Program-made: the position numbers and the translations under genes | Shown: positions 1 through 64,000 of the stretch, piece by piece | Layout: each line of letters starts with the position of its first letter | Numbering within the stretch: position 1 is the first letter of the stretch | The notes under the pieces: model-generated | The model's input: only the letters and a program-made list of their open reading frames with translations | Told to the model about the DNA's origin: nothing | The model's database searches: none | Assembly (NCBI GenBank): GCA_964187785.1 | Contig: OZ076414.1 | Coordinates: forward strand, 46,686,001-46,750,000 | Origin: Amphiscolops sp. MND2022 | Taxonomy: Eukaryota | Length of the DNA: 64,000 nucleotides | Direction: 5' to 3'

Positions 1-517
1 ATGCCAGGAAGGTGTATATATTCAGGGTGTTGTAAAACATTCAATTCAATTTCTGTTGCGATAATACTTCGTTTGAAAAAAACTAAAATTTCTTTGAAGA
101 ATTCCAAGTTTCCAAAGAAATTTTCTCGCTTGCTAAAATGACTACTAGAAGCCATAAAAGGAAAGCTGTATAAGAACTAGCTTCTGCTGAGATTGAAACA
201 CATCTAACTGGAAATGGTCAAATACAAACCCCGTAGCGGGGACGAGCAAGTCTCCTAAGTTACATACCGGAAACCTGGAAGAAATGAAATCCACAGTTAG
301 AAATGAGATAATGTCCGATCTCACCAAAATCTTAACTAAAATCGAAAAGAAATGTTGAAACTGATCGCCCCTGTAACTAAAAAACAGTCTGCATTAACTG
401 TCCCTGAGGAAATTGATTTTAAGTCCGAAAACGTTCCAACAATTGCGACTTCGACACCTATCAAAACTAGAAATACTGCGACTAATCATAAAACAACTCC
501 GGTGAACAGTCGTAAAA
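1..517 (+). repeat. E1 5' LTR (3' portion only)
   Basis: Aligns with ~14756-15277 and ends GTCGTAAAA (GTCGTAACA in the 3' copy), immediately before TGGTAACAGG. Confidence 0.9.
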
Positions 518-535
518 TGGTAACAGGAGTCCTCA
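518..535 (+). promoter_or_regulatory. Primer-binding site of E1, tRNA-Leu-like
   Basis: TGGTAACAGGAGTCC directly follows the LTR end and resembles the tRNA-Leu PBS TGGTGTCAGRAGTGG. The E2 counterpart reads TGAAGACAGAAGTC. Confidence 0.65.
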
Positions 536-1515
536 ATGACTCCACGAATCTGGGGAAAAAGTAGACGCGACCACAACCTCCAAAAAGTCTGCCACCCAAC
601 GAACGTCCTTCGACATCGAGACTACTCTTCGCTCCACAACCGGAAAACTAGCAACTGTCTCACTTGCCCCCTATGCCAAAAGCCCTCACAGCATCACTAC
701 TGTGTTCGATGGTAAGTCCGAAAAATTCGAACTTTTTGAGGACTTATTCAGAAACAAAATAAAAATGTTACCACACCTAACCGAGATACAGAAAATCAGT
801 TACTTCCACTCATTACTACGCGGTAATGCACTTCAAGCATACTGCAACCTAGACGACGCCAAAGAAGATATTCTTGAGGAAGTAATTACGGAATTCAAAC
901 GGCGTTTTGGAGACTTTCAACCCTCCGCAAAAGCTAGATGCGAGTGGGACTCGCTACATTTCGACCCAATTAAACAAAAACTACATGAATTTTTGGACAC
1001 AATAAAAAAACTGCCAGTGAAGCGTTCAGTCCAGAGGCGCAGAAATTCATCGATAAAGCCATATACGCAAAAATGCCGGACCATGTCAAAAAGATACTTA
1101 ATCGCGCTTACCTCGAAGACAAGCCATATATTGACATTGTCCTACATCTCGAAAGAGAGATGCGCCTCAGTGGCCTGGGCGCTCCTGATGAAACCACTCT
1201 AGTACCGTTCAACTTGGTTGACGCCGTCCTTGTGGAAACACGAAAAGAACCCAACCAGCGGGGAAATTGCTTTCGTTGCGGCAAATACGGTCATTACAAA
1301 GCAGAATGCCGCAAAGTACGAAAGGACAGATACTATGAGATCAAGTCACAGAACGGCGTCCCCAACACAACTGAACCGACGAAACCAAAATGTGACACAT
1401 GTGGCAACACCCATGAATCAGAAAACTGCTGGAACGGAGCCAACGCGGCAAGCGACCCTAGAAAACGAAGACACCAGAGCAGCGACAAGCCGATCCCAAC
1501 TATCGAAATCCAGCC

Positions 1516-1522
1516 AAAAAAC
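1516..1522 (+). promoter_or_regulatory. -1 ribosomal frameshift slippery site A AAA AAC (gag/pol), E1
   Basis: Heptamer is in X XXY YYZ phase immediately before the gag TAA. The -1 frame reads KKLRSPRLRFG, matching KKLPKPRLRFG in E2. Confidence 0.78.
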
Positions 1523-4500
1523 TAAGATCGCCGCGCCTACGCTTTGGGGAAACGGTAGACACGAGGGCATATACGATCGAAGACCCCCGAATCGCTACAA
1601 AGAGGACTTCATGACGGAATGCATGGAAGAACCGACGCAAGATTGGCGACGTTGGAACTTAGGCATGATTCTCAGACATAATACCAGACACCCAAATGAC
1701 CCAACACGACCCCCCTATGGATAAGGGAGTCCTATGGCAATTACGCCACACTCAAACGACCGCTGCCAGAAACAAAAACTGACAAATTATACGTCTACAA
1801 CACGGATTACCGTTGCGACCCATGGGATGAACCTACCATCTACGACACTAACAAACTATCCTTCAAGATCCATGTCCCAAACCCACAAACACCGCCTGAA
1901 GAAATACCAAAACTTCCGCCACCTCCATCATCAATTCTAAAAACTTCAGAACCATTCCCGACAGTACCCGTCGCTGTCACGTCTACACCGATAAACGCTG
2001 ACGATAAATATTGCATAGAAGACAAGACGCTGTGGTCACGGAAATCGAAAGAACAAACAGTTGACTCCTCCTCCCCTCCACCACCACAAACTGCACCCGC
2101 TAGTGCAGTAACAGACTATCATGAAGAAGAAACGGAGTGCCCCCATATGACCTCAACGTCATCAAAATCATACAGCACGATAAAGAAGACGACTACATTC
2201 CGTTAATGTCAGCCATCACTCTCACGAAGAAAAGTCGGATGCTTCTCATCCCTCTTGAATTCAAAAAAAACAAAAATAGACGCCCTAGCTGATTCAGGAT
2301 TCGACATAAACGTCATCAGCGAAATGGACATAGACAAAATACAAAAAGAATCTAATGCATCCATAATAGGAAAAGCTCCACCACCCGCTTTCAAAATACA
2401 ATATTGCAACACGGAACTCGAAAAGGCTCTCGCGACATATACGATGAAGTTCAAAATCGGAGACTACACGTTTGAAGAGATTTTCATCATAATGACCAAA
2501 ACATCCTCCCCCATCATTGGCCTGGCGTTCCTCCGAAAACACTCAGCAATTCTCGACACTGCACATTGAACAATCGACTTCCCGAAAATACAAATCACCC
2601 TAGCCCTAACGGATGAGATGCAGAAGTGCAACCCGAAACCTATAACCATCAAGACAGGGGGAAAACACACCATCCCGGCAGAAGCCACACGGATTATACA
2701 CGCGTCAATAACTGTGAATAACGATCATCTAATAACTGGGACGGTACTACCCCTACCACAGTTTGACGAGACAGCAAAACTTATCGTAGTACCAGCAATA
2801 ACAACAGCTCGCGATAAACGCGTACCTGTAAAAATAGCCAACACCACAGACTTCCCCTACACCATAAAACCGCACACAAAACTGGGGGAACTACAAATAC
2901 TAAATCCAGAGGAAACGGAATCGGTCCGGCCAGTAGACATAGCAGCCCTCAATCTTCTCACCGAACACGGCGACGTCGTTGCATACGTAAATGCCTTGAT
3001 GCAAGTTAACTCCCCAGACCACGCAGAAGAAAAATTTTGGGTTCTCACTCCTGAAAACCCTGGAGACGAATCGAAGCACACACCCATTCAGCGGCGCATT
3101 CTTTGAGAACTACGAGACTTACAAAAACTAGAAGAACTAGACCCTAAACAAAATGAGAAATCTAGATCCTAATTCCTTTCAATGTTCAAGTGGAATGATT
3201 CATTTATAAGAGGAGAGGACCGTGAAAACCTAAAATCCATCATCGTTGAATTCAATGATATCTTCGCACGCCACCGTGTTGACATCGGCATGAACACTCA
3301 ATTCAAAGTCTGCCTAACACCTAAAAACGACAAACCAGTCTACACACAGAGCCTACCCGTATCCATAAACCTCAACGATGACCTCACAGTGGAACTGGCC
3401 CTGATGCATAGATACGGGATCATCACAACCCTCCATTGTTCCAAATAGGCCAGCCCTATCTTCGCACAACGTAAAACAAAACAACGGAAGACTGCGACTC
3501 CTAGTAAACCTGCGAAAAATCAGCGCCCTCATCTCTGATGACTACATCAACAACAACCACCCCATCAGCACCCTTTCAGATGCGGCACAACACCTAGCAG
3601 GGAAAAAGTTGTTCTGCAAACTTGACTGCTCCCAAGCCTACCACTACCTCGAAATGGCGGACCAAAGGTCAGTAGAACTCCTTTCATTTAATTCCGCTAG
3701 TAGGACGTTTGCCTACCGTAGGCTGGCCCAAGGACTTAGTAAGGCCTTGTCAGCACTTTCAAGTTTCATGCAAGAGTACCTTGACACAGTCATCAAAGCA
3801 GATCAGTGTGCCCAATATGTGGACGATATTGGAATTGCCGCCAACACAACGGAACAACTCATTAAGAACATCAGAGTCTTCAAATGTATACGCAAAGCTA
3901 GCCTAAAACTCACAATTGAGAAATGCCTCTTTGGAGTCACACAAGTGGAATTCCTCAGCGGAACTATTACCCCAAACGGAGTAGTTAACGGTTTCAAAGC
4001 GATTAACGCAAGCCTCGCGGAAGCCTGCGGATTTGAACTTAGACAACCTGTCGCAGGGAAACAGTATGTACTAATGACGGATGCAAGCTTCCGAGCATCT
4101 GGATACGCAATAATGATAGAGTAAAATGACGACAAAAAGTTGCTTTCCAAACGGAAAACCTTCGCAGCAGTCGCTTTTGGATCACGTGTATTCTCCCCGT
4201 CACAGTCAAAATTGTCAATATACTGCAAAAAACTCCTTGCAATCTATCACGCGTTCCTAGAAAACAGCCACATTCTGTTGGAAACGACATTACCAAACCT
4301 AGTACTCACAGACAACAGATCAGCAACGAGAATCTTCCAAACAAAACCTACACCACCTACCCTCTGGAACAATTGTGACTTTGTACTGCAATTCAAATTC
4401 CGCATCATGCACGTCGTAGGTTCGCAAAACACAGCAGCCGATTTCCTGTCTCGACTGGAACTAACCTCAAAAGAGAAAGTTCAACTCAAGCTACGAGACG

Positions 4501-4980
4501 ACATCATAACGGCGCCCAAAGAAGTCAACCTACAATCAACAGACGTCGCAGACGAAGAACAACTCATTTTCCTACCAGACGAAGAAGAGGAATCAGAACA
4601 ACAAATTTTTGCAAGAAAAGCGCTTATTAATAACCAGCAAAGGACGAAAGAGAACAACAAAACCTATCTACCGAAGTAACAGAAATAGTTCATATACCGC
4701 TCAATACGGCTGTCTATGCATTTGGAGCCATCAAAGAAAATGCACGCATACGCAGCGAAGAAGATGCGGACCCGGTTTTAAAGGCACTAAAATTACGTCT
4801 ACTACATGAAGAATATGACAAACACCTTAAAACTGAACCAAGGGGACGAAACCTATTACGTCATGAAGAGAGAATAATAGTCAAAGACGGAGTCCTCATG
4901 CGCAAATACTACGGTGAAGATGCCACAGTCACACATCACCAATTTCTAATACCGAAACATATAGTACCAGAATTACTATC

Positions 4981-6166
4981 AAGACGGGAACGGCCCGAGT
5001 CGGCGCCATATCTAAGGCTCAAAAACAGCAAAAGGACTTCAAAGTGTCAAAGTATTTTCTTCTACGGTACCGGAAAACCCAGAAGTTGAACCAAATTGGC
5101 GCACCAGAGGAGACACTTTGATCTTTTTAATCCATTCAATGGCAAATCATCAAAAAAATTGAAATAGGGGCACTTTTGGTGAAATTTTTTTTCTGAAAAA
5201 AAGCTTCACAATGCCGAAAAACTAAAAGGGGGACCCTTTGGGATTTTTCAACATCCGTTCTGTCAGAAAACTACCAAAAAATTGAAGGGAGGACCCTCTG
5301 GGGAAGTTTTTTTTGGAAAAAAAGTCTCACAGAGCCGAAAATACTCAAAGGGAGTACCCTTTGGTTCCTTTGAGTTTCTTAGATGATGTAATATTACTAC
5401 TTCGCAAGCTTTTGCGCCAGTATTTTAAATTTGATAATAAGAATTGTAAAATTTTAGGATTGTAAGAATTGTAAGAAAAGTGGACCGATCAGTGTGAGGA
5501 TTGTAGTCTGAAGAAGAAACAAGCCGGGAACGGCCCAAGCCGGCGCCATATCTAAGGCTCAAAAACAGTGAAAAGACTTCCAAGTATTCTCTTCTACGGT
5601 ACCGCAGAAACCCAAAAGTTGAACCGAATTGGCACACCAGAGGCGACACGTTGAAATTTTTTATCCATTCTGTCGCAAATCATCAAAAAAAATTGAAGGT
5701 GGGGCACTTTTGGTGAAAAAATTTTTTTTTAAAAGTCTCACAATGCCAAAAAAACTGAAGGGGGGACCCTTTGGGATTTTTCAACATCCGTTCTGTCGGA
5801 AAACTCCAAAAAACTTGAAGGGGGACCCTTCGGGAAAAAAAAATTTCGAAAGAAAGTCTCACAGAGCCGAAACTACTCTAAGTTCCTTTGGTCTTTTTGA
5901 GTTTCTTAGATGATGTAAAAATACTACTTCGCAACTTTTTAAAGTATTTTATTTAAATTTGTTAAGTAAGCATTGTAAGATTTTAAGATTGTAAGAATTG
6001 TAAGAAAAGTGGACCGATCAGGGTGAGGATTGTAGTCTGAAGAAAAAAAAGGTCACTGCTATAGTCGGGCTTTTTTCCTTAAAAGGAAAACGAAAACGCG
6101 CCGACTAAAAACAGTCATTGCTATTGTCGGGCATTTTTCCTTTAATGGGAAAGCGCCGACTAAAAA
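4981..6166 (-). mobile_element. Helentron/HINE-like non-autonomous element, head-to-tail dimer of a 540-bp unit, inserted in E1 integrase
   Basis: Units start at 4981 and 5521. Inverted pair AGTCGGCGC (4998-5006) / GCGCCGACT (6153-6161), terminal A/T run, no TSD. Pol reads VPELLS on the left and KMNKHLGIT on the right. Confidence 0.72.
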
Positions 6167-6500
6167 TGAACAAACACCTGGGAATAACCAATAAGATTCA
6201 AGAAAGCCAAACCAAATACTATTACCCGGGACTAGCTCGGAAAATCAGAGCTTGGGTAATCAACTGCCCTGACTGCCTAGCTAACAAACGCATAGACACG
6301 CGACAAATACGACCAAAATGCTCAGCAATACAGATTTCACGTTTGGCCCGGAAAATTGCTCAGAAGTCGATATTCTATCGAACTTACCCTCTTCAAACGG
6401 CTACAAACACAGCATAACAATGATGGACGTTTTCTCTCGATATCTCTTCGCATACCCTACTCAAGACATGACATTACGACGCCAATCGTGGCAAAACAGT

Positions 6501-6855
6501 GACTGCAACAAATCTGTTGTAGTCTTATGTGGATTCTTCAATTGCATTATAACACATGCGTTTCAAGAATTGAGGAAAGTGGAAAGAACTATTTTTCTGG
6601 ATTCTTGCACTGATACCGTGTGTAACCTGCGAAGAATCGCCAAAAGAAAATTTCTCTCGTTTCTCTCGATTCTTGAAAATGTGTGGATTCTTCACAAAGC
6701 AATTATTAGTTGGCGTTTATTAGGTCATTTACTGGAGTTACTAAATTTCTGTGGATTTTTCGTTTCGTCTGAATTCACCGAAATACCATTAAAGAAAACT
6801 TGTGGATTCTTCCATTTGTATATGAACATTTTTGTTGAATATGTTGGACTGCCAG
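6501..6855. mobile_element. ~355-bp insertion in E1 integrase with internal TGTGGATTCTTC repeats
   Basis: AACAGT on both flanks (6495-6500, 6856-6861). Motif copies at 6528, 6682, 6750 and 6801. AT-rich and unrelated to the surrounding pol. Confidence 0.65.
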
Positions 6856-8235
6856 AACAGTCGGCCGATGCATAGTTGACGTCATGACACGTCATTGCTA
6901 TCTACCAACAGTGATTCTCACCGACAAAGGATCACAATTCCGCTCGGATGTCATAAACCAAAAAGCACAAACGCTCGACATTTGAATCAGCCATGCATCG
7001 ACGAAACACGCCCAAACAATATGGATACTCGAAAGGACTCATGCATCATTGAAAACGTTCCTAAAGATATCGACAGGAGAGCGACGCTCAATGGGGCACA
7101 AATACGTACAAATTGCGGTCATGAACTACAACACGAGCTACCATGAAAGCTTAGGCTGCGAACCGACAGCAGTGTTTCGCGGACGAATACCGTACAACAT
7201 TCTGGACATCAAACTGGGACTCAAGCCAGAATGGGAAAATGATGCCAACGAAGACCTAACGGGCGAATTACAAAAAACAAATAACAGAAATTCATCAGGC
7301 AGCTAAGGACAACCTTATGCAATTATACTTGAAGTACAATCGATATTACGATAAAAAAGCGACAGCAACGCCGTTAAAAGTCAATGACTACTGCTATCCG
7401 AATCCTGTCCTGAATCCGAAGGCTGATAACCAGTCAATGCAATTCGCTTTCAAAGATTGTATTTGGACGGGACCCTATATAGTGGCCAAAGTCCTTTCCA
7501 ACCACAACTACGTCGTAAGGCGAACAGGAACAAGGTAAACACAAACCCTCCATAGAATTTCCCTAAGGCTATATGCGCCCAATCAACCAGTACCTGACGT
7601 AACAGTCAAAGCGGAAGATCAACTTCCAGACCCTGAGGTTAAGACAACCCATGATGATTGGTACGCGCAAGCTTGGGAAACCGAATTCGGAGAAGTTCTG
7701 ATCGGTTAAGCACCGGAAAAAGTAAGTGAAGAAGGTGCGATTACAGAAGTTCCATTTGATAACGAATATACAACGGAAAATGAAGCGGTTATAACAACTG
7801 CGGAAAAAATCCAACCGGGGATAAAACATCCTCCGAAGATATTACGTCATTCAGATTGGACGTTAGTGATAACCGTTACATAACGTCTCCACCGCCCATT
7901 GAAAGTCTTCCAGTGCCGCCTACCCTACCGGCTATAATCATTGGATATAATCCTAGAAAAACGGGAAGATAAATTCTACGCCCTAATCTTAGACCTAATG
8001 CACATCCTGATTTCCAGATGCTAGACGCTGTCACTATGAACGAATTAGTTCAAACTCAAGAATAAATAAAAACAATCAGATAACGAGACCGAACTGGAAT
8101 GGCTAATTTTGCTCTACCTATGCTCTAAACTACATAAATACAAAAGACAACAAAGGTGCAAACTTCAAAGAGCTCAAATACAATAACAATTGACTCCAAA
8201 TGTCAAAAAACAAGATGAAATATAAAGAAAGAGGT

Positions 8236-11200
8236 CTATAATTTCTCCAACTTATGGAAAACATCAGGATCTTCGTCATTACTCTCTTTCCTTTTCTTAG
8301 GCTTCTTTTTGATCTTTCTCTGAGGATTGGAACTTGTGGGAGCTTCCTTATTGGGACTTGATTTCCCAGTAACTTCAACACGTTGACTAACACCTTTGCC
8401 TTTCACTGGACCGGAAACATCGCTACTGACCGTCACTGATGCGGATACATTTTGCTGAGCTCGGGCAAGCCAATTACTCTTGTTAATATTCGTATAATGA
8501 TTTTCCAATGACTGCCGGCTTTCCGATAAAAACGAACTATACAAGCTGCAATATCGAGACAGAAACGTTTCAGCATATCCACCACAAAACTCCGTCCACA
8601 GATCGAAATTAGAAGCTACATAAAACACTCCAGCATTAGCGATAGCCTCTTGAACAGCCTCCAACGTAGGGTCAGTAAAAAAGCACTTAGGAACATGTCC
8701 GGGGCTCAGGACATAACTCTGCAACAGAAGCAAACACTATTGAAACTTTCGCTCGGGAAGCTCACTTCCACCCAAATCAAAGGTCACAGCAGGATAAGCC
8801 TCCCGGGGCCTGCACGTAATCAATATACACAGCTTCAAAACTCGACAAGCATGCACACGAGCTTGAAAACCAAAATCTCGCAGCAACCAACTGACCATAT
8901 CGGGTATCTCACTAGCCACTCCCTTGGACGCCTTGTACTGGACACGCCTTTCCACAACATAGCTGCTGAACTCTTCCACAGCAGCCTTGGACTCATCAAG
9001 TAATAGGGTCCCACAGGTTTCCAAAACACGGAAAAGATCCGCGAGCAGACGAAAAACTAATTGTCCGTCACCTTCCAACAATAGTTCTGGACAAAAACTG
9101 TACAGTCTGCGCGACACCCGAGACGTCACCCTGGGGCACTTCAGAACAATCACAGTCAGTCGGTCAAGAAACTCCCGACAACGCACACGAAATGTACTGA
9201 ACTCGCTTGTTTTTCCAGCTAACAATTGAAGTCCAAAATCAGATCCAGCAAGAAAATATTCCAAGGCGATTGTAGGAAACTCAGCAACCTTCTCTCCACT
9301 CATGAATTTTTCTCATTCTTTCAAAATCGGCAAGCTCTCAGTAACAATAAGCAGTAAACGAAGTTGCACAATTCACCGTACCGATGGAATCCGTAGTCAC
9401 TTCGTTGCTGCAGTAACTTTGCACAATTGACATGAACTGAAACAAACAAATCTAATAAAGAAACTACCTTAAAAACCCATGGAGAACTCGCGAGAACAAA
9501 CAGACAAGCCAACAGTTAAAGACAGGAGAACAGTTACAACTGTTAAACTCACATGTATTCAGAACAAGCCGCCATAAACCGAGACGATACGGTGTCATGT
9601 TGTCCGCGGTTATATGCCAGTCAGTCCCCTTCATCTGCAAATGAACAACGAACAGAATATGCAAAAGGGGAACAAATAGCAGAAGAAAACGGCAACAAAT
9701 TGCCCACAAATCGATAACCTCAGATAAAAATGCAGGTAATCTGCAAATTCAACGGAGCCCTGCCAGATACACTTACGAAGGATAAACTTATCCTCCGTCC
9801 AATCCTCGTAAAGAGCACTCTTGAGACGATGCACCAGATACTCCACTAGAGTAATCACGCTGACCATTCCGAAGACATCCTGATCAGCTTGCAACACACA
9901 ACGAAGCAGGGTTTTCTCATCAAACCACTGATAGACAACAAACCGACGTCCATCAGCGCGATTGTCGTCCAACACGCGAATCAAAGACGGCATGGCCCCA
10001 AGAATAGACACAGGCAATTGGCTCGTGCTCAAACTACCGACAATTCTTGATAACGGCACCAGTTCCGGAAGGGGTACAGCTTGATCCAAAGACTCGCAGC
10101 CAATACAAATTTTCTTAACATCCTTGTCGTCCCAAAACACCAGGTAACAACGCTCGTCCTTGCAATCTTTTTTGAACTGATTTCCATAACTACGGAAACC
10201 CACGATACTGCCCAAAACGACCTGCAATACTCGTGGGGCAAGGCCTCGACACAGAAACGACTAAAAATTACAATGATGATCTTACTCTCGCAGACACCGA
10301 ACAAATTCATATGATAAAATTACCCAACAAAAAAAAGAAAAAGAGGCGAGGAGCACAAGAGGAAAAAGAGAACAGCAACACTAAATTAACTACTCACCAC
10401 AGTCTCAGAACGGCTCCAGTTTAACGCAAATTGTGGCTCTTGTTCCTCAGTCAATGAAGCAAGGAAATGGCCCCACAATCGCCGCAGCAGAAGGAAGTCG
10501 CCCCACTACGCAGAAGTTCGCACAAGCACCCCACTGACGTCATAAAGGGCACTTTTGAATCAACTCGTGAGTGTTCCGACAGAAGATCTTCAGGGAACGG
10601 ATACCCTTCACTCAGATCTTCAGAGGGTCTCGATTGATAGTCGGCCAAATGGCTGGCAGACAACTCCATTGGCTTCATGAGTCTTATCAACTCCGGCAAC
10701 TTCATATGTACGCGATGAGTGACGTCCTTGAACCAATGACCATCAGACTGCAAATGGCGCGCAAATTCCCCGGAACCGTGAGCTTTCATGCCGACATCAC
10801 GATGACATACGCGGCATAAGAAAAACTTGCTAGAACCACACTTTGGCCCCGACACGAAATCGGGAAACGCTGGATGAAGACTCAACATTCGCCGTTGCAG
10901 GAAGTTGCGACTACAGTATTTTTTCACCTTAAGTCGCTTGGACAAGCGGTCACCCACTTTCTCAGCAAAATCGTCAAGACCTAGAACACGCACAAACAAC
11001 CGTCAAGTAAACCACCACGAACAAAAAAGAAAAATATCATAACAACAAACAAAAACAACTAACCTGTCTGCAACTGAGTTTCCACACGGCCCGCAAGCTG
11101 CCGCCCAAACTCCAGTATATCTTGTGGACTGAGTGTGTTACCACCATTAAGAAGCTTGCGTTCTGGCTCATCCTGACCTATACAAACCAAATAATAAACA

Positions 11201-12043
11201 CCCCTCCAATAACAAATATGCTACATGAAAAAACTTCCTTAGGAACAACACTAACTAATCCAACCAGGAGCGCGAGTCAATAGCGGAGGCGTTGGAAGAT
11301 CTTTTTTTGCTCGCTTGGGATGTGTCGCGAAACCAACGGAGATCTTACGGACAGCACTCGTCCTACCTGCTAAACAAACAAAAACAACAATTATAAATCA
11401 CTTCTTCACCGCGCCCATTCCGGAAAACAATAGAACCAAAAATACTATTCCTTCTTTTTCGCTTGAACGGGGGGGCATCAGTCTCACCTCCTTGAGACTC
11501 ACTTTTCGAATCAACCGCAGGAGTGGAAACATTGTCTGGAGTATGAGGCCGATTCTCAGGCGGATCAATAACAACACATGACGGGACGTCAGCGGAGCAA
11601 GAAGGAACTAGGGCGGATGAAAGTCAGGGCTCGGGTGCCCTGAGGACGGAAGTCAATAAATCATTACCAGTAGGACGGGCATCCAGCACAGTTGAAACTG
11701 GAGGCAACATGGAAGAAGTAGAAACAGTTGCGTCTGCAGAAGTAACACAAACAACAGTAGCTGAAGTCATGACAGGTTGAGGTACGGAAAATCAAGTTCT
11801 AGTTCCGGGTAAGACTATAAAAGGCTGATCACCAAAGATAAAATAGTCCAATTACCCATGAAAAGTCAGAAAGATTTCACCAACCTGTGCCAGCACGTAC
11901 AAACTCTGCCTCCGATTGCACATCGTCATCAGTGTAATTGAAAGTCGTCTCATTCTCCCTAAGAAAACCAACAAAAAGAACAACTGGGGGATTATTTTCA
12001 CTCTCCATCACGAACGAACAGCGCAAGAAACGTTCAAAAAGAT
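8236..12043 (-). pseudogene. Spliced antisense accessory gene of E1 (low-complexity N-terminus, C2H2/BED-like finger, possible hAT-derived body)
   Basis: GT-AG introns 11815-11884, 11367-11445, 11178-11255 and 10981-11063 join exons of 159, 369, 111 and 114 nt in frame. CRVC-x16-H-x5-H finger. Homologous to the E2 antisense gene. Confidence 0.8.
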
Positions 12044-12561
12044 CTAAAACAAGAAAGAACAATAAAGAAAATAAAAATAAAAACTCGTTATTCAGTGGCG
12101 AAAATTAACAACATTCAAACACAATCAGAAAAGAAGAATCAATCTCGCATTTTTCATAATTATCCTAGCCTACTAAGGCAATAATGGAAGCTTACAACTC
12201 CCAGAATTCAAAACGGTCAAATCGAAGAGGAAACATTGAAAAGAAGGAAATCATCTTCCAAATCATGACGTCACACAAAAGATATCCCTTCGGAAAGGAA
12301 CCAATGACGTCATAACGAAGATTAAAAGTTAGAAGTTTCTCTTCTCGGCTCAGCAAATAGTAAGAGGGACGGTAGCAAATTGTTTCCGAACTAAAAGTCA
12401 GACCGAAACGAAAGAAGGAAAACCGACCAATGAAATTACAGGAAAGCCACGAACAGATGAAAGTTGACCTCTTCATTCGCTGAACAATAAACATATTGAG
12501 CAGTCCGCTTAAGAAAAAAAACAAATTCATCAAAGTTCAAAATAAATCTAGCTGATCCAGA

Positions 12562-13213
12562 ATGGGCAACTACGGATTAGTTATCGACATCTCTTCGGAT
12601 GAAGAAAACGATAGGTACAGCACGCCTATTAAAACACTACCCGTACACTTAGTGGGGAGACTCAATCTGAGTGATTCATCAGTTGAGGTTTGGAGAGGCA
12701 GCGAAGCGGACCTTGAATTGACTCGGGAATCTGCCTCTACATTTGAATCAGATCAACAAGAAGCCTTCATTGTATAAAATCAGCGAGGAACAGACTCCGA
12801 TGACTACTTTGAGTAACCGGACTCATCACGGGAGATGCCTGAACTGACTCGCGCACCAGTGCTAAGAGACGTCACGAATGAGAGGGAACGAAAATACGTT
12901 CCCCCATCAAAAACGGGAAAACTAAATTAACTTAGCGAACCCTCTATTGAAGAAATTGAAGAAGCTCATGGACTCAAACTGAGCGACGAAAACTACTGCA
13001 CTGCCGGACGAGACAATTCATTCTCCTCGGCAAAAATTCTAAGAGCGCGGAAACAACCCGTCCGAATTATACGCGAAATTCCTCACTGTACCGGAGTGCC
13101 TGCCTTCAAAGCCAGAGGTGCCCTCTCACGGCTCGCTCCCGGTCGGTGTTACAATTTCCACGATGGAGTACACAAACTTACCTCCGGACTTGGCCATGGG
13201 GCCTTTAGAAAGT
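12562..13213 (+). pseudogene. Extra sense ORF of E1 between the antisense gene and the 3' LTR (unknown function, several in-frame stops)
   Basis: MGNYGLVIDISSDEE... frame continues through isolated stops to ...GLGHGAFRK*; A/C-rich coding-like composition. Confidence 0.5.
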
Positions 13214-13842
13214 AAATAACTTACTTTGTTTTCTTAAACTGTAGCACGACAGTGTATTCAGGCGGAAGTTTCCCAAACGTAAGCACAACGTGAATTGTTC
13301 CAAAATAATTCTTAGACAAAATAAAACTTCTGGTCTAATGTTTTCACACGCAAAGCTTTTTTCTATTTCCGGTTTTGTCTTCTGAAGTTTCCATACTAAT
13401 CTAAACACTAAAATAAGAACATTTTCTAAAGCGGAATCATTTCTTTTTTTCCACACTAAAACGAAATATTGAAAGTAATATTAACTCCAAAGTCCCAGCG
13501 GAGTTCATACAATCTAAAATGAAAAGAACATACAAAACAAAATATTGGAATAGGTTTTCCAATACTAAAAGTAGTTGTCAATATCCACTTAAAACCTCAC
13601 TCAAGTGATTTTAAGCAAATGTTTACAACGATCTGACAGCGTCACTCAACTAGGCTGATAACGAGTGTTTCTATTTTTACGGACCAATAGCGTCGCTTCT
13701 CAACTGAATTATTTGAGCTCAAGCTAATAAAATAGTGCTTGGTTGCCCCTAGCAACGCCAATTAGCTCAATTAGCTGAGGGAAGGAGAATGAAATCGACC
13801 AAGCTCTCCGCTTTCTTTCCGTCAGCCGCCACTGTTCAACAT

Positions 13843-13998
13843 TACCTAATCTTAATACGTACGGAGCGCTTACGGAGCAAATTGTAAAGTGATGAAATCA
13901 TACCTAATCTTAATACGTACGGAGCACTTACGGACCAAATTGTAAAGCGTTGTAATTATCCCTAATCTTAATACGTACGGCGTGCTTGCGGAGCGGGG
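13843..13998 (+). repeat. 58-bp tandem repeat (~2.7 copies) abutting the E1 3' LTR
   Basis: TACCTAATCTTAATACGTACGG units start at 13843, 13901 and 13959 (TCCCTAATC variant in the third). Confidence 0.92.
13990..13998 (+). promoter_or_regulatory. Polypurine tract of E1
   Basis: GGAGCGGGG immediately before TGTAATGA, the LTR start. Confidence 0.7.
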
Positions 13999-15277
13999 TG
14001 TAATGATTGAGATTACTCTAGTTCATGATAGTATATTCTAAAATGCATGAAACCATTACGGAATAAATTGATTTTTTGGAATAAGGGACTTTTTGTACCG
14101 AATATTTCCCCGTCATATTGGAAATGATTAAAACAGTCTTGCTGCAGGTTAAGACAAGGAAAATGGTTTAGTAAGTGCATTGTGATCAAATTAGAAAGGT
14201 GCTCTTTTTCTACCTTCAGAAAAGATGTTTTGGCCTTTGTTACTTTTTTATGTTGTGACTAAATAATCTAATCTTTATGATCTTTGTACATGTAAAGTTA
14301 ATTTAGATTAGCATTACGTAATCGAGCTGGAAAATTCAACCGTTAATCTGTACTCATCATTTTCTGGCATCGTTTGCTCCTTCCATAATGTAATTCGAAT
14401 ATTTTCAGTACGTTCGTTTAAAATTCTCCGTGATATCTTCGGAGTTATTTTTGCTTGTCATTCTTTTACCGCGAAAATCCGCTTAGTCCTGCGCTGAATC
14501 ATTGTTCACGCCAGCGTGCTTTCTTCGTAAGAAATCTAACTAGATTTTTATTTTGCCGCCTTTTCGTGATTAAACCGGAAATGAAATTGTTGAACAAAAA
14601 TGATTTCAACAAAAGCTCCGTGAAGGAGTCGCGACTAGGATTTTTTAGTCGTAAAATAATGGCCGAAAGACTGAAATAATAAGGATGATTGAGTATTTTA
14701 TTTGAACAAAACCGATTTTTAAGATTTCTAGGAATTTGTAGGCGATGAACAAATGATGCCAGGAAGGTATATATATGTGTTCAAGGTTTTGTAAAAGATT
14801 CAATTCAGTTTCGGTTGTGATAATACTTCGTTTGAAAAAACTTACTTTTCTTTGAAGAATTCCAAGTTTTCAAAGAAATTTTCTTTCTTCCTAAAATGAT
14901 TACTAGAAGCCAGAAAAAGAAAGCTGTAGAAGAATTAGTTTCTGCTGAGATTGAAACTCCTCTATCTGGAAATGGTCAAAATATAAACCCCGTAGCGGGG
15001 ACGAGCAAGTCTCCTGAGTTACATACCGAAAACCTGGAAGAAATGAAATCCACAGTTAGAAGTGAGATGATGTCTGATCTCACCAAAATCTTAGCTGAAA
15101 ACCAAAAAGGAATGTTGAAACTGATTGCCCCTGTAACTAAAAAACAGTCTGCATTATTTGTCCCTGAGGAAATTGATTCTGAGTCCGGAAACGTTCCGAC
15201 AGCTGCGACTTCGACACCTATCAAAACTGGAAATACTGTGACTTATCATAAAACAGCTCCGGTGAACAGTCGTAACA
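13999..15277 (+). repeat. E1 3' LTR (~1.28 kb), containing the Gag N-terminal ORF from 14896
   Basis: TGT...ACA termini; last ~520 bp match 1-517; MITRSQKKKAVEELVSAE... is intact in this copy. Confidence 0.85.
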
Positions 15278-16289
15278 GTAGCAAATGCGTGGGATATGCA
15301 TGCCTTTGTGAAGAAGTTTGAAGTTTTCGAAAAAAAATATGAAGCGAACTTAAAATGCCCAAAAAGTGAAAATTGTGAAATCAGACAATAATACTCTTCA
15401 CTTTTGCCGCAATTAATATCATTGAGATTCAAAATGGTTATGAACTGAGTGTTTACAAGAAATATATCAGGTTTTTTTTCAAATTATAACATCCACTATC
15501 ATCGATATTCTTGGAGTTTATATTCTACACATATGTGTGTTTTTGTGCGAGTTTTGGACAATATTATGAATAGATCTTGCTAAATATTTCAAGGGCGGAA
15601 AAGATCCCATCGCTTATTGACCCTAGTTGAAACTGATTGAAACTTTTGCATAATTTCATAGGCTGCAATCACTTTTAGCACCATTTTGGGAGTTTTATAG
15701 AAAATCATTATTGCTAAATTATTTCCCTGATGCAAAGCTACTTCTTTAGATTTATTAGCATTCGCATGCAATTTGGCGGGTTTTCAGAGCAACATCAAGG
15801 AAATTGCGGGCAAAAGCTCAAATTTTATGAGTTCTGACGCTAGAATATGATGTAAAGATTTTTAAACGTGAGTCAGTGTGACCAACTAATTCGTAAAACT
15901 GGAATGTTTTTTTTTTCAGTGGAAAAAACTTTGTTTGCATGCAAACGGTTGAAATACACAATGTTTATCACTTCTCGGGTTTGGAAAAACAAACATTTTG
16001 CCAATGAAGTTCTATACGGTTTTTTAGGGACTACTTCAGAACGAAAGATTGAAATCAGCTGTTTTGATTGGTTGAAATTTCATTTTTTCAAACTTTTCAG
16101 CGCCGAAGATATTTCAAAAATCTGAGAAAAAACTAACAAAACGGATTATTAGAGGTTTTTGCGAGCATTTTTGCAAGAGTTTCTTGCATGAATCGAAAGA
16201 TTGGTGTTTTTCGGTGAGAAAAGTCAACAAAATTTTTGGAAAGAAAAAGTTTTAATCCAAGAAATTCAGTCAATTTTCTGGCCATTGTA

Positions 16290-16582
16290 TTTCATTCCAG
16301 ATCACTACTGGTAGAATAAGGCCTGAAATCACTTTTATGAAAGAGATCTTCTTTCAAAAAGAAAATTTTATCAAAAAGCCGCACAGTCCTGAGAAACCCT
16401 AAGGGGGTCCCACATGTTTTCCAGGATACGGTAAAGCTACAATATACCCAGAGGGAGTCTTTGGCCTCTTTGGGTAGCCTTTAGATCTTAGACGTGCAGT
16501 TTGTAAAAAGTGGATAATTCAGTGTGAGGTCTGTGGGTTGACGGAAAAAAACGTGACAAAACAAAAAAGCGCCAAATGAAAA
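16290..16582 (-). mobile_element. Diverged copy of the HINE-like family
   Basis: Shares GGGGTCCC, AAAAAGTGGA...TCAGTGTGAGG and a terminal AAAAGCGCCAAATGAAAA with 4981-6166. Confidence 0.55.
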
Positions 16583-17584
16583 TTTGCAAGGTTGAAAAAC
16601 GCAAATAATAATCTCTGCTCTTTCAAAGAAAATTCAGGTAAAAAAATTGTTGTGATGAACACACTGGTTTCAATTGCTTCGAAATCTTTCATTTTGTAGG
16701 CTTCTCAGTTTTAAATTAAGTTCTTTGAAAAATTTTCAAAGCTGTAAGTTCTTTCTTTTATTCATGACATGACATGATGCTACAACAACTGCTTTTCCTG
16801 ATATCTGAACTGGATAAGAGCTTTTATTTTTTCTGCGCCTCGAACTTACTTGACTTGTTTATAATCGAATCAGCTTTTTTCCGTTTTTCATTGTTTATTG
16901 CTACTAAGATTTTAGGTTATGTAGGATCGACTGGCATTGACCGATTTTTTATGAGAAACAGAACAATACAATTTGGATTGATTGTTATATAATCGTAATA
17001 AAATTGACTTAATTTACTACCCAATGGTTATAAATTTGACAAAAAAGACATCTTGACAAACTTACGTGACAGCCTAGAACATTTTGGTAGAGTATTCTTA
17101 GTTGAGCGAGACTTGTCAATATAATAAGAGCAAGGATATCCTCTGAGGAATAATGTCTAAAAATCAATGTCTAAAGATATGGAATGAGCATGACTTGGAT
17201 CTAGACGGAATTCCCGTACTACATTTAGGTGTCATTCCTTCTGCTCACCGAACTGTTAATAGATTCAAAACTTGGCTTTTCCATGTGAATATGAATTCTT
17301 GCTTCAATAGAGGAATCAAATTAATCAAATGCCGGCAATTATTTCAAGGGCAACTTTTGCGTTTTCTCACCACAAAACTATTCCTTTGATTTTACTGGAC
17401 TATGATTCATTTCTCACAAGGCTATTCTTGGGGTCTTGAAATGAAAATGATTTTCCCTTATTCTTTTTTACACTTCTTTTAACATGTCTTACCAACAAAT
17501 CCAGTTAAAAATTCAACTATATCTAAACTTTAAAAAAGAAGGGATCATGTATTTTGTCAAGGGTCTGAGTTACTTTTGTGGGTG

Positions 17585-18146
17585 TTTTTAGTCGGCGCTT
17601 TTCGAAGAAAAACGCAGACTATAGTAGTGACTTCTTTTTTTTAAGACCAACGAACTGATAGATTTTATAAATTTTATAAGTTGACCGACTAACACTAAGC
17701 TGCCACTACTGCCACACTACTTCACTGCCACACTACTTCACTGCCACTTGGCATAGAGGTTACGGCTTTTTTGAGGTCTGCCAAGCAGAAGGACATGGGT
17801 TCGAGTCCGCCCTTGACCAAAATTTTTTATGCAATTTTTTTTTCGGCTTTGTGAGACTTTTTTTTCGCAAATATCTCCAAAGGGTCCACCCGTCATTTTT
17901 TGTTTATTTTGCAAAAAATGGATGTTCAGAGACTCCCAGAGTGCCCCCTTTTACATGTTTCGGCACTATGCGACTTACGGGAAACCAAAAAAAAAATCGA
18001 AAAAAATTTAAAAAGTTCGGAATTTTTTTTCCAATTTTTCCTCAAGCGGGTACTGTAGAAGAGAATACTTGACACTTTGAAGTCTTTTTGCTATTTTTGA
18101 GCCTTAGATATGGCGCCGACGTGGGCCGTTCCCGGCTTGTTTCTTT
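17585..18146 (+). mobile_element. HINE-like element, monomer, with an internal microsatellite and tRNA-like segment
   Basis: 5' TTTTTAGTCGGCGC; 3' GCGCCGAC (18113-18120) followed by hairpin GCCG-TTCC-CGGC (18125-18136); CTGCCACACTACTTCA repeats at 17699-17748. Confidence 0.75.
17749..17812 (+). other. tRNA-derived Pol III promoter (A/B boxes), SINE-like head
   Basis: A box TGGCATAGAGG 17749-17759 and B box GGTTCGAGTCC 17798-17808; no complete cloverleaf. Confidence 0.6.
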
Positions 18147-18605
18147 TTAAATTGACTCAACAGGGTTTTGAGAAAGGCCAAAAATTGATTTATTCATGTA
18201 TACATGCCTGGTATTGTTTATTCTCTATCTTAGGTGATAGCTAGGTGAGATACACTAGGGTATCTAAAATCAAAGACACTCGATTTCGCGAAAAAAAATA
18301 TTACAAATTGCGAGTCCCAGTATTGAATCATTCTCACATTTTGATCGGGAGTTTTTTTGAATTCAAACAAAAATACCGAGATCTATAGCACCGGTGTTCG
18401 TTGCGGCTGTAGGTTACGAAAACGATGTTCGTTACAAAAAAGTCTCAGATAATCTTTCTACTTTTGATTCGGGTCTCTAACGTTAGGCAACAACCGTTTT
18501 TTTAATGCTCTCCTCAAGAACTCACACCGCAAAAAGATGTAAATTTTTGCTTCAGAAATACCAACAGTTTTGTCTGCAAAACCGGTTTTAATGACTAATT
18601 CATCT

Positions 18606-18708
18606 GACTAATCATTAGTTTGATGTAATATTCATTGGTTTGATTTCTACTTCTCATTCAAGTTTGTAAAAAATGCGGCTCTAAAAATAGCCCAACTTAC
18701 GCCCAGTA
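18606..18708 (+). repeat. ~105-bp dispersed repeat, copy 1
   Basis: GACTAAT..TTAGTTTGATG...CATTGGTT.GATTTCT...TGCGGCT...AATAGCCCAACTTA, also found at 25411-25514. Confidence 0.75.
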
Positions 18709-18713
18709 ACTGA

Positions 18714-21500
18714 AATAATAATACTACTACTACTAGAAGACTTAATTCCCTTTTTATATAAAGGAACATTCAAGCAGTTGTAATGTAGGCTTTTACAAAC
18801 TGAGTTGATCAAATCTAAGAGCGGCAGATGCTACAGAGACATTTTATAAACCAGGAGCAGCTACGGTCTAAATTGAACATTGGGACTTGATTGCGTAGGT
18901 ATGCCATGAGTTCATGTTTAAATTTTTCAGTTGGGTCAAAAATGTCAATCTCTTTTGTGGCCAGGAAGTTGGAGTAGTCACAGACTCTTTGGAAGAAGGA
19001 GTCTCTCGTGGAGAATTTGCGACATCTTTTGACTGGCAGGAGTTGTTGGTATTTGGAACTTCTGAGATCCTTGCATCGTTTGCTGAAACAGGTGAAGGTG
19101 CTGAGATTTAGGTCGTATTTGTTATTTATGGCCTTGTTGAGGAAGACCATGTCATTTAGGACCAAATAGAATGATAGGGGTAGGGTATTTGACGCTGCCA
19201 GCTGCCCTGTATAATTTTGTAAACCAGTTACCCAAAAAAGACATTCTTTATTGAATAGTTCCAACTTCCGTCGGTAATTAATGGAGGGGTACCATATTTG
19301 GGATCCGTATAGTATAATACTCTGAACACACAACCTGTAGTACGTAAGCTTCGTGGAAGAACTAACACTATGAGGAACTGAGCGCTTCAAGAAATGATAA
19401 GCTTTTCTAGCAGCCACCAATTTCTTTTGAATATGGTTGTCCCATGTAATATTGTTTGAAATGGTGATTCCAAGGTCTTTAATTGAGTCAACGGTGGGGA
19501 CAATATTACCGTTCAGAAACAGAGGATCCGACGACGCAAATTTTTCCTCGAAAGTGATTGACTTGCACTCGTCAATGTTATATTCCATTTTGTTCCTGTA
19601 AGCCCATTCAGTAAAGTGATCAATATCCCTTTGTAAATCAGGTTTGGTCAGGAGAAACAGTAATTTACTATCATCTGCAAGCAAATAGCATGAGGAATTG
19701 ACAATTTTGTCAGGAAGATCATTCATAAAAATAATGAAGCAAAGAGGTCCGAGGACACTGCCTTGAGGTACACCGCTATTAATATCCACCATCTGGGAGA
19801 GGGAGCCATTTATTGAAACTCGTTGTGACCTTGAGTATAAGTAAGACTTGAATAAGATCAAAAAATCTTCATCAAAGCTAAAATTTGCCAGTTTTTTCAG
19901 AAGAATATGATGTGGAACTAAATCGAAAGCCTTCCGAAAGTCGAAGTAGATAGCATAACTAGAAGCGTTAATATCTTTTTGGTTGTACAAATCGTCTAGA
20001 TAGGGTAAGAGCTGGGTAATAGGAGAGCGCTTCTTTGTGAAACCATGTTGTTCATCACAGATTGATAATCGCACATGCGGGTATATGTGTCGGAAGAGCA
20101 ATTTTTTAAGAATAAGTGAGAGCTGTGGTAAAATGCTGATGGGCCGATAATTTTCCACACTTTCGGGGTTTCCAGACTTATATATCGGTGTTATATATGA
20201 GCATTTCCATTCACTTGGCCATCTTCTTGCCTTTATTACTACAGTAAAAAGTTGAGTGGCCAGCGGAGCCAGAATATCTGGGCATGAGTTCAGCAAAAAA
20301 GTAGGAATAGGATCTGAGCTCAATGAACAAGTTTTAGCTTTCGAGAGTAAATCTGTGACTTCAGAGGGATTGATGGTAAAATCTTCCAAACGGATTGTAG
20401 GTAGTTCAGGTGGTTGCAAAGGTATATCTAAACTTTTCTGGAAGACAGAGCTGAAATAACTATTGAACAGATTAGCAATTTCGTTACTGGTGTTTGCTTT
20501 CAGTGTGTTCCAGTTCATTTGATTTGGCAAGCGATTCGAAGAGAAAGAGCGTAAAAACTTGAAGCAAGAACGAGTGGAGACAGGAGATAGATTTTCAAGG
20601 AGGACTGTTTTGTCTAATTCAACTGACAAACTAATCTCTTGTTTTAACCTTTCAATGGTACCATTTCTGTAGTTACATTTTTAGCTGTACGAAGTTTGTT
20701 GATCAGGTGAATTGAGTGGGAGGTATAGAAATACGGATACTGTGATCGGCGAGAAGTTTTGATTTTGCAAGACATATTTAGAGCGTACAACACTGTTTGT
20801 TGCCACAATGAAAAATATTCTTCCATAGGAACATCACTGAAGCTGCAATTTGGTAGTGCCAGTAGTGTGTCGAAAACATTGGATAAATGAGAGTTGAACA
20901 GAGTACTAGAAAAAGATGACAAAGAATACATAATTGATGTATTAGTAGCTGGCTCTGAATAGGGGATAGGAAGGTTCAGCAAAGCAAAAACAGGGTAATG
21001 ATCAGAGTAGAGATGGGAGTCAACATAAACATTGAATAGCTCGGAATGTGAGGTTAGAATTATATCCAGAGTGCTACCAGACTTATGAGTAGGCTCAAAA
21101 ACTAAAGGATTGAGATTCATCGCTTGAGATTGAACTAAGAAGCTTTTGGAATAGTCGCTCTGACCAGTTACAGTTGCCCAGCAAACATCATTCAGATTGA
21201 GGTCTCCTAAAATGGAGAAAGAGCTGAGATAATTGATTTCAAACTTAGCATAACACGAGGAGATCCAATCAGCCAAAATCCAATCAGCATTCCTCAACAA
21301 TAGACAGAAAGTTACGAACCACTGACATTGTTTTTTGAATCAGTCGAAACATGATAGCTTCAATATTTATCTAATATTTATCTAAAATGTGTTTTTGCTC
21401 TTTGTAGTCGTTGAGAAGCTGAGTCACAAGGAAACAAGGATGGGAGATTTCAACTCCTAGTACTAATCAACAAACGTTTAATTACTTAAAACCGTTTTTT
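18714..21500 (-). mobile_element. CR1/L2-type LINE, 5'-truncated, relatively young
   Basis: APE remnant (GDLNL, TLDIILT, SDHYPV) plus a 604-aa RT ORF, short 3' UTR and (TAG)n(TAT)n tail at 18714-18735. Confidence 0.9.
18815..20629 (-). CDS. LINE ORF2 reverse transcriptase portion (604 aa, uninterrupted)
   Basis: NYRPISIL, QHGF, FDFRKAFDLV, SGVPQGSVLGP, LADD, KDLGI motifs. The endonuclease half (20644-21300) is in another frame. Confidence 0.88.
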   Translation of the reverse strand: MSVELDKTVLLENLSPVSTRSCFKFLRSFSSNRLPNQMNWNTLKANTSNEIANLFNSYFSSVFQKSLDIPLQPPELPTIRLEDFTINPSEVTDLLSKAKTCSLSSDPIPTFLLNSCPDILAPLATQLFTVVIKARRWPSEWKCSYITPIYKSGNPESVENYRPISILPQLSLILKKLLFRHIYPHVRLSICDEQHGFTKKRSPITQLLPYLDDLYNQKDINASSYAIYFDFRKAFDLVPHHILLKKLANFSFDEDFLILFKSYLYSRSQRVSINGSLSQMVDINSGVPQGSVLGPLCFIIFMNDLPDKIVNSSCYLLADDSKLLFLLTKPDLQRDIDHFTEWAYRNKMEYNIDECKSITFEEKFASSDPLFLNGNIVPTVDSIKDLGITISNNITWDNHIQKKLVAARKAYHFLKRSVPHSVSSSTKLTYYRLCVQSIILYGSQIWYPSINYRRKLELFNKECLFWVTGLQNYTGQLAASNTLPLSFYLVLNDMVFLNKAINNKYDLNLSTFTCFSKRCKDLRSSKYQQLLPVKRCRKFSTRDSFFQRVCDYSNFLATKEIDIFDPTEKFKHELMAYLRNQVPMFNLDRSCSWFIKCLCSICRS

Positions 21501-21689
21501 ACCGAACAGATGCTGCACCGTAGATGCGTCAGAAGTTGTTTCCCGGAGTCAAAAGATGAAAGAGACTAAAAAACATCAAAAATTGCTAATAAATTTTAAC
21601 CAGGAACCCAAAAATAGTAAAGCATGCGAGGAACATCTCTGCAAACTTTGTGGCGGAAGTCTAAAGAACGAAAACCTACCTTCTGATAA

Positions 21690-24050
21690 AACAGAGGTAA
21701 TCTGACATCATGCTTTGTGTTTCGACCGTTTGAAGCCCGAACATATGTTAAACGCTTGTAGACGATGTTGTTGTAAACATTGTGATAGAAGACATCATTT
21801 TTTGTTTTCATGGTTCGAATGAAGTGGAAACAAATGCGGCAAAAGCAACCGAAAAGGTCAACTTTGCTTTCAAAAGCAACAAAAATTGTTTTACCCACTA
21901 CAGTCATTTCAGTTTTTGGTAATGGTGTTACAATTTGATGTCGTGCTGTCTCGATACTGGAGCTGAAGCAAATCTGATCACAGGTCTTTTGCGAGAGAAT
22001 TGAACCTCCAACAGGAACATCTGAACGTGAAAGTAATTGGAATTGGAGAAAGTGTTTAACTCTCAAACCTCTTCGTGTTTTTTTTTCATTGTTTAAAAGT
22101 CTAAAGAAAGTTTGTTTTAATTTAAACGTTCAAGGTTGATTTGATTCCTTCCGACCAAACCATGCTGAAAGATGATTCTTAGAAACAGTTCGAGGATAGG
22201 CGATCCAGACTTTCATATAGCAAGTCCCCTATAATATTGTGTTTGGGACAGTACACGTCGAACAATTTATGTTGAATCGAAAAGTTTAAAATACTGAATT
22301 TTTATTAAAGAGGTTTAATTTTAGATGGGTCGTTATCGGATCCCTAAAATCGTCAAGTACACCAAGCAAAATCTGGCAAAGACGCCACGTTCAAAGTAAT
22401 CATTCGCATCCAGAAACATTTGGCAATTAGAAGACGTATGTCAACTGAATCCGAAAACAACAAAAGAAATTCATTGGAAGAACGCTCCACTCAGGCTACC
22501 CACAGAGATGCGCATTGTCGTTTTTTATAAAGTTACACTTCACAGATAATTTATGTAATAATGAAATCGATTTCTGAGTGTGGCGAAAAAATTCAACAAA
22601 AACAGCCAGTTCAAATCAACATTGTCTTCCTTCTAAAACGCGGTTAGGTCACATGAAAGAAGTGCCAAAGAAAACAAATCGAGAGTTCTTCAGTTAAGTT
22701 TTTAAATCCACCTCATCGTTGCGTTTTGAGACATCGCAGTAAAAAAACTGAATTGACAGTGGTTTTTGATGCCTCTGCCAAAACGCCAAAAGGGACCTCT
22801 TCGAACGAAGTTTCGATAGTTGGAGTTTTGAACATTCCGAACGATCTTTTTACTTTACCTTGATCATTCCGATCTAAATTCCATAGTGTTCTCTGCAGAT
22901 ATTGCAAAGGTGTACCGCATGTTTTTTTATCCGAAGAAGACAACAATTTTCACAAAATACATTGGCACGGCAATATCGCAGAACGAAAAAATTTGAGGAC
23001 GGAAAGAGTTACTTCCGACCTTGTTTCTGCGTTGTATCATTCCGTGCTCTGTTTGTTACTCCCGAGGGAATAGAAGATACACTTATTATCACAACAAACA
23101 AAAGTGACATGTACGTTGACGATCTATTTAGCAGTTGTTTTTGTACTAAAATTTCCATATTCAAAACATTATTGTTGCAGTTCTGAAACTGGAGGTTTTG
23201 ATTCACGCAAATGAAAATAAAGTCAGAATTTGTCAAATACTTTGATACGTTTTATCGCGAGTCTGATGATTCAGTTTTGCAAGTATAGATTACTTCCTTG
23301 AGACTCTCGGAGCTTTCTTGTCGCCAACCAGATATGTTTTTCAATTCAAAGTCACAATTGCTGAAGAAGATACAAAAAGGCCTATGTTTTCGAGATAACT
23401 TCTATTTAAACCTCTAGGTGGACTTTCGCCAGTAACTGTCACTATGAAAGTTTTTCCAAACGTTGTGAAAACCTGACGTTACCTGGGATACTGTTTTATC
23501 TAGTCAAATCATCGAAAATCTTCAAACCAAAAGGTCAGATAAGAAATTTTTGAAAAATTATTCAAGGCATGTTCAAATTACTGAAGAGATACTCACAGAC
23601 TTTACCATTCATGTCATTTGCGATGCTTCAGAAAGGGCATTTGTAGCTTGTTTCTACATAAGAACAATTAATGAGGAAACGGATAATTTCGAAACACTTG
23701 TAGCAAACACTCGAGTTGCTCCAATAAAGTGTCTGATCGTTCGCCTCTTGGAACGTTGGGGCAACATTACTTCGGTGCAACTTCGGTAGACGCTCTCAAG
23801 GAAACTTTACCAGATCCTCGTTTTCCTCAATTGAATTCCTTTGCCTGGTCAGATTCTACAGTAGCTTTACCGTGGGTTTCCCAACCTCTTGAAAAGTAGA
23901 AGATTTTTTGCCCGATATAGAGTTAGCGAAAAACAAGACATTTTGCCCGTTGTCAAGGTGTAGGCATATACTTACCATAGAAAATCCAGCTGATTGTGCT
24001 TCCTGTGGTATGATGGGAAACGAAACTGAACATTAGATTCTTTGGTGGAA
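21690..24050 (+). mobile_element. BEL/Pao LTR retrotransposon remnant (gag knuckle, protease, RT, RNase H), heavily decayed
   Basis: LCFDRLKPEH...CKHCDRRHH; LDTGAEANLI; VVFDASAK; DIAKVYR; MYVDDL; IHVICDASERAF; TRVAPIK; WSDSTVAL. Confidence 0.85.
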
Positions 24051-25410
24051 TGGTTCGTCTTGGTTGGCGCAAGACAAAGGTGAATAGCCGCAGCGAAATT
24101 TTGCATGTTCAAGTGTTTGTTCGAAAAAAAAACAAGAAAAATCGAAGTATTACCACAGAAATGGATGCAGATCAAAACATGATTGAAGTCATCTGGTTTT
24201 CAAATTTTTATTCGACGTTTCTATCATTAAAAGAGCCTGACATACAGTCACAAGTTTTTCTCTTCTTTTTTGAGACAGACACGAAGCGACGAGTATTTTT
24301 TTCAGTTTTTTCAACTGAGCCAATTTGTGGGAGACACATCTTAGATATCTCAAGGAGTCCTCTACCTTTCAGTGTTTACTTTTTAAACGTAACATACATT
24401 ACCAGAGGAGACTAAAGCGTCCGCTTTTTAGTTTTTTGGCCATACGAGGTTTTTTTGACACTGGTTTTGTCTTTAAAGTGTCCCCTTTCGATTTTTTTGA
24501 AGTCCAGCCTCCTAATATCCGGTATTAAGCGCTATATCCAAACCTTTGGCGTCATGTCCGAACTTCATTGCGTTTTTGTAAAATGGAGGTGCGAAAACAG
24601 GAGTGTTCCATGAAAATTTCCTACGCATAATTCAAATCTGCGCTTTTTGAGCCCTAGAGATTTTACTGGGTCACTAGCAGTCAAGATGCTACAAATTACC
24701 GAAATAAACATTATTCTCGACCAAAGCATTTCATTTAGAAATAGTGTTCTCACTGACAAACGAATCTTGTGTGATCTGAACGATATGGTTTTTGTAGCTG
24801 ATGAAAATACAGTTTCCCTACTGTGACCTTGTAATGAAAGTTTTTACTGGCTCGTGTTGCCGAAGATGGAACGATACACGGGTTAGAAACTGACCAGTTG
24901 ACAAATAACGGAAATTACCTACCCATTTACGACATAATGACCATTGATTTAAAAATTGATGCTGCGCATTAACTCTCTTTCCTTAAATTTGCAGCAGTCT
25001 TTCAGTTTTGAGTCAGACTTGATGCACTCAATTTCACGGTCGTCCGTATCTTGGATAATGCTTCCCAAGTAATTCGGCTGGAGATTCCTTCTTGTACCTC
25101 TCACATCCACAGTTGCAGCTCCACTTATGGCTCACAGAATTATGTACCCTATATCTACAGCTATAATCAGGTTAGCCTCATTGATGATTCACAAAAAGTA
25201 TTTTCTGTTTGCTTTCGGGAATAAACTACTAAACAATGTGTCCCTGACAACCTATGGAAAAGCTACATCCTTGGGGATTCTGTTTCATGAAGGGACTGTT
25301 TTCAGGAGCCCTGTATATATTCTCAAGGGTAACGAAACTAATTCTTGGCACAAACTTTAGATGAAACGGTTTAGTTGTTCAATGCCATCGGCTTCTGTTT
25401 GAATCTATGG

Positions 25411-25514
25411 GACTAATAATTAGTTTGATGAAATTTTCATTGGTTCGATTTCTTTTTCTCTGTTAAACTTTGAAATTTTGCGGCTTTCAAATATAGCCCA
25501 ACTTAAGGTCAGTA
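25411..25514 (+). repeat. ~105-bp dispersed repeat, copy 2
   Basis: Matches 18606-18708. Confidence 0.75.
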
Positions 25515-25869
25515 TTTAAAAGAACAACTAACAAAAGAACCAAAAACACGGGTGGAATTTAGCTGCTAGGCGAATGTCATTTCGTCATACAGTGTTTTAT
25601 CGGAATGTCTTTCTTGTCGAAAGTTTGTGCTCTACTTTCGCTAATTCTGCTGCCATTTTGATGCTGATGGACAAATGGACAAATGGAAGAACAGAACAGG
25701 ACGATTCCCAAATTGTAAGTGAATTTGAAGGTTCCGTTGAAGGGTTGGAATCACCACGAAAATGAAAAAAATTAGAAACGCCACGATTGTTTTCAAAGAA
25801 AAATTTTACTACCCATCTTCGCCCATGATTTTGCCTAGAATTTTGCTGAAAAGTGTCTGAGATACAAGC

Positions 25870-26826
25870 GTTTCCTCATACAATACTAAAAACGACAAGA
25901 AAAGTCCGAGAAAACCATTTTAAACCATAAGTAATTACAAGGACGCCCAAAGTAGCAGGTCCGTGGCAGTTTTTGAGAATGCAATTCAAAACAAAAGTAA
26001 GTTTTTTACTCCCCGCCCCACAACGAAAGCACTCTTGTTTACTCTCTGTCTCCACCGCGAAGGCTGGTTCATTTTTTTCGTCTGTTTTGAGCATTCTGCC
26101 ACGCATACGCCCATTTTTTCATCTCTTCGCGCCTTCTTCGTAGGATAAGGCATTTGCAAGTCATCTTGTGGGTTGTCATATGGCTCCACGGTCAGCTTTT
26201 CCTGAACTTTCTTGTTGTCCATGTTTAAGGTAAAGTCGTTATGTACAATTGTTTGAGTTGTCTATCCCAGTTCACATCTTGCGGCAAGGCCATTAAGCGC
26301 ATGCCAAAATTGTTGCAAAGATTCATTTGGCTCATTTGCCTGTTGTTAACTGGATAGGAAGTTAAAGCTGTCCAAGGTTCAATTCCCGGCAAAATGAAAG
26401 CAGTTTGTACAATTTTCCATCATGCCCTCACTTGCAATGTCCAGATAGAGATTTCAGGGTACTTGTCCTTGAACAACTTTTTCGCAGGTTCTCCCAAGGA
26501 CATGAATAACAAGGTGGCCACTTTCTTGTCCGCCGCCCCTTCTGCCATCTTCCCTAAGAATGACTTGACCCGGGGATGATCATTAACAACAGTGCTTGTC
26601 AATTCTTCTATGGAGATGGATAATTTGGCGATTACAACCACAGCAGAAAGATCCACCCATTTTTCAAATTCCATTGCTGGAGATTTGGTGGCTTCTGACC
26701 AAAATAGTGGCAGACCCGGTAGACGACTATGTTGATCGCGGCGCCATGTTAAAAGGAAACTGAGATCAGAAAGGAGAAACGTGTAAATAATGTATTGGGA
26801 ACTATATCGTAATGTACAAGGTAACA
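25870..26826 (-). mobile_element. gag: Gypsy-like gag remnant with PBS and an LTR end
   Basis: TAACA|TGGCGCCGCGATC LTR/PBS junction (26747/26746); MEFEKWVDL...DKKVATLLFMSLG gag-like block; CFRCG knuckle start near 26030. Confidence 0.7.
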
Positions 26827-27522
26827 GCAAAGATCCAACTGATTTATGAGTAGCTCTAACAATGTTGACTTGTGTTAGTAAATAATAAATAATTTGAAAT
26901 GTATGTTTTGTCTAGCTCCATAACTCAATTCTGCAAGGTCATACTATCACAAAAATATGTGCGTTCTTCTGTCTTTCAAAAGTCTCCCAACGATTTTAAA
27001 CACTCAACGAAAGAATCAAAAACTGGATCAAAAATTATAGCTTTTGTTTTAATTTATCTTCGCGATAATTTAAGTCGCATATTTCATGTTTCTACAATCA
27101 ATCTAAATACCGTTTCTAAGGCCAAACAGTAATGGTCCCTTGAATACGTGGTTTGATGCGACTTGCTCAAAATAAAAAACTTCGAGTATTCACTGTTGCA
27201 TTATCTGTTTTACGTGTTTATCACATTTTTTGCTGGATGAACTTGCTAAAAACAGAAATTTACTCGCCTCTTCAATCTGTGAACACATAAAATGTCAGAT
27301 GTCAGTGCCATATATAAAGGAAACGTTTAACCAATGGAAACGAAAAAGTCAAGAATGTCTGAAGTCGAGGCCTCGCTTGAAGCTCAAAAAGTGCAAAGTA
27401 TTTTGAATATAGTGAAGGCATCAGTGAAAATTTGACGAATTTCGAAAGAAATATAGGGAAAAAATCCTAAGAGGAACACTTTGATCTCGTCTAGATTTAG
27501 GCACAATAAAAAGATGTTTTAG

Positions 27523-27595
27523 TTCCGTGCGTGCGAGATTCGAACCCACCCAGGCCTGCATCGTGAAGCATCTTGACAACTAAGCCACATGGCGG
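27523..27595 (-). other. tRNA-derived element (SINE head or tRNA pseudogene)
   Basis: A box TGGCTTAGTTG (27577-27587) and B box GGTTCGAATCT (27536-27546); stems do not close. Confidence 0.55.
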
Positions 27596-29199
27596 AATTT
27601 TGCGGTGCCAGTCTGTTCAGAAATTGGACTATTCAGACAGAGCTCTGTGGTCTGGCGAAAAAAATACACTGTAATAGTACGGCACATTTTCTTGTAAAAT
27701 GCCTCTACTAAAAACAACTGCGAACAACGTTGACTTCTTACAAAGTTCATTAATTCACGGTTCATTACAAACATGCGAGCTTTTACTATAGTTGAGAAAC
27801 GAATGTAGAGAATTAAAGCACCTGAAAAGTTAGACATGTATACCATTATATCTTTTCACTTCCCGTTTCGAAAGGTGCAAAGAAGGTATGTCTGAACTGA
27901 AAATATTTGTCTGAATGTCTTGATGCCGACATTCAAATTTAATTACTCTTGATTTTTAGCACCAATGCAAATAGCACCTCAGAAAGGCCGCATTTTGGGC
28001 TCCCAAGCTTATATCATGAAATACGAGCCGGGTTTTCCAGAATTGATAAATATGTTAGCTGAAATATTTTGGACATGAAAGTTCACTCTTCAATCCGGAC
28101 CGTAATAATGCATGCGACTGTGGCTACCTTTATGAGTCATTTAATTTATACATACAAACAGTTTTGCCGTCTCCAACTTGAAACTTGATCATAACGGCGC
28201 AATTATTTGTGTCAAAAGTACCTCTAATCATCGACGAACGATCTAAAAATAACAAGTTCTATCTTAGAAAGTCAGCTTGCAATTATCCTGTCTTGTGGCT
28301 GTTTTGGTTAAATTATGCAATCTTACATAATAGGCTGAGCTCTACGGGGGAATCATAATCGTCGGTTAAGACCTGTCTAAGTTGGCTTCTAGTTTTGGTA
28401 GTTTCGATGGTATCATACGCCTTCTGTTGGTGGTAGCTCTTTCAGCTTCAGCTGTCGTTTTATTTCTCTTCTAACAGTGGACGCCAAACAGCGAAGAATG
28501 GCATTGTTATGAGCGACAACTTTAGTCTCAAGAATAATATTAAAGCTCTTTTAGGCTCCACATATCCTTTATATGTTGAATCACATATCCATTCAATGTT
28601 TGCAAATGCGTCGCCAAAATAATGTTTTATTCATTCTATCTGTTTGGTTGTTTTCACACTTAAATGAACGGTTTTATGCCTCGACCGCAAAACTGAACTC
28701 CAATTCCCGCCAAAACTGGTTTGTTTTCACACATTTGTGAATGAGACATAGTTACGTAAAGGGCAATGTTTGGATGTTTCTGGGCTGGAACGCCCGATGT
28801 TTTGAACTCTCAAAGTGACCAATCAAAGATCATGAAGAATTCAAATAAAATAAGCTTTCAACAAGCCGGCCCAGTTAGACAAAACAACCCCCCATTTATA
28901 GGCATTGCGTTCGTTTGATGATTGCAGTCACAACCTATTTCTCTGTTGACTTCGAGATGATATTCTGCCCGAATCAATTCATGGAAATCATGCAATTTCA
29001 AAGCTGAAAAGTGCAGCGTAAATTGTGCCTCTCGTGAATCTCCATTTGTCCCTGATATTGAAAGCTCCGAAGATGAAGTTTTGGCACCATAGATTAAACA
29101 ATACTAACATCGGGGCCAGGTAAGTATCCCCGAGCCATTACCGGTTGCATAGCAGGCGGAACATACAATATGGAGGTTAGCTATACATTTAGCTCAGAA

Positions 29200-30400
29200 T
29201 TTAGTACGTCTCTACCGTTCTCTTCCCTACTGTTAGTTAGTTTATCAGTAAGGGCTCTCACTATACTTGTGAGTTCTCCAATTTGACGGTTCATTTCCAG
29301 GAAACGTTATTCAATCCTGTGTTTCTCATGATCCCTTTCTATAGATCTCACGTCACTTTCGATATCATTGTTGAAATTGTCTTCAGTGTAGTGATCCGCT
29401 ACACTCGTATTGTTGTCTTCATCAGAATATCTATCTATTCCAGACTGCTCAATTCTGCTCTCTCTATTGCATCTCGATCGAGTATTTACCATTGTTGAAA
29501 AGGTTAAGGTTTAAGTAAATTGAATTGAAAGAAGTGATTTTAATGTAGTGAAACTTTGCAAAGTGCTTTTACAGTACGTCTGTATCTCACGGTAACAATA
29601 TCCTTCTGTCGAATTTTTATATTGCAATAGCTCCTTCAAACTCTTAATCACTTGTTAATTGCACTTGATTGTTTTGCGTCTCTTTCACTCAAACTTTTTG
29701 GTTAACCTGCTATTATCACCTCATGGTACATTACACGACTGGTCACTTCAGTCGCCGCTAATTGCCATTGTTGCGTTTGAGTTTCTGTTGCCGCACCAGC
29801 ATGTATCATTGATCTCACAACATCACAGCACGTACTAATTTACAACTAGTGATCGAAATGTTGGGCATAATTACTGTACTTGATTACTGGTAGTATTTTC
29901 CCAATTAGCAATTTCAACGCACTAAGCACAAATGACGACTAGTGTTCGAAGTCGTTGTTAGTAATTTTTACTAAACACAAACTCAAGTGACTGTATATGA
30001 ATAAACGATGCTCTAGTAACTGGACTATCAATGATTTGGATACGAAGAACTGCATGTACAAATCGGTTAAAATACGACTAGATATGCCAGTCGTTTACAT
30101 GAATGAATAATGTATTGCACTAAAGGGTTGATAAAGTCGACTACATGTTCTAGTCGTTACTGTGAATCAGGTTAGGGGAAACATCTTTCTGTATTTTACA
30201 AAGGATGAGATCAAAGTTCACTGGAGATTTCTGTTTTAATTGTTTTGGTTTGTGGTTGGGACGACTAATAGTATTGGTCGTTGCTTAGCACAATTTTGTA
30301 TTTCGTAGCGCAGGTGAAATTGGAGTGACGACTGAACGGTAGAGTCGTCCGTTATATGAATTACCATGTATTTTAAAATGTTTATAGTTGAAATGTTTGG
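29200..30400 (-). mobile_element. LTR-like segment with Gag-like N-terminal ORF (probable solo or truncated LTR; boundaries uncertain)
   Basis: AACAATGG start of MVNTRSRCNRE... at 29492, continuing past a stop as RFLEMNRQIGELTSIVRAL. Same M..TRS start and upstream dyad as the E1 LTR. Confidence 0.5.
29735..30348. promoter_or_regulatory. Array of six ACGACT-N9-AGTCGT dyads
   Basis: Copies start at 29735, 29935, 30074, 30137, 30261 and 30328. Each has at most one mismatch and an exact 9-nt unrelated spacer. Confidence 0.8.
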
Positions 30401-31579
30401 GCAATTTGTGATGACTTCATCTTTCAGTTGTTGTATTTCATACCATCCGGTATGAGAATTTAGTCCTTTTTAATTTCTGGAGCTATGAATGCGGACCTAG
30501 CTATGACAAAGTCTTACCCATTCGTTATCGTCTGTAATTAAGATCTAAGGGCCATTTGTGCTTAGAAAGCTGAAAAATTACTAAAGACTAGCTTCAAGCG
30601 TATAAGACGTTCATTTTTGTGGGACCAGAAATATAGTATTCAAATGAACTATAGAACGGTTGTTGATCAGAATGTTGAGTGAATAGTGAATTCCCTGATA
30701 GGAAATTCACACACATTTTGCAAGAACCTGGGTGAACCTTCGTCAAAGATCTTGGTTTTTAATGCATTATTCTGCAGGTATTTCGTGAGATCGTGGTAAT
30801 CTTTGACTGGTTTTGAAAAAATCTTGGTAAATTGTGCTACAGTAGAATCCTAGTTTTGAACACTGAGCATCTTCTCTTTGACTTAAAACGAAACTTCGCT
30901 GAGAACTTCAGTCACTGGTACTCAACTACTCTTGGTGCTCTCAAGTTTCTTTCCAAAGTTTTCACGAAAAAAAGTCAAGAATTCCGAGATTAGCCACGAC
31001 TTAACAAAGCTTTGCCCAACACCTGACAGAATGATGAGACAAACTGGGGACAAGGAATAGTCGGAGATTCGAAGATTCGTGCCGACAAAGTTGCGCGGAA
31101 ACGGTTGTCGAGAGGTGTACACCGGAATACACCTGAACTACCTTCTACACCTGAACTACAAATATGGTTTGCCTTTTTTAAAAAGTATGTTAGTGCCTTT
31201 TTTATTGAAGACCTCAAATGGAAAAACTATCCCTACCGGAAGGAATCGATATGCAAATACACGCTTCAATTACTATAGACCTAACCAATATGCACATCAA
31301 AGTTACAATTATATGAGGAACTTTTTGCTTACTTGGTTCAGTAGTTTTTTTGGTTTGTAGATTTGATTCCATTTAACTACATGTTTAGCCAAAAGTTCAC
31401 GGTGATGACTGTTTGCTTTCTACATTTGGTAATGAATGTCTTTGATGACGTCACGTTTCTTAATCCTGTTAATATTCAAACTGATGGGTTTTTTATACCA
31501 ACTATTTACTTTTACTCTGAGATCTGGGATGTTAAAATAATCCCTAGACATTTGACCATTTACAAATATCTGATTCAAT

Positions 31580-34190
31580 ACTACTCTGAAAAGTCGACAC
31601 TTTTGAAATTATTCCACATGAATTGTCAAAGTCTCCTAAAGAAAACACCTGTTCTGCAGCATAGGATGAATGATCTCGGTGCTAATACAATCTCCGCTTT
31701 TTCTGAAACATGACTAAAAGAAAATGATGACGAAAAAGTATGGCAGCTCAATGAAAAACTCTTCAAAACGTTCCGCTGTGATCGGAAATCTAACGAAAAA
31801 CAACAAGGATGTGGCGTGATGATTATCGCTCCTAAACACCTAAACCCAATATTGGAAAACGATCTGAATAAATTGAACCCGAACCATTTTGAAAGCCTAT
31901 GTTTTGAATGCAACTTAAACACTGACCATTCCAACAAGAAGGAACTCTTAATCGACGTAAGTTATAACCATAACGGTCTCAGAACACTGAATACAAATAT
32001 ACCTACCAGAGTTAAAGACGACTTCCAAACATTGATTGACTACATCATGACTCACCTAAACAATTCCGAAAAATTTAGTAACATCATATCCGATACACCA
32101 CTTGGAACACAGAAAAACAAACCAATTGATCATTTTGCACCAACCATCATAATGGATATCAAAACCAAAAGACGCACAAATGTTACTATCGAAGAAATTT
32201 TTGATAAAATATACTATTCAAAAGAATTTTCCCAACATACAGTTGTTTATAGCGATTGTGGTATCTTTTACAATCAAACTTGTGCAGGAGGAATGTTCAC
32301 AGTTTTTGTAAATAAAATTGAGACAGCCTTGAAAAAGGGTTTTCCAAAGAAGAAAGTCTTCATTCGAATTGATAAAAGTGATATAGCAATTCATTCAAGT
32401 GGAAAAACAAACCTCGTAAACTTTGTCTTGAAATGAACAAACGAATGAAACCAACAGACGATAGATATGAGGTATTTTAACGGAATTATTTAGAACAATT
32501 AAACCATGACCGAATAAGGAGCTCAACATACCGAAACCTCTGGGTCCGTGCAACATCCCTGCTTTGGCTCTGAAGGACTGTTCAAATATCCTCGCCGAAC
32601 CTCTATGCTTCTTTTTCAATGCTTTCATCACTGAAGGAATTTTTCCTGAGCACTTGAAACGAGCTCATTTTACTCCCATTTTCAAAAAAAAGGTAACTCA
32701 GAAGACCCCAATAAATACAGACCGATTTCGATTACTTGTGCACTATCGAAGATCTTTGAAAAAGTTTTGAAGGAGCAAATACATCAATTCTTAGAAAAAC
32801 ACAACCTTTTAAGTCCTTCACAGTTTGGTTCCCGGGAAAAATTTTCAACAACTGATGCATTATTATGTGCTACTGAACACATACGAAACGACATAGACTC
32901 AAATAAGTTTGTCTCTGCTGCTTTCATTGATCTCTCCAAGGCATTTGACTCCATGTGTCATGAAATTCTAATAGAGAAATTGAAATGTACGAATTTCGGT
33001 GATAAAGCCATCAATGATAAAATCATATCTACAAAATTGGATACAAAAGGTCATCCTTCCATCTTGTTCTTCTGACTGGACAAAATTATACCAGGGTGTA
33101 CCACAAGGCACTATAATGGGTCCGCTTCTATTTAACATTTATGTTAACTTTATGAGATCCTCTGAACATAGACCAACACAGCTTGTACAGTATGCTGACG
33201 CTACCTTTTTCTATTCAGCAAATGGAATATTGGAACAATCCATAAAAGATCTTGAAACCAATATAGAAAACGTGATACATTTCTTTGAAAGACACCGCCT
33301 CAACATGAACGCCCACAAAACAGAGTTTATGATCTTTTGTAAGAAGTCACATAATCATATAGCTGATCATCGTCAATTGAAAGTGAAAAATGATTGATTG
33401 AACAATCCAAATTTGCAAAATTTTTAGGCGTTTACCTAAACCAAAACTTGACATACCAAATGGAAGTGCAAAACATCCTCCGTAAAATGGCTACAGGTAT
33501 AAAAGCCTTGTGTTCTATCCGGAACATCCTACCTGAAAAAACACGTCTTCTACTGCTGAATTCACGAGTTCTAATTCATCTCCATTACTCTTCTATTTTG
33601 ATAAATGGTATTATGCAGAATCTTCGGTTACCTTTAGAGAAACAATTAAGCTGTGCGGTGAAAGCTTGCTTTCACAAGAAGAAATATGAACAACTCAAGT
33701 TACAATACGAAATTTTACCTGTGGGTCTTTTTTGGACTTAAAGCTGTTCTTTATTTCTGGAAACATCAAAATGATTTATTACCGGCCTTCAAACATCAAG
33801 AAATAACAACTGCAAAAATTAAGATACTCAAAAGGTCAAATCTTTTGGTTTATGATTCAATGACTACTCGACAAACAGCTTTATCAAAAAAATTGTTCCC
33901 TTTTGGAACAACCTTCCTCCTGAATTAAAAACAAAAAAAATGGACATATGATGCTATCAAAACTAAATTCAAAGACTTTTTCCAAGACAAATCTAAACAT
34001 CAAACTGACACACATCAGAATTCGACAAGAAAGTTGGACGAACTACCGATTTCTTTGCTTTCATTTTAAATTATAATTCATTATTTCAGTGTAAGTTATT
34101 ATATATTTTTTAATTTGAACTTGTACACTGCCTTTTATAAGGAAAGCATTATTTTCTCTTATATGAAGGAAATTTAGTGTTTTTTAGGTG
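31580..34190 (+). mobile_element. CR1/L2-type LINE ORF2 remnant (APE + RT, frameshifted, internal deletion)
   Basis: HMNCQSL, FSET, RCDR...GCGV, LIDYI, IDH; YRPISI, SQFG, IDLSKAFD, QGVPQGTIMGPLLF, QYADAT. Confidence 0.88.
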
Positions 34191-34589
34191 TTGATAGCGT
34201 GCGTGTAAAACCTGTACGAAAAGCGTTTGTCAAGGATCTACGTCCAGCAAACTTGTCTTTAATAGAAAAAGGTGCCAAGAAGTGGAGAGATTGCGCGCTA
34301 GAGGAAGGGCGTTTGAAGCGGCGGACGGCACCTGCAGTAAACTGCAAACAACACGTTGATGATAAAGCCGTTACGAAAGAAAAAAAATGGTGCGCAAAAC
34401 ATTGTACGAGCGGGCACAAACTTTGTTCTCCAAGACACGCCCATCGGTCATAGAGTTAATTCCGGAGTTGTCAACAAAAGCTGTCATACCGAACATATAA
34501 TGCCAAAGGGGAGCAAGATTTGAGAGACCCCACTGGGGGTGAGTTTGACCAGGTTCAACACTTCACGTGGATCGAGGATATCTGAGCAA

Positions 34590-34592
<3 letters not shown>

Positions 34593-34629
<37 letters not shown>
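34593..34629 (+). repeat. (GA)n microsatellite
   Basis: Pure GA run of about 18 units. Confidence 0.95.
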
Positions 34630-34631
<2 letters not shown>

Positions 34632-35199
34632 ACATGTATAATGTTCTGCAGTTTGTAGGATATGCCGCGTGAGCGATCAGAGGACAGGACTTTGAAGAGG
34701 AGGATGGAGGAGACGATCTTGAACAAACCTTGGTGGCGAGGTTCGGAGAAATTGCACAGGATGCTCGGCCTGAGCTGCGGCTTGGAGCAAGAAGAGCGCG
34801 CTTTTCGTGTAAAGGGGTTACCAGATGCGGAAGATTATACAGCTGCCGCATCTACAATCTATAACTCACCATGACGTTCAGCGCATGGCTGGTCATAACG
34901 TGACGCGTGCGCAAACGTTCGTGGCTCTACGAAGGAGCAAAACTGTGAATTGGTTTTCCGCAAAAGCACCAAATCGTCATCTTTGTCCGGAGAAACATTC
35001 TGACAGACGTAGACATGACTTCTCCACCTCGTCAAATATTCAAGTTCCCTGGGACAAAGCGATAATGAGGCAGAAGCAGTAGCGATAGACGAATATGTGC
35101 CTTTGACTGGAGAAGACACTCCAGTGCAAGTTGAGCCTGAATGAACGGTGTGGGGTTGACTCCTACTCGGGGAGGAAGATTCTTTGCAGTAGTAAGATG

Positions 35200-36160
35200 A
35201 GACGTTAAAACTGGAGAGGAGAAAAATCTATCCGGAGCTGGTTCAGTGCCGTGACAAGACAAGCATCAACTTCATCAGTGGGTATAAGCCGAATGGGACT
35301 GCAGCCTACACAGCTTTAACGAAATTCTTCAAGTCAACTGAACCACCTCGGATTAAATCTGTGATGACAAAACTCACTGGTCACAAATGACATCACGGTA
35401 GAAGATGACTGACAATTACCAAAGCAGAGAGGCTCAAGCTAGATCAGGCTGTAGCGGGAAGAGCAGTCTCAAATACTAAAGGTTTTTCCCAATGACTTCG
35501 ACAGTGTGGTGGTAGTCCTCAACTTCGACACAGCGATGGGATACCATGAGATGATGCAGGATTTGATCAGCTTCGCAGCAACCAGGAGTAAGGGTGACTC
35601 CAGTGGGACGTCGATGACAGCCTTACATTCAGCTGGGAAGGAACCATCTAAAACCTTCAGGTGTGGCAACCTGGGACATCGAGAAAAAGACTGCCAATCG
35701 TACGCCGCAGGCTTGCTTTAACAGTGGTCAGAAGTGTCATCTGGCTTCTTCTTGCAGAATGGGACTGGAACGGAGCGTAAGCGAAGGTTGAGCATTGCGT
35801 CAATCAAACAACCACTCATCAGCAGTTTTATTAGGTTTTGAGGCTTCAGTGTCGGACGCTCCAACAACGGGAGCAATGTGCTCCTCGCTGACTCTAGGTG
35901 CAACTGCTTCATAACCAAGAACAGGGAGCTAATTTGTGAGATAGACTAGAAACTCCCCGCAGACGTATGCAACACTAACAGCAGCGGTCATTGAGAGATT
36001 ACAGGACGTCGGACAGTGCGATGATGTATAGAGGACAACACGGGCTATTCCTCTCTACTGAAACTAAAGGATGCCTTCTGGGTGCCATCCTACGCGAGGA
36101 ATCTGGTGTCAGTGGAACTGGAGTATCAACTGGATGCACACCGGTAGAAGACATCTGTTT
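35200..36160 (+). mobile_element. Ty1/copia gag-protease remnant
   Basis: RRKIYPELVQC...AAYTALTKFF gag-like block; FRCGNLGHREKDC knuckle; KLKDAFWVPSYARNLVSV, matching the copia LYVP..NLLSV motif. Confidence 0.7.
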
Positions 36161-38999
36161 CGAGGCTGAAACACCATCGCTGGAACTTTGTGTTTATAAT
36201 CAAGGGACTTTGTTATCCAGCTTTGCAACAAATTCAAACGTAATGGTTCAAAAATTGTTCTTCAGAAACACGCCTCTACCGTACCTGCAGAGAGTGAGTG
36301 AAACTCATAACTCAAAGATGTTCTCAGTGAGCGAATAAATGCATTAAAGTCTAGGCTAAATGTGCAACCTGATGTCCTTCTGTTGCATGCGAAATTGTTT
36401 TGCTTGTTGCTTGAATGTAGAAGTAGACTCGCCTTCGGTTCTAGAATCCCGGATCACCTGATCACTATCAGGCAAAAAGACTAGAATTTTCTGCGGAAGA
36501 GACTCGAACAAAACTGCGGGAAAGCATTGAAAACTTTATTCAACTAAAAGACTATACCTTTGCATGCTTTTCGCAGTTCAAGACAGTTCACAGCTCTCTT
36601 CATGGGTGAGGTTTTTGACAATGAAGCACAATATTTAGAACTCACGTACCAGTCATCCGACGCAAAATACAGATTATTCTGTAGTTTGGAATTAAGTATA
36701 TGCACGCTTATTGGCTAACAAATACACATTCGCGAAACATGCTGTCCGATTCGGTCTGCACAACAAACAGTTAACGTAAAATATGTATTGGGCAAGAACA
36801 AAGACAATGGGGTCGGGGAACGTCAACAAAGCACACATAACATTCAGCGCGTTGTCACTGTGAATTTTCATGAACTCAGAATTTCGTTTGCATTCAAAAT
36901 TTAAATATCATGTTTTCAATCACGAGTTTAGATGAAGAAAGAGTAAATTTTCGCGTTTTTTGAAGGATAGGTAACACAGCATCTTCATTGTTATACGTGG
37001 CAATCTTGTTTTACGTCACATCAACCGAGCAGCGGGGAGGGTTGCAATTTGCTTCCGGAGCGAAAAACCGGTTCTGTCAACCTTCAAGGGGACGCGAATA
37101 AAGGATGCCCAGTACGCTCCGAGTTGACTTGCTGCAGTTCCGGGAAAACATGGTGTACTGCATCCCGGCGAAGTGGTCCTGTTCACTTCATTGACCGCAC
37201 ACTGTGTGTTGACGGTACTAGGACTAGCTGCTTTGATGACCACCACACCGAAGATCGGGGAGGCTTTGGAAGAGAGAGTTTAGCGCCCTCTCCGAGGGCG
37301 AAAAATCAACCTCAAGGAGTGAGACGTGTCTTAAGAGAGCCGGGTATCTGTAGTGCGAAATTGGGGAAAAAGACGGTACAGGGTTTCCTGAGTTGAGGGT
37401 CGCTTTGAAATATTATTGTAATACAAATCATAAAACGACGCTTCTTCAAGGGTACTTAACCTGATTTTGTCGTTCCAATTTGCACCGCTTTTAGTCTGCA
37501 AACGAGTTCGATGAATCTTTCCATATTTTTGGAATTTTTTTGGAAAGAGCATATCAACAGATGTTGTCATGTTAATTAGCGTGAAACGAATAAATTGCGA
37601 CATACCCCAGTGGGCAAGAACTTAAATTTCAATTTCATGCCAACTAGTTTTTCATAAATTATTTCGTGTTTCACTCATGTAGCATTTACTATACAGTTTT
37701 TCATATCCCCCTAATCATGTAGCCATCAAAGCGTCGTGTTTCTTTAGTCTTTATTTTACTCATCTGTTGTGAAAGGAGTGAAAACATGATAAAAACCACG
37801 AACTTTAGTTGTCATTAGCGTACGAAGTATCAAATTATTCACGAAGAAGTTTATAACCAGTGATTTACGAAAGCACTGTAACAGTGATTACAATTGCAAT
37901 TTTTAGTCGCCGTTCAGGTGACGATTTATTACGTAAACCAGTGCTGTAGCAGGTGAGAAAGTGCAACTATGATGATTAACAACACCTGCAGTAACCAGGC
38001 GTACATATTACCATGTTATACTTAGGACCTTACCTACCAACCATCCGGAAGAACGCATTTAGTCAAGTCATACTAACACGCAATTTTAGATTTGAAGTAC
38101 TAATTGCAAAAAGATATTGTTCAATGCGACCTTTGTAACCTTGACGTACAGATGTTCTAGACTTCAACAGTTCATCTCTATTATTAAACTGATTCTAAAC
38201 TGAATCGTATAGTTTTTTTGAAATCCTCTCAAAAGTCACTCTTCAATCCATACAACATTCTCTCTATAGTAACCACGAAATAACAAACTTTCAAAAATAA
38301 GCAAATTTACCAAGTTTAAATAGAAACAATTGGCGACGATGAAAATCACGCTAGCTTCCCTGATCCCTACTTGGGAAGGTTTTTTTCCTTCTGACTCTAG
38401 TGAGTAAGTTATCCAAGCTAATGAAAGACATCATGAAAGAGTCGAGATTCAACAACGAGTTATATACGAACCATCAAAGTGGGAAATTGACAGGTCTGGT
38501 TAGAGCCCTAACGGAAACTATTCAATATAGCAAAAAGAAGAGCAGCCAAATTGCTGACGGTGGTAAGGCGTCAAGTTGCTCGGACATGTTTCGGCCTGTA
38601 GATCAGTATCTACCTGTGATATTAGGAAAAGATGAATTTTTTGTATTGTTGTTCATTACATCAAAGAGTGAAGGTTCTAATAGGTACGTGTTTCCTTTTT
38701 GAACGATGCTGCAATCAATTACCTTTCTGGTGTGTTTTTGGAATGATCAGGGGACGTTCATCGACATATCTTGAACGCTTTCATGAGATGTTTGAAACGC
38801 GGTAAAATCCATAAGATCAAAAAAATAAAGTGGCAGATATTTGCCTCGGATCCCTTTCGGAAAAGTTTTAGTCCAGTTTTGGTGTTACTGAGGAAATGCC
38901 TCCTTCTCGGGGGTTAGAAAACTTTTTTCGGACAATATCCTTTCAAGAAAGTTTTCTTTCCGAGGGAGATGCCGCAACCACTTCTAGAAAGTCGGAGCA

Positions 39000-41740
39000 T
39001 TATTTAACCTTTCTACCTCAATGATGAAACCACTGGCGGTATCGTGAAATTGGTTAGGAGATACTTTTGTCGAACTGCAACCTGCTGTGCAGAAGATCGG
39101 ACTTCGGAGCAGTGCAGAGCTTAGCTTAGTTTTGATATATGCGATAGCATCTGCATAGCTGGCGTCATTCTGCTAGCATATATTTGCCGCGAAGCGTTTC
39201 ATAACGCTGGGTGCTGTTGGTCCCACGCACCCTGTTCACGCAAAGACTAAACAGTTGAAGCTTGAAAGTTCAACTTCGATTATTCTTTGCTCATATTTCA
39301 GCTGTTTTCAGACTCATGGATTGTATAAGCATCAGGAATTGAAATTTGGCAGCTCTTCCCCAAGGGGTTGAAGAACTTCACATCAAACTAGGTTTTGCTG
39401 AAGCGCGTTTCCCAGAGTCCATTTGTTTTTATTTCCAACCTAGTTTCACCTTCAGTGGTTGTAGTTCGATGATCTAAGGACTCACCGTGGAACGATTGAA
39501 GATGAGGTTCGATTCTGACGTCATGGCATTCTTCGTTCATGAGCTCAGCAATCGTATCTTGGATGGCATCGTGTCACATATGTGTATACCCTCTTTTGGG
39601 GCAACGAAGGGCATGAGAAATTGAAAATATTTGACCACAAGGGCAAGTGGCCTGCAGATGTTGTGGTACCCAGTAATATCTGAGAGCAAAACTGTCTTGA
39701 AATTCCGACTTGATCAAGTTGAAGTGATACCGCCTCTTTGTTAGGGCATTCAAATAAAGATCCTTTTTCGGCGGCGAGAGTGAGAAAATAAAGCTCCTCA
39801 GAATTCAAACCGGTCAGTGTTGCATATTCTTTGGCTTGCGCGTTCTGCTATTTCTCTACTTTTTCAGAGCGGCAATGGCCAAGAGCGGCGGATTGGACAG
39901 GTATCGGATAAAAAACAGACATTGCTTCCAATCTTTCGTATTCGTGGGAGCTATCTTCAAGGAGTCTGATATTCAATCCTCCTGTACGCACTGGCAGAAA
40001 GGTTTTTATGTATTTTGCCAAGTTAGTCTCAGTGTCAAGTGGGTTTGGTAGAAGCTCTTTTCTGACCTCCATTTCACATTTTTTCATTAGGCTTTCACTC
40101 TTGGGGGATTTTTTGCAGATGAAATTGAACTTCTATTGCACTGATGGGGGAGGGATTCGTGACCATTTCGACGGGACATTCTGTCGTGCTTTGGTAGTTT
40201 TCGCATGACTTCCTTGTGTTCTTTGGACTTTCCATGTAAGAATTTCTTGCAAGAATCACTTGAACGGATGACTGATCCTAACTCTCAATGACCATCGACC
40301 ACGTCGACGTTAGTTTCTTTGAAATTTTGGGAGGCTCATTTTTGGTAAGATGGCATTGTGTGACATGATATCCAAAGAATGGCCGATGAGTTTTTAGCTG
40401 CTTGAGTGTTTCAATTGGATCATCTATTTTCCCGAAGGCTTCGCCTTCGTCAGACTACCTATTTTGGACAACATTTATTTTTGAAACTAGATTAGTCAAT
40501 GGCAGTAGGCCGGCTCCATACATGGCCATTGCTAGTGGATCGCCCTGATTGGTTTTTTTGTGAGAAGCTTTTTCTTTCACAATGGAAACTTCGATGGGTG
40601 GTGGTTTGAGGTTCGAACAGCAGTGTATAGGGAGAAGACATTTTTCAAATCCTTGCCTGTTGATGATTGAGGCAGTTTTGGCATCAATTTGGTAAATTGC
40701 TTCGCTTTCATCGGAGTTGAATGCTTCGCCAAGTGAAGGAATAGCATTCTCAATTCATTCCACAATTTTGCCCTCGGCATAACTGTACGTTGCCTCCCAG
40801 TAGATTCAAGTCTAACTGAATACATGTTAAAATTGTTCGACCGATGATCCTTCTCCACAATTCTCCCCCGATCGGTCTAATTCCGGGGTTTTTGTCCAAA
40901 GCTATGAGTCACCACGAGTTATAGCTTCCGAGGAATTCCAGTTTTCTGTGTCAATCTCGTTTGCAGACTCCGCAATTACTTTACACAGCATTACGATACA
41001 TATGCCGCAAAAGTGGAAATTATCATCAAGAGTAAACTGTATTTTCCGTAAAACGAGAGCGTACCGTATTCTAGTCAAACAGTGCATCGTGTTCATCATG
41101 GATTGTGATGCACAGTGGAATCAGAAATTGCGGATTGTGATCACTGAGCGTACGTAATCAGAGAAAAGTGGAAACCAGTCACATTTTGGTACACACCGTG
41201 AGTAAAAAGAACTCGAAACCATGCTTCCATTCATGTGTGAAGTAGAAATCAGTCAAAGTACCTAATTGTAGACAGTGTAAAGTAGTCATTTACTGTATTT
41301 TAATCACTACGCGTAACGCAAACCTCGTAACGCGTATCTGAAATAAGAACGCGTTTTTATTGGCTGTTAATCGAACTAGCAAGATCTTGCTAGTTTGTTG
41401 CGGCATATGTATCGTAATGAGTCTAGAAGATGATGTCTTGAAGGTTGTCAGAAAGCTGTGCCATTTATCGCATTGACTCCAGAGGGAACGAATGGGGTTA
41501 ACAACCATGACTATTGTCATGGCATTAACAACCAATGCCATGAGTATTTAATTTGTTGCGCTTGATTACAGAAGCATCGATTTTGTTGAAGAACATTGGA
41601 TGATAGGGTAACGTGTTTTCATCATTTTGAAGGATATATTCTTGATTGATGATGTGGGGATGTTTTTCTTTGAGAAAATCTATAACAGTATACTTGCTCA
41701 TTTTCGGAACAATGTCAAAAACTCTACATTTCATTTCATT
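39000..41740 (-). mobile_element. RLE-type (CRE/NeSL-like) non-LTR retrotransposon remnant
   Basis: HPMFFNKID; DKNPGIRPIG; LPVRTGGLNI; CHDVRIEPHLQ...RLEIKTNGLW...FDVKFFNP restriction-like endonuclease region. Confidence 0.78.
40989..41419. mobile_element. 431-bp MITE with perfect 22-bp TIRs inserted in the RLE LINE
   Basis: CATTACGATACATATGCCGCAA (40989-41010) is the exact reverse complement of 41398-41419; AG on both flanks. Confidence 0.85.
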
Positions 41741-41799
41741 CCAGAAACCAATGAGTATGGTCTTCCAAAATGAGCAAAAGACACCTTATACCATTTTAA

Positions 41800-44700
41800 G
41801 TTGGTCGATCACCGCAGACTAAGCCTGCGCTGCATCCAGAACTCGCATCAAATAGTATGGGAAAGCTGCTAACTTGCTGAATATGGGCCAGTTTATGTGT
41901 GGTTGTTCCGCTTGTGCATTTTTGAACCATGTTCCGATGGATTTATGAACACGAGGTAAAAGTTCGTTACATTTGCGGAGGCATTCTTGTAGCTCTCGAA
42001 ATCCCTGCTCATTGCCGGACAACAAGATGTGAGCTTCATCATATTTCAAATACACCAGCATGGGTTCCATGAGCTCTTTCGATAACGTTTCCACGTAAAC
42101 TCGTAGGTATAAATGGCCTTGCACCGTTATACCCTAGATCATTCTGGACAGTTAGAAATTGTGTCAATTTCTTGAGAGGCATTTCTTGTTGGGAGCCGTC
42201 CGACAATTGGCCGCTGATGATGCGCTTTATCACTATCTTAATCAGCGGGTATGTTAAAAAATCAGCTCTGACATTAAATGATTGGTATTGCTTTGCAGGT
42301 TGCAAAGTTGACTTCACTGTAGACAATCGTGACTTCAAGCTCATCGGCTTCATTCGTTTGGAATTGGAGGCGGATCATAACATCTGCTTGTAGAATTTTC
42401 CGGCCTTCCTGATAAACGACATCATCGTCCAAAGCCCTCATTAAGACATTCCACCTGAAAATTCTCGCTGATGCGGTCTCAAAATCTTTTTGCTCGGGGG
42501 CGAAATGAACTCCAGTGGTTTATGGTCAATGGATAGTCTGAATTTTTGTCCCAGCAAAACTTTTTGTTCACCACCGATGACTCATACATTGACCAATGCT
42601 TCTCTCTTCATTATTAGAATAACGCGAATCCGCTGCCTGCCGACAAACTCCTTGACACGTAGATTACCACATCTCCTTCTTCGTGACAAAACTTCGCCGA
42701 TGGCATTTTATCTGCGACGGTTGTCATAGTGACCTCCTTTTTTGAGCAATAAGGCTGCACCAAGGGCTTAGATGCTAGTTATTTCTTCTGTAAAGTGAAA
42801 GCAATTTGACATATTTCGAAAGTTGTCTCAGGTTTTCGTAATTCAGAGATCGGGCTCAGTTTAATTCAGAACTTTATGATGAACCTACTGTAGAAATTAA
42901 GTAATCTACAAAACTGTTCCACTTTTTTGACATTGGACGGTGGTAACATGTTCAATCATTTATTGACATTCAGATCATCTGACTGTATGCCTTTTGCTGA
43001 AGTGGTGTATCCCAAAAAAGATTTATGTGTTTTGATTGTACCAGACCTGTTTCGTTTATCGTAAAGTTTTGGTCTTTCAATCGATCGCTCACCGCTTGGA
43101 CTCGCTTCCTGGATTGACTGTTGTTCATTTCGAAAACCAGGACGTCATCATGAAAGATAATAATTCCTGCCAAACCTTTCAACACATCCTCGGTACTCTC
43201 TTGGCAGGTGGCTGAAGCATTTTCCTTACTTTGTTGCAGCTTCTTCACTCAGTACAGTCCCTGAGAGGTTTTAATTGTATCATTTTTCTGGGTTTCGTCA
43301 TCCAATTCGATTGGACCATACGCTGACGTCAAGTCGATCTTTGCAAATGATTTGTCAAATTCAATTAGTGAAATAGTGTTTCCGTGCCAGGCAGGTGGTG
43401 AGCCTCTGTTTTTATTTTGTCATTGACATGGACATCGTAGGCACCGCAAAGTCAAAGAGATCTGTCCATTTGTCTTTGTCATACTATAGGTGTGGTATTC
43501 AACTTTCCGGGGCGACTGATTCTCTGATTCCCTGACCTTCCAGTTTGGTCAATTTTTTCTTGAATTGATACTGCATAGCTAATGGGATTTTTTGAACACT
43601 GCAAAACTTGGATTTGGCGTCTGGTTTTAGTTCCCTTGTCGCATGTTCGTCTTCCACTGCTGATAAAGGAGCACAGAGGTTCAAATAGGCTAACTGGTTA
43701 AGTTGGTTGACATGTGTAATGTCTCGTCCAGTAAAACTGTAACATTTCTCAGATTTGACTACAGCAACTCGATGTGTGTATGTGCGCCCTTTCCATATTA
43801 TTTCGCAGCCCAATGACCCTCGTGTCTCATTAAGTGGCCATCATAAGCGTTATTGAATTGTGCATTTGACATAATTCGATCAAAATTTTTGTGATCGAAG
43901 ATCTTGATTGTTTCTGCAGTTTAGGCTTCTATTCATTATTTTCATCTTCTTTCCATTCAGGAGCACGTTGAACAAGGTTTAATTCTTCAACAGGGTTCGT
44001 AAAGTACATTTCGTCATCCCTTGTTTCAATAACCTGTTCATCAGCCTTGTCAGAGGCGTTGTTCACGCTCTTCCTTTTTTTGCGCCAGCCTTTTTGATCA
44101 GTGTTGCGCCAGACATTCTCTTAGTGCCCTTTCATTTTGCATGAAATGCAAACTTCGTTGATGGCTGGACATTCAAACTTTTGATGGGTTGGCTTCGCGC
44201 CACATCTAGCGCATTTTGAAGGTCTTTTGCTAAATCTGTTTCTGACGTTGCGTGTTTTCTGCGAAAATGCTACATTATCCGAAAACAAGGTTGATTCCGG
44301 GCCTGATAGAAACTTCATTGCCTGTTATCTGTGTTTGAGTGTTCCTAGTAGTTCTTCCATTGTCAAATCCTTGTTGAATCGTAGTGCGCTTAAAAATGTG
44401 AGTTTCTCTTCTTTATCGTTCAAGCCTGCCAAAAACGCAGTCTAATCAGTTCCGCTTCAAGATCTGCGCATCTTTTCAGAGTTTCGAAATTGCAGTAACG
44501 AGCAGCTTCTTTGAGTCTAGCCCGGAAGTCCGTTTCAGTCTCGTCACTTCCTTGATCAGTGAAGAGGAACATTGTTCTTTCGGCAATGACTAATCAATTG
44601 GCTGGCTTGAAGTAGGCAATTTTTTTTCGCATTGAGGTCAGCGAAGATGTCTTCAATGTATTTGGGCACAATCAAGCTGCTACGTTTCTTCAGTGCTTCA

Positions 44701-44900
44701 AGGCCACATCGGTTGATAATGAAATCCGTGCTTCGGTAAACGTTGTGCAGTCCACTTGTCGGATCGTTTTTTTTATCCTGCTTTATTTCAGTTGTCGCCG
44801 CCTTTGCTTTGGAAGAAGTAAGCCTCGTCAAGTCATCTTCTGGTCCATTTCGAATTCCAGTCAATTCTCGTCTTGAGAAACTGAATTTTCTAAAAAAACC
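41800..44900 (-). mobile_element. Ty3/gypsy gag-pol remnant (Mag-like), decayed, LTRs not identified
   Basis: CARCGAKPTHQKFECPAINEVCISCKMKGH double knuckle; IIFHDDVLV RT; ERAHGTHAG integrase zinc motif; short, unlike E1/E2. Confidence 0.78.
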
Positions 44901-45893
44901 ACGTTTGGGTTTGAAACCACATTAAAATTCCTTTCAACAGACTTCAAGTCAGTTATTGCTCCGCGAAAATTAGGCTCAATGAGAGCAAAACTGATGAAGT
45001 TTAAAATTATTCAAATAACTCAGTTTGAGTTCGTTGCTTGATTTGTTCTTTTTTGATCATTGGTTTACCTTTAACTTTTTCGCGTTCTTCCTTTTGACCA
45101 CCCAACTGAGAAAAGATGTAGTTCCGGTTTTTTCTTGATTGTATTTTGTTTTAGTTCCAACTTGACCGAAAGGTGTGTCTTTTTTCGCGTTGACAAAATG
45201 TTGCTCACGCGTATGATAATGACCTGGAGGACTTCAGTTAACAGAAGAGGTTTTCACTACCGCTGCATTGACAGTACACAATCCGCAGCAGTTTTTGGCT
45301 TCAGGGTTCCCATTATCTTAATCAATTGCTTCACGGTCAAACCCTTGATATTGCTCGATATGTGTTCGGAAAAACTGTTGCTAATTTTGTCCTGCCAAAA
45401 AAAACTTTTTGATCTTCAGGACACCGTGATTGATGATCTTCTGAAGTTTCATGAGTTCATTGTTCGAGAATCAATTGAACGACAAACCTCTGAGTGTAGT
45501 TGATTGTTTTTCGATTACCAATCTTCGGGGAATTTTTGACTCGGTGACGGCATTATCGAAACAAAAAGCACCATGGAAATGTATCAATGCTTTAGTCTGG
45601 ACACTAATTTGTCGTATCACTAGACAAAAGAAAATCTTTGCAGCGAAGATTAATTGAAGTTGACAACATTCAGAGCAAAGAAATGCAAATTAAAAGAAAC
45701 ATATGAATAATACACACGAAACGACACATACAATTGTTTCAGCCTCCCGGCCTTGGTGTCTCTGATATTTTTCTCCAGAAATCGCTAGGCTGAAATTCTT
45801 GTTTTTCTACAATTGGCGTATCGGCACGAGTAGTTGGCTCGAGTGCTTGACATTTTCAGCAAATGAAGTTTTCGTGATGATCTTTTGCCGATT

Positions 45894-46337
45894 TCAGACT
45901 ATTACATTTGATGTGCATAAAGATGCACTGGATGCAAGAGCATCCACAACCGTGACATCCCACACCAGCTGTTTACCCATTTCCCAAGGAATCATGGTAA
46001 CACTGTCTGGGCGTTTGCCATCAGTGCGGTACAATCCACGCGGTCCGAGCATTGAAGGCGAGTCGAGAGATCCCAACGCCTGCTTTATGCGCGAATTGAG
46101 AATAGCATGGCGTGAAAAGCGACAAGCACACTTTGTGCAAGAAAGACCGTGTAAGCCGTCCTGTTCAATTCTTTTAACACAGTGGCTCGCATGCGCAACA
46201 AAGATATTGGCTTCAAGACGGAAACTAATTGAAATCCGAAGCTGCTGATCATCAAGTTTCAGGCCTAGGTTCCTGTAAGGAACAACGTTCAACCATTGAG
46301 GCCCGAATTTGCCTTGATGAGCGTTAAAAACTTCCAA
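45894..46337 (-). pseudogene. C-terminal zinc knuckle + restriction-like endonuclease fragment of a second RLE LINE
   Basis: GLHGLSC...RHAILN; DGKRPDSVTMIPWEMGKQLVWDVTVVDALAS (RPD...WD motif). Confidence 0.82.
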
Positions 46338-46879
46338 GCGTTAGTCATCTATTCAAGTTCAAGAAATCAAATATTGAACGGTTTTGACGTAGACAGGTTG
46401 TGTCCAATTTTTCAGGGTTCCATCGAGAGGATTTTCCTGTTCATTCGTCAAACTCACCATTTCTCAAGTGCTCTTGTAAACGAAACATCTTCGATTGTTT
46501 CCGAGAAAATCTTCGTGAGAAAATCACTCGCATCGAAAGCTGCGGCCGAAAAGGCGGAAAGTGATAATAATGATGCAGATGAAACCCCAAGACCGCCCAT
46601 TTCAGCGGACAGAGCTAGTTGAGTACTCGAAATTGTCGAAGTTTACGTTACACACTTAGGAAACTCCGTCGCGTATGGTTTTGTCATACTTTTCTAAGAG
46701 CTGGATGATTAAAAACATGTACTGGTTCTCAAGAAGTACAACAACTTTGGCAGAGAGAGAGGACACTATTTTGTTTGTAAGTTGATTGCTGATAGCTTAC
46801 CATACAATAAATGTATATGACTTATGCAAGCATAATAAGTTTTCTCGAAAATTCACAACAAGTTTTAAAAAAGAAAACC

Positions 46880-49800
46880 AGGTTTATTTGTAGCGGAAAT
46901 CACGACAGGTACTAGCTCCTTGGATAAGAACTGCATTTGACTCTCTTTTCAGATGAATTTTCAATCGAATTTTGAAATTATGTACACTCACACTTGAATC
47001 TCGCATTTGTAGCGGTAGTGAGTTCCAATTGAGTGAAGTAGTGGGTGAAGCACTATGAAACAACGAAAAGAAGGACGTTGAAACAGATAAAAAAATACCC
47101 ATATAGATAACTTGATTGCTACGGGAAGTCCATCGATTTGTTGCCGTAGGTAATTTCAACTGATTTTGAAAAGATTTTTTCTGACTAAAAAAGTACTGAA
47201 AGAAATAAATCAAAGATTTGAACATAATCAAGTGACGTATACTGATTATACCCTTGTTTTTTCTCAATTCATAAGAAGACTTTTTCTTTGAACGGAAAAA
47301 CACGCTCTTCAAAGACCAATTCTTTTGTTTTTCTAGTGAGAGCAATAAAGAAGAAATAATATTGAAGAAAAACAGAAGACAATAGTCCAGGTTACTCATC
47401 ACAAGTGCGTGGAAAAGCATAAGAAGTACTCCTGTTGGGAACCTGTGCTGCGTAGTTTCAACAGTTTTTATACCGACTGCCATATTTTTAGCATCATTTT
47501 AACTTCTTTTTGGAATCCAAATTGTTGATCTGATCAATGGTTACATTTAAGTGTTTGCAATTGTCTGACTTCTTCACTATAGTGGAGCCTACAATAACTG
47601 TTTCCAAGTCGTTGAGGCGTTTATCATTTTTGAGGGAGAAGGTAATGAATTCTGTTTTACTTGCATTCAAGTTCAATTTCTTGAGAGAAAAGACTTCTTC
47701 TGACTTATATAAATTGAGTTGTAAATCTTGAAGAGCAACCTCGGATTTTTTGTTTCAAAAAATTAAACAATCGTCAGCACAGTGTAATATATGAGCAGTT
47801 TCGCTCATAATTTCTGCAAGATCATTCACATACAAGTTGAAAAATAGCGGTTCTTTGACTGTTCCTTGGGGAACACCTTGTTTCAATTCAATTCATCCAG
47901 ATAAAACACCGTTTACAAACACTTGTTGCAATCGACCAGTCAAAAAAATTTTACAACTTGTATCGCTGAATGTGAAACAGGTAACGACTGAAGGTTCTTG
48001 AGAAGACTTTGGTATGAAAGTGAGTCAAGTGCTTTTGATAGATCAAGTAGGACAGCATGTACAATATTCCCAATTTCGATCTCGTGTTGGATTGTTTCAA
48101 TAAAATACAAAATAGCATCTTGCGCAGAAACTTTCGATCGGAAACCATATTGAAGGGGTGTGAGTATCCCACGACTCTATGCATAAGCAGTTATTTGTTT
48201 GTGCAAACATTTCGCGAGGTTTTTAGGAAATGTAGTAGTGATAGAAATGGGGCGATAATTTATTTCGTCCAACATGTGATCTTTTTTGGAAATTGGAGTT
48301 ATCACTGCCCTTTTTAACATTGAAGGGACGACACAATCCTAAATGCAATCATTTAAAACGAATGTCAGATAAAAGACTAAGGTTTGTTGACCGTCACTAA
48401 TTGTCCAAGCAGGTACTTTGCAAGGGCCAGTTGGTTTGTGAGGATTTATTTGTTTCAGAATATCTTGAGAACCTTTTTCTGTTATTGGGCAAACGCTGAT
48501 CGACTCATCACGAGCCTTATACATAGGAGCATCCGCATACTCTCTACCAAAATATTGACCACGAATCGCGAAGATGAGGATGAAGTGTTCCGCAGTTTTC
48601 TTATCGGCGACAATGAAGTCTACAGAAGAACTTTTCAAAGCTGCAATGTTAACTGATTGACTTTGACCCCTAACGTTGTTTATAAAATCCCAGCGGTCTT
48701 TTGACGATTTGAGAGATAAAACAATTCCAAGAAAATCTTTCTTGTTTTTCTTTCACGACAGACATTAATTTCGATCGTAGTTCACTATATAAAGACCAAT
48801 TTTCGGGTGATGATTTCTTGGAGTAATTTTCATAAGCCAGCTGCCGTTCATGCAGTTAGTTTTTGCATTCTTCGTCAAACCAAGTCTCTTCTCTTTGAAA
48901 AATTATGAAGTTTTTTTTCAGGAACACGTTTTTGAAAGGAGCATGCTTTTCCAGAGCACTTAATAGCAGATATACAATCATATTGAACATATCATTAGAA
49001 TTGATAGATTTTGGACCAAGGAATATCAGACAATGTTTGGCAAAAAGCATCCTTTACGTATTTTGTCCAATCAAATTTGGGTAACCTTATGCCTTTTCTT
49101 TTACCCGTACTTACTTCTGTGAACAAAACAGAGCAAAAGTGATCAGTTTTGAAAGGAGTACCAAAAACAAAACTTTTTTCATCATCCATATTTTCAGCTA
49201 GTATGTAATCAATGTGGGTTTTGGTGGACTTGCATACTCGAGGTGGTAAACACGAAGAGGCTACTGTAAACGCAGATAGTAACACTACTGTGTCCAGCGT
49301 TATTCCCATGAAAGATTCACAAGATGCATTGTTAAAGTTTGTCATTACTTGTTCGAGGAAGTCAATTAGATATTTATTCAGGGGATTGTATGTTATATTC
49401 AAGAGTATTCTAGACTTGAAGTTTTTGAAACATTTTTGCGCCATTCTACCCACAACGATTCAAAAGCTGAGTTAACGAAAAGATTTAAATCATCACGTTC
49501 GCTGGGAGCAATACCATTAACAGCGTTTTTGCCCATGTCGCTGATAAAAGTCTTTAATAGCATATGCTTTTTATATACATCTTGGAAATTCAGATAAACA
49601 AAGCGTAAATTGTTTTTATACATCTCAGAAACTTTGAAAAAGTATTCGTAGCACATCTCAGGATCTGGAATCAGTTCAATGTCAACACAGCATATCATCC
49701 AAAGTTCAGCATGGAAAAGGAAGATAATTACTTTGTCAGATAACCCGGTGTCTGAGGGAGAGTACTTTATCAGACTTTTGTAAACACAATTAAGTAGTTC

Positions 49801-50011
49801 ATCAGTCCATTTTTGGAGCTTGTACAGGTTGTCAAAAACCAACGTTTCACCGTTATTCATGAATAAAATGATTTTTTCGTTAACTGTAAGCACAAATCAT
49901 CCCTTCTCCTCAAATCACGTGTTAATGTAACTCGAAGGGCGGTGAGATCATCATTGACAAAGATGTTGGTGTTTTTTATGTTCCTTTTGTTCTTCATAAG
50001 TTGGTGTTTAC
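46880..50011 (-). mobile_element. CR1/L2-type LINE (ORF1 C-terminus + ORF2), interrupted at its 5' side by E2
   Basis: KNTNIFVNDDLT ORF1 end; HIDYIL, TDHF APE; QGVPQG, CADD, LNASKTE, SNLDYC RT motifs. Confidence 0.85.
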
Positions 50012-51150
50012 TGTGATGTCCCTCACTCTGGATTAAGCTTTCAGCTTCACAATTCCTGGAAGTCGAGGCTGTGTTCTCGAATAAGATTTCGCTTGCTCCG
50101 GTATCCAGGTTATCTGGATTTTCATCAGATAAGGAATCTATCTTGAAAGAAAGATTTTCTACCATCTTCAATTTTCTCTCTGTTTGGTCTCAGTTTCCGT
50201 AAGCCTTCTACAAACGGACTTTTCAACTCTTTTAGAAACTTCAGAGAAATCCCTATCAGGTATACTGGGCGCGTTTTCCGTCCTCAGACGTGCAGCTTCT
50301 GGCTCTTCGAACGAGCTTGCAGGGGAATCTCTCCTTGCTTTCCTTTTCAAAACCTTTTCTGGCAATTTGAGTGAATTAGAAAAGAAACAACAATTGTTTT
50401 GCAACGTTACTATTATTTCAACTGAACAAACTTAGCTCCTTCATCGTATTTATATTTATCACCAGCAAAATTGAGGGAACCAGGCAAACAATGTGTTTAG
50501 CAAGGAATCAGAGTAAAGAAACTTTCTGAGCTGAGGCTGCGCGTCAGGCCGGCGTCCCGCTTCATTCATTCGAGGCCGGCCTCCAGGCCGCGGTACTGTA
50601 ATTCTTTTCCTGGGGCTGTTCGCCAGGCCGTTTGTTACTGTTTATATATTACCGGATTAAATACTATCAAAGGCGCGGTGGTTTCACGTTGGTTACTGTA
50701 CAGTACATATGTACTTTTATTGGTATACACATATTATTATGAATGTCTATTTACTTTGTATTCTAGCGGCAAAATTTAGGTTGTTATTGAGATTGTATGT
50801 CAGTTGTGTTTGGCGTTGTTCTTCTGATTGTTCTTTCTTTCTATTTCCCGCTTTCTTCTAAGTAGACTGGGTACTTATTGCTGCCGAACTCAGAGCTCAT
50901 CTGGGGCTGTGACAGTCCCTGGCTTCTTCGCCAAGTTCCTTCGGGGAGAACAAATTGGGAAATTGATCGGATAGGTGTTTCGAAAAGAGTCGGGAGATCG
51001 TCACGCATCGAATAGTAGGTGCGCCATGTACAGTCGCTTTGCCAGCTACTGCCTGGCCTGTACCCTTCTGAACTGCTACTTGCGCTAATTGTGCTCACAA
51101 AGACGTCATCTGGAAAAACAGGATCGTCTGTAGTAAACAATTTTATCACA
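50012..51150 (-). repeat. E2 3' LTR (~1.14 kb)
   Basis: Termini TGTGAT...ATCACA form a perfect 6-bp inverted repeat. A purine-rich tract GAAAAAAAAACGAACAAGG precedes it on the - strand (51151-51170). Its outer boundary cannot be confirmed from the second copy. Confidence 0.7.
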
Positions 51151-51587
51151 CCTTGTTCGTTTTTTTTTCGTAGATAGTGTTGATTCGCGTTCGTTCGTGG
51201 ACCAGTACCACGTGTTGATCTTCCGTCATGACAATCTTGTAAGTAATTCTGTTGCACGTTCGGTTAATTGGGTGACAATTGGGTGGCGATGTAATGGGTT
51301 TTTGATTAGGTTGATGTCCGTCAAGAATAAATATATCTTCTTGATTGCTTTAGTTGTTAGTAATGTGATTCATTTTTCTGTAAGCAGAGTGTATTTCGAT
51401 CGTTTTGTAGTGCAACTGATTCATTCCGCTTTGAAAAATCTGTTTACACGGTTCGTGCTAATCCTATGAAATGTTCAGTTCTTATACAGAACAAATTTCC
51501 TTATATAGTAAATAACTTGTTGATATTAAAATCCATGATTTTACGCCACGTCTTTTTTTTTAATCTCATGTCGTTTGTTACTTTCAG

Positions 51588-54500
51588 ATATTTTTGCAAG
51601 AAAAATGTGCTCCACTGAGGAACATAGTGCTCTGTTGCACCGTAGTCGAGAAGCGGGATTGGTGGAGAGTGGAGCAGATATTGAGTCTGTCGTTGTGTCA
51701 GTAGTTCGGGAAGAAGGAAGAGAGAGAATGTGGATGACGAACAGGATGTGTGTGTAGAGGCTAGTTTTGCTGAGACTGGGACTGCTGCAGGTCATGGTTT
51801 CGGCGAGAAGGACAGCTCCAGTGATAGTGGTAGTGGTGAGAAGGATTTTAACGATGACGTGGATAGTGAGGATGTGGAGTGTCAGGCTGAGACTGGATCA
51901 TTACATTCCGTAACTAGCGATGACCGACATGATCTTGCTTTCATTGCCAACAAGAAATGTAAGTTTTGCTAGAAGTTGATAAGTGGCCAGCCTTTTCTAG
52001 ATGGTTCGAACGCGTTCTTCTACCTCTACTTTTAATTAGTGACTGATGATGAGCTTGATGCCGACTATTGTCCTTCCTCCACTACCCGGTGACAGGGTAG
52101 GAAAGGGCTTCGCGCAAGTCGCGTGCTTTCTGTTGGGAGCGTTGGACCTTCCCGACGAGTGATGTTGGCTGATATCGTGTCTGGTGCTATCCCTGGGTCC
52201 CCAACACTGTGTGATAGTTCTGAGGACGAGTATGAGCCTCAACCATTTGTGCATCCAGAACATTTAAAAGTAGGTAATACATCGTCTTTCTTGTTATGTG
52301 GGAAAAACGTTTATGGATATATATTTTGGTTAGGCCATATCCCCTTTTCACATCTTTAATACTTGTTGTGTTATAGTCGCTGATCCCGACTCCCGGCCTG
52401 GGTTGCCTTCATCAGGTGAAAGTGATGTTTTCATCTGTGAGCAATCTCTGGATACACCAGCTCTTGAGAGTGACACTGCTTCAGTGTTACCAGACAATCA
52501 GATGCGATTTTCGCGGACTCCGCATGGTCGTTCGACACTCGGTTGTGAGCCATCCGTCATCCATAATGAGTGGGAAAACGGTACAGATGCATGTTTCCAC
52601 AAGATATTTCACTTAACGTTGTTGTTATTGGTGTTAGGTTTTTCAAAACCTGTTCTAGTGTTTTCTGTTGTTGATTGTTTGACCTTTCCCGTTCGTCATT
52701 GGCTGAATAATTACGGTTTTATCTTTCCTGTTTAGCTGGGTTGGAGTGTGTCCCTCCTGGTTTTCCCATGATGATATCCGCCCCTCAATGTGTGATGCTC
52801 GCTCGATGTGCCGCACGGACTGAACGGACTGAGTCAAAGAAAGAGACAAAGACTTCGGTTAAGCGTATGTTTTCCTTCTGTATTTCTATTCTATCAACTG
52901 GTTATTGGAATGTTTTGGGTTCCTTTTGTCATTGTTGTTTCGTCTTTCCTTGTGTTCTTGGTATGTAGCTTTGTGTGTCGGGTATAGTTTGCTTGTTCTT
53001 TGAAAATTGTCTTGTTTAGAATTCGAGAAGCTGTCTCGGTTACTCAAAGTGAAAGGGATTGGTGCCAGTGATCTCGGCCGCATCCTTGACCCTGTTGATG
53101 TCAGCAAAGAGAAGTTGTTGGCTCGTGACGAGCAGAGGGCAAAGCGGCAGTCTGAGCGTCAAGTCTTGACCAAGGCGATGAGTAGCCATCCCATCCCGCG
53201 CTTACTCGTCAGCCGACGCAACGACAAGATTCCGAAAGGGGTTAAATGGGGCCGTTTGTCAGAAGGATGTCTCGTTCCTGTCCCGTGGTCCCCAAGGCAT
53301 TTGGAAATATTTAAATGCAAATGGCACTATTTGAAAGATCGGAGATATCGGTTCGACCATGGGGATGTTATATACACAGAAAATTTTGGTGCCATTCCCG
53401 TTAGCGAAGTATCAGCAGAGTTGCGGGTAGATATTGAGAAGACGCCTCCGATCATTCTAGGCTAAGTGAACAAATTTCTCGAGAGGGAGATGGTTGCATT
53501 GGTTGGTGTCCCGTCCAATGTGCCACCCGCGCCACTCGTGGGTGGTTCGCTCGAGCTGTTGAGGAGTGGCGGCTCCCAGGTTTTCTTGCACCGACAATGG
53601 AACCAAATCAGGACCACAATGCCGGTAGAGATCCCTTATGTGTCGGTGACTTGGAGCAAGACTGAGACTTTAGTTGTGCTAGTGCAGACTCTGTATCCTC
53701 CTGTGCTGCGATGGGTAAAATCATGGCTATTCGTGTGTTGGGTCAGTGGATCCATTCCCTGTTGTGGAGTATCTGGCGCAGCGCGTGAGAATCTGGCACG
53801 ATTCGCCTCTGTCTTGAGGATGGCAGAGTCCCGTTTGAGGTATTATGTGATGTTCTGCAAGAGTTGTTAGAGAACTGGTCGGACGTGAAGATTTGTCTTG
53901 CGAATGATGTGTTGTTGATGTAGAGGTCTAACAACGTATTCGATCTCGATTATTCGCTTTGTTCCGATTGTCTGGGGCTGCCTCGTCTCGCGTTGCTGCA
54001 TATCGTGTTGTTTCCGGACCAATTGTGAAAAACTGTTTGAGCCCTCTGTTGAACATTACGCCTGCAGGAACTTTGTTGATTTTTGTTTTTTCTACTGTAG
54101 TCTTCTGAGTAAGGTTAAAAGAGTGAGCCGGCTGCCCTCCATCGACCATTGGTTCGATTATATCGACAAGCCTCTAACTAATTGGGCTAACGTTACTGCC
54201 GCTGAGTGTCTCCAGAGTGAACCTAGCATCCAGAGGGCTTTGCGTGGTTTCGACGACGCGCCTCGACGGTCCTTCTTGCGGAAGTGTCAGAGTTTCTGGG
54301 GTCGCCCGTTGGGTCAGTTGTCTGAGTGCGGACATGCTGACGAAAGGAAATGCCAATTACGTCGTGGAGCTGTTTCAGGACTTGGTCGCATGTTTCCAGG
54401 AGGCTGGCTATTTGGATAGTTTGGATTGGGAGGCAGCTATAAACCTACGTCAACAGTCAGCTGTTGGAGATGTGTTTGGGTATCTGGAAAGCAATGCAAG

Positions 54501-55021
54501 CTATCAATGTCAGACCCATGTAAAGCAGGTAATTCGTCTTGTGCGAGTCATTGTAAGCCCTGCTCCCGTTGCTAAGCCCGCCGCCGATATTTCGATTAGT
54601 GGGACAAATCTGCCGACAAGTGTTATCCGTTCCGGTCTGGGTGCAATACAGTCGTTTGTGCTCCATCCTAAGTTTATGGCAAGTGATTTGTTAACAGTGG
54701 GACATTTGCAATAGCTGAAAGTCAACCTGCCTGTTGGGCATCAGTTTCTAGACCGTAGGGTGTTTGATCCCTGTTGTGATGTAAGTCATCATCCTTGTGC
54801 AAGTATCTATGGTAGCTTGTTCCAGTGTTACACGGCGTTTTAGTCGAGTCAAGTTAAAGATTGCAGGGCCCGAATGTCGACTGCTGGTGTCTGTTCTAAG
54901 GGAATTTCAGATGTCGGTAAGAGTACAGCAGGATCTTCTTCCAAAGCAAGGAAGGGTAGTACCAGAGCTCAGCGGCATGGTAAAACAAATTGAAACTTGC
55001 TGGCATTTTGAATTTTATTGA
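51588..55021 (+). pseudogene. Spliced antisense accessory gene of E2, homologue of 8236-12043
   Basis: Phase-1 GT-AG introns 51959-52039, 52274-52376, 52581-52735 and 52865-53019; internal exons of 234, 204 and 129 nt. Shared blocks LKVK, ELLRSG, WS..ET and QS.VL.P. Confidence 0.8.
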
Positions 55022-55269
55022 TGGACTTTGTTGAATTTTTAGTGTATATATTCTTCATCTGTGTGTTGTTATATTTGATTTCATTCGATTTAGTATTTTG
55101 GGGTTGAGCACTTCGATTCCATCAAAAAAAAGAAAAAGAAACGGAATTTGCGTGTTCTGGTAGTATGGAGCGGCGAGATAAAACAGTAAAAATTGGGGGC
55201 GGCTCATTGATATATTGGATCTGTCAATTTAGTATTTAGCTTCTCGTTTGTTTTCATCCAAGTCGTAGA

Positions 55270-58200
55270 GTCAGTGAGTGAGAGATATTCATTGTAGGTT
55301 GAGAAGATTTTGAGTGAGATGTAGGATAGCCGTCCAGGTCAGTGCCTGGGGTTTTTTCAATTTTCTGATTTCGGGCCACCGTCCGTGCTGAGGTCCTCCA
55401 GGATTTGTATATTCGGGCAGGCGACTAGCCCACTGCTCGTATTTGGCATAGTTCTTGTATTGATCTCTAAGGCGTTATAAAAGGCGAAGTCTGATTTCCA
55501 GTTTGAGTCTGGGTTTGGTCGAAAGTTGTACTTTGATTGTCGGGGGATTGGGTGGTTGACCAATAACAGGTTCCGTGTTGGCACGTTCCGCTGTATCGTT
55601 GTATTCCGTCGGGATATCTGGGGCAATGTCCTCAGTGTTGCGTCTTGAATCTTCAGGGTTGTCGTGATGGGTAATTGTAGGTTCATCAGTGGTGGGCATT
55701 TTTGGGCGTGATGAAGTGTTCGAATCCTGATTGCCATGCTAAGGCGTATAGGTCATCGTGTAAAATTTCGACCTTGTTGTTAGGTTGGAAATCTTTTGAT
55801 TGGACTTGAGTATCAGGTAGGCGATTCTTGGTTGGGCATGGTTTCATCGTATTCTGTGAAGAGCTTGTGTCTTGTTGGTTTGTAATCGCCGTATTAGATA
55901 ATTTTTATTTGGGAGGGTCTTCACTACTATGTATGGTCCCGTCAACAAATACTCTCGGATTGGTATCTTGGACCCTTGGTCATTTGCTTGGGGGTGTAGG
56001 GCGTAGCAGTAATCATTTGTTCCACAGGATGAGCAGAAGCTTTCCTGCCATAGTTTTGCTTGTACCGTATGTACGAGTGTAGGAGGTGCTTGCTCACTGC
56101 TTCATGGATCATGCGAGTTTTCTGGAGAACTTGTTCCCCTTCGTCAGTTGTCGAAGTCTTGCTTTGTGCCTGTTTGAGCCCAAATTTCAGGTCGAGCACG
56201 TTGTAGGGTATTCTGTTGTGTAGCACTCGGCTGGGTTCGCACCCTAATGCTGAATGGTAGGTCGTATTGTAGTTGAGTGTGGCGGTGGGTACAAACTGGT
56301 GCCTTATCGTTCGGCGCGCTTCTGTGGATGTTTTAAAAGCTTCCTTGAATGAAGCATGGCAACGTTCTAAGATGCCGTTCGTTTGCGCGTGTTTCGTTGC
56401 AGCATGGCGCATCTGGATGCTTAGGACACGGGTTGTGTCGGTCATTACTTCAGACATGAACTGGGCCCCTTTGTCTGTGGCTGTGGGGAGGTACGCGTGG
56501 CGCGTCATGATGACGACTAGTTCTCGGGCGATGGTTTTTTCGTCGATCCTGGTAACGCAGTATGTGAATAAGTATCGTGAGAATACATCCATGGCTGTGT
56601 CTATAGCCGTATATCCGTTTGACGGTTCGTCAAACATGACGATATCCATTTGTAAGGCATCTTCTGGTCCCATTGCGAGTTGAGAAGTCTTATTTATTGG
56701 CAGGTTGAGTAATCTGTCGTCTGTTCGTTTAGTTTGCAAGCATTTCATGCATTGGTTGATGTATTTGGCCATTCTGGGTGCTAGGCCTGGGAAGTAATAC
56801 TTTTCTCGGCATTGTTGTTTTACTTTGGTGATCCCAGGGTTCTTGTTGTTCTTTCCGTGGTGGGCCTCAATAAAAGCATTGACTAAAAGTGCCGGGAGAA
56901 ACACTTGTAAATGTTTAATTTTTCCAGACTCGCCAAAGTACTGCCGGAATCGCAGGCCGTCCTCGAGGATGATGCGGGATTCTTGGGCGATGTACTCGAG
57001 TGCTTTTCGCTTTGCGGCCATCAGGTGTTTGTAATAGGGTTCTTTTAGGAGGCGTAGGTTGTAGTTTCATAGAACATGGTCTTGGTCTTTTTGTTGTCTC
57101 ATGTCACCAGGTAACGTTTTGATATGTTGTTCTTCGTCGTCACAGGTTCTCCTAATTACTTCCGTTTAAAACATGATTGTATCATCTCTGTATTGGGTTC
57201 GTTGATTTTTGGGTCTTTCCCTGGCGTTGGAGTGGTGTCGTTTCTGAGGATTTTTTTCTTGCTCTCTGTTTTCTTTCCCAAATTTGTTTTTTTTTGTCTC
57301 TGTTTCGTCGTCGGGGAGGAAATAGAATTGTTCCTCTTCAGCGACGTTGGATGACTGAATATGTACCTCTATGGGTGAAGTCTGGATGTCAACTCGCATT
57401 AGCAGTTGGACTTTCTCGTTTGGAACAAGGTCGAGTCTAGATAGAAAATCCGCTGGGGTATTCAGGCGACCTGGGACGTTTGCAATTGTGAGGTTGAACT
57501 GCAGAACAAAGTCGCATGCATTTCACAGGGCTGGGGGAATGATCTTGGTCTAGAAGAAGCGGGTCGATGACTTGTTGTCTGTCAGGACGGTGACCGGTTT
57601 GGTCGATCCCCAGAGGATGTGGCTCTAGTCCATAAATGCGAAGTAATTGGCCAGGATCTCTTTGGGATATACGGACATTTTGATCTGTGACGGTGAAGAG
57701 ATTTTAGAACCGAAGGCTACCGGGTTTTTGTCTTTTTTTACTGACGTTAGTTTCTTTTCGCCGTTTTCCTCAATTATGAGTGCGTAGCCGGAATCTTTGA
57801 AATTGGCGTCGGTCATAAGCACGTAATTCGTTTTGGGTAGGGGTTGTTTCAGCCATAGGCCATAAGCGTTGTCTAGAGCCTTGTTGATGCCCTCGAACGT
57901 TGCGATGGCCTCGTTAGTGATTTTAATTAGTTCGTCAGTCGTGGTAAGGTGCAATTTTCTCAGAGAATCTGGGTATGTAATTGCGATAGTAATTGGCAAA
58001 TCCAATGTACCTCTGGAGACCCTTCTTTGTTTTTGGAAAAGACAGTTTCTAGAGGAAGTTTGTGATTTTGTCTGCTTGGAGGGCAATGCCTTCTGGTGAG
58101 ACGGTTCGTCCAAGAAATTCGACTTTCTTGGCACCGAACTGACACTTGGCCATCGTTAGACGCAGGCCTGCTTCTCTGACGCACTGAAAGACGTCGCGCA

Positions 58201-60484
58201 GGTTGGTCTTCAACTCCTTGGCGTAGTGGGTGGCTATCCCGATGTCGTCGACATACTGAGCGCATTTGTCAGCTTTGACGATTCGGTCGAGATATTCCCT
58301 CATGGAACTCGAGAAGGAGGAGAGAGATCTGCTGAGCACTTGTGCGAGTCGCAGGTATGTGAATGCCCGACTGGCAAAATTGAACTCCAGGAGTTCCACT
58401 GATTTTGGTTTGCCACTTGCAGCACGTGGTGTGGTAAGCTTGGGAGCAATAAAGCTTGCAAAACAATTTTTTCCCGGCCAGGTGTTGGGCGGCATCTGAG
58501 AGGGTGCTCCCTGGGTGGTTGTTAAATACGTAGTCGTCGGAGATAAGACTAGATAAGACTGTTTATCTTTCCCAAGTCGACGATCAAGCGGAGACGTCCA
58601 TTGGGTTTGCATTGGACAAATATCAACTGGCGTATTTGCTGAAGTGGAGTGTTGTAATGATGCCATGGTAGTGCATCAGTGTCAGTTCCACGGTCAGGCC
58701 ATACTTCAGGTTGACAGTTCTTGACAAACTCTGTGCATGCGGTGGTTGTTTCGATTTGGTGGTGAGATTTGTCTTAAACTCGTTATTGATACCGATGTCA
58801 AGGCGGTGGTTTGCGAAGATATCATTGAATTCGACGAGAATTTCTTCGATGTGGGCACTGTCTTCATCGGTCAATTGCAAATTTGTACATTTAAAAATAG
58901 CTAGGAATGTTGTTCGTCTTCGGGGATATTGTATGAGTTCAGTTTTCGGATGACTTCTAATTCTTCAATTTCTCGCTTTGGATGGGGGTGTGGGTTGATG
59001 GGTTCCCCAGGTTATCTGGCGTAGGGAACCATGAGTTTTGGATCGTTTGTGGTTTCTCAGCTGATTTGAGAAACTCATTGACCTATTCCAGGGCCTGGTC
59101 AGAGTTGTCGTCTGTCAACACTTTGAGCGCTGCTGAGTTCAGTGGTTGTAGTTGTTTTGCCTCTTGCGGCGATAGGATAGTGAATTTTGCTGAGGTTGGA
59201 TTCTTTTTGAGCGTAAATGGTGCCGGTGAGGTATTAGTGACTCGGACTTCTATCTTGGAATTCAGAACTGTTGAGATAGAGCTGGCTCTGGCAATTTGGT
59301 TGTCTCCTGAGTACTGTTCTGTCGGGTGGATTATGCCGGTTGTATTGGTCAGAGTACGTAGATTGATTCCTGCTTCGATAGTAACGCATGGTTCCGGCAT
59401 GATGGTTAGTTGATTTCGGATGGTTACTTTGTGGTTCCTGGAGACTGTTTCGTTATCGTCTGCTGAGGTGGCGTATGTCAGGTGCGGGAAATTAGAAGGG
59501 CCTGACTAACGTCTAGGATGGCGCTAATAATTTTGAGAAACGTTAGCCCGAGGATGGGGCCTGTTTCTTTTGTGGCTACAATGAAGGTTTCTTTCAATGT
59601 CAAGTCGCCTAGCTCAAACTGGAGTTGGACAGCCTTGGTGTGTGCTTCGATGTCGCCATTTGCGACTTGTAGTTTGAAGGTTGGTGGGTCCATCTCTTTA
59701 ACTATATTATCTGGGCTGACTGATTTCATTATTTTCATTTCATTCTCTGGAAGGCAATTAGCGAGTGCTCTCGAATCTATGAGTGCATCCATAGATAGGC
59801 TCTTCAAGTCCATTAGGGCAAACAGTTTTTTTCTTCTTCTTCTTCTTCTTCTTCAGGTTAATGGCTGAGAATATCGGTATGCATAGTTCGCTTGTGGTTG
59901 GGTTTGTAATGGCAATTTCATTTAGTTGTTGATTGGTGTGGAGCCAATCGGCATCTTTTTCATCGTCTGGTAGTTTCAGAGGTTGGATTGTTTGGTTGGA
60001 ACCTATATTATTTTGATGGGTATTAGATTGGGTCTTATGTTCCAGTTCACACGTGAGGGCTCGTTTGATTCGACGGGTGTGTGGCATGGTTAGTAATGGG
60101 GCGATTCAGGTTGGTCCCCGGCTTCATTGCTGTTGGTTAGGGTTGTTATTTGAGAGTATTTGTGTTCGGAACTCTCTGGGCTGGATGGGGACGACGTCAT
60201 GGCTGCCAGAATCTCATTCGTTGTGGCTGGGACTTTCGAGAGTGACTGGAAACCAGTCATTGGTGACTTGTGGTTGGTTTTGAGAATTGATCTGATATTC
60301 TCTTCTCTGGTGGCGGGGTCACAAGTATTGTTATTTCGGTGTCAAGTTCTTCATCAGTCGGTCGATGGTTCCCCTGAACATTCCATGAACTTTTTTTATC
60401 GAAGTCCTTCGAGGGTTCAGACGTGGTGTAATATCTGAAGTAGGTATAATCCCCAAAACGAAGACGTGGCTTTGGAAGTTTTTT
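55270..60484 (-). pseudogene. pol: E2 pol (protease, RT, RNase H, integrase), fragmented
   Basis: ALIDSRA; KLYCSQAY; QYVDDIG; VLMTDANF; HHGK...CMKC; AMDVFSRYLF, TDKGAQF, GILERCH. Confidence 0.92.
60478..60484 (-). promoter_or_regulatory. -1 frameshift slippery site AAAAAAC, E2
   Basis: GCCAAAAAACT context identical to E1; -1 frame reads RAKKLPKPRLRFG. Confidence 0.7.
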
Positions 60485-61872
60485 GGCTCGGTAGCTTGTT
60501 GTGCCATGGTTTGTGGCTGCTGAGTGATTTGCGGACGTTGAAGAGTTTCTTTTGCGATTTGGTGAGGGATGTTGTTGGATCCTGTTGATTTTGGTATTTT
60601 CTACCACCTAGGGCGAGTTGCTTTAATTGCTCCAGAGTAGCAGTCTTTGGTTTCGTGGCTCATTTTGCCACATGTTTCCACAGGGTTTGTTTGTGTTGGG
60701 GATTTTTTGGGTTTTTTTGTCTCTATTCGTTTTCCCATCGTTACGGAGGAGATGGCCTGGGTGGCCGCAGCCAAAACATTTTTGGGTGGCCTGTGATTTT
60801 TGGTATTCATTCCTGGTCTGTGTTAGTTGTGGGTTCCCCATTATGGATGCCTGTGAATGGTGTGGACTCCGGGTTGGCTAATCCGTTGAGCTCCATTTTT
60901 TTCTAGGTGCTGCACCATCGTTTCGTATGATGCCGTTGCGAGGCGGGCTTTGTTCAGTACTCGTTTTAGGTGGACAAGCCTTTTTGCATAGAAGGATGTC
61001 TCGATGAATTTAAATGCATCGTCCGCATATGCTTGCGCTATTTTCTGGTAGAGCTCCAGAAAATCTTGGAAAGTTTGGCTTGTTGGGTCAAAGGTAAGGT
61101 TCTCCCACTTGCATTTGGCGGTGGCTACTCATTGTGTATTGACGTCTCTCCTGCGAAACCCTGCGATAAAATCAATAAGTTTAGATTTGGTGGCTTCATC
61201 ATATTACGGAATGTCTGTAAGGCGTCTCCTCGCAATAGAGAATGGAAATAGTGGATTTTTTCCTGCTCTGTTATGTGAGGATGGACGTTTAGGCTCGTTT
61301 GGAAAAGATCTTTAAAGAGTTTAAACTTTTCAGTTTTCACATCGAAATTTGGCATCGTTGTTGCTAGGGCTTTCGGTAGTCGAGGCAGGCTTGTGTTTTG
61401 CTTGTTTGCAGCATATAGAAATTCCAATAATTTGTCAATTATCTCATCAGAGTCCTTGAAGATCGGGGATGGGAATTATTATTGGAAGTCGGTTCACTGA
61501 TGACTTCTGTCTTCACGTGAAGTCCCTCACTCTGGGTTAAGCTTTCAGCATCACAATTTCTGGAAGTCGAGGCTGTGTTCTCGAATTGGAATTAGCTTGC
61601 TCCGGTATCCAGGTTATATCGATTTTTATCAGATAAGGAATCTATCTTGGAAGAAAGATTTTCTATCATCTTCAATATTTCTCTTTGATTGGGTCTCAGT
61701 TTCCCTAGGCCTTCTACAAACGGACTTGTCAACTTTTTTCAGAAATTTCAGAGAAATTCCTATGAGATATACTGGGCGCGTTTTCTGTCCTTAGACGTGC
61801 AGCTTCTGGCTCTTCCACTGAGCTTACAGGCGAATCTCTCCTTGCTTTCCTTTTCGAAGCCTTCACTGGCAT
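60485..61872 (-). pseudogene. gag: E2 gag, starting inside the 5' LTR
   Basis: MPVKASKRKARR start at 61872; FDVKTEKFKLFKDLF...IHYFHSLLRGDALQ; CFGCGHPGHLLRN and ETCGKMSHETKDC knuckles. Confidence 0.88.
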
Positions 61873-63355
61873 TTTGACTTTTGGGCTTTGGTCAGTCTGC
61901 TGGTTTTCTTCAGTATCTTCCAGTGAAAAATAAGAGACAATTTGGAGATTTCCAAGATTTTTTTGACTGGAATTAGAAGTGAAACAACAAATGTTTTGCA
62001 AACTTAGCTCCTTCACCGTATTTATACTTATCACCAGCAAACTTGAGGGAACCAGGCAGACAACCTTCACGCTTCGTTCAGTCCTGCGTCCATCCAAAGC
62101 AGGGAAACCGGAAGTTCAGTTCAGCTTTGTCGAATTGAGACTCTCAGTTTGTTCATAGTTTCCGGTAAAGAAAGCGTCAACTTCGTGTCTGAGTTGCGAC
62201 TCCGCTTCCCTTCGGCTCCAATTCCCGCCTTTCCAAGACGCCGAAGCTGAATTCAGCAATGAAAAGAGGAAATTAGTCAACAACAGTGCCTAAAGGACAG
62301 ATAAACGGAACAAAACATTGACACTCGAATTGTGGAAAATAGATCTTGTGGAAAATACTGCGCAAAAGGAATGATGGTGTGAAATACAACAGTATATTGG
62401 TCTTTAAATTCACTCACAGAACATTGGTAGCGTAATTTGATTGCAAGATAAAAATCCCAGACCAAGGCCATAGTTCAAGATTTTCAAAAGTTCATACAGA
62501 GTTTACATGAAAACATGGTTAAGCAACAGCAACTGGTATATTACGTGGAAGTATATCGCATTAAAAAAACTGTTTAGCACATTGGCTAGCTTCTTTGGCT
62601 AGTAGATCAACCAGGGCAAATCTGACAACACGTTAATATTCATTGAGTTACATTGAGGAAAAGAACCTCGGGCCCAGACCACTGGCTGGGACGTTTAATT
62701 GAAAAACATTTATTTGACAGAATTGTATTGCAAATTACACGTAATCAATTGTAGCCGCTTCATTGACAGCAATCTTGGAAAATGTTTCCATTAACTGTAT
62801 GATTTCAGACTTTATTAGCGCAATCCATATTTCTAACAGATTTCACTATCCCTTTGGCCTGGGACACGTCCCGGGTCAAATTACTTGTTAATCATAATTT
62901 TAAAACATTTTCAGCTTTAATCACTCATTACATGTATTGCATCATTCTAAGCCATCGTTTTAATTTCTCAAGTTTATATGTACGAAGCATTAACTTGTTT
63001 AGCATTGAATTAGAGTGAACAAATATTCTGAGCTGAGGCCGCGCGTCAGGTCGGCGTCCCGCTCCATTCATTTGAGGTCAGCTGCCACGCCGCGGTGCTG
63101 TAATTCTATTTCTGGGGTCGTTCGCCAGGCCGTGAGTTACTATTTTTATATTACCGGATTAAATACTATCTACTGCGCGGTGGTTTCACGTTGGTTATTG
63201 TACAGTACATATGTGTTTGTATTAGTATACATATATTATTATGAATCTCTATTTGATTATTCTAGCGCCATTAATTTAAGTTGTTAATGAGATTGTATGT
63301 CAGTTGATTTTGGCGTTGTCTCTTCGATTGTTCTTTCTTTCCACTTGCCGCTTTC
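61516..63355 (-). repeat. E2 5' LTR, interrupted by a ~930-bp insertion and truncated by a HINE-like copy
   Basis: 61516-62064 and 62995-63355 align with the 3' LTR; homology stops where the HINE-like sequence begins. Confidence 0.85.
62065..62991. mobile_element. Unclassified insertion in the E2 5' LTR
   Basis: Absent from the 3' LTR; AAC on both flanks; weak subterminal inverted repeat GCTTCGT/ACGAAGC. Confidence 0.6.
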
Positions 63356-63652
63356 TTTTAAAAAACCAGAAGGGTCCCCTCTTCATCGTTTTTGAGCGCT
63401 GTGAGTTTTTTTCGAAAAGTTTTCTGATCCAATGGACTGATGAGTTTTCGCAAAGATTGTGGAAAAGATCTACGGTTTTTTGACGTTTCAACTTAGCGAA
63501 AAGCGGTGTTCGAGTCTTAATCGTATCCCTTCCGGTATTTTTCGGCACTGGTAAACTTCCGACAAAAGTGGCCCTTGCTTATTTTTGTATGCTCCAAAAA
63601 ATTTACTCTTTTGATCTTTCAGCGGGGCGTCGGGTTGGTCCAGTCCCGGCCT
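63356..63652 (+). mobile_element. 5'-truncated, diverged HINE-like copy
   Basis: AAGGGTCCCC subrepeat and 3' end GGCGTCGGGTTGGTCCAGTCCCGGCC, resembling GGCGCCGACTTGGGCCGTTCCCGGC. Confidence 0.6.
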
Positions 63653-64000
63653 ATTAAAAGTTTAGACCGGTTTCCATCAGTCAAGAGAATCTAATCCTGA
63701 TATTTGAAGCAGTTTCTTTCATTACCAAAACACTCAACTTTTCTCTCTGACCGCTAATTTCAAACTAATAAAAACTCACATTTTGCAAGCATCGAATAAT
63801 TCTTATAACCCTGCAATCCTCACTTGCCTTCCTTCTGTGTCAATTCTCCTTATACTATTTACTTTGTTCTGGAATCAATGATAGAATGTCATTTGTACTG
63901 CCACATCCCGAAGGTAAATTGATCTCTTCTTCTTCACTATTTAATACTTGTTGTAATAAACCTATAAAACAGCCTCGGTTGTTTAGAACAGAATAAAATA

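Follow-up and report, generated by a model that had tools for sequence, protein, structure and literature searches.

An antisense gene with a predicted hAT transposase fold carried by Ty3/gypsy retrotransposons of Amphiscolops

What kind of gene can persist, introns included, on the antisense strand of a retrotransposon, where did it come from and why is it kept? The origin and the role of the antisense extra genes of LTR retrotransposons have been stated to be unknown (PMC7264820). The question is raised by a 64,000-nt stretch of the genome of Amphiscolops sp. MND2022 (GCA_964187785.1, OZ076414.1:46,686,001-46,750,000, forward strand; the window), in which two decayed elements, E1 and E2, each carry the remains of an intron-containing gene on the strand opposite to gag-pol.

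Both carriers are Ty3/gypsy LTR retrotransposons: in the window and in young E1- and E2-type copies, Pfam searches recover gag followed by PR, RT, RNase H and integrase in this order. The elements have TG..CA LTRs, a PBS and a PPT; the TG start and a common PBS were found in 14/14 loci and an exact 5-bp target-site duplication, read by eye, in 12 of these 14, and the LTR pairs are 96-99.96% alike in most loci examined. The preliminary description had called the elements giant, but all seven that were measured are 15.5-16.6 kb long, under the lower limit of 20 kb set for this term (PMC6431247).

E1 lies on the plus strand. The window contains the 3' end of its 5' LTR (1..515, the left end being ~1.6 kb outside), which includes the start of the gag frame and is followed by the PBS, then gag (135..1522, frameshifted, with a CCHC knuckle), a decayed pol (1507..7276; PR, RT, RNase H and integrase) broken up at 4980-6048 by two tandem copies of ~530 nt each, a decayed, acidic and Ser-rich sense frame, ORF3 (12424..13200), and the 3' LTR (13134..15275), in which three 58-nt tandem units with TACGGA occupy 13843-14016. 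The LTR pair is 89% identical over 2159 nt. E2, on the minus strand, comprises a 5' LTR (61517..63400, ends approximate), decayed gag-pol (56041..61397), decayed ORF3 (50856..51373) and a 3' LTR with an internal deletion (50010..50914, outer end approximate). ORF3 is arranged head-to-head with the antisense gene, extends across the PPT into the 3' LTR and is open in most young copies (186-301 codons from the ATG), with no significant match in Pfam. The conservation of its C-terminus was considered as a sign of protein function and dismissed, because this part overlaps the PPT and the start of the LTR.

The exon model of the antisense gene was built by homology; the splice sites of E1 were checked by mapping an intact-frame relative onto it, and the gene-finder exon models come from a run with a raised penalty. 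In E1 the gene occupies the minus strand. Exon 1 (11885..12008; 124 nt, phase 1) begins with an ATG at 12008, exon 2 (11450..11784) is of low complexity (S/P/A/E), with the splice sites on both sides broken in the window copy, exon 3 (11256..11366) is basic and proline-rich, and exon 4 lies at 11064..11177. Exon 5 (10398..10980), which encodes a CCHH zinc finger (C-x2-C-x16-H-x5-H) and a helical region, is the best-conserved part of the gene. Exon 6 (9691..10260), its 3' end deleted in the window copy, encodes strands 1-5 of the RNase H-like part of the predicted hAT fold, in which no catalytic aspartates are conserved; exon 7 (9553..9634) is 82 nt long in all E1-group models that contain it; and exon 8 (8236..9436) encodes a helical insertion domain, a C-terminal lobe and a basic tail that may serve as an NLS-like signal, with a stop at 8734-8736. 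Frameshifts near 11470, 10503, 9735 and 9343, a 50-nt deletion near 9699 and stops disrupt this copy. In E2 (plus strand) exons 1-4 (51605-51958, 52040-52269, 52377-52580 and 52736-52864; 51605..52864 overall) are accompanied by four phase 1 introns, and the core forms a single exon (53020..54993) equal to exons 5-8 of E1, with several frameshifts and deletions. Both window copies are thus pseudogenes.

Several splice sites of the preliminary description had to be revised in E1. Its introns of 78 and 83 nt correspond to 11255-11178 and 11063-10981, both confirmed by the mapped relative. Its first intron, of 70 nt, was given the correct donor (11884), but its acceptor (11815) would bring in a stop 7 codons on; the homologous intron is 11884-11785, the acceptor of which is broken in E1. 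For the 79-nt intron the acceptor (11367) stands, but the GT taken as its donor lies 4 nt from the broken homologous donor at 11449. Among the further candidates, 10324-10397 is right in its donor (10397) only, as 10324 is not an AG and the intron is 10397-10261; 9635-9718 has a correct acceptor (9635), but its donor falls within a stretch that is coding in relatives, the true one having been lost in the E1 deletion; and 9468-9552 has a correct donor (9552), but the acceptor is at 9437. Nor do all E1 introns share phase 1, as had been suggested: the three core introns have phases 0, 0 and 1.

That E1 and E2 carry homologous genes opposite gag-pol, between pol and the 3' LTR, was borne out by the collinear alignment of E1-type and E2-type profiles (exon 5, E=2.5e-23; exon 6, E=3.4e-13; exon 8, E=7.1e-28), and direct alignment of the two window copies gave E=2e-7 and 0.007. 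Of the short blocks listed as shared, ELLRSG, WSRSET/WSKTET, RCREF/KCQSF and QSYV/QSFV are truly homologous, but DLFER/DIFAR, taken for a shared exon start, lies upstream of the ATG and is not conserved in relatives. In 38/38 loci (picked by the gene itself) over four gypsy groups, the gene lies between pol and the 3' LTR on the strand opposite to RT and integrase, which agrees with its proposed retention in divergent families, and it was never met outside gypsy elements, these 38 loci and the additional locus L088 all lying inside them. Each of two genome searches with the gene returned at least 150 matches, which speaks against a one-off host capture. According to the exon model, young relatives encode about 1,040-1,190 aa, close to the ~1000-1200 aa estimated earlier.

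The gene is predicted to carry 4-7 introns. One clade, nested among intron-bearing relatives, is devoid of the three 3'-most introns, and intron 5 has disappeared exactly: it is absent in this manner from 14/14 E2/E3 loci. In the anchored loci that contain it, intron 5 starts with GT in 20/20 and ends with AG in 23/23, despite a length of 80-217 nt. The exact loss within a nested clade constitutes indirect evidence, at the level of genomic sequence, that the introns are spliced, and the gene is probably transcribed and spliced in vivo. It is a sound inference that antisense placement shields the introns during retrotransposition, which fits the exact loss of intron 5: the spliceosome would be blind to antisense introns in the genomic RNA, so that they would survive reverse transcription, and in one clade the cDNA of a spliced mRNA would have replaced the 3' part of the gene, removing three introns at once.

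The encoded protein, not recognised in the preliminary description, has a predicted core with the fold of hAT transposases. The best 11 rows of a Foldseek search were all Hermes (best E 7.1e-4, probability 1.0), a VIA-align comparison with Hermes yielded Z 12.0 (rmsd 5.1, 399 residues aligned; next row Z 6.5), the sole match under 0.001 in BFVD was a hAT protein, and the named neighbours in the Atlas were hAT families (Dimer_Tnp_hAT, FAM200/ZBED5 and zf-C2H2_12; 0.89-0.91). The predicted structure contains the RNase H-like domain split by an all-helical insertion, as in Hermes, and pLDDT is high for the RNase H-like fold over residues 220-410. Identity to Hermes is only 8-10%; searches of Pfam with the antisense protein gave no significant match, including none to Dimer_Tnp_hAT, PDB sequence searches reached E=1.5 and 0.075 at best, and five host hAT transposases displayed no sequence similarity (E=0.51). 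There is weak evidence for a Buster-like origin.

Catalytic positions were located by motif (from host hATs) and predicted secondary structure, not by superposition, and located in this way they exhibit no D/E of the DDE triad conserved across groups: strand 1 ends in Q/R/K/H, the residue that follows strand 4 is mostly G, and the Glu position has no conserved acidic residue either. Individual groups do conserve some D/E residues, and D/E at position 671 is conserved in E2/E3, not in E1. The TRW position reads VPF, VSF, VEF or VDF, with R and W lost, and the strand 5 region has neither the C nor the H of CxxH. Judged by its modelled fold and the lack of conserved acidic residues, the gene product would be a catalytically dead hAT transposase. 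Its zinc finger is retained: 28-29 of 29 rows have the CCHH residues, and conservation of the finger is 0.88 versus 0.66-0.72 for the rest of the core (8 E2 rows). Within a group it hardly varies, and between E1/E4 and E2/E3 it is only ~0.35 alike. Fold searches with the finger alone gave nothing significant; the matches of its model are all weak, with RNA-binding fingers of the U1/SF3A type level with BED fingers (E 1.4-5.3), the latter including those of ZBED1 (E=2.3) and Hermes (E=5.3), and its Atlas neighbours are zf-C2H2_12/zf-BED (0.90-0.91, low recognition).

As had been supposed, the gene is under selection: dN/dS is about 0.06-0.13 (0.02-0.22 at dS 0.1-0.4), which indicates purifying selection. 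Its synonymous sites are saturated where those of RT are not. Within groups, similarity is mostly 90-98% for LTR, ORF3 and pol, compared with about 45-80% for the gene; deeply diverged alleles reside on near-identical backbones (pol 90-100% alike), with breakpoints at both ends of the gene, a pattern indicating that the gene is exchanged as a cassette within groups. ORF3 is 94-98% alike across alleles and stays with the backbone; since it does not travel with the allele, we rejected the idea that the two form a matched toxin-antidote pair. The first reading had mentioned neither ORF3 on the sense strand nor the exchange of cassettes, nor that E2-type elements have lost three introns. Three of the four groups have group-specific hexamers in their LTRs, but the groups share descent, which confounds the match between motif and group: TACGGA occurs 6-9 times in 7/8 E1 LTRs (the eighth has only 2 copies), CAGGCC 7-9 times in 6/6 E2 LTRs and ACTAAT 9-15 times in 7/7 E4 LTRs, and E3 LTRs exhibit no consistent motif. 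These motifs may serve host factors as binding sites. Inside a group the LTR tracks RT (Spearman -0.63 against synonymous distance, compared with 0.28 for the gene; 81 non-independent pairs), and fine gene-LTR co-evolution, as seen for VANC, was therefore rejected.

We give an even chance to the proposal that the captured, catalytically dead hAT transposase is a nuclear DNA-binding regulator of its own element. An ancestral gypsy element would have received an intron-containing hAT DNA transposon, in reverse orientation, between its pol and its PPT; the hAT gene would have lost the catalytic residues and persisted in an accessory role, driven by a promoter of its own that it shares head-to-head with ORF3. 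The protein would act like a transposase without cutting, entering the nucleus and binding by its zinc finger to the repeated motifs in the LTR of its own group, thereby promoting transcription of the element or protecting it from silencing. Template switching between co-packaged RNAs would swap the gene among backbones, and rare alleles would be favoured, so that old alleles persist. Catalytically dead transposases that act as sequence-specific regulators provide a precedent, according to a recent preprint (bioRxiv 10.64898/2026.08.24.746577). A more specific version, in which the protein is a trans-acting, Tat- or VANC-like activator or anti-silencing factor that binds the LTR, and the polymorphic cassette is under balancing selection against host silencing and helps the clade to dominate the 1-Gb genome, is somewhat less probable than its negation.

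The identical fold, finger and basic tail would also suit a role at integration, in which the protein binds the ends of LTR cDNA or target chromatin as a nuclear-import, tethering or targeting factor of the integrase complex; hAT proteins synapse DNA ends. Similar roles have been suggested for plant antisense ORFs (PMC7264820). However, free swapping of the gene among backbones with closely similar pol argues against a tight fit to integrase, and the repeated motifs lie inside the LTR rather than at its ends; we consider this role unlikely. Just as unlikely, in our estimate, is a factor of competition or exclusion that represses or blocks other copies or families (by self/non-self discrimination, copy-number control or a dominant-negative effect on host hATs), with allele diversity as the very point of the gene. 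The combination of deeply diverged alleles, near-identical backbones and breakpoints at the gene ends does resemble an incompatibility locus, and the genome is rich in active-type hAT genes (at least 150 matches), but ORF3 provides no matched partner and the finger hardly varies within a group.

Improbable to a greater degree is counter-silencing at the RNA level, by a finger that binds RNA (U1/matrin-like) or small-RNA machinery, where convergent transcription would make the gene the main small-RNA target and favour rare sequences. U1/SF3A-type and TUT4 fingers come first in the weak finger search, and the saturation of synonymous sites in the gene, not in RT, would fit; yet the finger matches are not significant, and the entire hAT body is conserved, not the finger alone. 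A protein still active as a nuclease or transposase through rearranged acidic residues could draw on the intact RNase H-like fold and the group-conserved D/E, but the groups have no acidic residue in common on strand 1 or after strand 4, the TRW and CxxH signatures are lost, and the gene is confined to gypsy elements, so that we regard this as very improbable. That the gene is a neutral passenger, as both decayed window copies might suggest, is contradicted by dN/dS, and that its predicted introns are unspliced is at odds with the invariant ends of intron 5 and its exact absence in E2/E3; we give these possibilities almost no credence.

Accessory genes in antisense orientation have been described from plants and fungi; searches of the open-access literature listed neither a whole hAT cargo nor any gypsy element with a hAT-derived gene. 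The fungal example, brtn of Boty-like gypsy elements in Botrytis and Sclerotinia, attributed to Zhao et al. 2011, reportedly lies antisense between pol and the 3' LTR and is said to contain introns; it is not known to encode a transposase-derived protein or a ~1,100-aa product. In the plant Tat/Retand elements, exemplified by maize Grande (gene23), rice RIRE2 and Silene Retand, the antisense ORFs encode TRP28 or PMD domains (PMC7264820, PMC11963269, PMC4408406). They too are conserved and lie between pol and the 3' LTR, in most copies, as here in the 38 gene-picked loci, and the Grande gene has its own promoter and a nuclear product, for which the plant papers propose a DNA-binding regulatory role, still unproven. 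The link to this cargo that had been drawn earlier was not supported: no match to TRP28 (PF04195) or PMD was obtained at E<=1 or E<=0.01, and our protein has a whole hAT fold. Moreover, the present gene carries 4-7 introns, a word absent from PMC11963269, protease is within pol in contrast to flowering-plant Tat, and allele swapping was not found for plant ORFs in the consulted portions of these papers. The review describes the plant ORFs as lacking similarity to other transposons, whereas here an origin can be traced. A link to the oomycete elements Chronos/Archon was considered and finds no support in the consulted part of PMC5348765.

With Hermes and Buster-type proteins (FAM200/ZBED5/GTF2IRD2) the product shares the N-terminal CCHH finger, the predicted RNase H-like core split by a helical insertion and the basic tail, but differs in its low identity and in a low-complexity N-terminal extension of 250-350 aa. 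Loss of catalysis likens it to domesticated hATs such as ZBED and DAYSLEEPER; unlike them, it would have been domesticated by a retrotransposon, being multicopy and mobile through reverse transcription. VANC (VANDAL) and TnpA (Spm), the latter transposase-derived according to the preprint (bioRxiv 10.64898/2026.08.24.746577), are likewise element-encoded accessory proteins with short motifs amassed in non-coding parts of the element, but they belong to plant DNA transposons and were demonstrated experimentally, whereas here the activity is putative and the gene does not track the LTR within groups.

The origin of an antisense gene can thus apparently be traced to a DNA transposon nested in the element, and the predicted fold suggests a function open to test, in which the protein would bind defined LTR motifs and activate a reporter. 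If true, this would be domestication of a whole class II transposase by a class I element, in a host that is probably an invertebrate animal, and a natural counterpart of the retrotransposition indicator with an antisense intron, down to the rare loss of introns through cDNA; balancing selection inside a transposon could be studied in these elements, where old alleles sit on young backbones. Beyond this genome, pattern searches of JGI metagenomes gave 108 matches, none confirmed. Protein searches returned 33 and 41 matches, all of them ENA members of the gene family, and in a search of representatives the rows inspected among the best 150 of 831 belonged to the same family. Two relatives, P0177 and P0113, were not found in the genome at E<=1e-25 and 1e-40, and P0174 has matches of only 32-39% there; all three probably come from other organisms.

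The antisense gene of E1 and E2, two decayed Ty3/gypsy elements in the window (E1 on the + strand, ending at 15275; E2 on the - strand, about 50010-63400; LTR identity 85-94%), belongs to a family spread through a genome of 1.07 Gb. The host is probably an invertebrate animal, to judge from a gypsy element that has a Monjiviricetes-type fusion gene and from Buster-type Atlas neighbours. Searches with a single exon from E1 or E2 gave at least 150 matches apiece, mostly in long open frames, and two other alleles gave 54 and 95. In line with the preliminary description of E1 and E2, other copies carry the gene in the same orientation and position: it lies opposite the RT and integrase strand, and 3' of both, in 38/38 loci of a non-random sample hand-picked for allele diversity. 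The LTR pairs of most of these loci are 96-99.96% alike, and carriers show TG..CA ends, one PBS and 5-bp duplications; L001, L039, L057, L067 and L075 are truncated or rearranged. Eight further loci, selected by integrase profile instead, represent other gypsy lineages (about 26% identity), and the gene is absent from seven of them. L088, the remaining one, is chimeric (L088:2998): its 5' part is 98.7% alike to L091, and its 3' part, from a fifth and very divergent group of carriers, holds a decayed and very divergent homologue (E 1e-4 to 2e-13). Midpoint-rooted trees of RT and of the gene, from which pieces below a length cut-off were excluded, give the same groups (E1, E4 and E2+E3), with E4 not a single clade in the exon-8 tree. 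At G000:C10:2575662-2603293 and G000:C9:54623210-54655375, matches recur at regular spacings of ~13.6 and 15.8 kb, which suggests tandem arrays of elements with common LTRs.

Of the 23 loci run, all from groups other than E4, 17 yielded a GT-AG path without internal stops from the ATG to the end of the frame; two yielded none and four lacked an anchor. Eight exons with intron phases 1,1,1,1,0,0,1 are predicted in L003, L015 and L007 (the last with an alternative sixth donor), seven in L013, where exons 3 and 4 are fused, and five, with all introns in phase 1, in L025, L027 and L052; the remaining paths depart from these models through lesions or because open introns are read through. The predicted products have about 1,040-1,190 aa. 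An open-frame relative mapped onto E1 yields eight exons from 12008 to 8236, the exons being 69-82% alike, six introns 26-59% and intron 1 74%. The gene reported earlier in E1 is thereby confirmed as present, but as a pseudogene, and its structure has to be revised: among the four 5' introns proposed, those of 78 and 83 nt stand, while that of 70 nt runs into a stop and that of 79 nt has a shifted donor; the three further candidates are each wrong at one end, and DLFER/DIFAR, taken for an exon start, lies upstream of the ATG. Intron 1 (window 11785-11884, - strand; L013:5127-5237; L021:3615-3699) is unusually conserved, with a CAGC...ACGCGT block near the likely branch point in E1, E2, E3 and most E4 loci, which may serve splicing control or be a promoter element of ORF3 on the opposite strand.

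Intron 5 of the E1/E4 loci (24 loci; 80-217 nt) has GT in 20/20 and AG in 23/23 cases where the anchor motif was found; in E2/E3 loci the codons run uninterrupted at this position (14/14), with the core in a single exon. With a support of 0.996, the clade without the intron is nested among relatives in which the predicted protein strays into intron-like sequence there, and loss is therefore the simpler reading. Recombination with cDNA is expected to remove the 3'-most introns, and their loss provides indirect evidence that the antisense gene is spliced. Introns are also reportedly present in brtn of Boty.

The claim of purifying selection is borne out by median dN/dS values, at dS 0.1-0.4, of 0.062 for exon 5, 0.076 for exon 6 and 0.128 for exon 8, compared with 0.053 in RT and 0.065 in integrase; each exon median comes from 7 pairs, most pairs being saturated (648/666, 470/496 and 617/630) and pairs being non-independent. 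Higher values, of 0.49 for fifteen exon-6 pairs at dS 1-1.6 and of 0.68 for a single exon-8 pair, probably reflect underestimation of dS; near-identical pairs gave 0.19-0.31. Overall, this is a real accessory gene under selection, and it is probably spliced.

The encoded protein is built like a hAT protein, yet stands outside the active family. When the core in its natural single-exon form (770 aa) was modelled from a 29-row alignment (pLDDT 77.5), the top 11 Foldseek rows were all Hermes. An independent aligner matched it to Hermes with Z 12.0 (rmsd 5.1, 399 residues), followed by ISCth4 (6.5), Tn5 (5.6) and RAG1 (5.3), values under about 13 being, by the aligner's own caution, possibly due to chance for helical proteins. 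The Hermes match spans the mixed core and agrees with the Foldseek, structure-database and Atlas results, the Atlas neighbours being Buster-type. At the three catalytic positions, located via the motif positions of five host hATs, there is a conserved acid at none across groups; TRW and CxxH have been lost and a CCHH finger retained. The loss of catalysis probably predates the split of the groups, since the L088 homologue also has G after strand 4. Long hAT transposase frames that do have DDE, CxxH and TRW motifs occur in the same genome (L041-L045; 597-697 aa), some of them as several copies with identical scores.

Within a group, no part of the protein is better conserved than the finger, which differs from group to group, and in three groups the LTRs carry a repeated hexamer peculiar to the group (TACGGA in E1, CAGGCC in E2, ACTAAT in E4). 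Together with the dead hAT body and the basic tail, this points to a regulator, and we give about an even chance to the proposal that the protein would act in the nucleus as a sequence-specific regulator of its own element. A role in integration of the element is improbable, and so, to the same degree, is one in exclusion; RNA-level counter-silencing is rather less probable still. With no catalytic acid conserved across groups, an active nuclease would be very surprising, and it is scarcely credible that the gene is a mere passenger.

In 7/8 pairs chosen for similar RT, there is a steep fall in identity at each boundary of the gene. In L027/L031, LTR and ORF3 are 88-98% alike, pol mostly 81-100% and the gene 57-78%; L081/L083 drop from mostly 90-98% to 36-65%; L017/L065 show an additional divergent stretch in the LTR, and L007/L013 are ambiguous. 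Over 81 within-group pairs the LTR tracks RT rather than the antisense gene. Old alleles therefore sit on young backbones, from which we infer balancing selection on the alleles; alternatively, backbones may have swept across a block too diverged for internal recombination.

Grande, RIRE2, Retand and Boty have been described as carrying antisense genes at the same position (PMC7264820, PMC11963269, PMC4408406, PMC8365987). The arrangement is already known, and the novelty lies in an unexpected, identifiable cargo; the available portions of PMC6431247, PMC13547354, PMC5408684, PMC4402516 and PMC5348765 describe no hAT-type cargo. Dead transposases act as regulators according to the available text of bioRxiv 10.64898/2026.08.24.746577, in which 'retrotransposon' and 'LTR' occur 0 times.

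Several further features of these elements were observed. ORF3, the sense frame head-to-head with the antisense gene (window 12424-13200, +; L013:3762-4461, -; L021:2535-3110, -), spans 186-301 codons in most young copies, counted from the ATG, is acidic and Ser/Pro-rich, and has no significant match in Pfam. Its E1 and E4 forms start with VIDISSDEE / LIDISSSSEE, which we take to resemble a SUMO-interacting motif. The gag frame of E1 and E4 elements starts about 250-390 nt inside the 5' LTR and continues through the PBS (window 135-515; L014:5483-5873). The E1 integrase is split by two ~530-nt tandem copies, 83% alike (window 4980-6048), probably a non-autonomous repeat, the first ~90 nt of which recur inverted near 18.1 kb (window 18049-18148). 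A LINE-like element that carries endonuclease and RT domains lies at window 18815-22129 (-). Long extra ORFs in sense orientation, without a Pfam match apart from one weak DnaJ match, occur in other gypsy lineages of the genome (L085:3876-5900 and 6463-7308; L087:3753-7672; L089; L090; L091), among them an abundant family whose pol frame has 1,610 codons, and one gypsy element has an env-like gene for a Monjiviricetes-type fusion glycoprotein (L092:4447-5889, -; E=6.9e-17).

Follow-up and report, generated by a model that had tools for sequence, protein, structure and literature searches.

A dyad array inside a solo LTR

The window (the entire 64,000-nucleotide stretch that was analysed) contains a solo LTR of about 1.27 kb at 29192-30457 on the minus strand. 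Its ends are slightly decayed, and end comparison identified the target-site duplication ATTTA on its left (29187-29191, plus strand) and on its right (30458-30462, plus strand); duplications of 5 bp also flank most of the full elements examined. Over its whole length this LTR is 92-93% identical to both LTRs of each of two full elements (L033/L034 and L039/L040). Six ACGACT-N9-AGTCGT dyads were found in it at 29735-30348 (614 bp), three of them perfect and three with one mismatch. The sequence-only reading had proposed these six dyads with gaps of 63-200 bp, and all of them were recovered where it placed them, with at most one mismatch each. The dyads, which have no strand, are located at 29735-29755 (dyad 1, gag-proximal, one mismatch), 29935-29955 (dyad 2, perfect), 30074-30094 (dyad 3, perfect), 30137-30157 (dyad 4, one mismatch), 30261-30281 (dyad 5, one mismatch) and 30328-30348 (dyad 6, perfect), with start-to-start gaps of 200, 139, 63, 124 and 67 bp. 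Most of the N-type LTRs that were checked, and several of the SS type, have a dyad at an LTR position similar to that of dyad 1 (types defined below). The decayed seventh copy suspected near 29842 has four mismatches in 12 positions; the real seventh dyad is at 30411-30431, 26 bp from the 5' end of the LTR, with two mismatches to ACGACT, and is found in sister LTRs too.

Comparison of the 701-bp array stretch with the 1.07-Gb genome revealed 61 matches, many of them same-direction pairs 14-15 kb apart. By the features tested, the element that bears the array is a 14-15 kb Ty3/Gypsy retrotransposon, which supplies the LTR association that the sequence-only reading had wished to see examined. 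The full elements have direct LTRs with TGTCA...TGACA ends, a primer-binding site (TGGTGACAGGAG, after the 5' LTR) and a polypurine tract, and Pfam analysis of a full relative (L031/L032) found gag followed by PR-RT-RH-IN on the minus strand of the window; no env was identified among the ORFs scanned in that relative. The first 100 codons of gag lie inside the LTR (29193-29492, minus strand), with one stop in the window copy, and are continuous with the gag ORF of full elements. Gag thus begins about 300 bp inside the LTR, which places the primer-binding site of full elements within gag. The Gag-like ATG that had been placed downstream of the array is at 29492 on the minus strand, and the dyads therefore lie 243-940 bp upstream of the gag start on that strand. 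A pattern scan alone gave candidate TATA-like (29621-29616) and ATTAAA (29544-29539) signals on the minus strand (29539-29621), which weakly suggest that all dyads may belong to U3.

The window also contains other repeats. Direct repeats 14.8 kb apart (6-515 and 14765-15275) and 11.5-12.5 kb apart (50013-50861 and 61517-63361), with gag, reverse transcriptase or integrase remnants between the members of each pair, represent older LTR elements; ACAACT-N9-AGTCGT-like sites occur in the first pair at 493 and 15253. LINE-like remnants are present at 18815-21339 (minus strand, reverse transcriptase and endonuclease match) and 31714-33741 (plus strand, with reverse transcriptase). A 58-bp tandem repeat of 2.6 copies lies at 13843-13994, and a block of about 530 bp occurs in duplicate at 4980-6048.

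Analysis of spacing showed that a length of nine is particular to these sites. Among spacers of 0-20 scanned in the array region, only spacer 9 yields sites at one mismatch or fewer, and the whole window has 10 dyads with up to two mismatches against a shuffle mean of 1.77 (at least 10 in 0 of 100 shuffles). Genome-wide, exact ACGACT/AGTCGT sites number 1046 with N9 (reversed control 103), 106 with N8 and 71 with N10, so that the proposed fixed spacer is enriched 10-15-fold over its neighbours. The N8 and N10 matches listed mostly repeat one spacer: ACGACT-CTAACCGG-AGTCGT is a separate repeat family whose copies often form pairs with a distance of about 3.3 kb, and another family, with ACGACT-GAAAATGTAA-AGTCGT, is clustered. 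The spacers had been called unrelated, and together with their flanks they show a mean identity of 13.95/49 over 21 pairs against a background of 13.2, with a maximum of 18 against a background 99.5th percentile of 21. Half-sites are better conserved than the spacers and the remaining LTR in all 10 alignable LTR pairs, a count that leaves aside two unalignable cross-class pairs.

Tandem and direct repeat finders reported nothing at the array, and Rfam gave a single weak, irrelevant match. A CRISPR array and a tandem repeat, both discounted by the sequence-only reading, can be rejected since the gaps are irregular (63-200 bp) and the flanks are unrelated without decayed tandem copies. The two observations named beforehand as counting against selected sites were N9 without enrichment and flanks in tandem decay; neither was found, which supports the selected-site reading. 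With half-sites conserved and N9 enriched, putative selected sites for a dimeric protein, lying in an LTR, are the best reading of these sequences. Retention of CpG fared differently as a sign of selection. The window has a CpG observed/expected ratio of 0.90, and in comparisons of paired LTRs transitions are equally frequent at CpG (39 of 1121 sites) and at other C/G sites (163 of 4710); neither CpG depletion nor hypermutability was found in the window or the paired LTRs, and the argument from CpG is rejected because CpG sites mutate like other C/G sites.

A neutral relic of local duplication, spread by transposition, might leave such an array, and some LTRs (L045, L047) do have a dyad duplicated inside a 94-bp repeat, while site runs spaced by 84 bp occur in L087 and L093/L094. 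This explanation is already largely refuted and retains next to no probability, as the dyads of the window have unrelated flanks and spacers and the motif persists both between LTR groups that can no longer be aligned and across lineages in which synonymous sites of the accessory gene described below are saturated. The array is a real, selected, operator-like structure that most likely serves a protein of the element itself.

The antisense accessory gene

Full relatives have an extra gene in antisense orientation, with several exons, between pol and the 3' LTR. A total of 142 scored genome matches to this gene were obtained, with 41-100% identity and most without stops. Purifying selection is evident from pN values of 0.06-0.41 against saturated pS values of 0.60-0.88. 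Exons bounded by GT-AG in L079, L083 and L164 suggest that the gene is spliced, and it may be expressed.

The first large exon encodes a conserved C-x2-C-x16-H-x5-H finger. Pfam zf-BED, the most commonly matched family, matched 5 of 10 and 9 of 43 first-exon members, with a best E of 0.006 that is below the cut-off, and the first-exon profile matched the C2H2 finger of a hAT locus of the same genome (E 6.5e-4 among 780 ORFs). The last exon was modelled with a pLDDT of 77 from 71 sequences and 38 from 11 sequences. When the model was searched against 48,161 chains, the Hermes hAT transposase (8edg) ranked first, with Z 5.0, rmsd 6.9 and 154 aligned residues at 371-602, compared with at most 88 aligned in the other rows listed; a Z of 5.0 is within background for helical models. 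Foldseek against PDB and viral libraries gave nothing at E 0.001, PDB sequence searches gave no match, and ESM Atlas gave leads under 0.9 or none. Pfam matched neither exon 2 nor exon 3, and HMM and HH profiles of these two exons had no significant match among the hAT ORFs of the same genome. Taken as a prediction from profiles and models, the accessory protein may have a BED fold and hAT ancestry, the latter weakly indicated.

Several identities for the protein were rejected. The catalytic Glu of the S-x-x-x-E-R-x-F-S motif, present in hAT ORFs of the same genome, was not seen when the last exons of 10 accessory proteins were inspected by eye, and an active hAT transposase was therefore dismissed. 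Membership in the Retand TRP28 group was dismissed because no PF04195 Transposase_28 match occurred in element ORFs or accessory exons, and membership in the VANC group because the carrier is a Gypsy and not a Mutator-like element and the protein is BED-like.

The search of metagenome contigs returned 261 pattern matches, none of them confirmed. P0131, P0148 and P0154 are more distant homologues; their matches to this genome reach just 21-35%, and they thus probably come from other genomes. A repeated family of loci (L196/L238/L239, L240/L241, L244/L245 and L093/L094) has the accessory gene with no pol in the stretches fetched; it shows open last-exon frames of 454-477 codons, only a gag fragment and AYGACT sites, often with an inverted, truncated second accessory gene, and represents derivatives that lost pol and kept the putative regulator. 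L079 and L095 have LTRs that are about 84% identical, and their accessory genes differ at 62-68% of synonymous sites, which suggests either exchange of a cassette or strong constraint on the LTR.

Co-variation of the finger helix and the LTR motif

Of 118 loci scanned, the finger helix could be read in 59, and an LTR could be delimited at 40 of these; the class counts cover the 40 and leave out the 19 others. Each of the 24 LTRs in the x-N helix class has 3-7 AYGACT-N9 dyads, against a shuffle mean of 0.01, and none of the 16 LTRs in the S-S class has any, where one degraded copy assigned to x-N reads Q-I and two assigned to S-S read L-S. Two N-type loci among these 19, without nearby sites (L085, L196), have no recognisable adjacent LTR, and AYGACT sites occur elsewhere in them. 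All 16 S-S LTRs have instead 4-7 AYGWDG-N9 dyads (shuffle 0.3; N8 and N10 0-1 each), a motif scored on the same LTRs from which it was derived, and such dyads are absent from 23 of 24 N-class LTRs. This degenerate motif was missed by a de novo dyad search of single LTRs and was found by pooling LTRs. The outer AYG and the 21-bp span are common to both classes and the inner triplet differs. AYG-N15-CRT peaks in both classes (96 against 30 shuffled and 116 against 21), with side peaks at N12 and N18 (54 and 45). Genome-wide, ATGTGG-N9-CCACAT occurs 233 times, compared with 30 for N10 and 17 for the control.

When classes were set from DNA alone for 28 copies, only three positions of the 30-residue finger were diagnostic, at -5, -4 and +4 relative to the first zinc-binding His; eight more class-diagnostic columns occur downstream of the finger. 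In the accessible text on the Hermes transposase, S66 and N67 at His-5 and His-4 make base-specific contacts (PMC10368747), and the diagnostic residues at -5 and -4 correspond to these base-reading residues. Selection of elements by DNA site alone agreed with the classes. Seven elements were picked by ACGACT, and 6 of 6 readable helices were N-type; ten places were picked by ATGTGG, and 4 of 4 readable helices lacked N, with three of the ten places having no element genes. The helix was unreadable at seven further ACGACT-picked loci. One element resembling an N-type lineage (L234) has a perfect ATGTGG dyad inside its last exon.

A recombinant lineage (L164/L165 and L170/L171) groups by gag and integrase with QN elements (support 96 and 99), and L164 and L170 have an SS-type accessory gene and SS-type sites; the motif in this lineage follows the accessory gene and not gag-pol. 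The U3 of L164 shows short matches only to SS-type LTRs. As U3 also adjoins the gene, linkage alone could move both, and U3 and the accessory gene probably moved together in the recombinant. The accessory-gene tree, a quick exon-3 tree covering 49 of the 59 loci, requires the helix class to change just once, and the co-variation therefore amounts to a single evolutionary event. An element-encoded protein whose change accompanies that of the motif was found in this one event. Class-specific sites also occur internally: three SS elements have 11-15 of them in the half that contains the accessory gene (0-5 for N8/N10), three QN elements have four each, and HN elements, in which one site lies 8 bp from an LTR end, have only 0-2 per half.

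The single switch on the tree and the linkage of the gene to U3 would also be expected if dimeric host factors bind the dyads and the SS clade switched host factor, the change in the finger being coincidental or linked. Host factors are commonly recruited by LTRs. We regard this explanation as quite improbable, as two different host factors would have to share the AYG outer triplet and the exact 9-bp spacing, and the two base-reading positions of an otherwise near-invariant finger would have to have changed by chance. Furthermore, of six additional ACGACT loci that were checked, five showed features of this same clade (its LTR ends, its gag or similarity to its LTR), with the sixth left unassigned.

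Perfect dyads can also fold, and the sites might form hairpins in the transcript of the element, each with a 6-bp stem and a 9-nt loop, that serve its export, packaging or strand transfer; C2H2 fingers of the H-x5-H form can bind RNA. Pairing is in slight excess at a few positions (permutation P 0.01-0.07, with sites that are not independent). Against hairpins, stem positions 4 and 5 are Watson-Crick in only 35 and 27 of 78 distinct SS sites (permuted 31 and 21). Among 120 dyads with two mismatches, a single one is compensatory, and mismatches read as G-U favour the antisense strand in 17 cases, the sense strand in 7 and neither in 15. As the stems of SS sites are mostly unpaired, a main role as RNA hairpins was rejected and is given very little weight. 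The dyads are likely docking sites of the accessory protein, since in sister elements whose predicted DNA-reading helix has changed the palindrome is a different one and its spacing is the same.

A putative operator circuit and its known counterparts

Overall, our analysis suggests, with a probability of about 60%, that the dyads are putative operators of the antisense zinc-finger protein of the element, a protein of predicted hAT descent that would bind them in pairs and activate or de-silence the promoter. The spliced antisense gene would give a nuclear protein that keeps the hAT finger and self-association and loses transposase catalysis. Two fingers would read AYG-ACT half-sites 9 bp apart, and arrays of dyads in U3 would provide avidity and class specificity. 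The protein would then act in trans on all LTRs of its class, among them the solo LTR of the window, and would activate or de-silence cognate LTRs. Activation is favoured over repression solely by analogy with VANC and TnpA. The lack of CpG decay gives no support to a VANC-like DNA demethylation step, and any silencing that is countered is probably not CpG methylation.

The same finger protein could bind the dyads without activating, either repressing the LTR as a control of copy number or, in the manner of hAT transposases at subterminal repeats, organising the integrated element or the cDNA. All the evidence for binding sites fits this equally well, as do sites in both LTRs and along the interior, the terminal site of HN elements and the architectural role of the Hermes BED domains in the accessible account (PMC10368747). 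We nevertheless consider it unlikely. The sites cluster in a promoter-like manner in the presumed U3 upstream of gag, where the promoter position is itself presumptive, and also near the start of the accessory gene; moreover, transposon-encoded binders of motif arrays in the consulted portions of the literature are activators or anti-silencers (PMC5735166; 10.64898/2026.08.24.746577).

The operator reading with activation has a close parallel in VANC of the Arabidopsis VANDALs. According to the available text, this transposon-encoded protein of Mutator-like elements acts on dense arrays of short motifs in the non-coding DNA of the element; protein and motif both changed between families, and site number grows by tandem duplication (PMC5735166). 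The VANDAL motifs are 8-9 bp long and lie in the same orientation within tandem repeats, and VANC action is loss of DNA methylation (PMC5735166). The element described here likewise encodes a protein with a motif array, and the two change together. Unlike VANDALs, which are DNA transposons, the carrier is an LTR retrotransposon with a BED/hAT-like protein; its sites are palindromes with a spacer, their flanks are unrelated, and no CpG decay was found. Site runs in L093 (8696-10000), L094 (1-2300) and L087 (5961-6476) have a period of about 84 bp and represent a VANDAL-like tandem expansion.

In the portion of the source available, TnpA of Spm is a transposase-derived regulator that targets clusters of motifs in cognate copies; losing the catalytic residues is the route from transposase to transcription factor, and such regulators serve their own DNA transposon or the host (10.64898/2026.08.24.746577). 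The words 'retrotransposon' and 'LTR' are absent from its main text as accessible. In contrast to TnpA, a class I element here appears to have captured a class II protein together with a target motif. If binding holds, the accessory protein would work like a VANC or TnpA regulator while belonging to neither VANC nor TRP28.

Two Hermes BED domains bind a quasi-palindrome (PMC10368747, in its accessible part). The accessory protein resembles them in having a single finger per chain, with Asn at His-4, and in the paired binding with strict phasing proposed here, and the AGT core is common to Hermes AAGT and the N-type site. Hermes differs as an active transposase that acts on its own ends with 4-bp motifs, whereas here 6-bp half-sites stand 9 bp apart in an LTR.

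Retand TRP28 and Grande gene23 are antisense additional ORFs of plant Gypsy elements, situated between pol and the 3' LTR, which are conserved, predicted to bind DNA and proposed as regulators, without a named target sequence in the accessible text, where HTLV antisense genes are also mentioned (PMC11963269; PMC7264820). The accessory gene is similarly antisense, in the same place and predicted to bind DNA; its domain is different, and the plant system is specific to plants. Foamy-virus Tas and HTLV Tax/HBZ are retroviral transactivators that act on U3 response elements. The putative element-encoded factor and its U3 sites are similar in arrangement, although the proteins are unrelated, the retroviral ones have no transposase origin and the element here is a Gypsy retrotransposon. 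In the literature searched, mostly papers open to all readers, no description of an accessory gene with its own operator in an LTR retrotransposon was found, and the accessible part of PMC13547354 describes no such LTR system.

The candidate protein and candidate operator constitute a matched pair in two specificities. At slightly better than even odds in our estimate, a Gypsy lineage captured and disarmed a hAT transposase and rebuilt its LTR as an operator array, forming a private transactivator or anti-silencing circuit, and sub-lineages escaped cross-talk by re-coding two finger residues and a dozen or more sites. If this is true, one transposon class made the enzyme of another its transcription factor, and the principle of VANC and TnpA reaches retrotransposons. 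Two BED-finger residues would set the inner three bases of the site, giving a natural read-out of the BED recognition code. More than 1000 regulated sites would be scattered over the host genome, and these exact sites, many of them in solo LTRs, would constitute a transposon-controlled regulatory layer.
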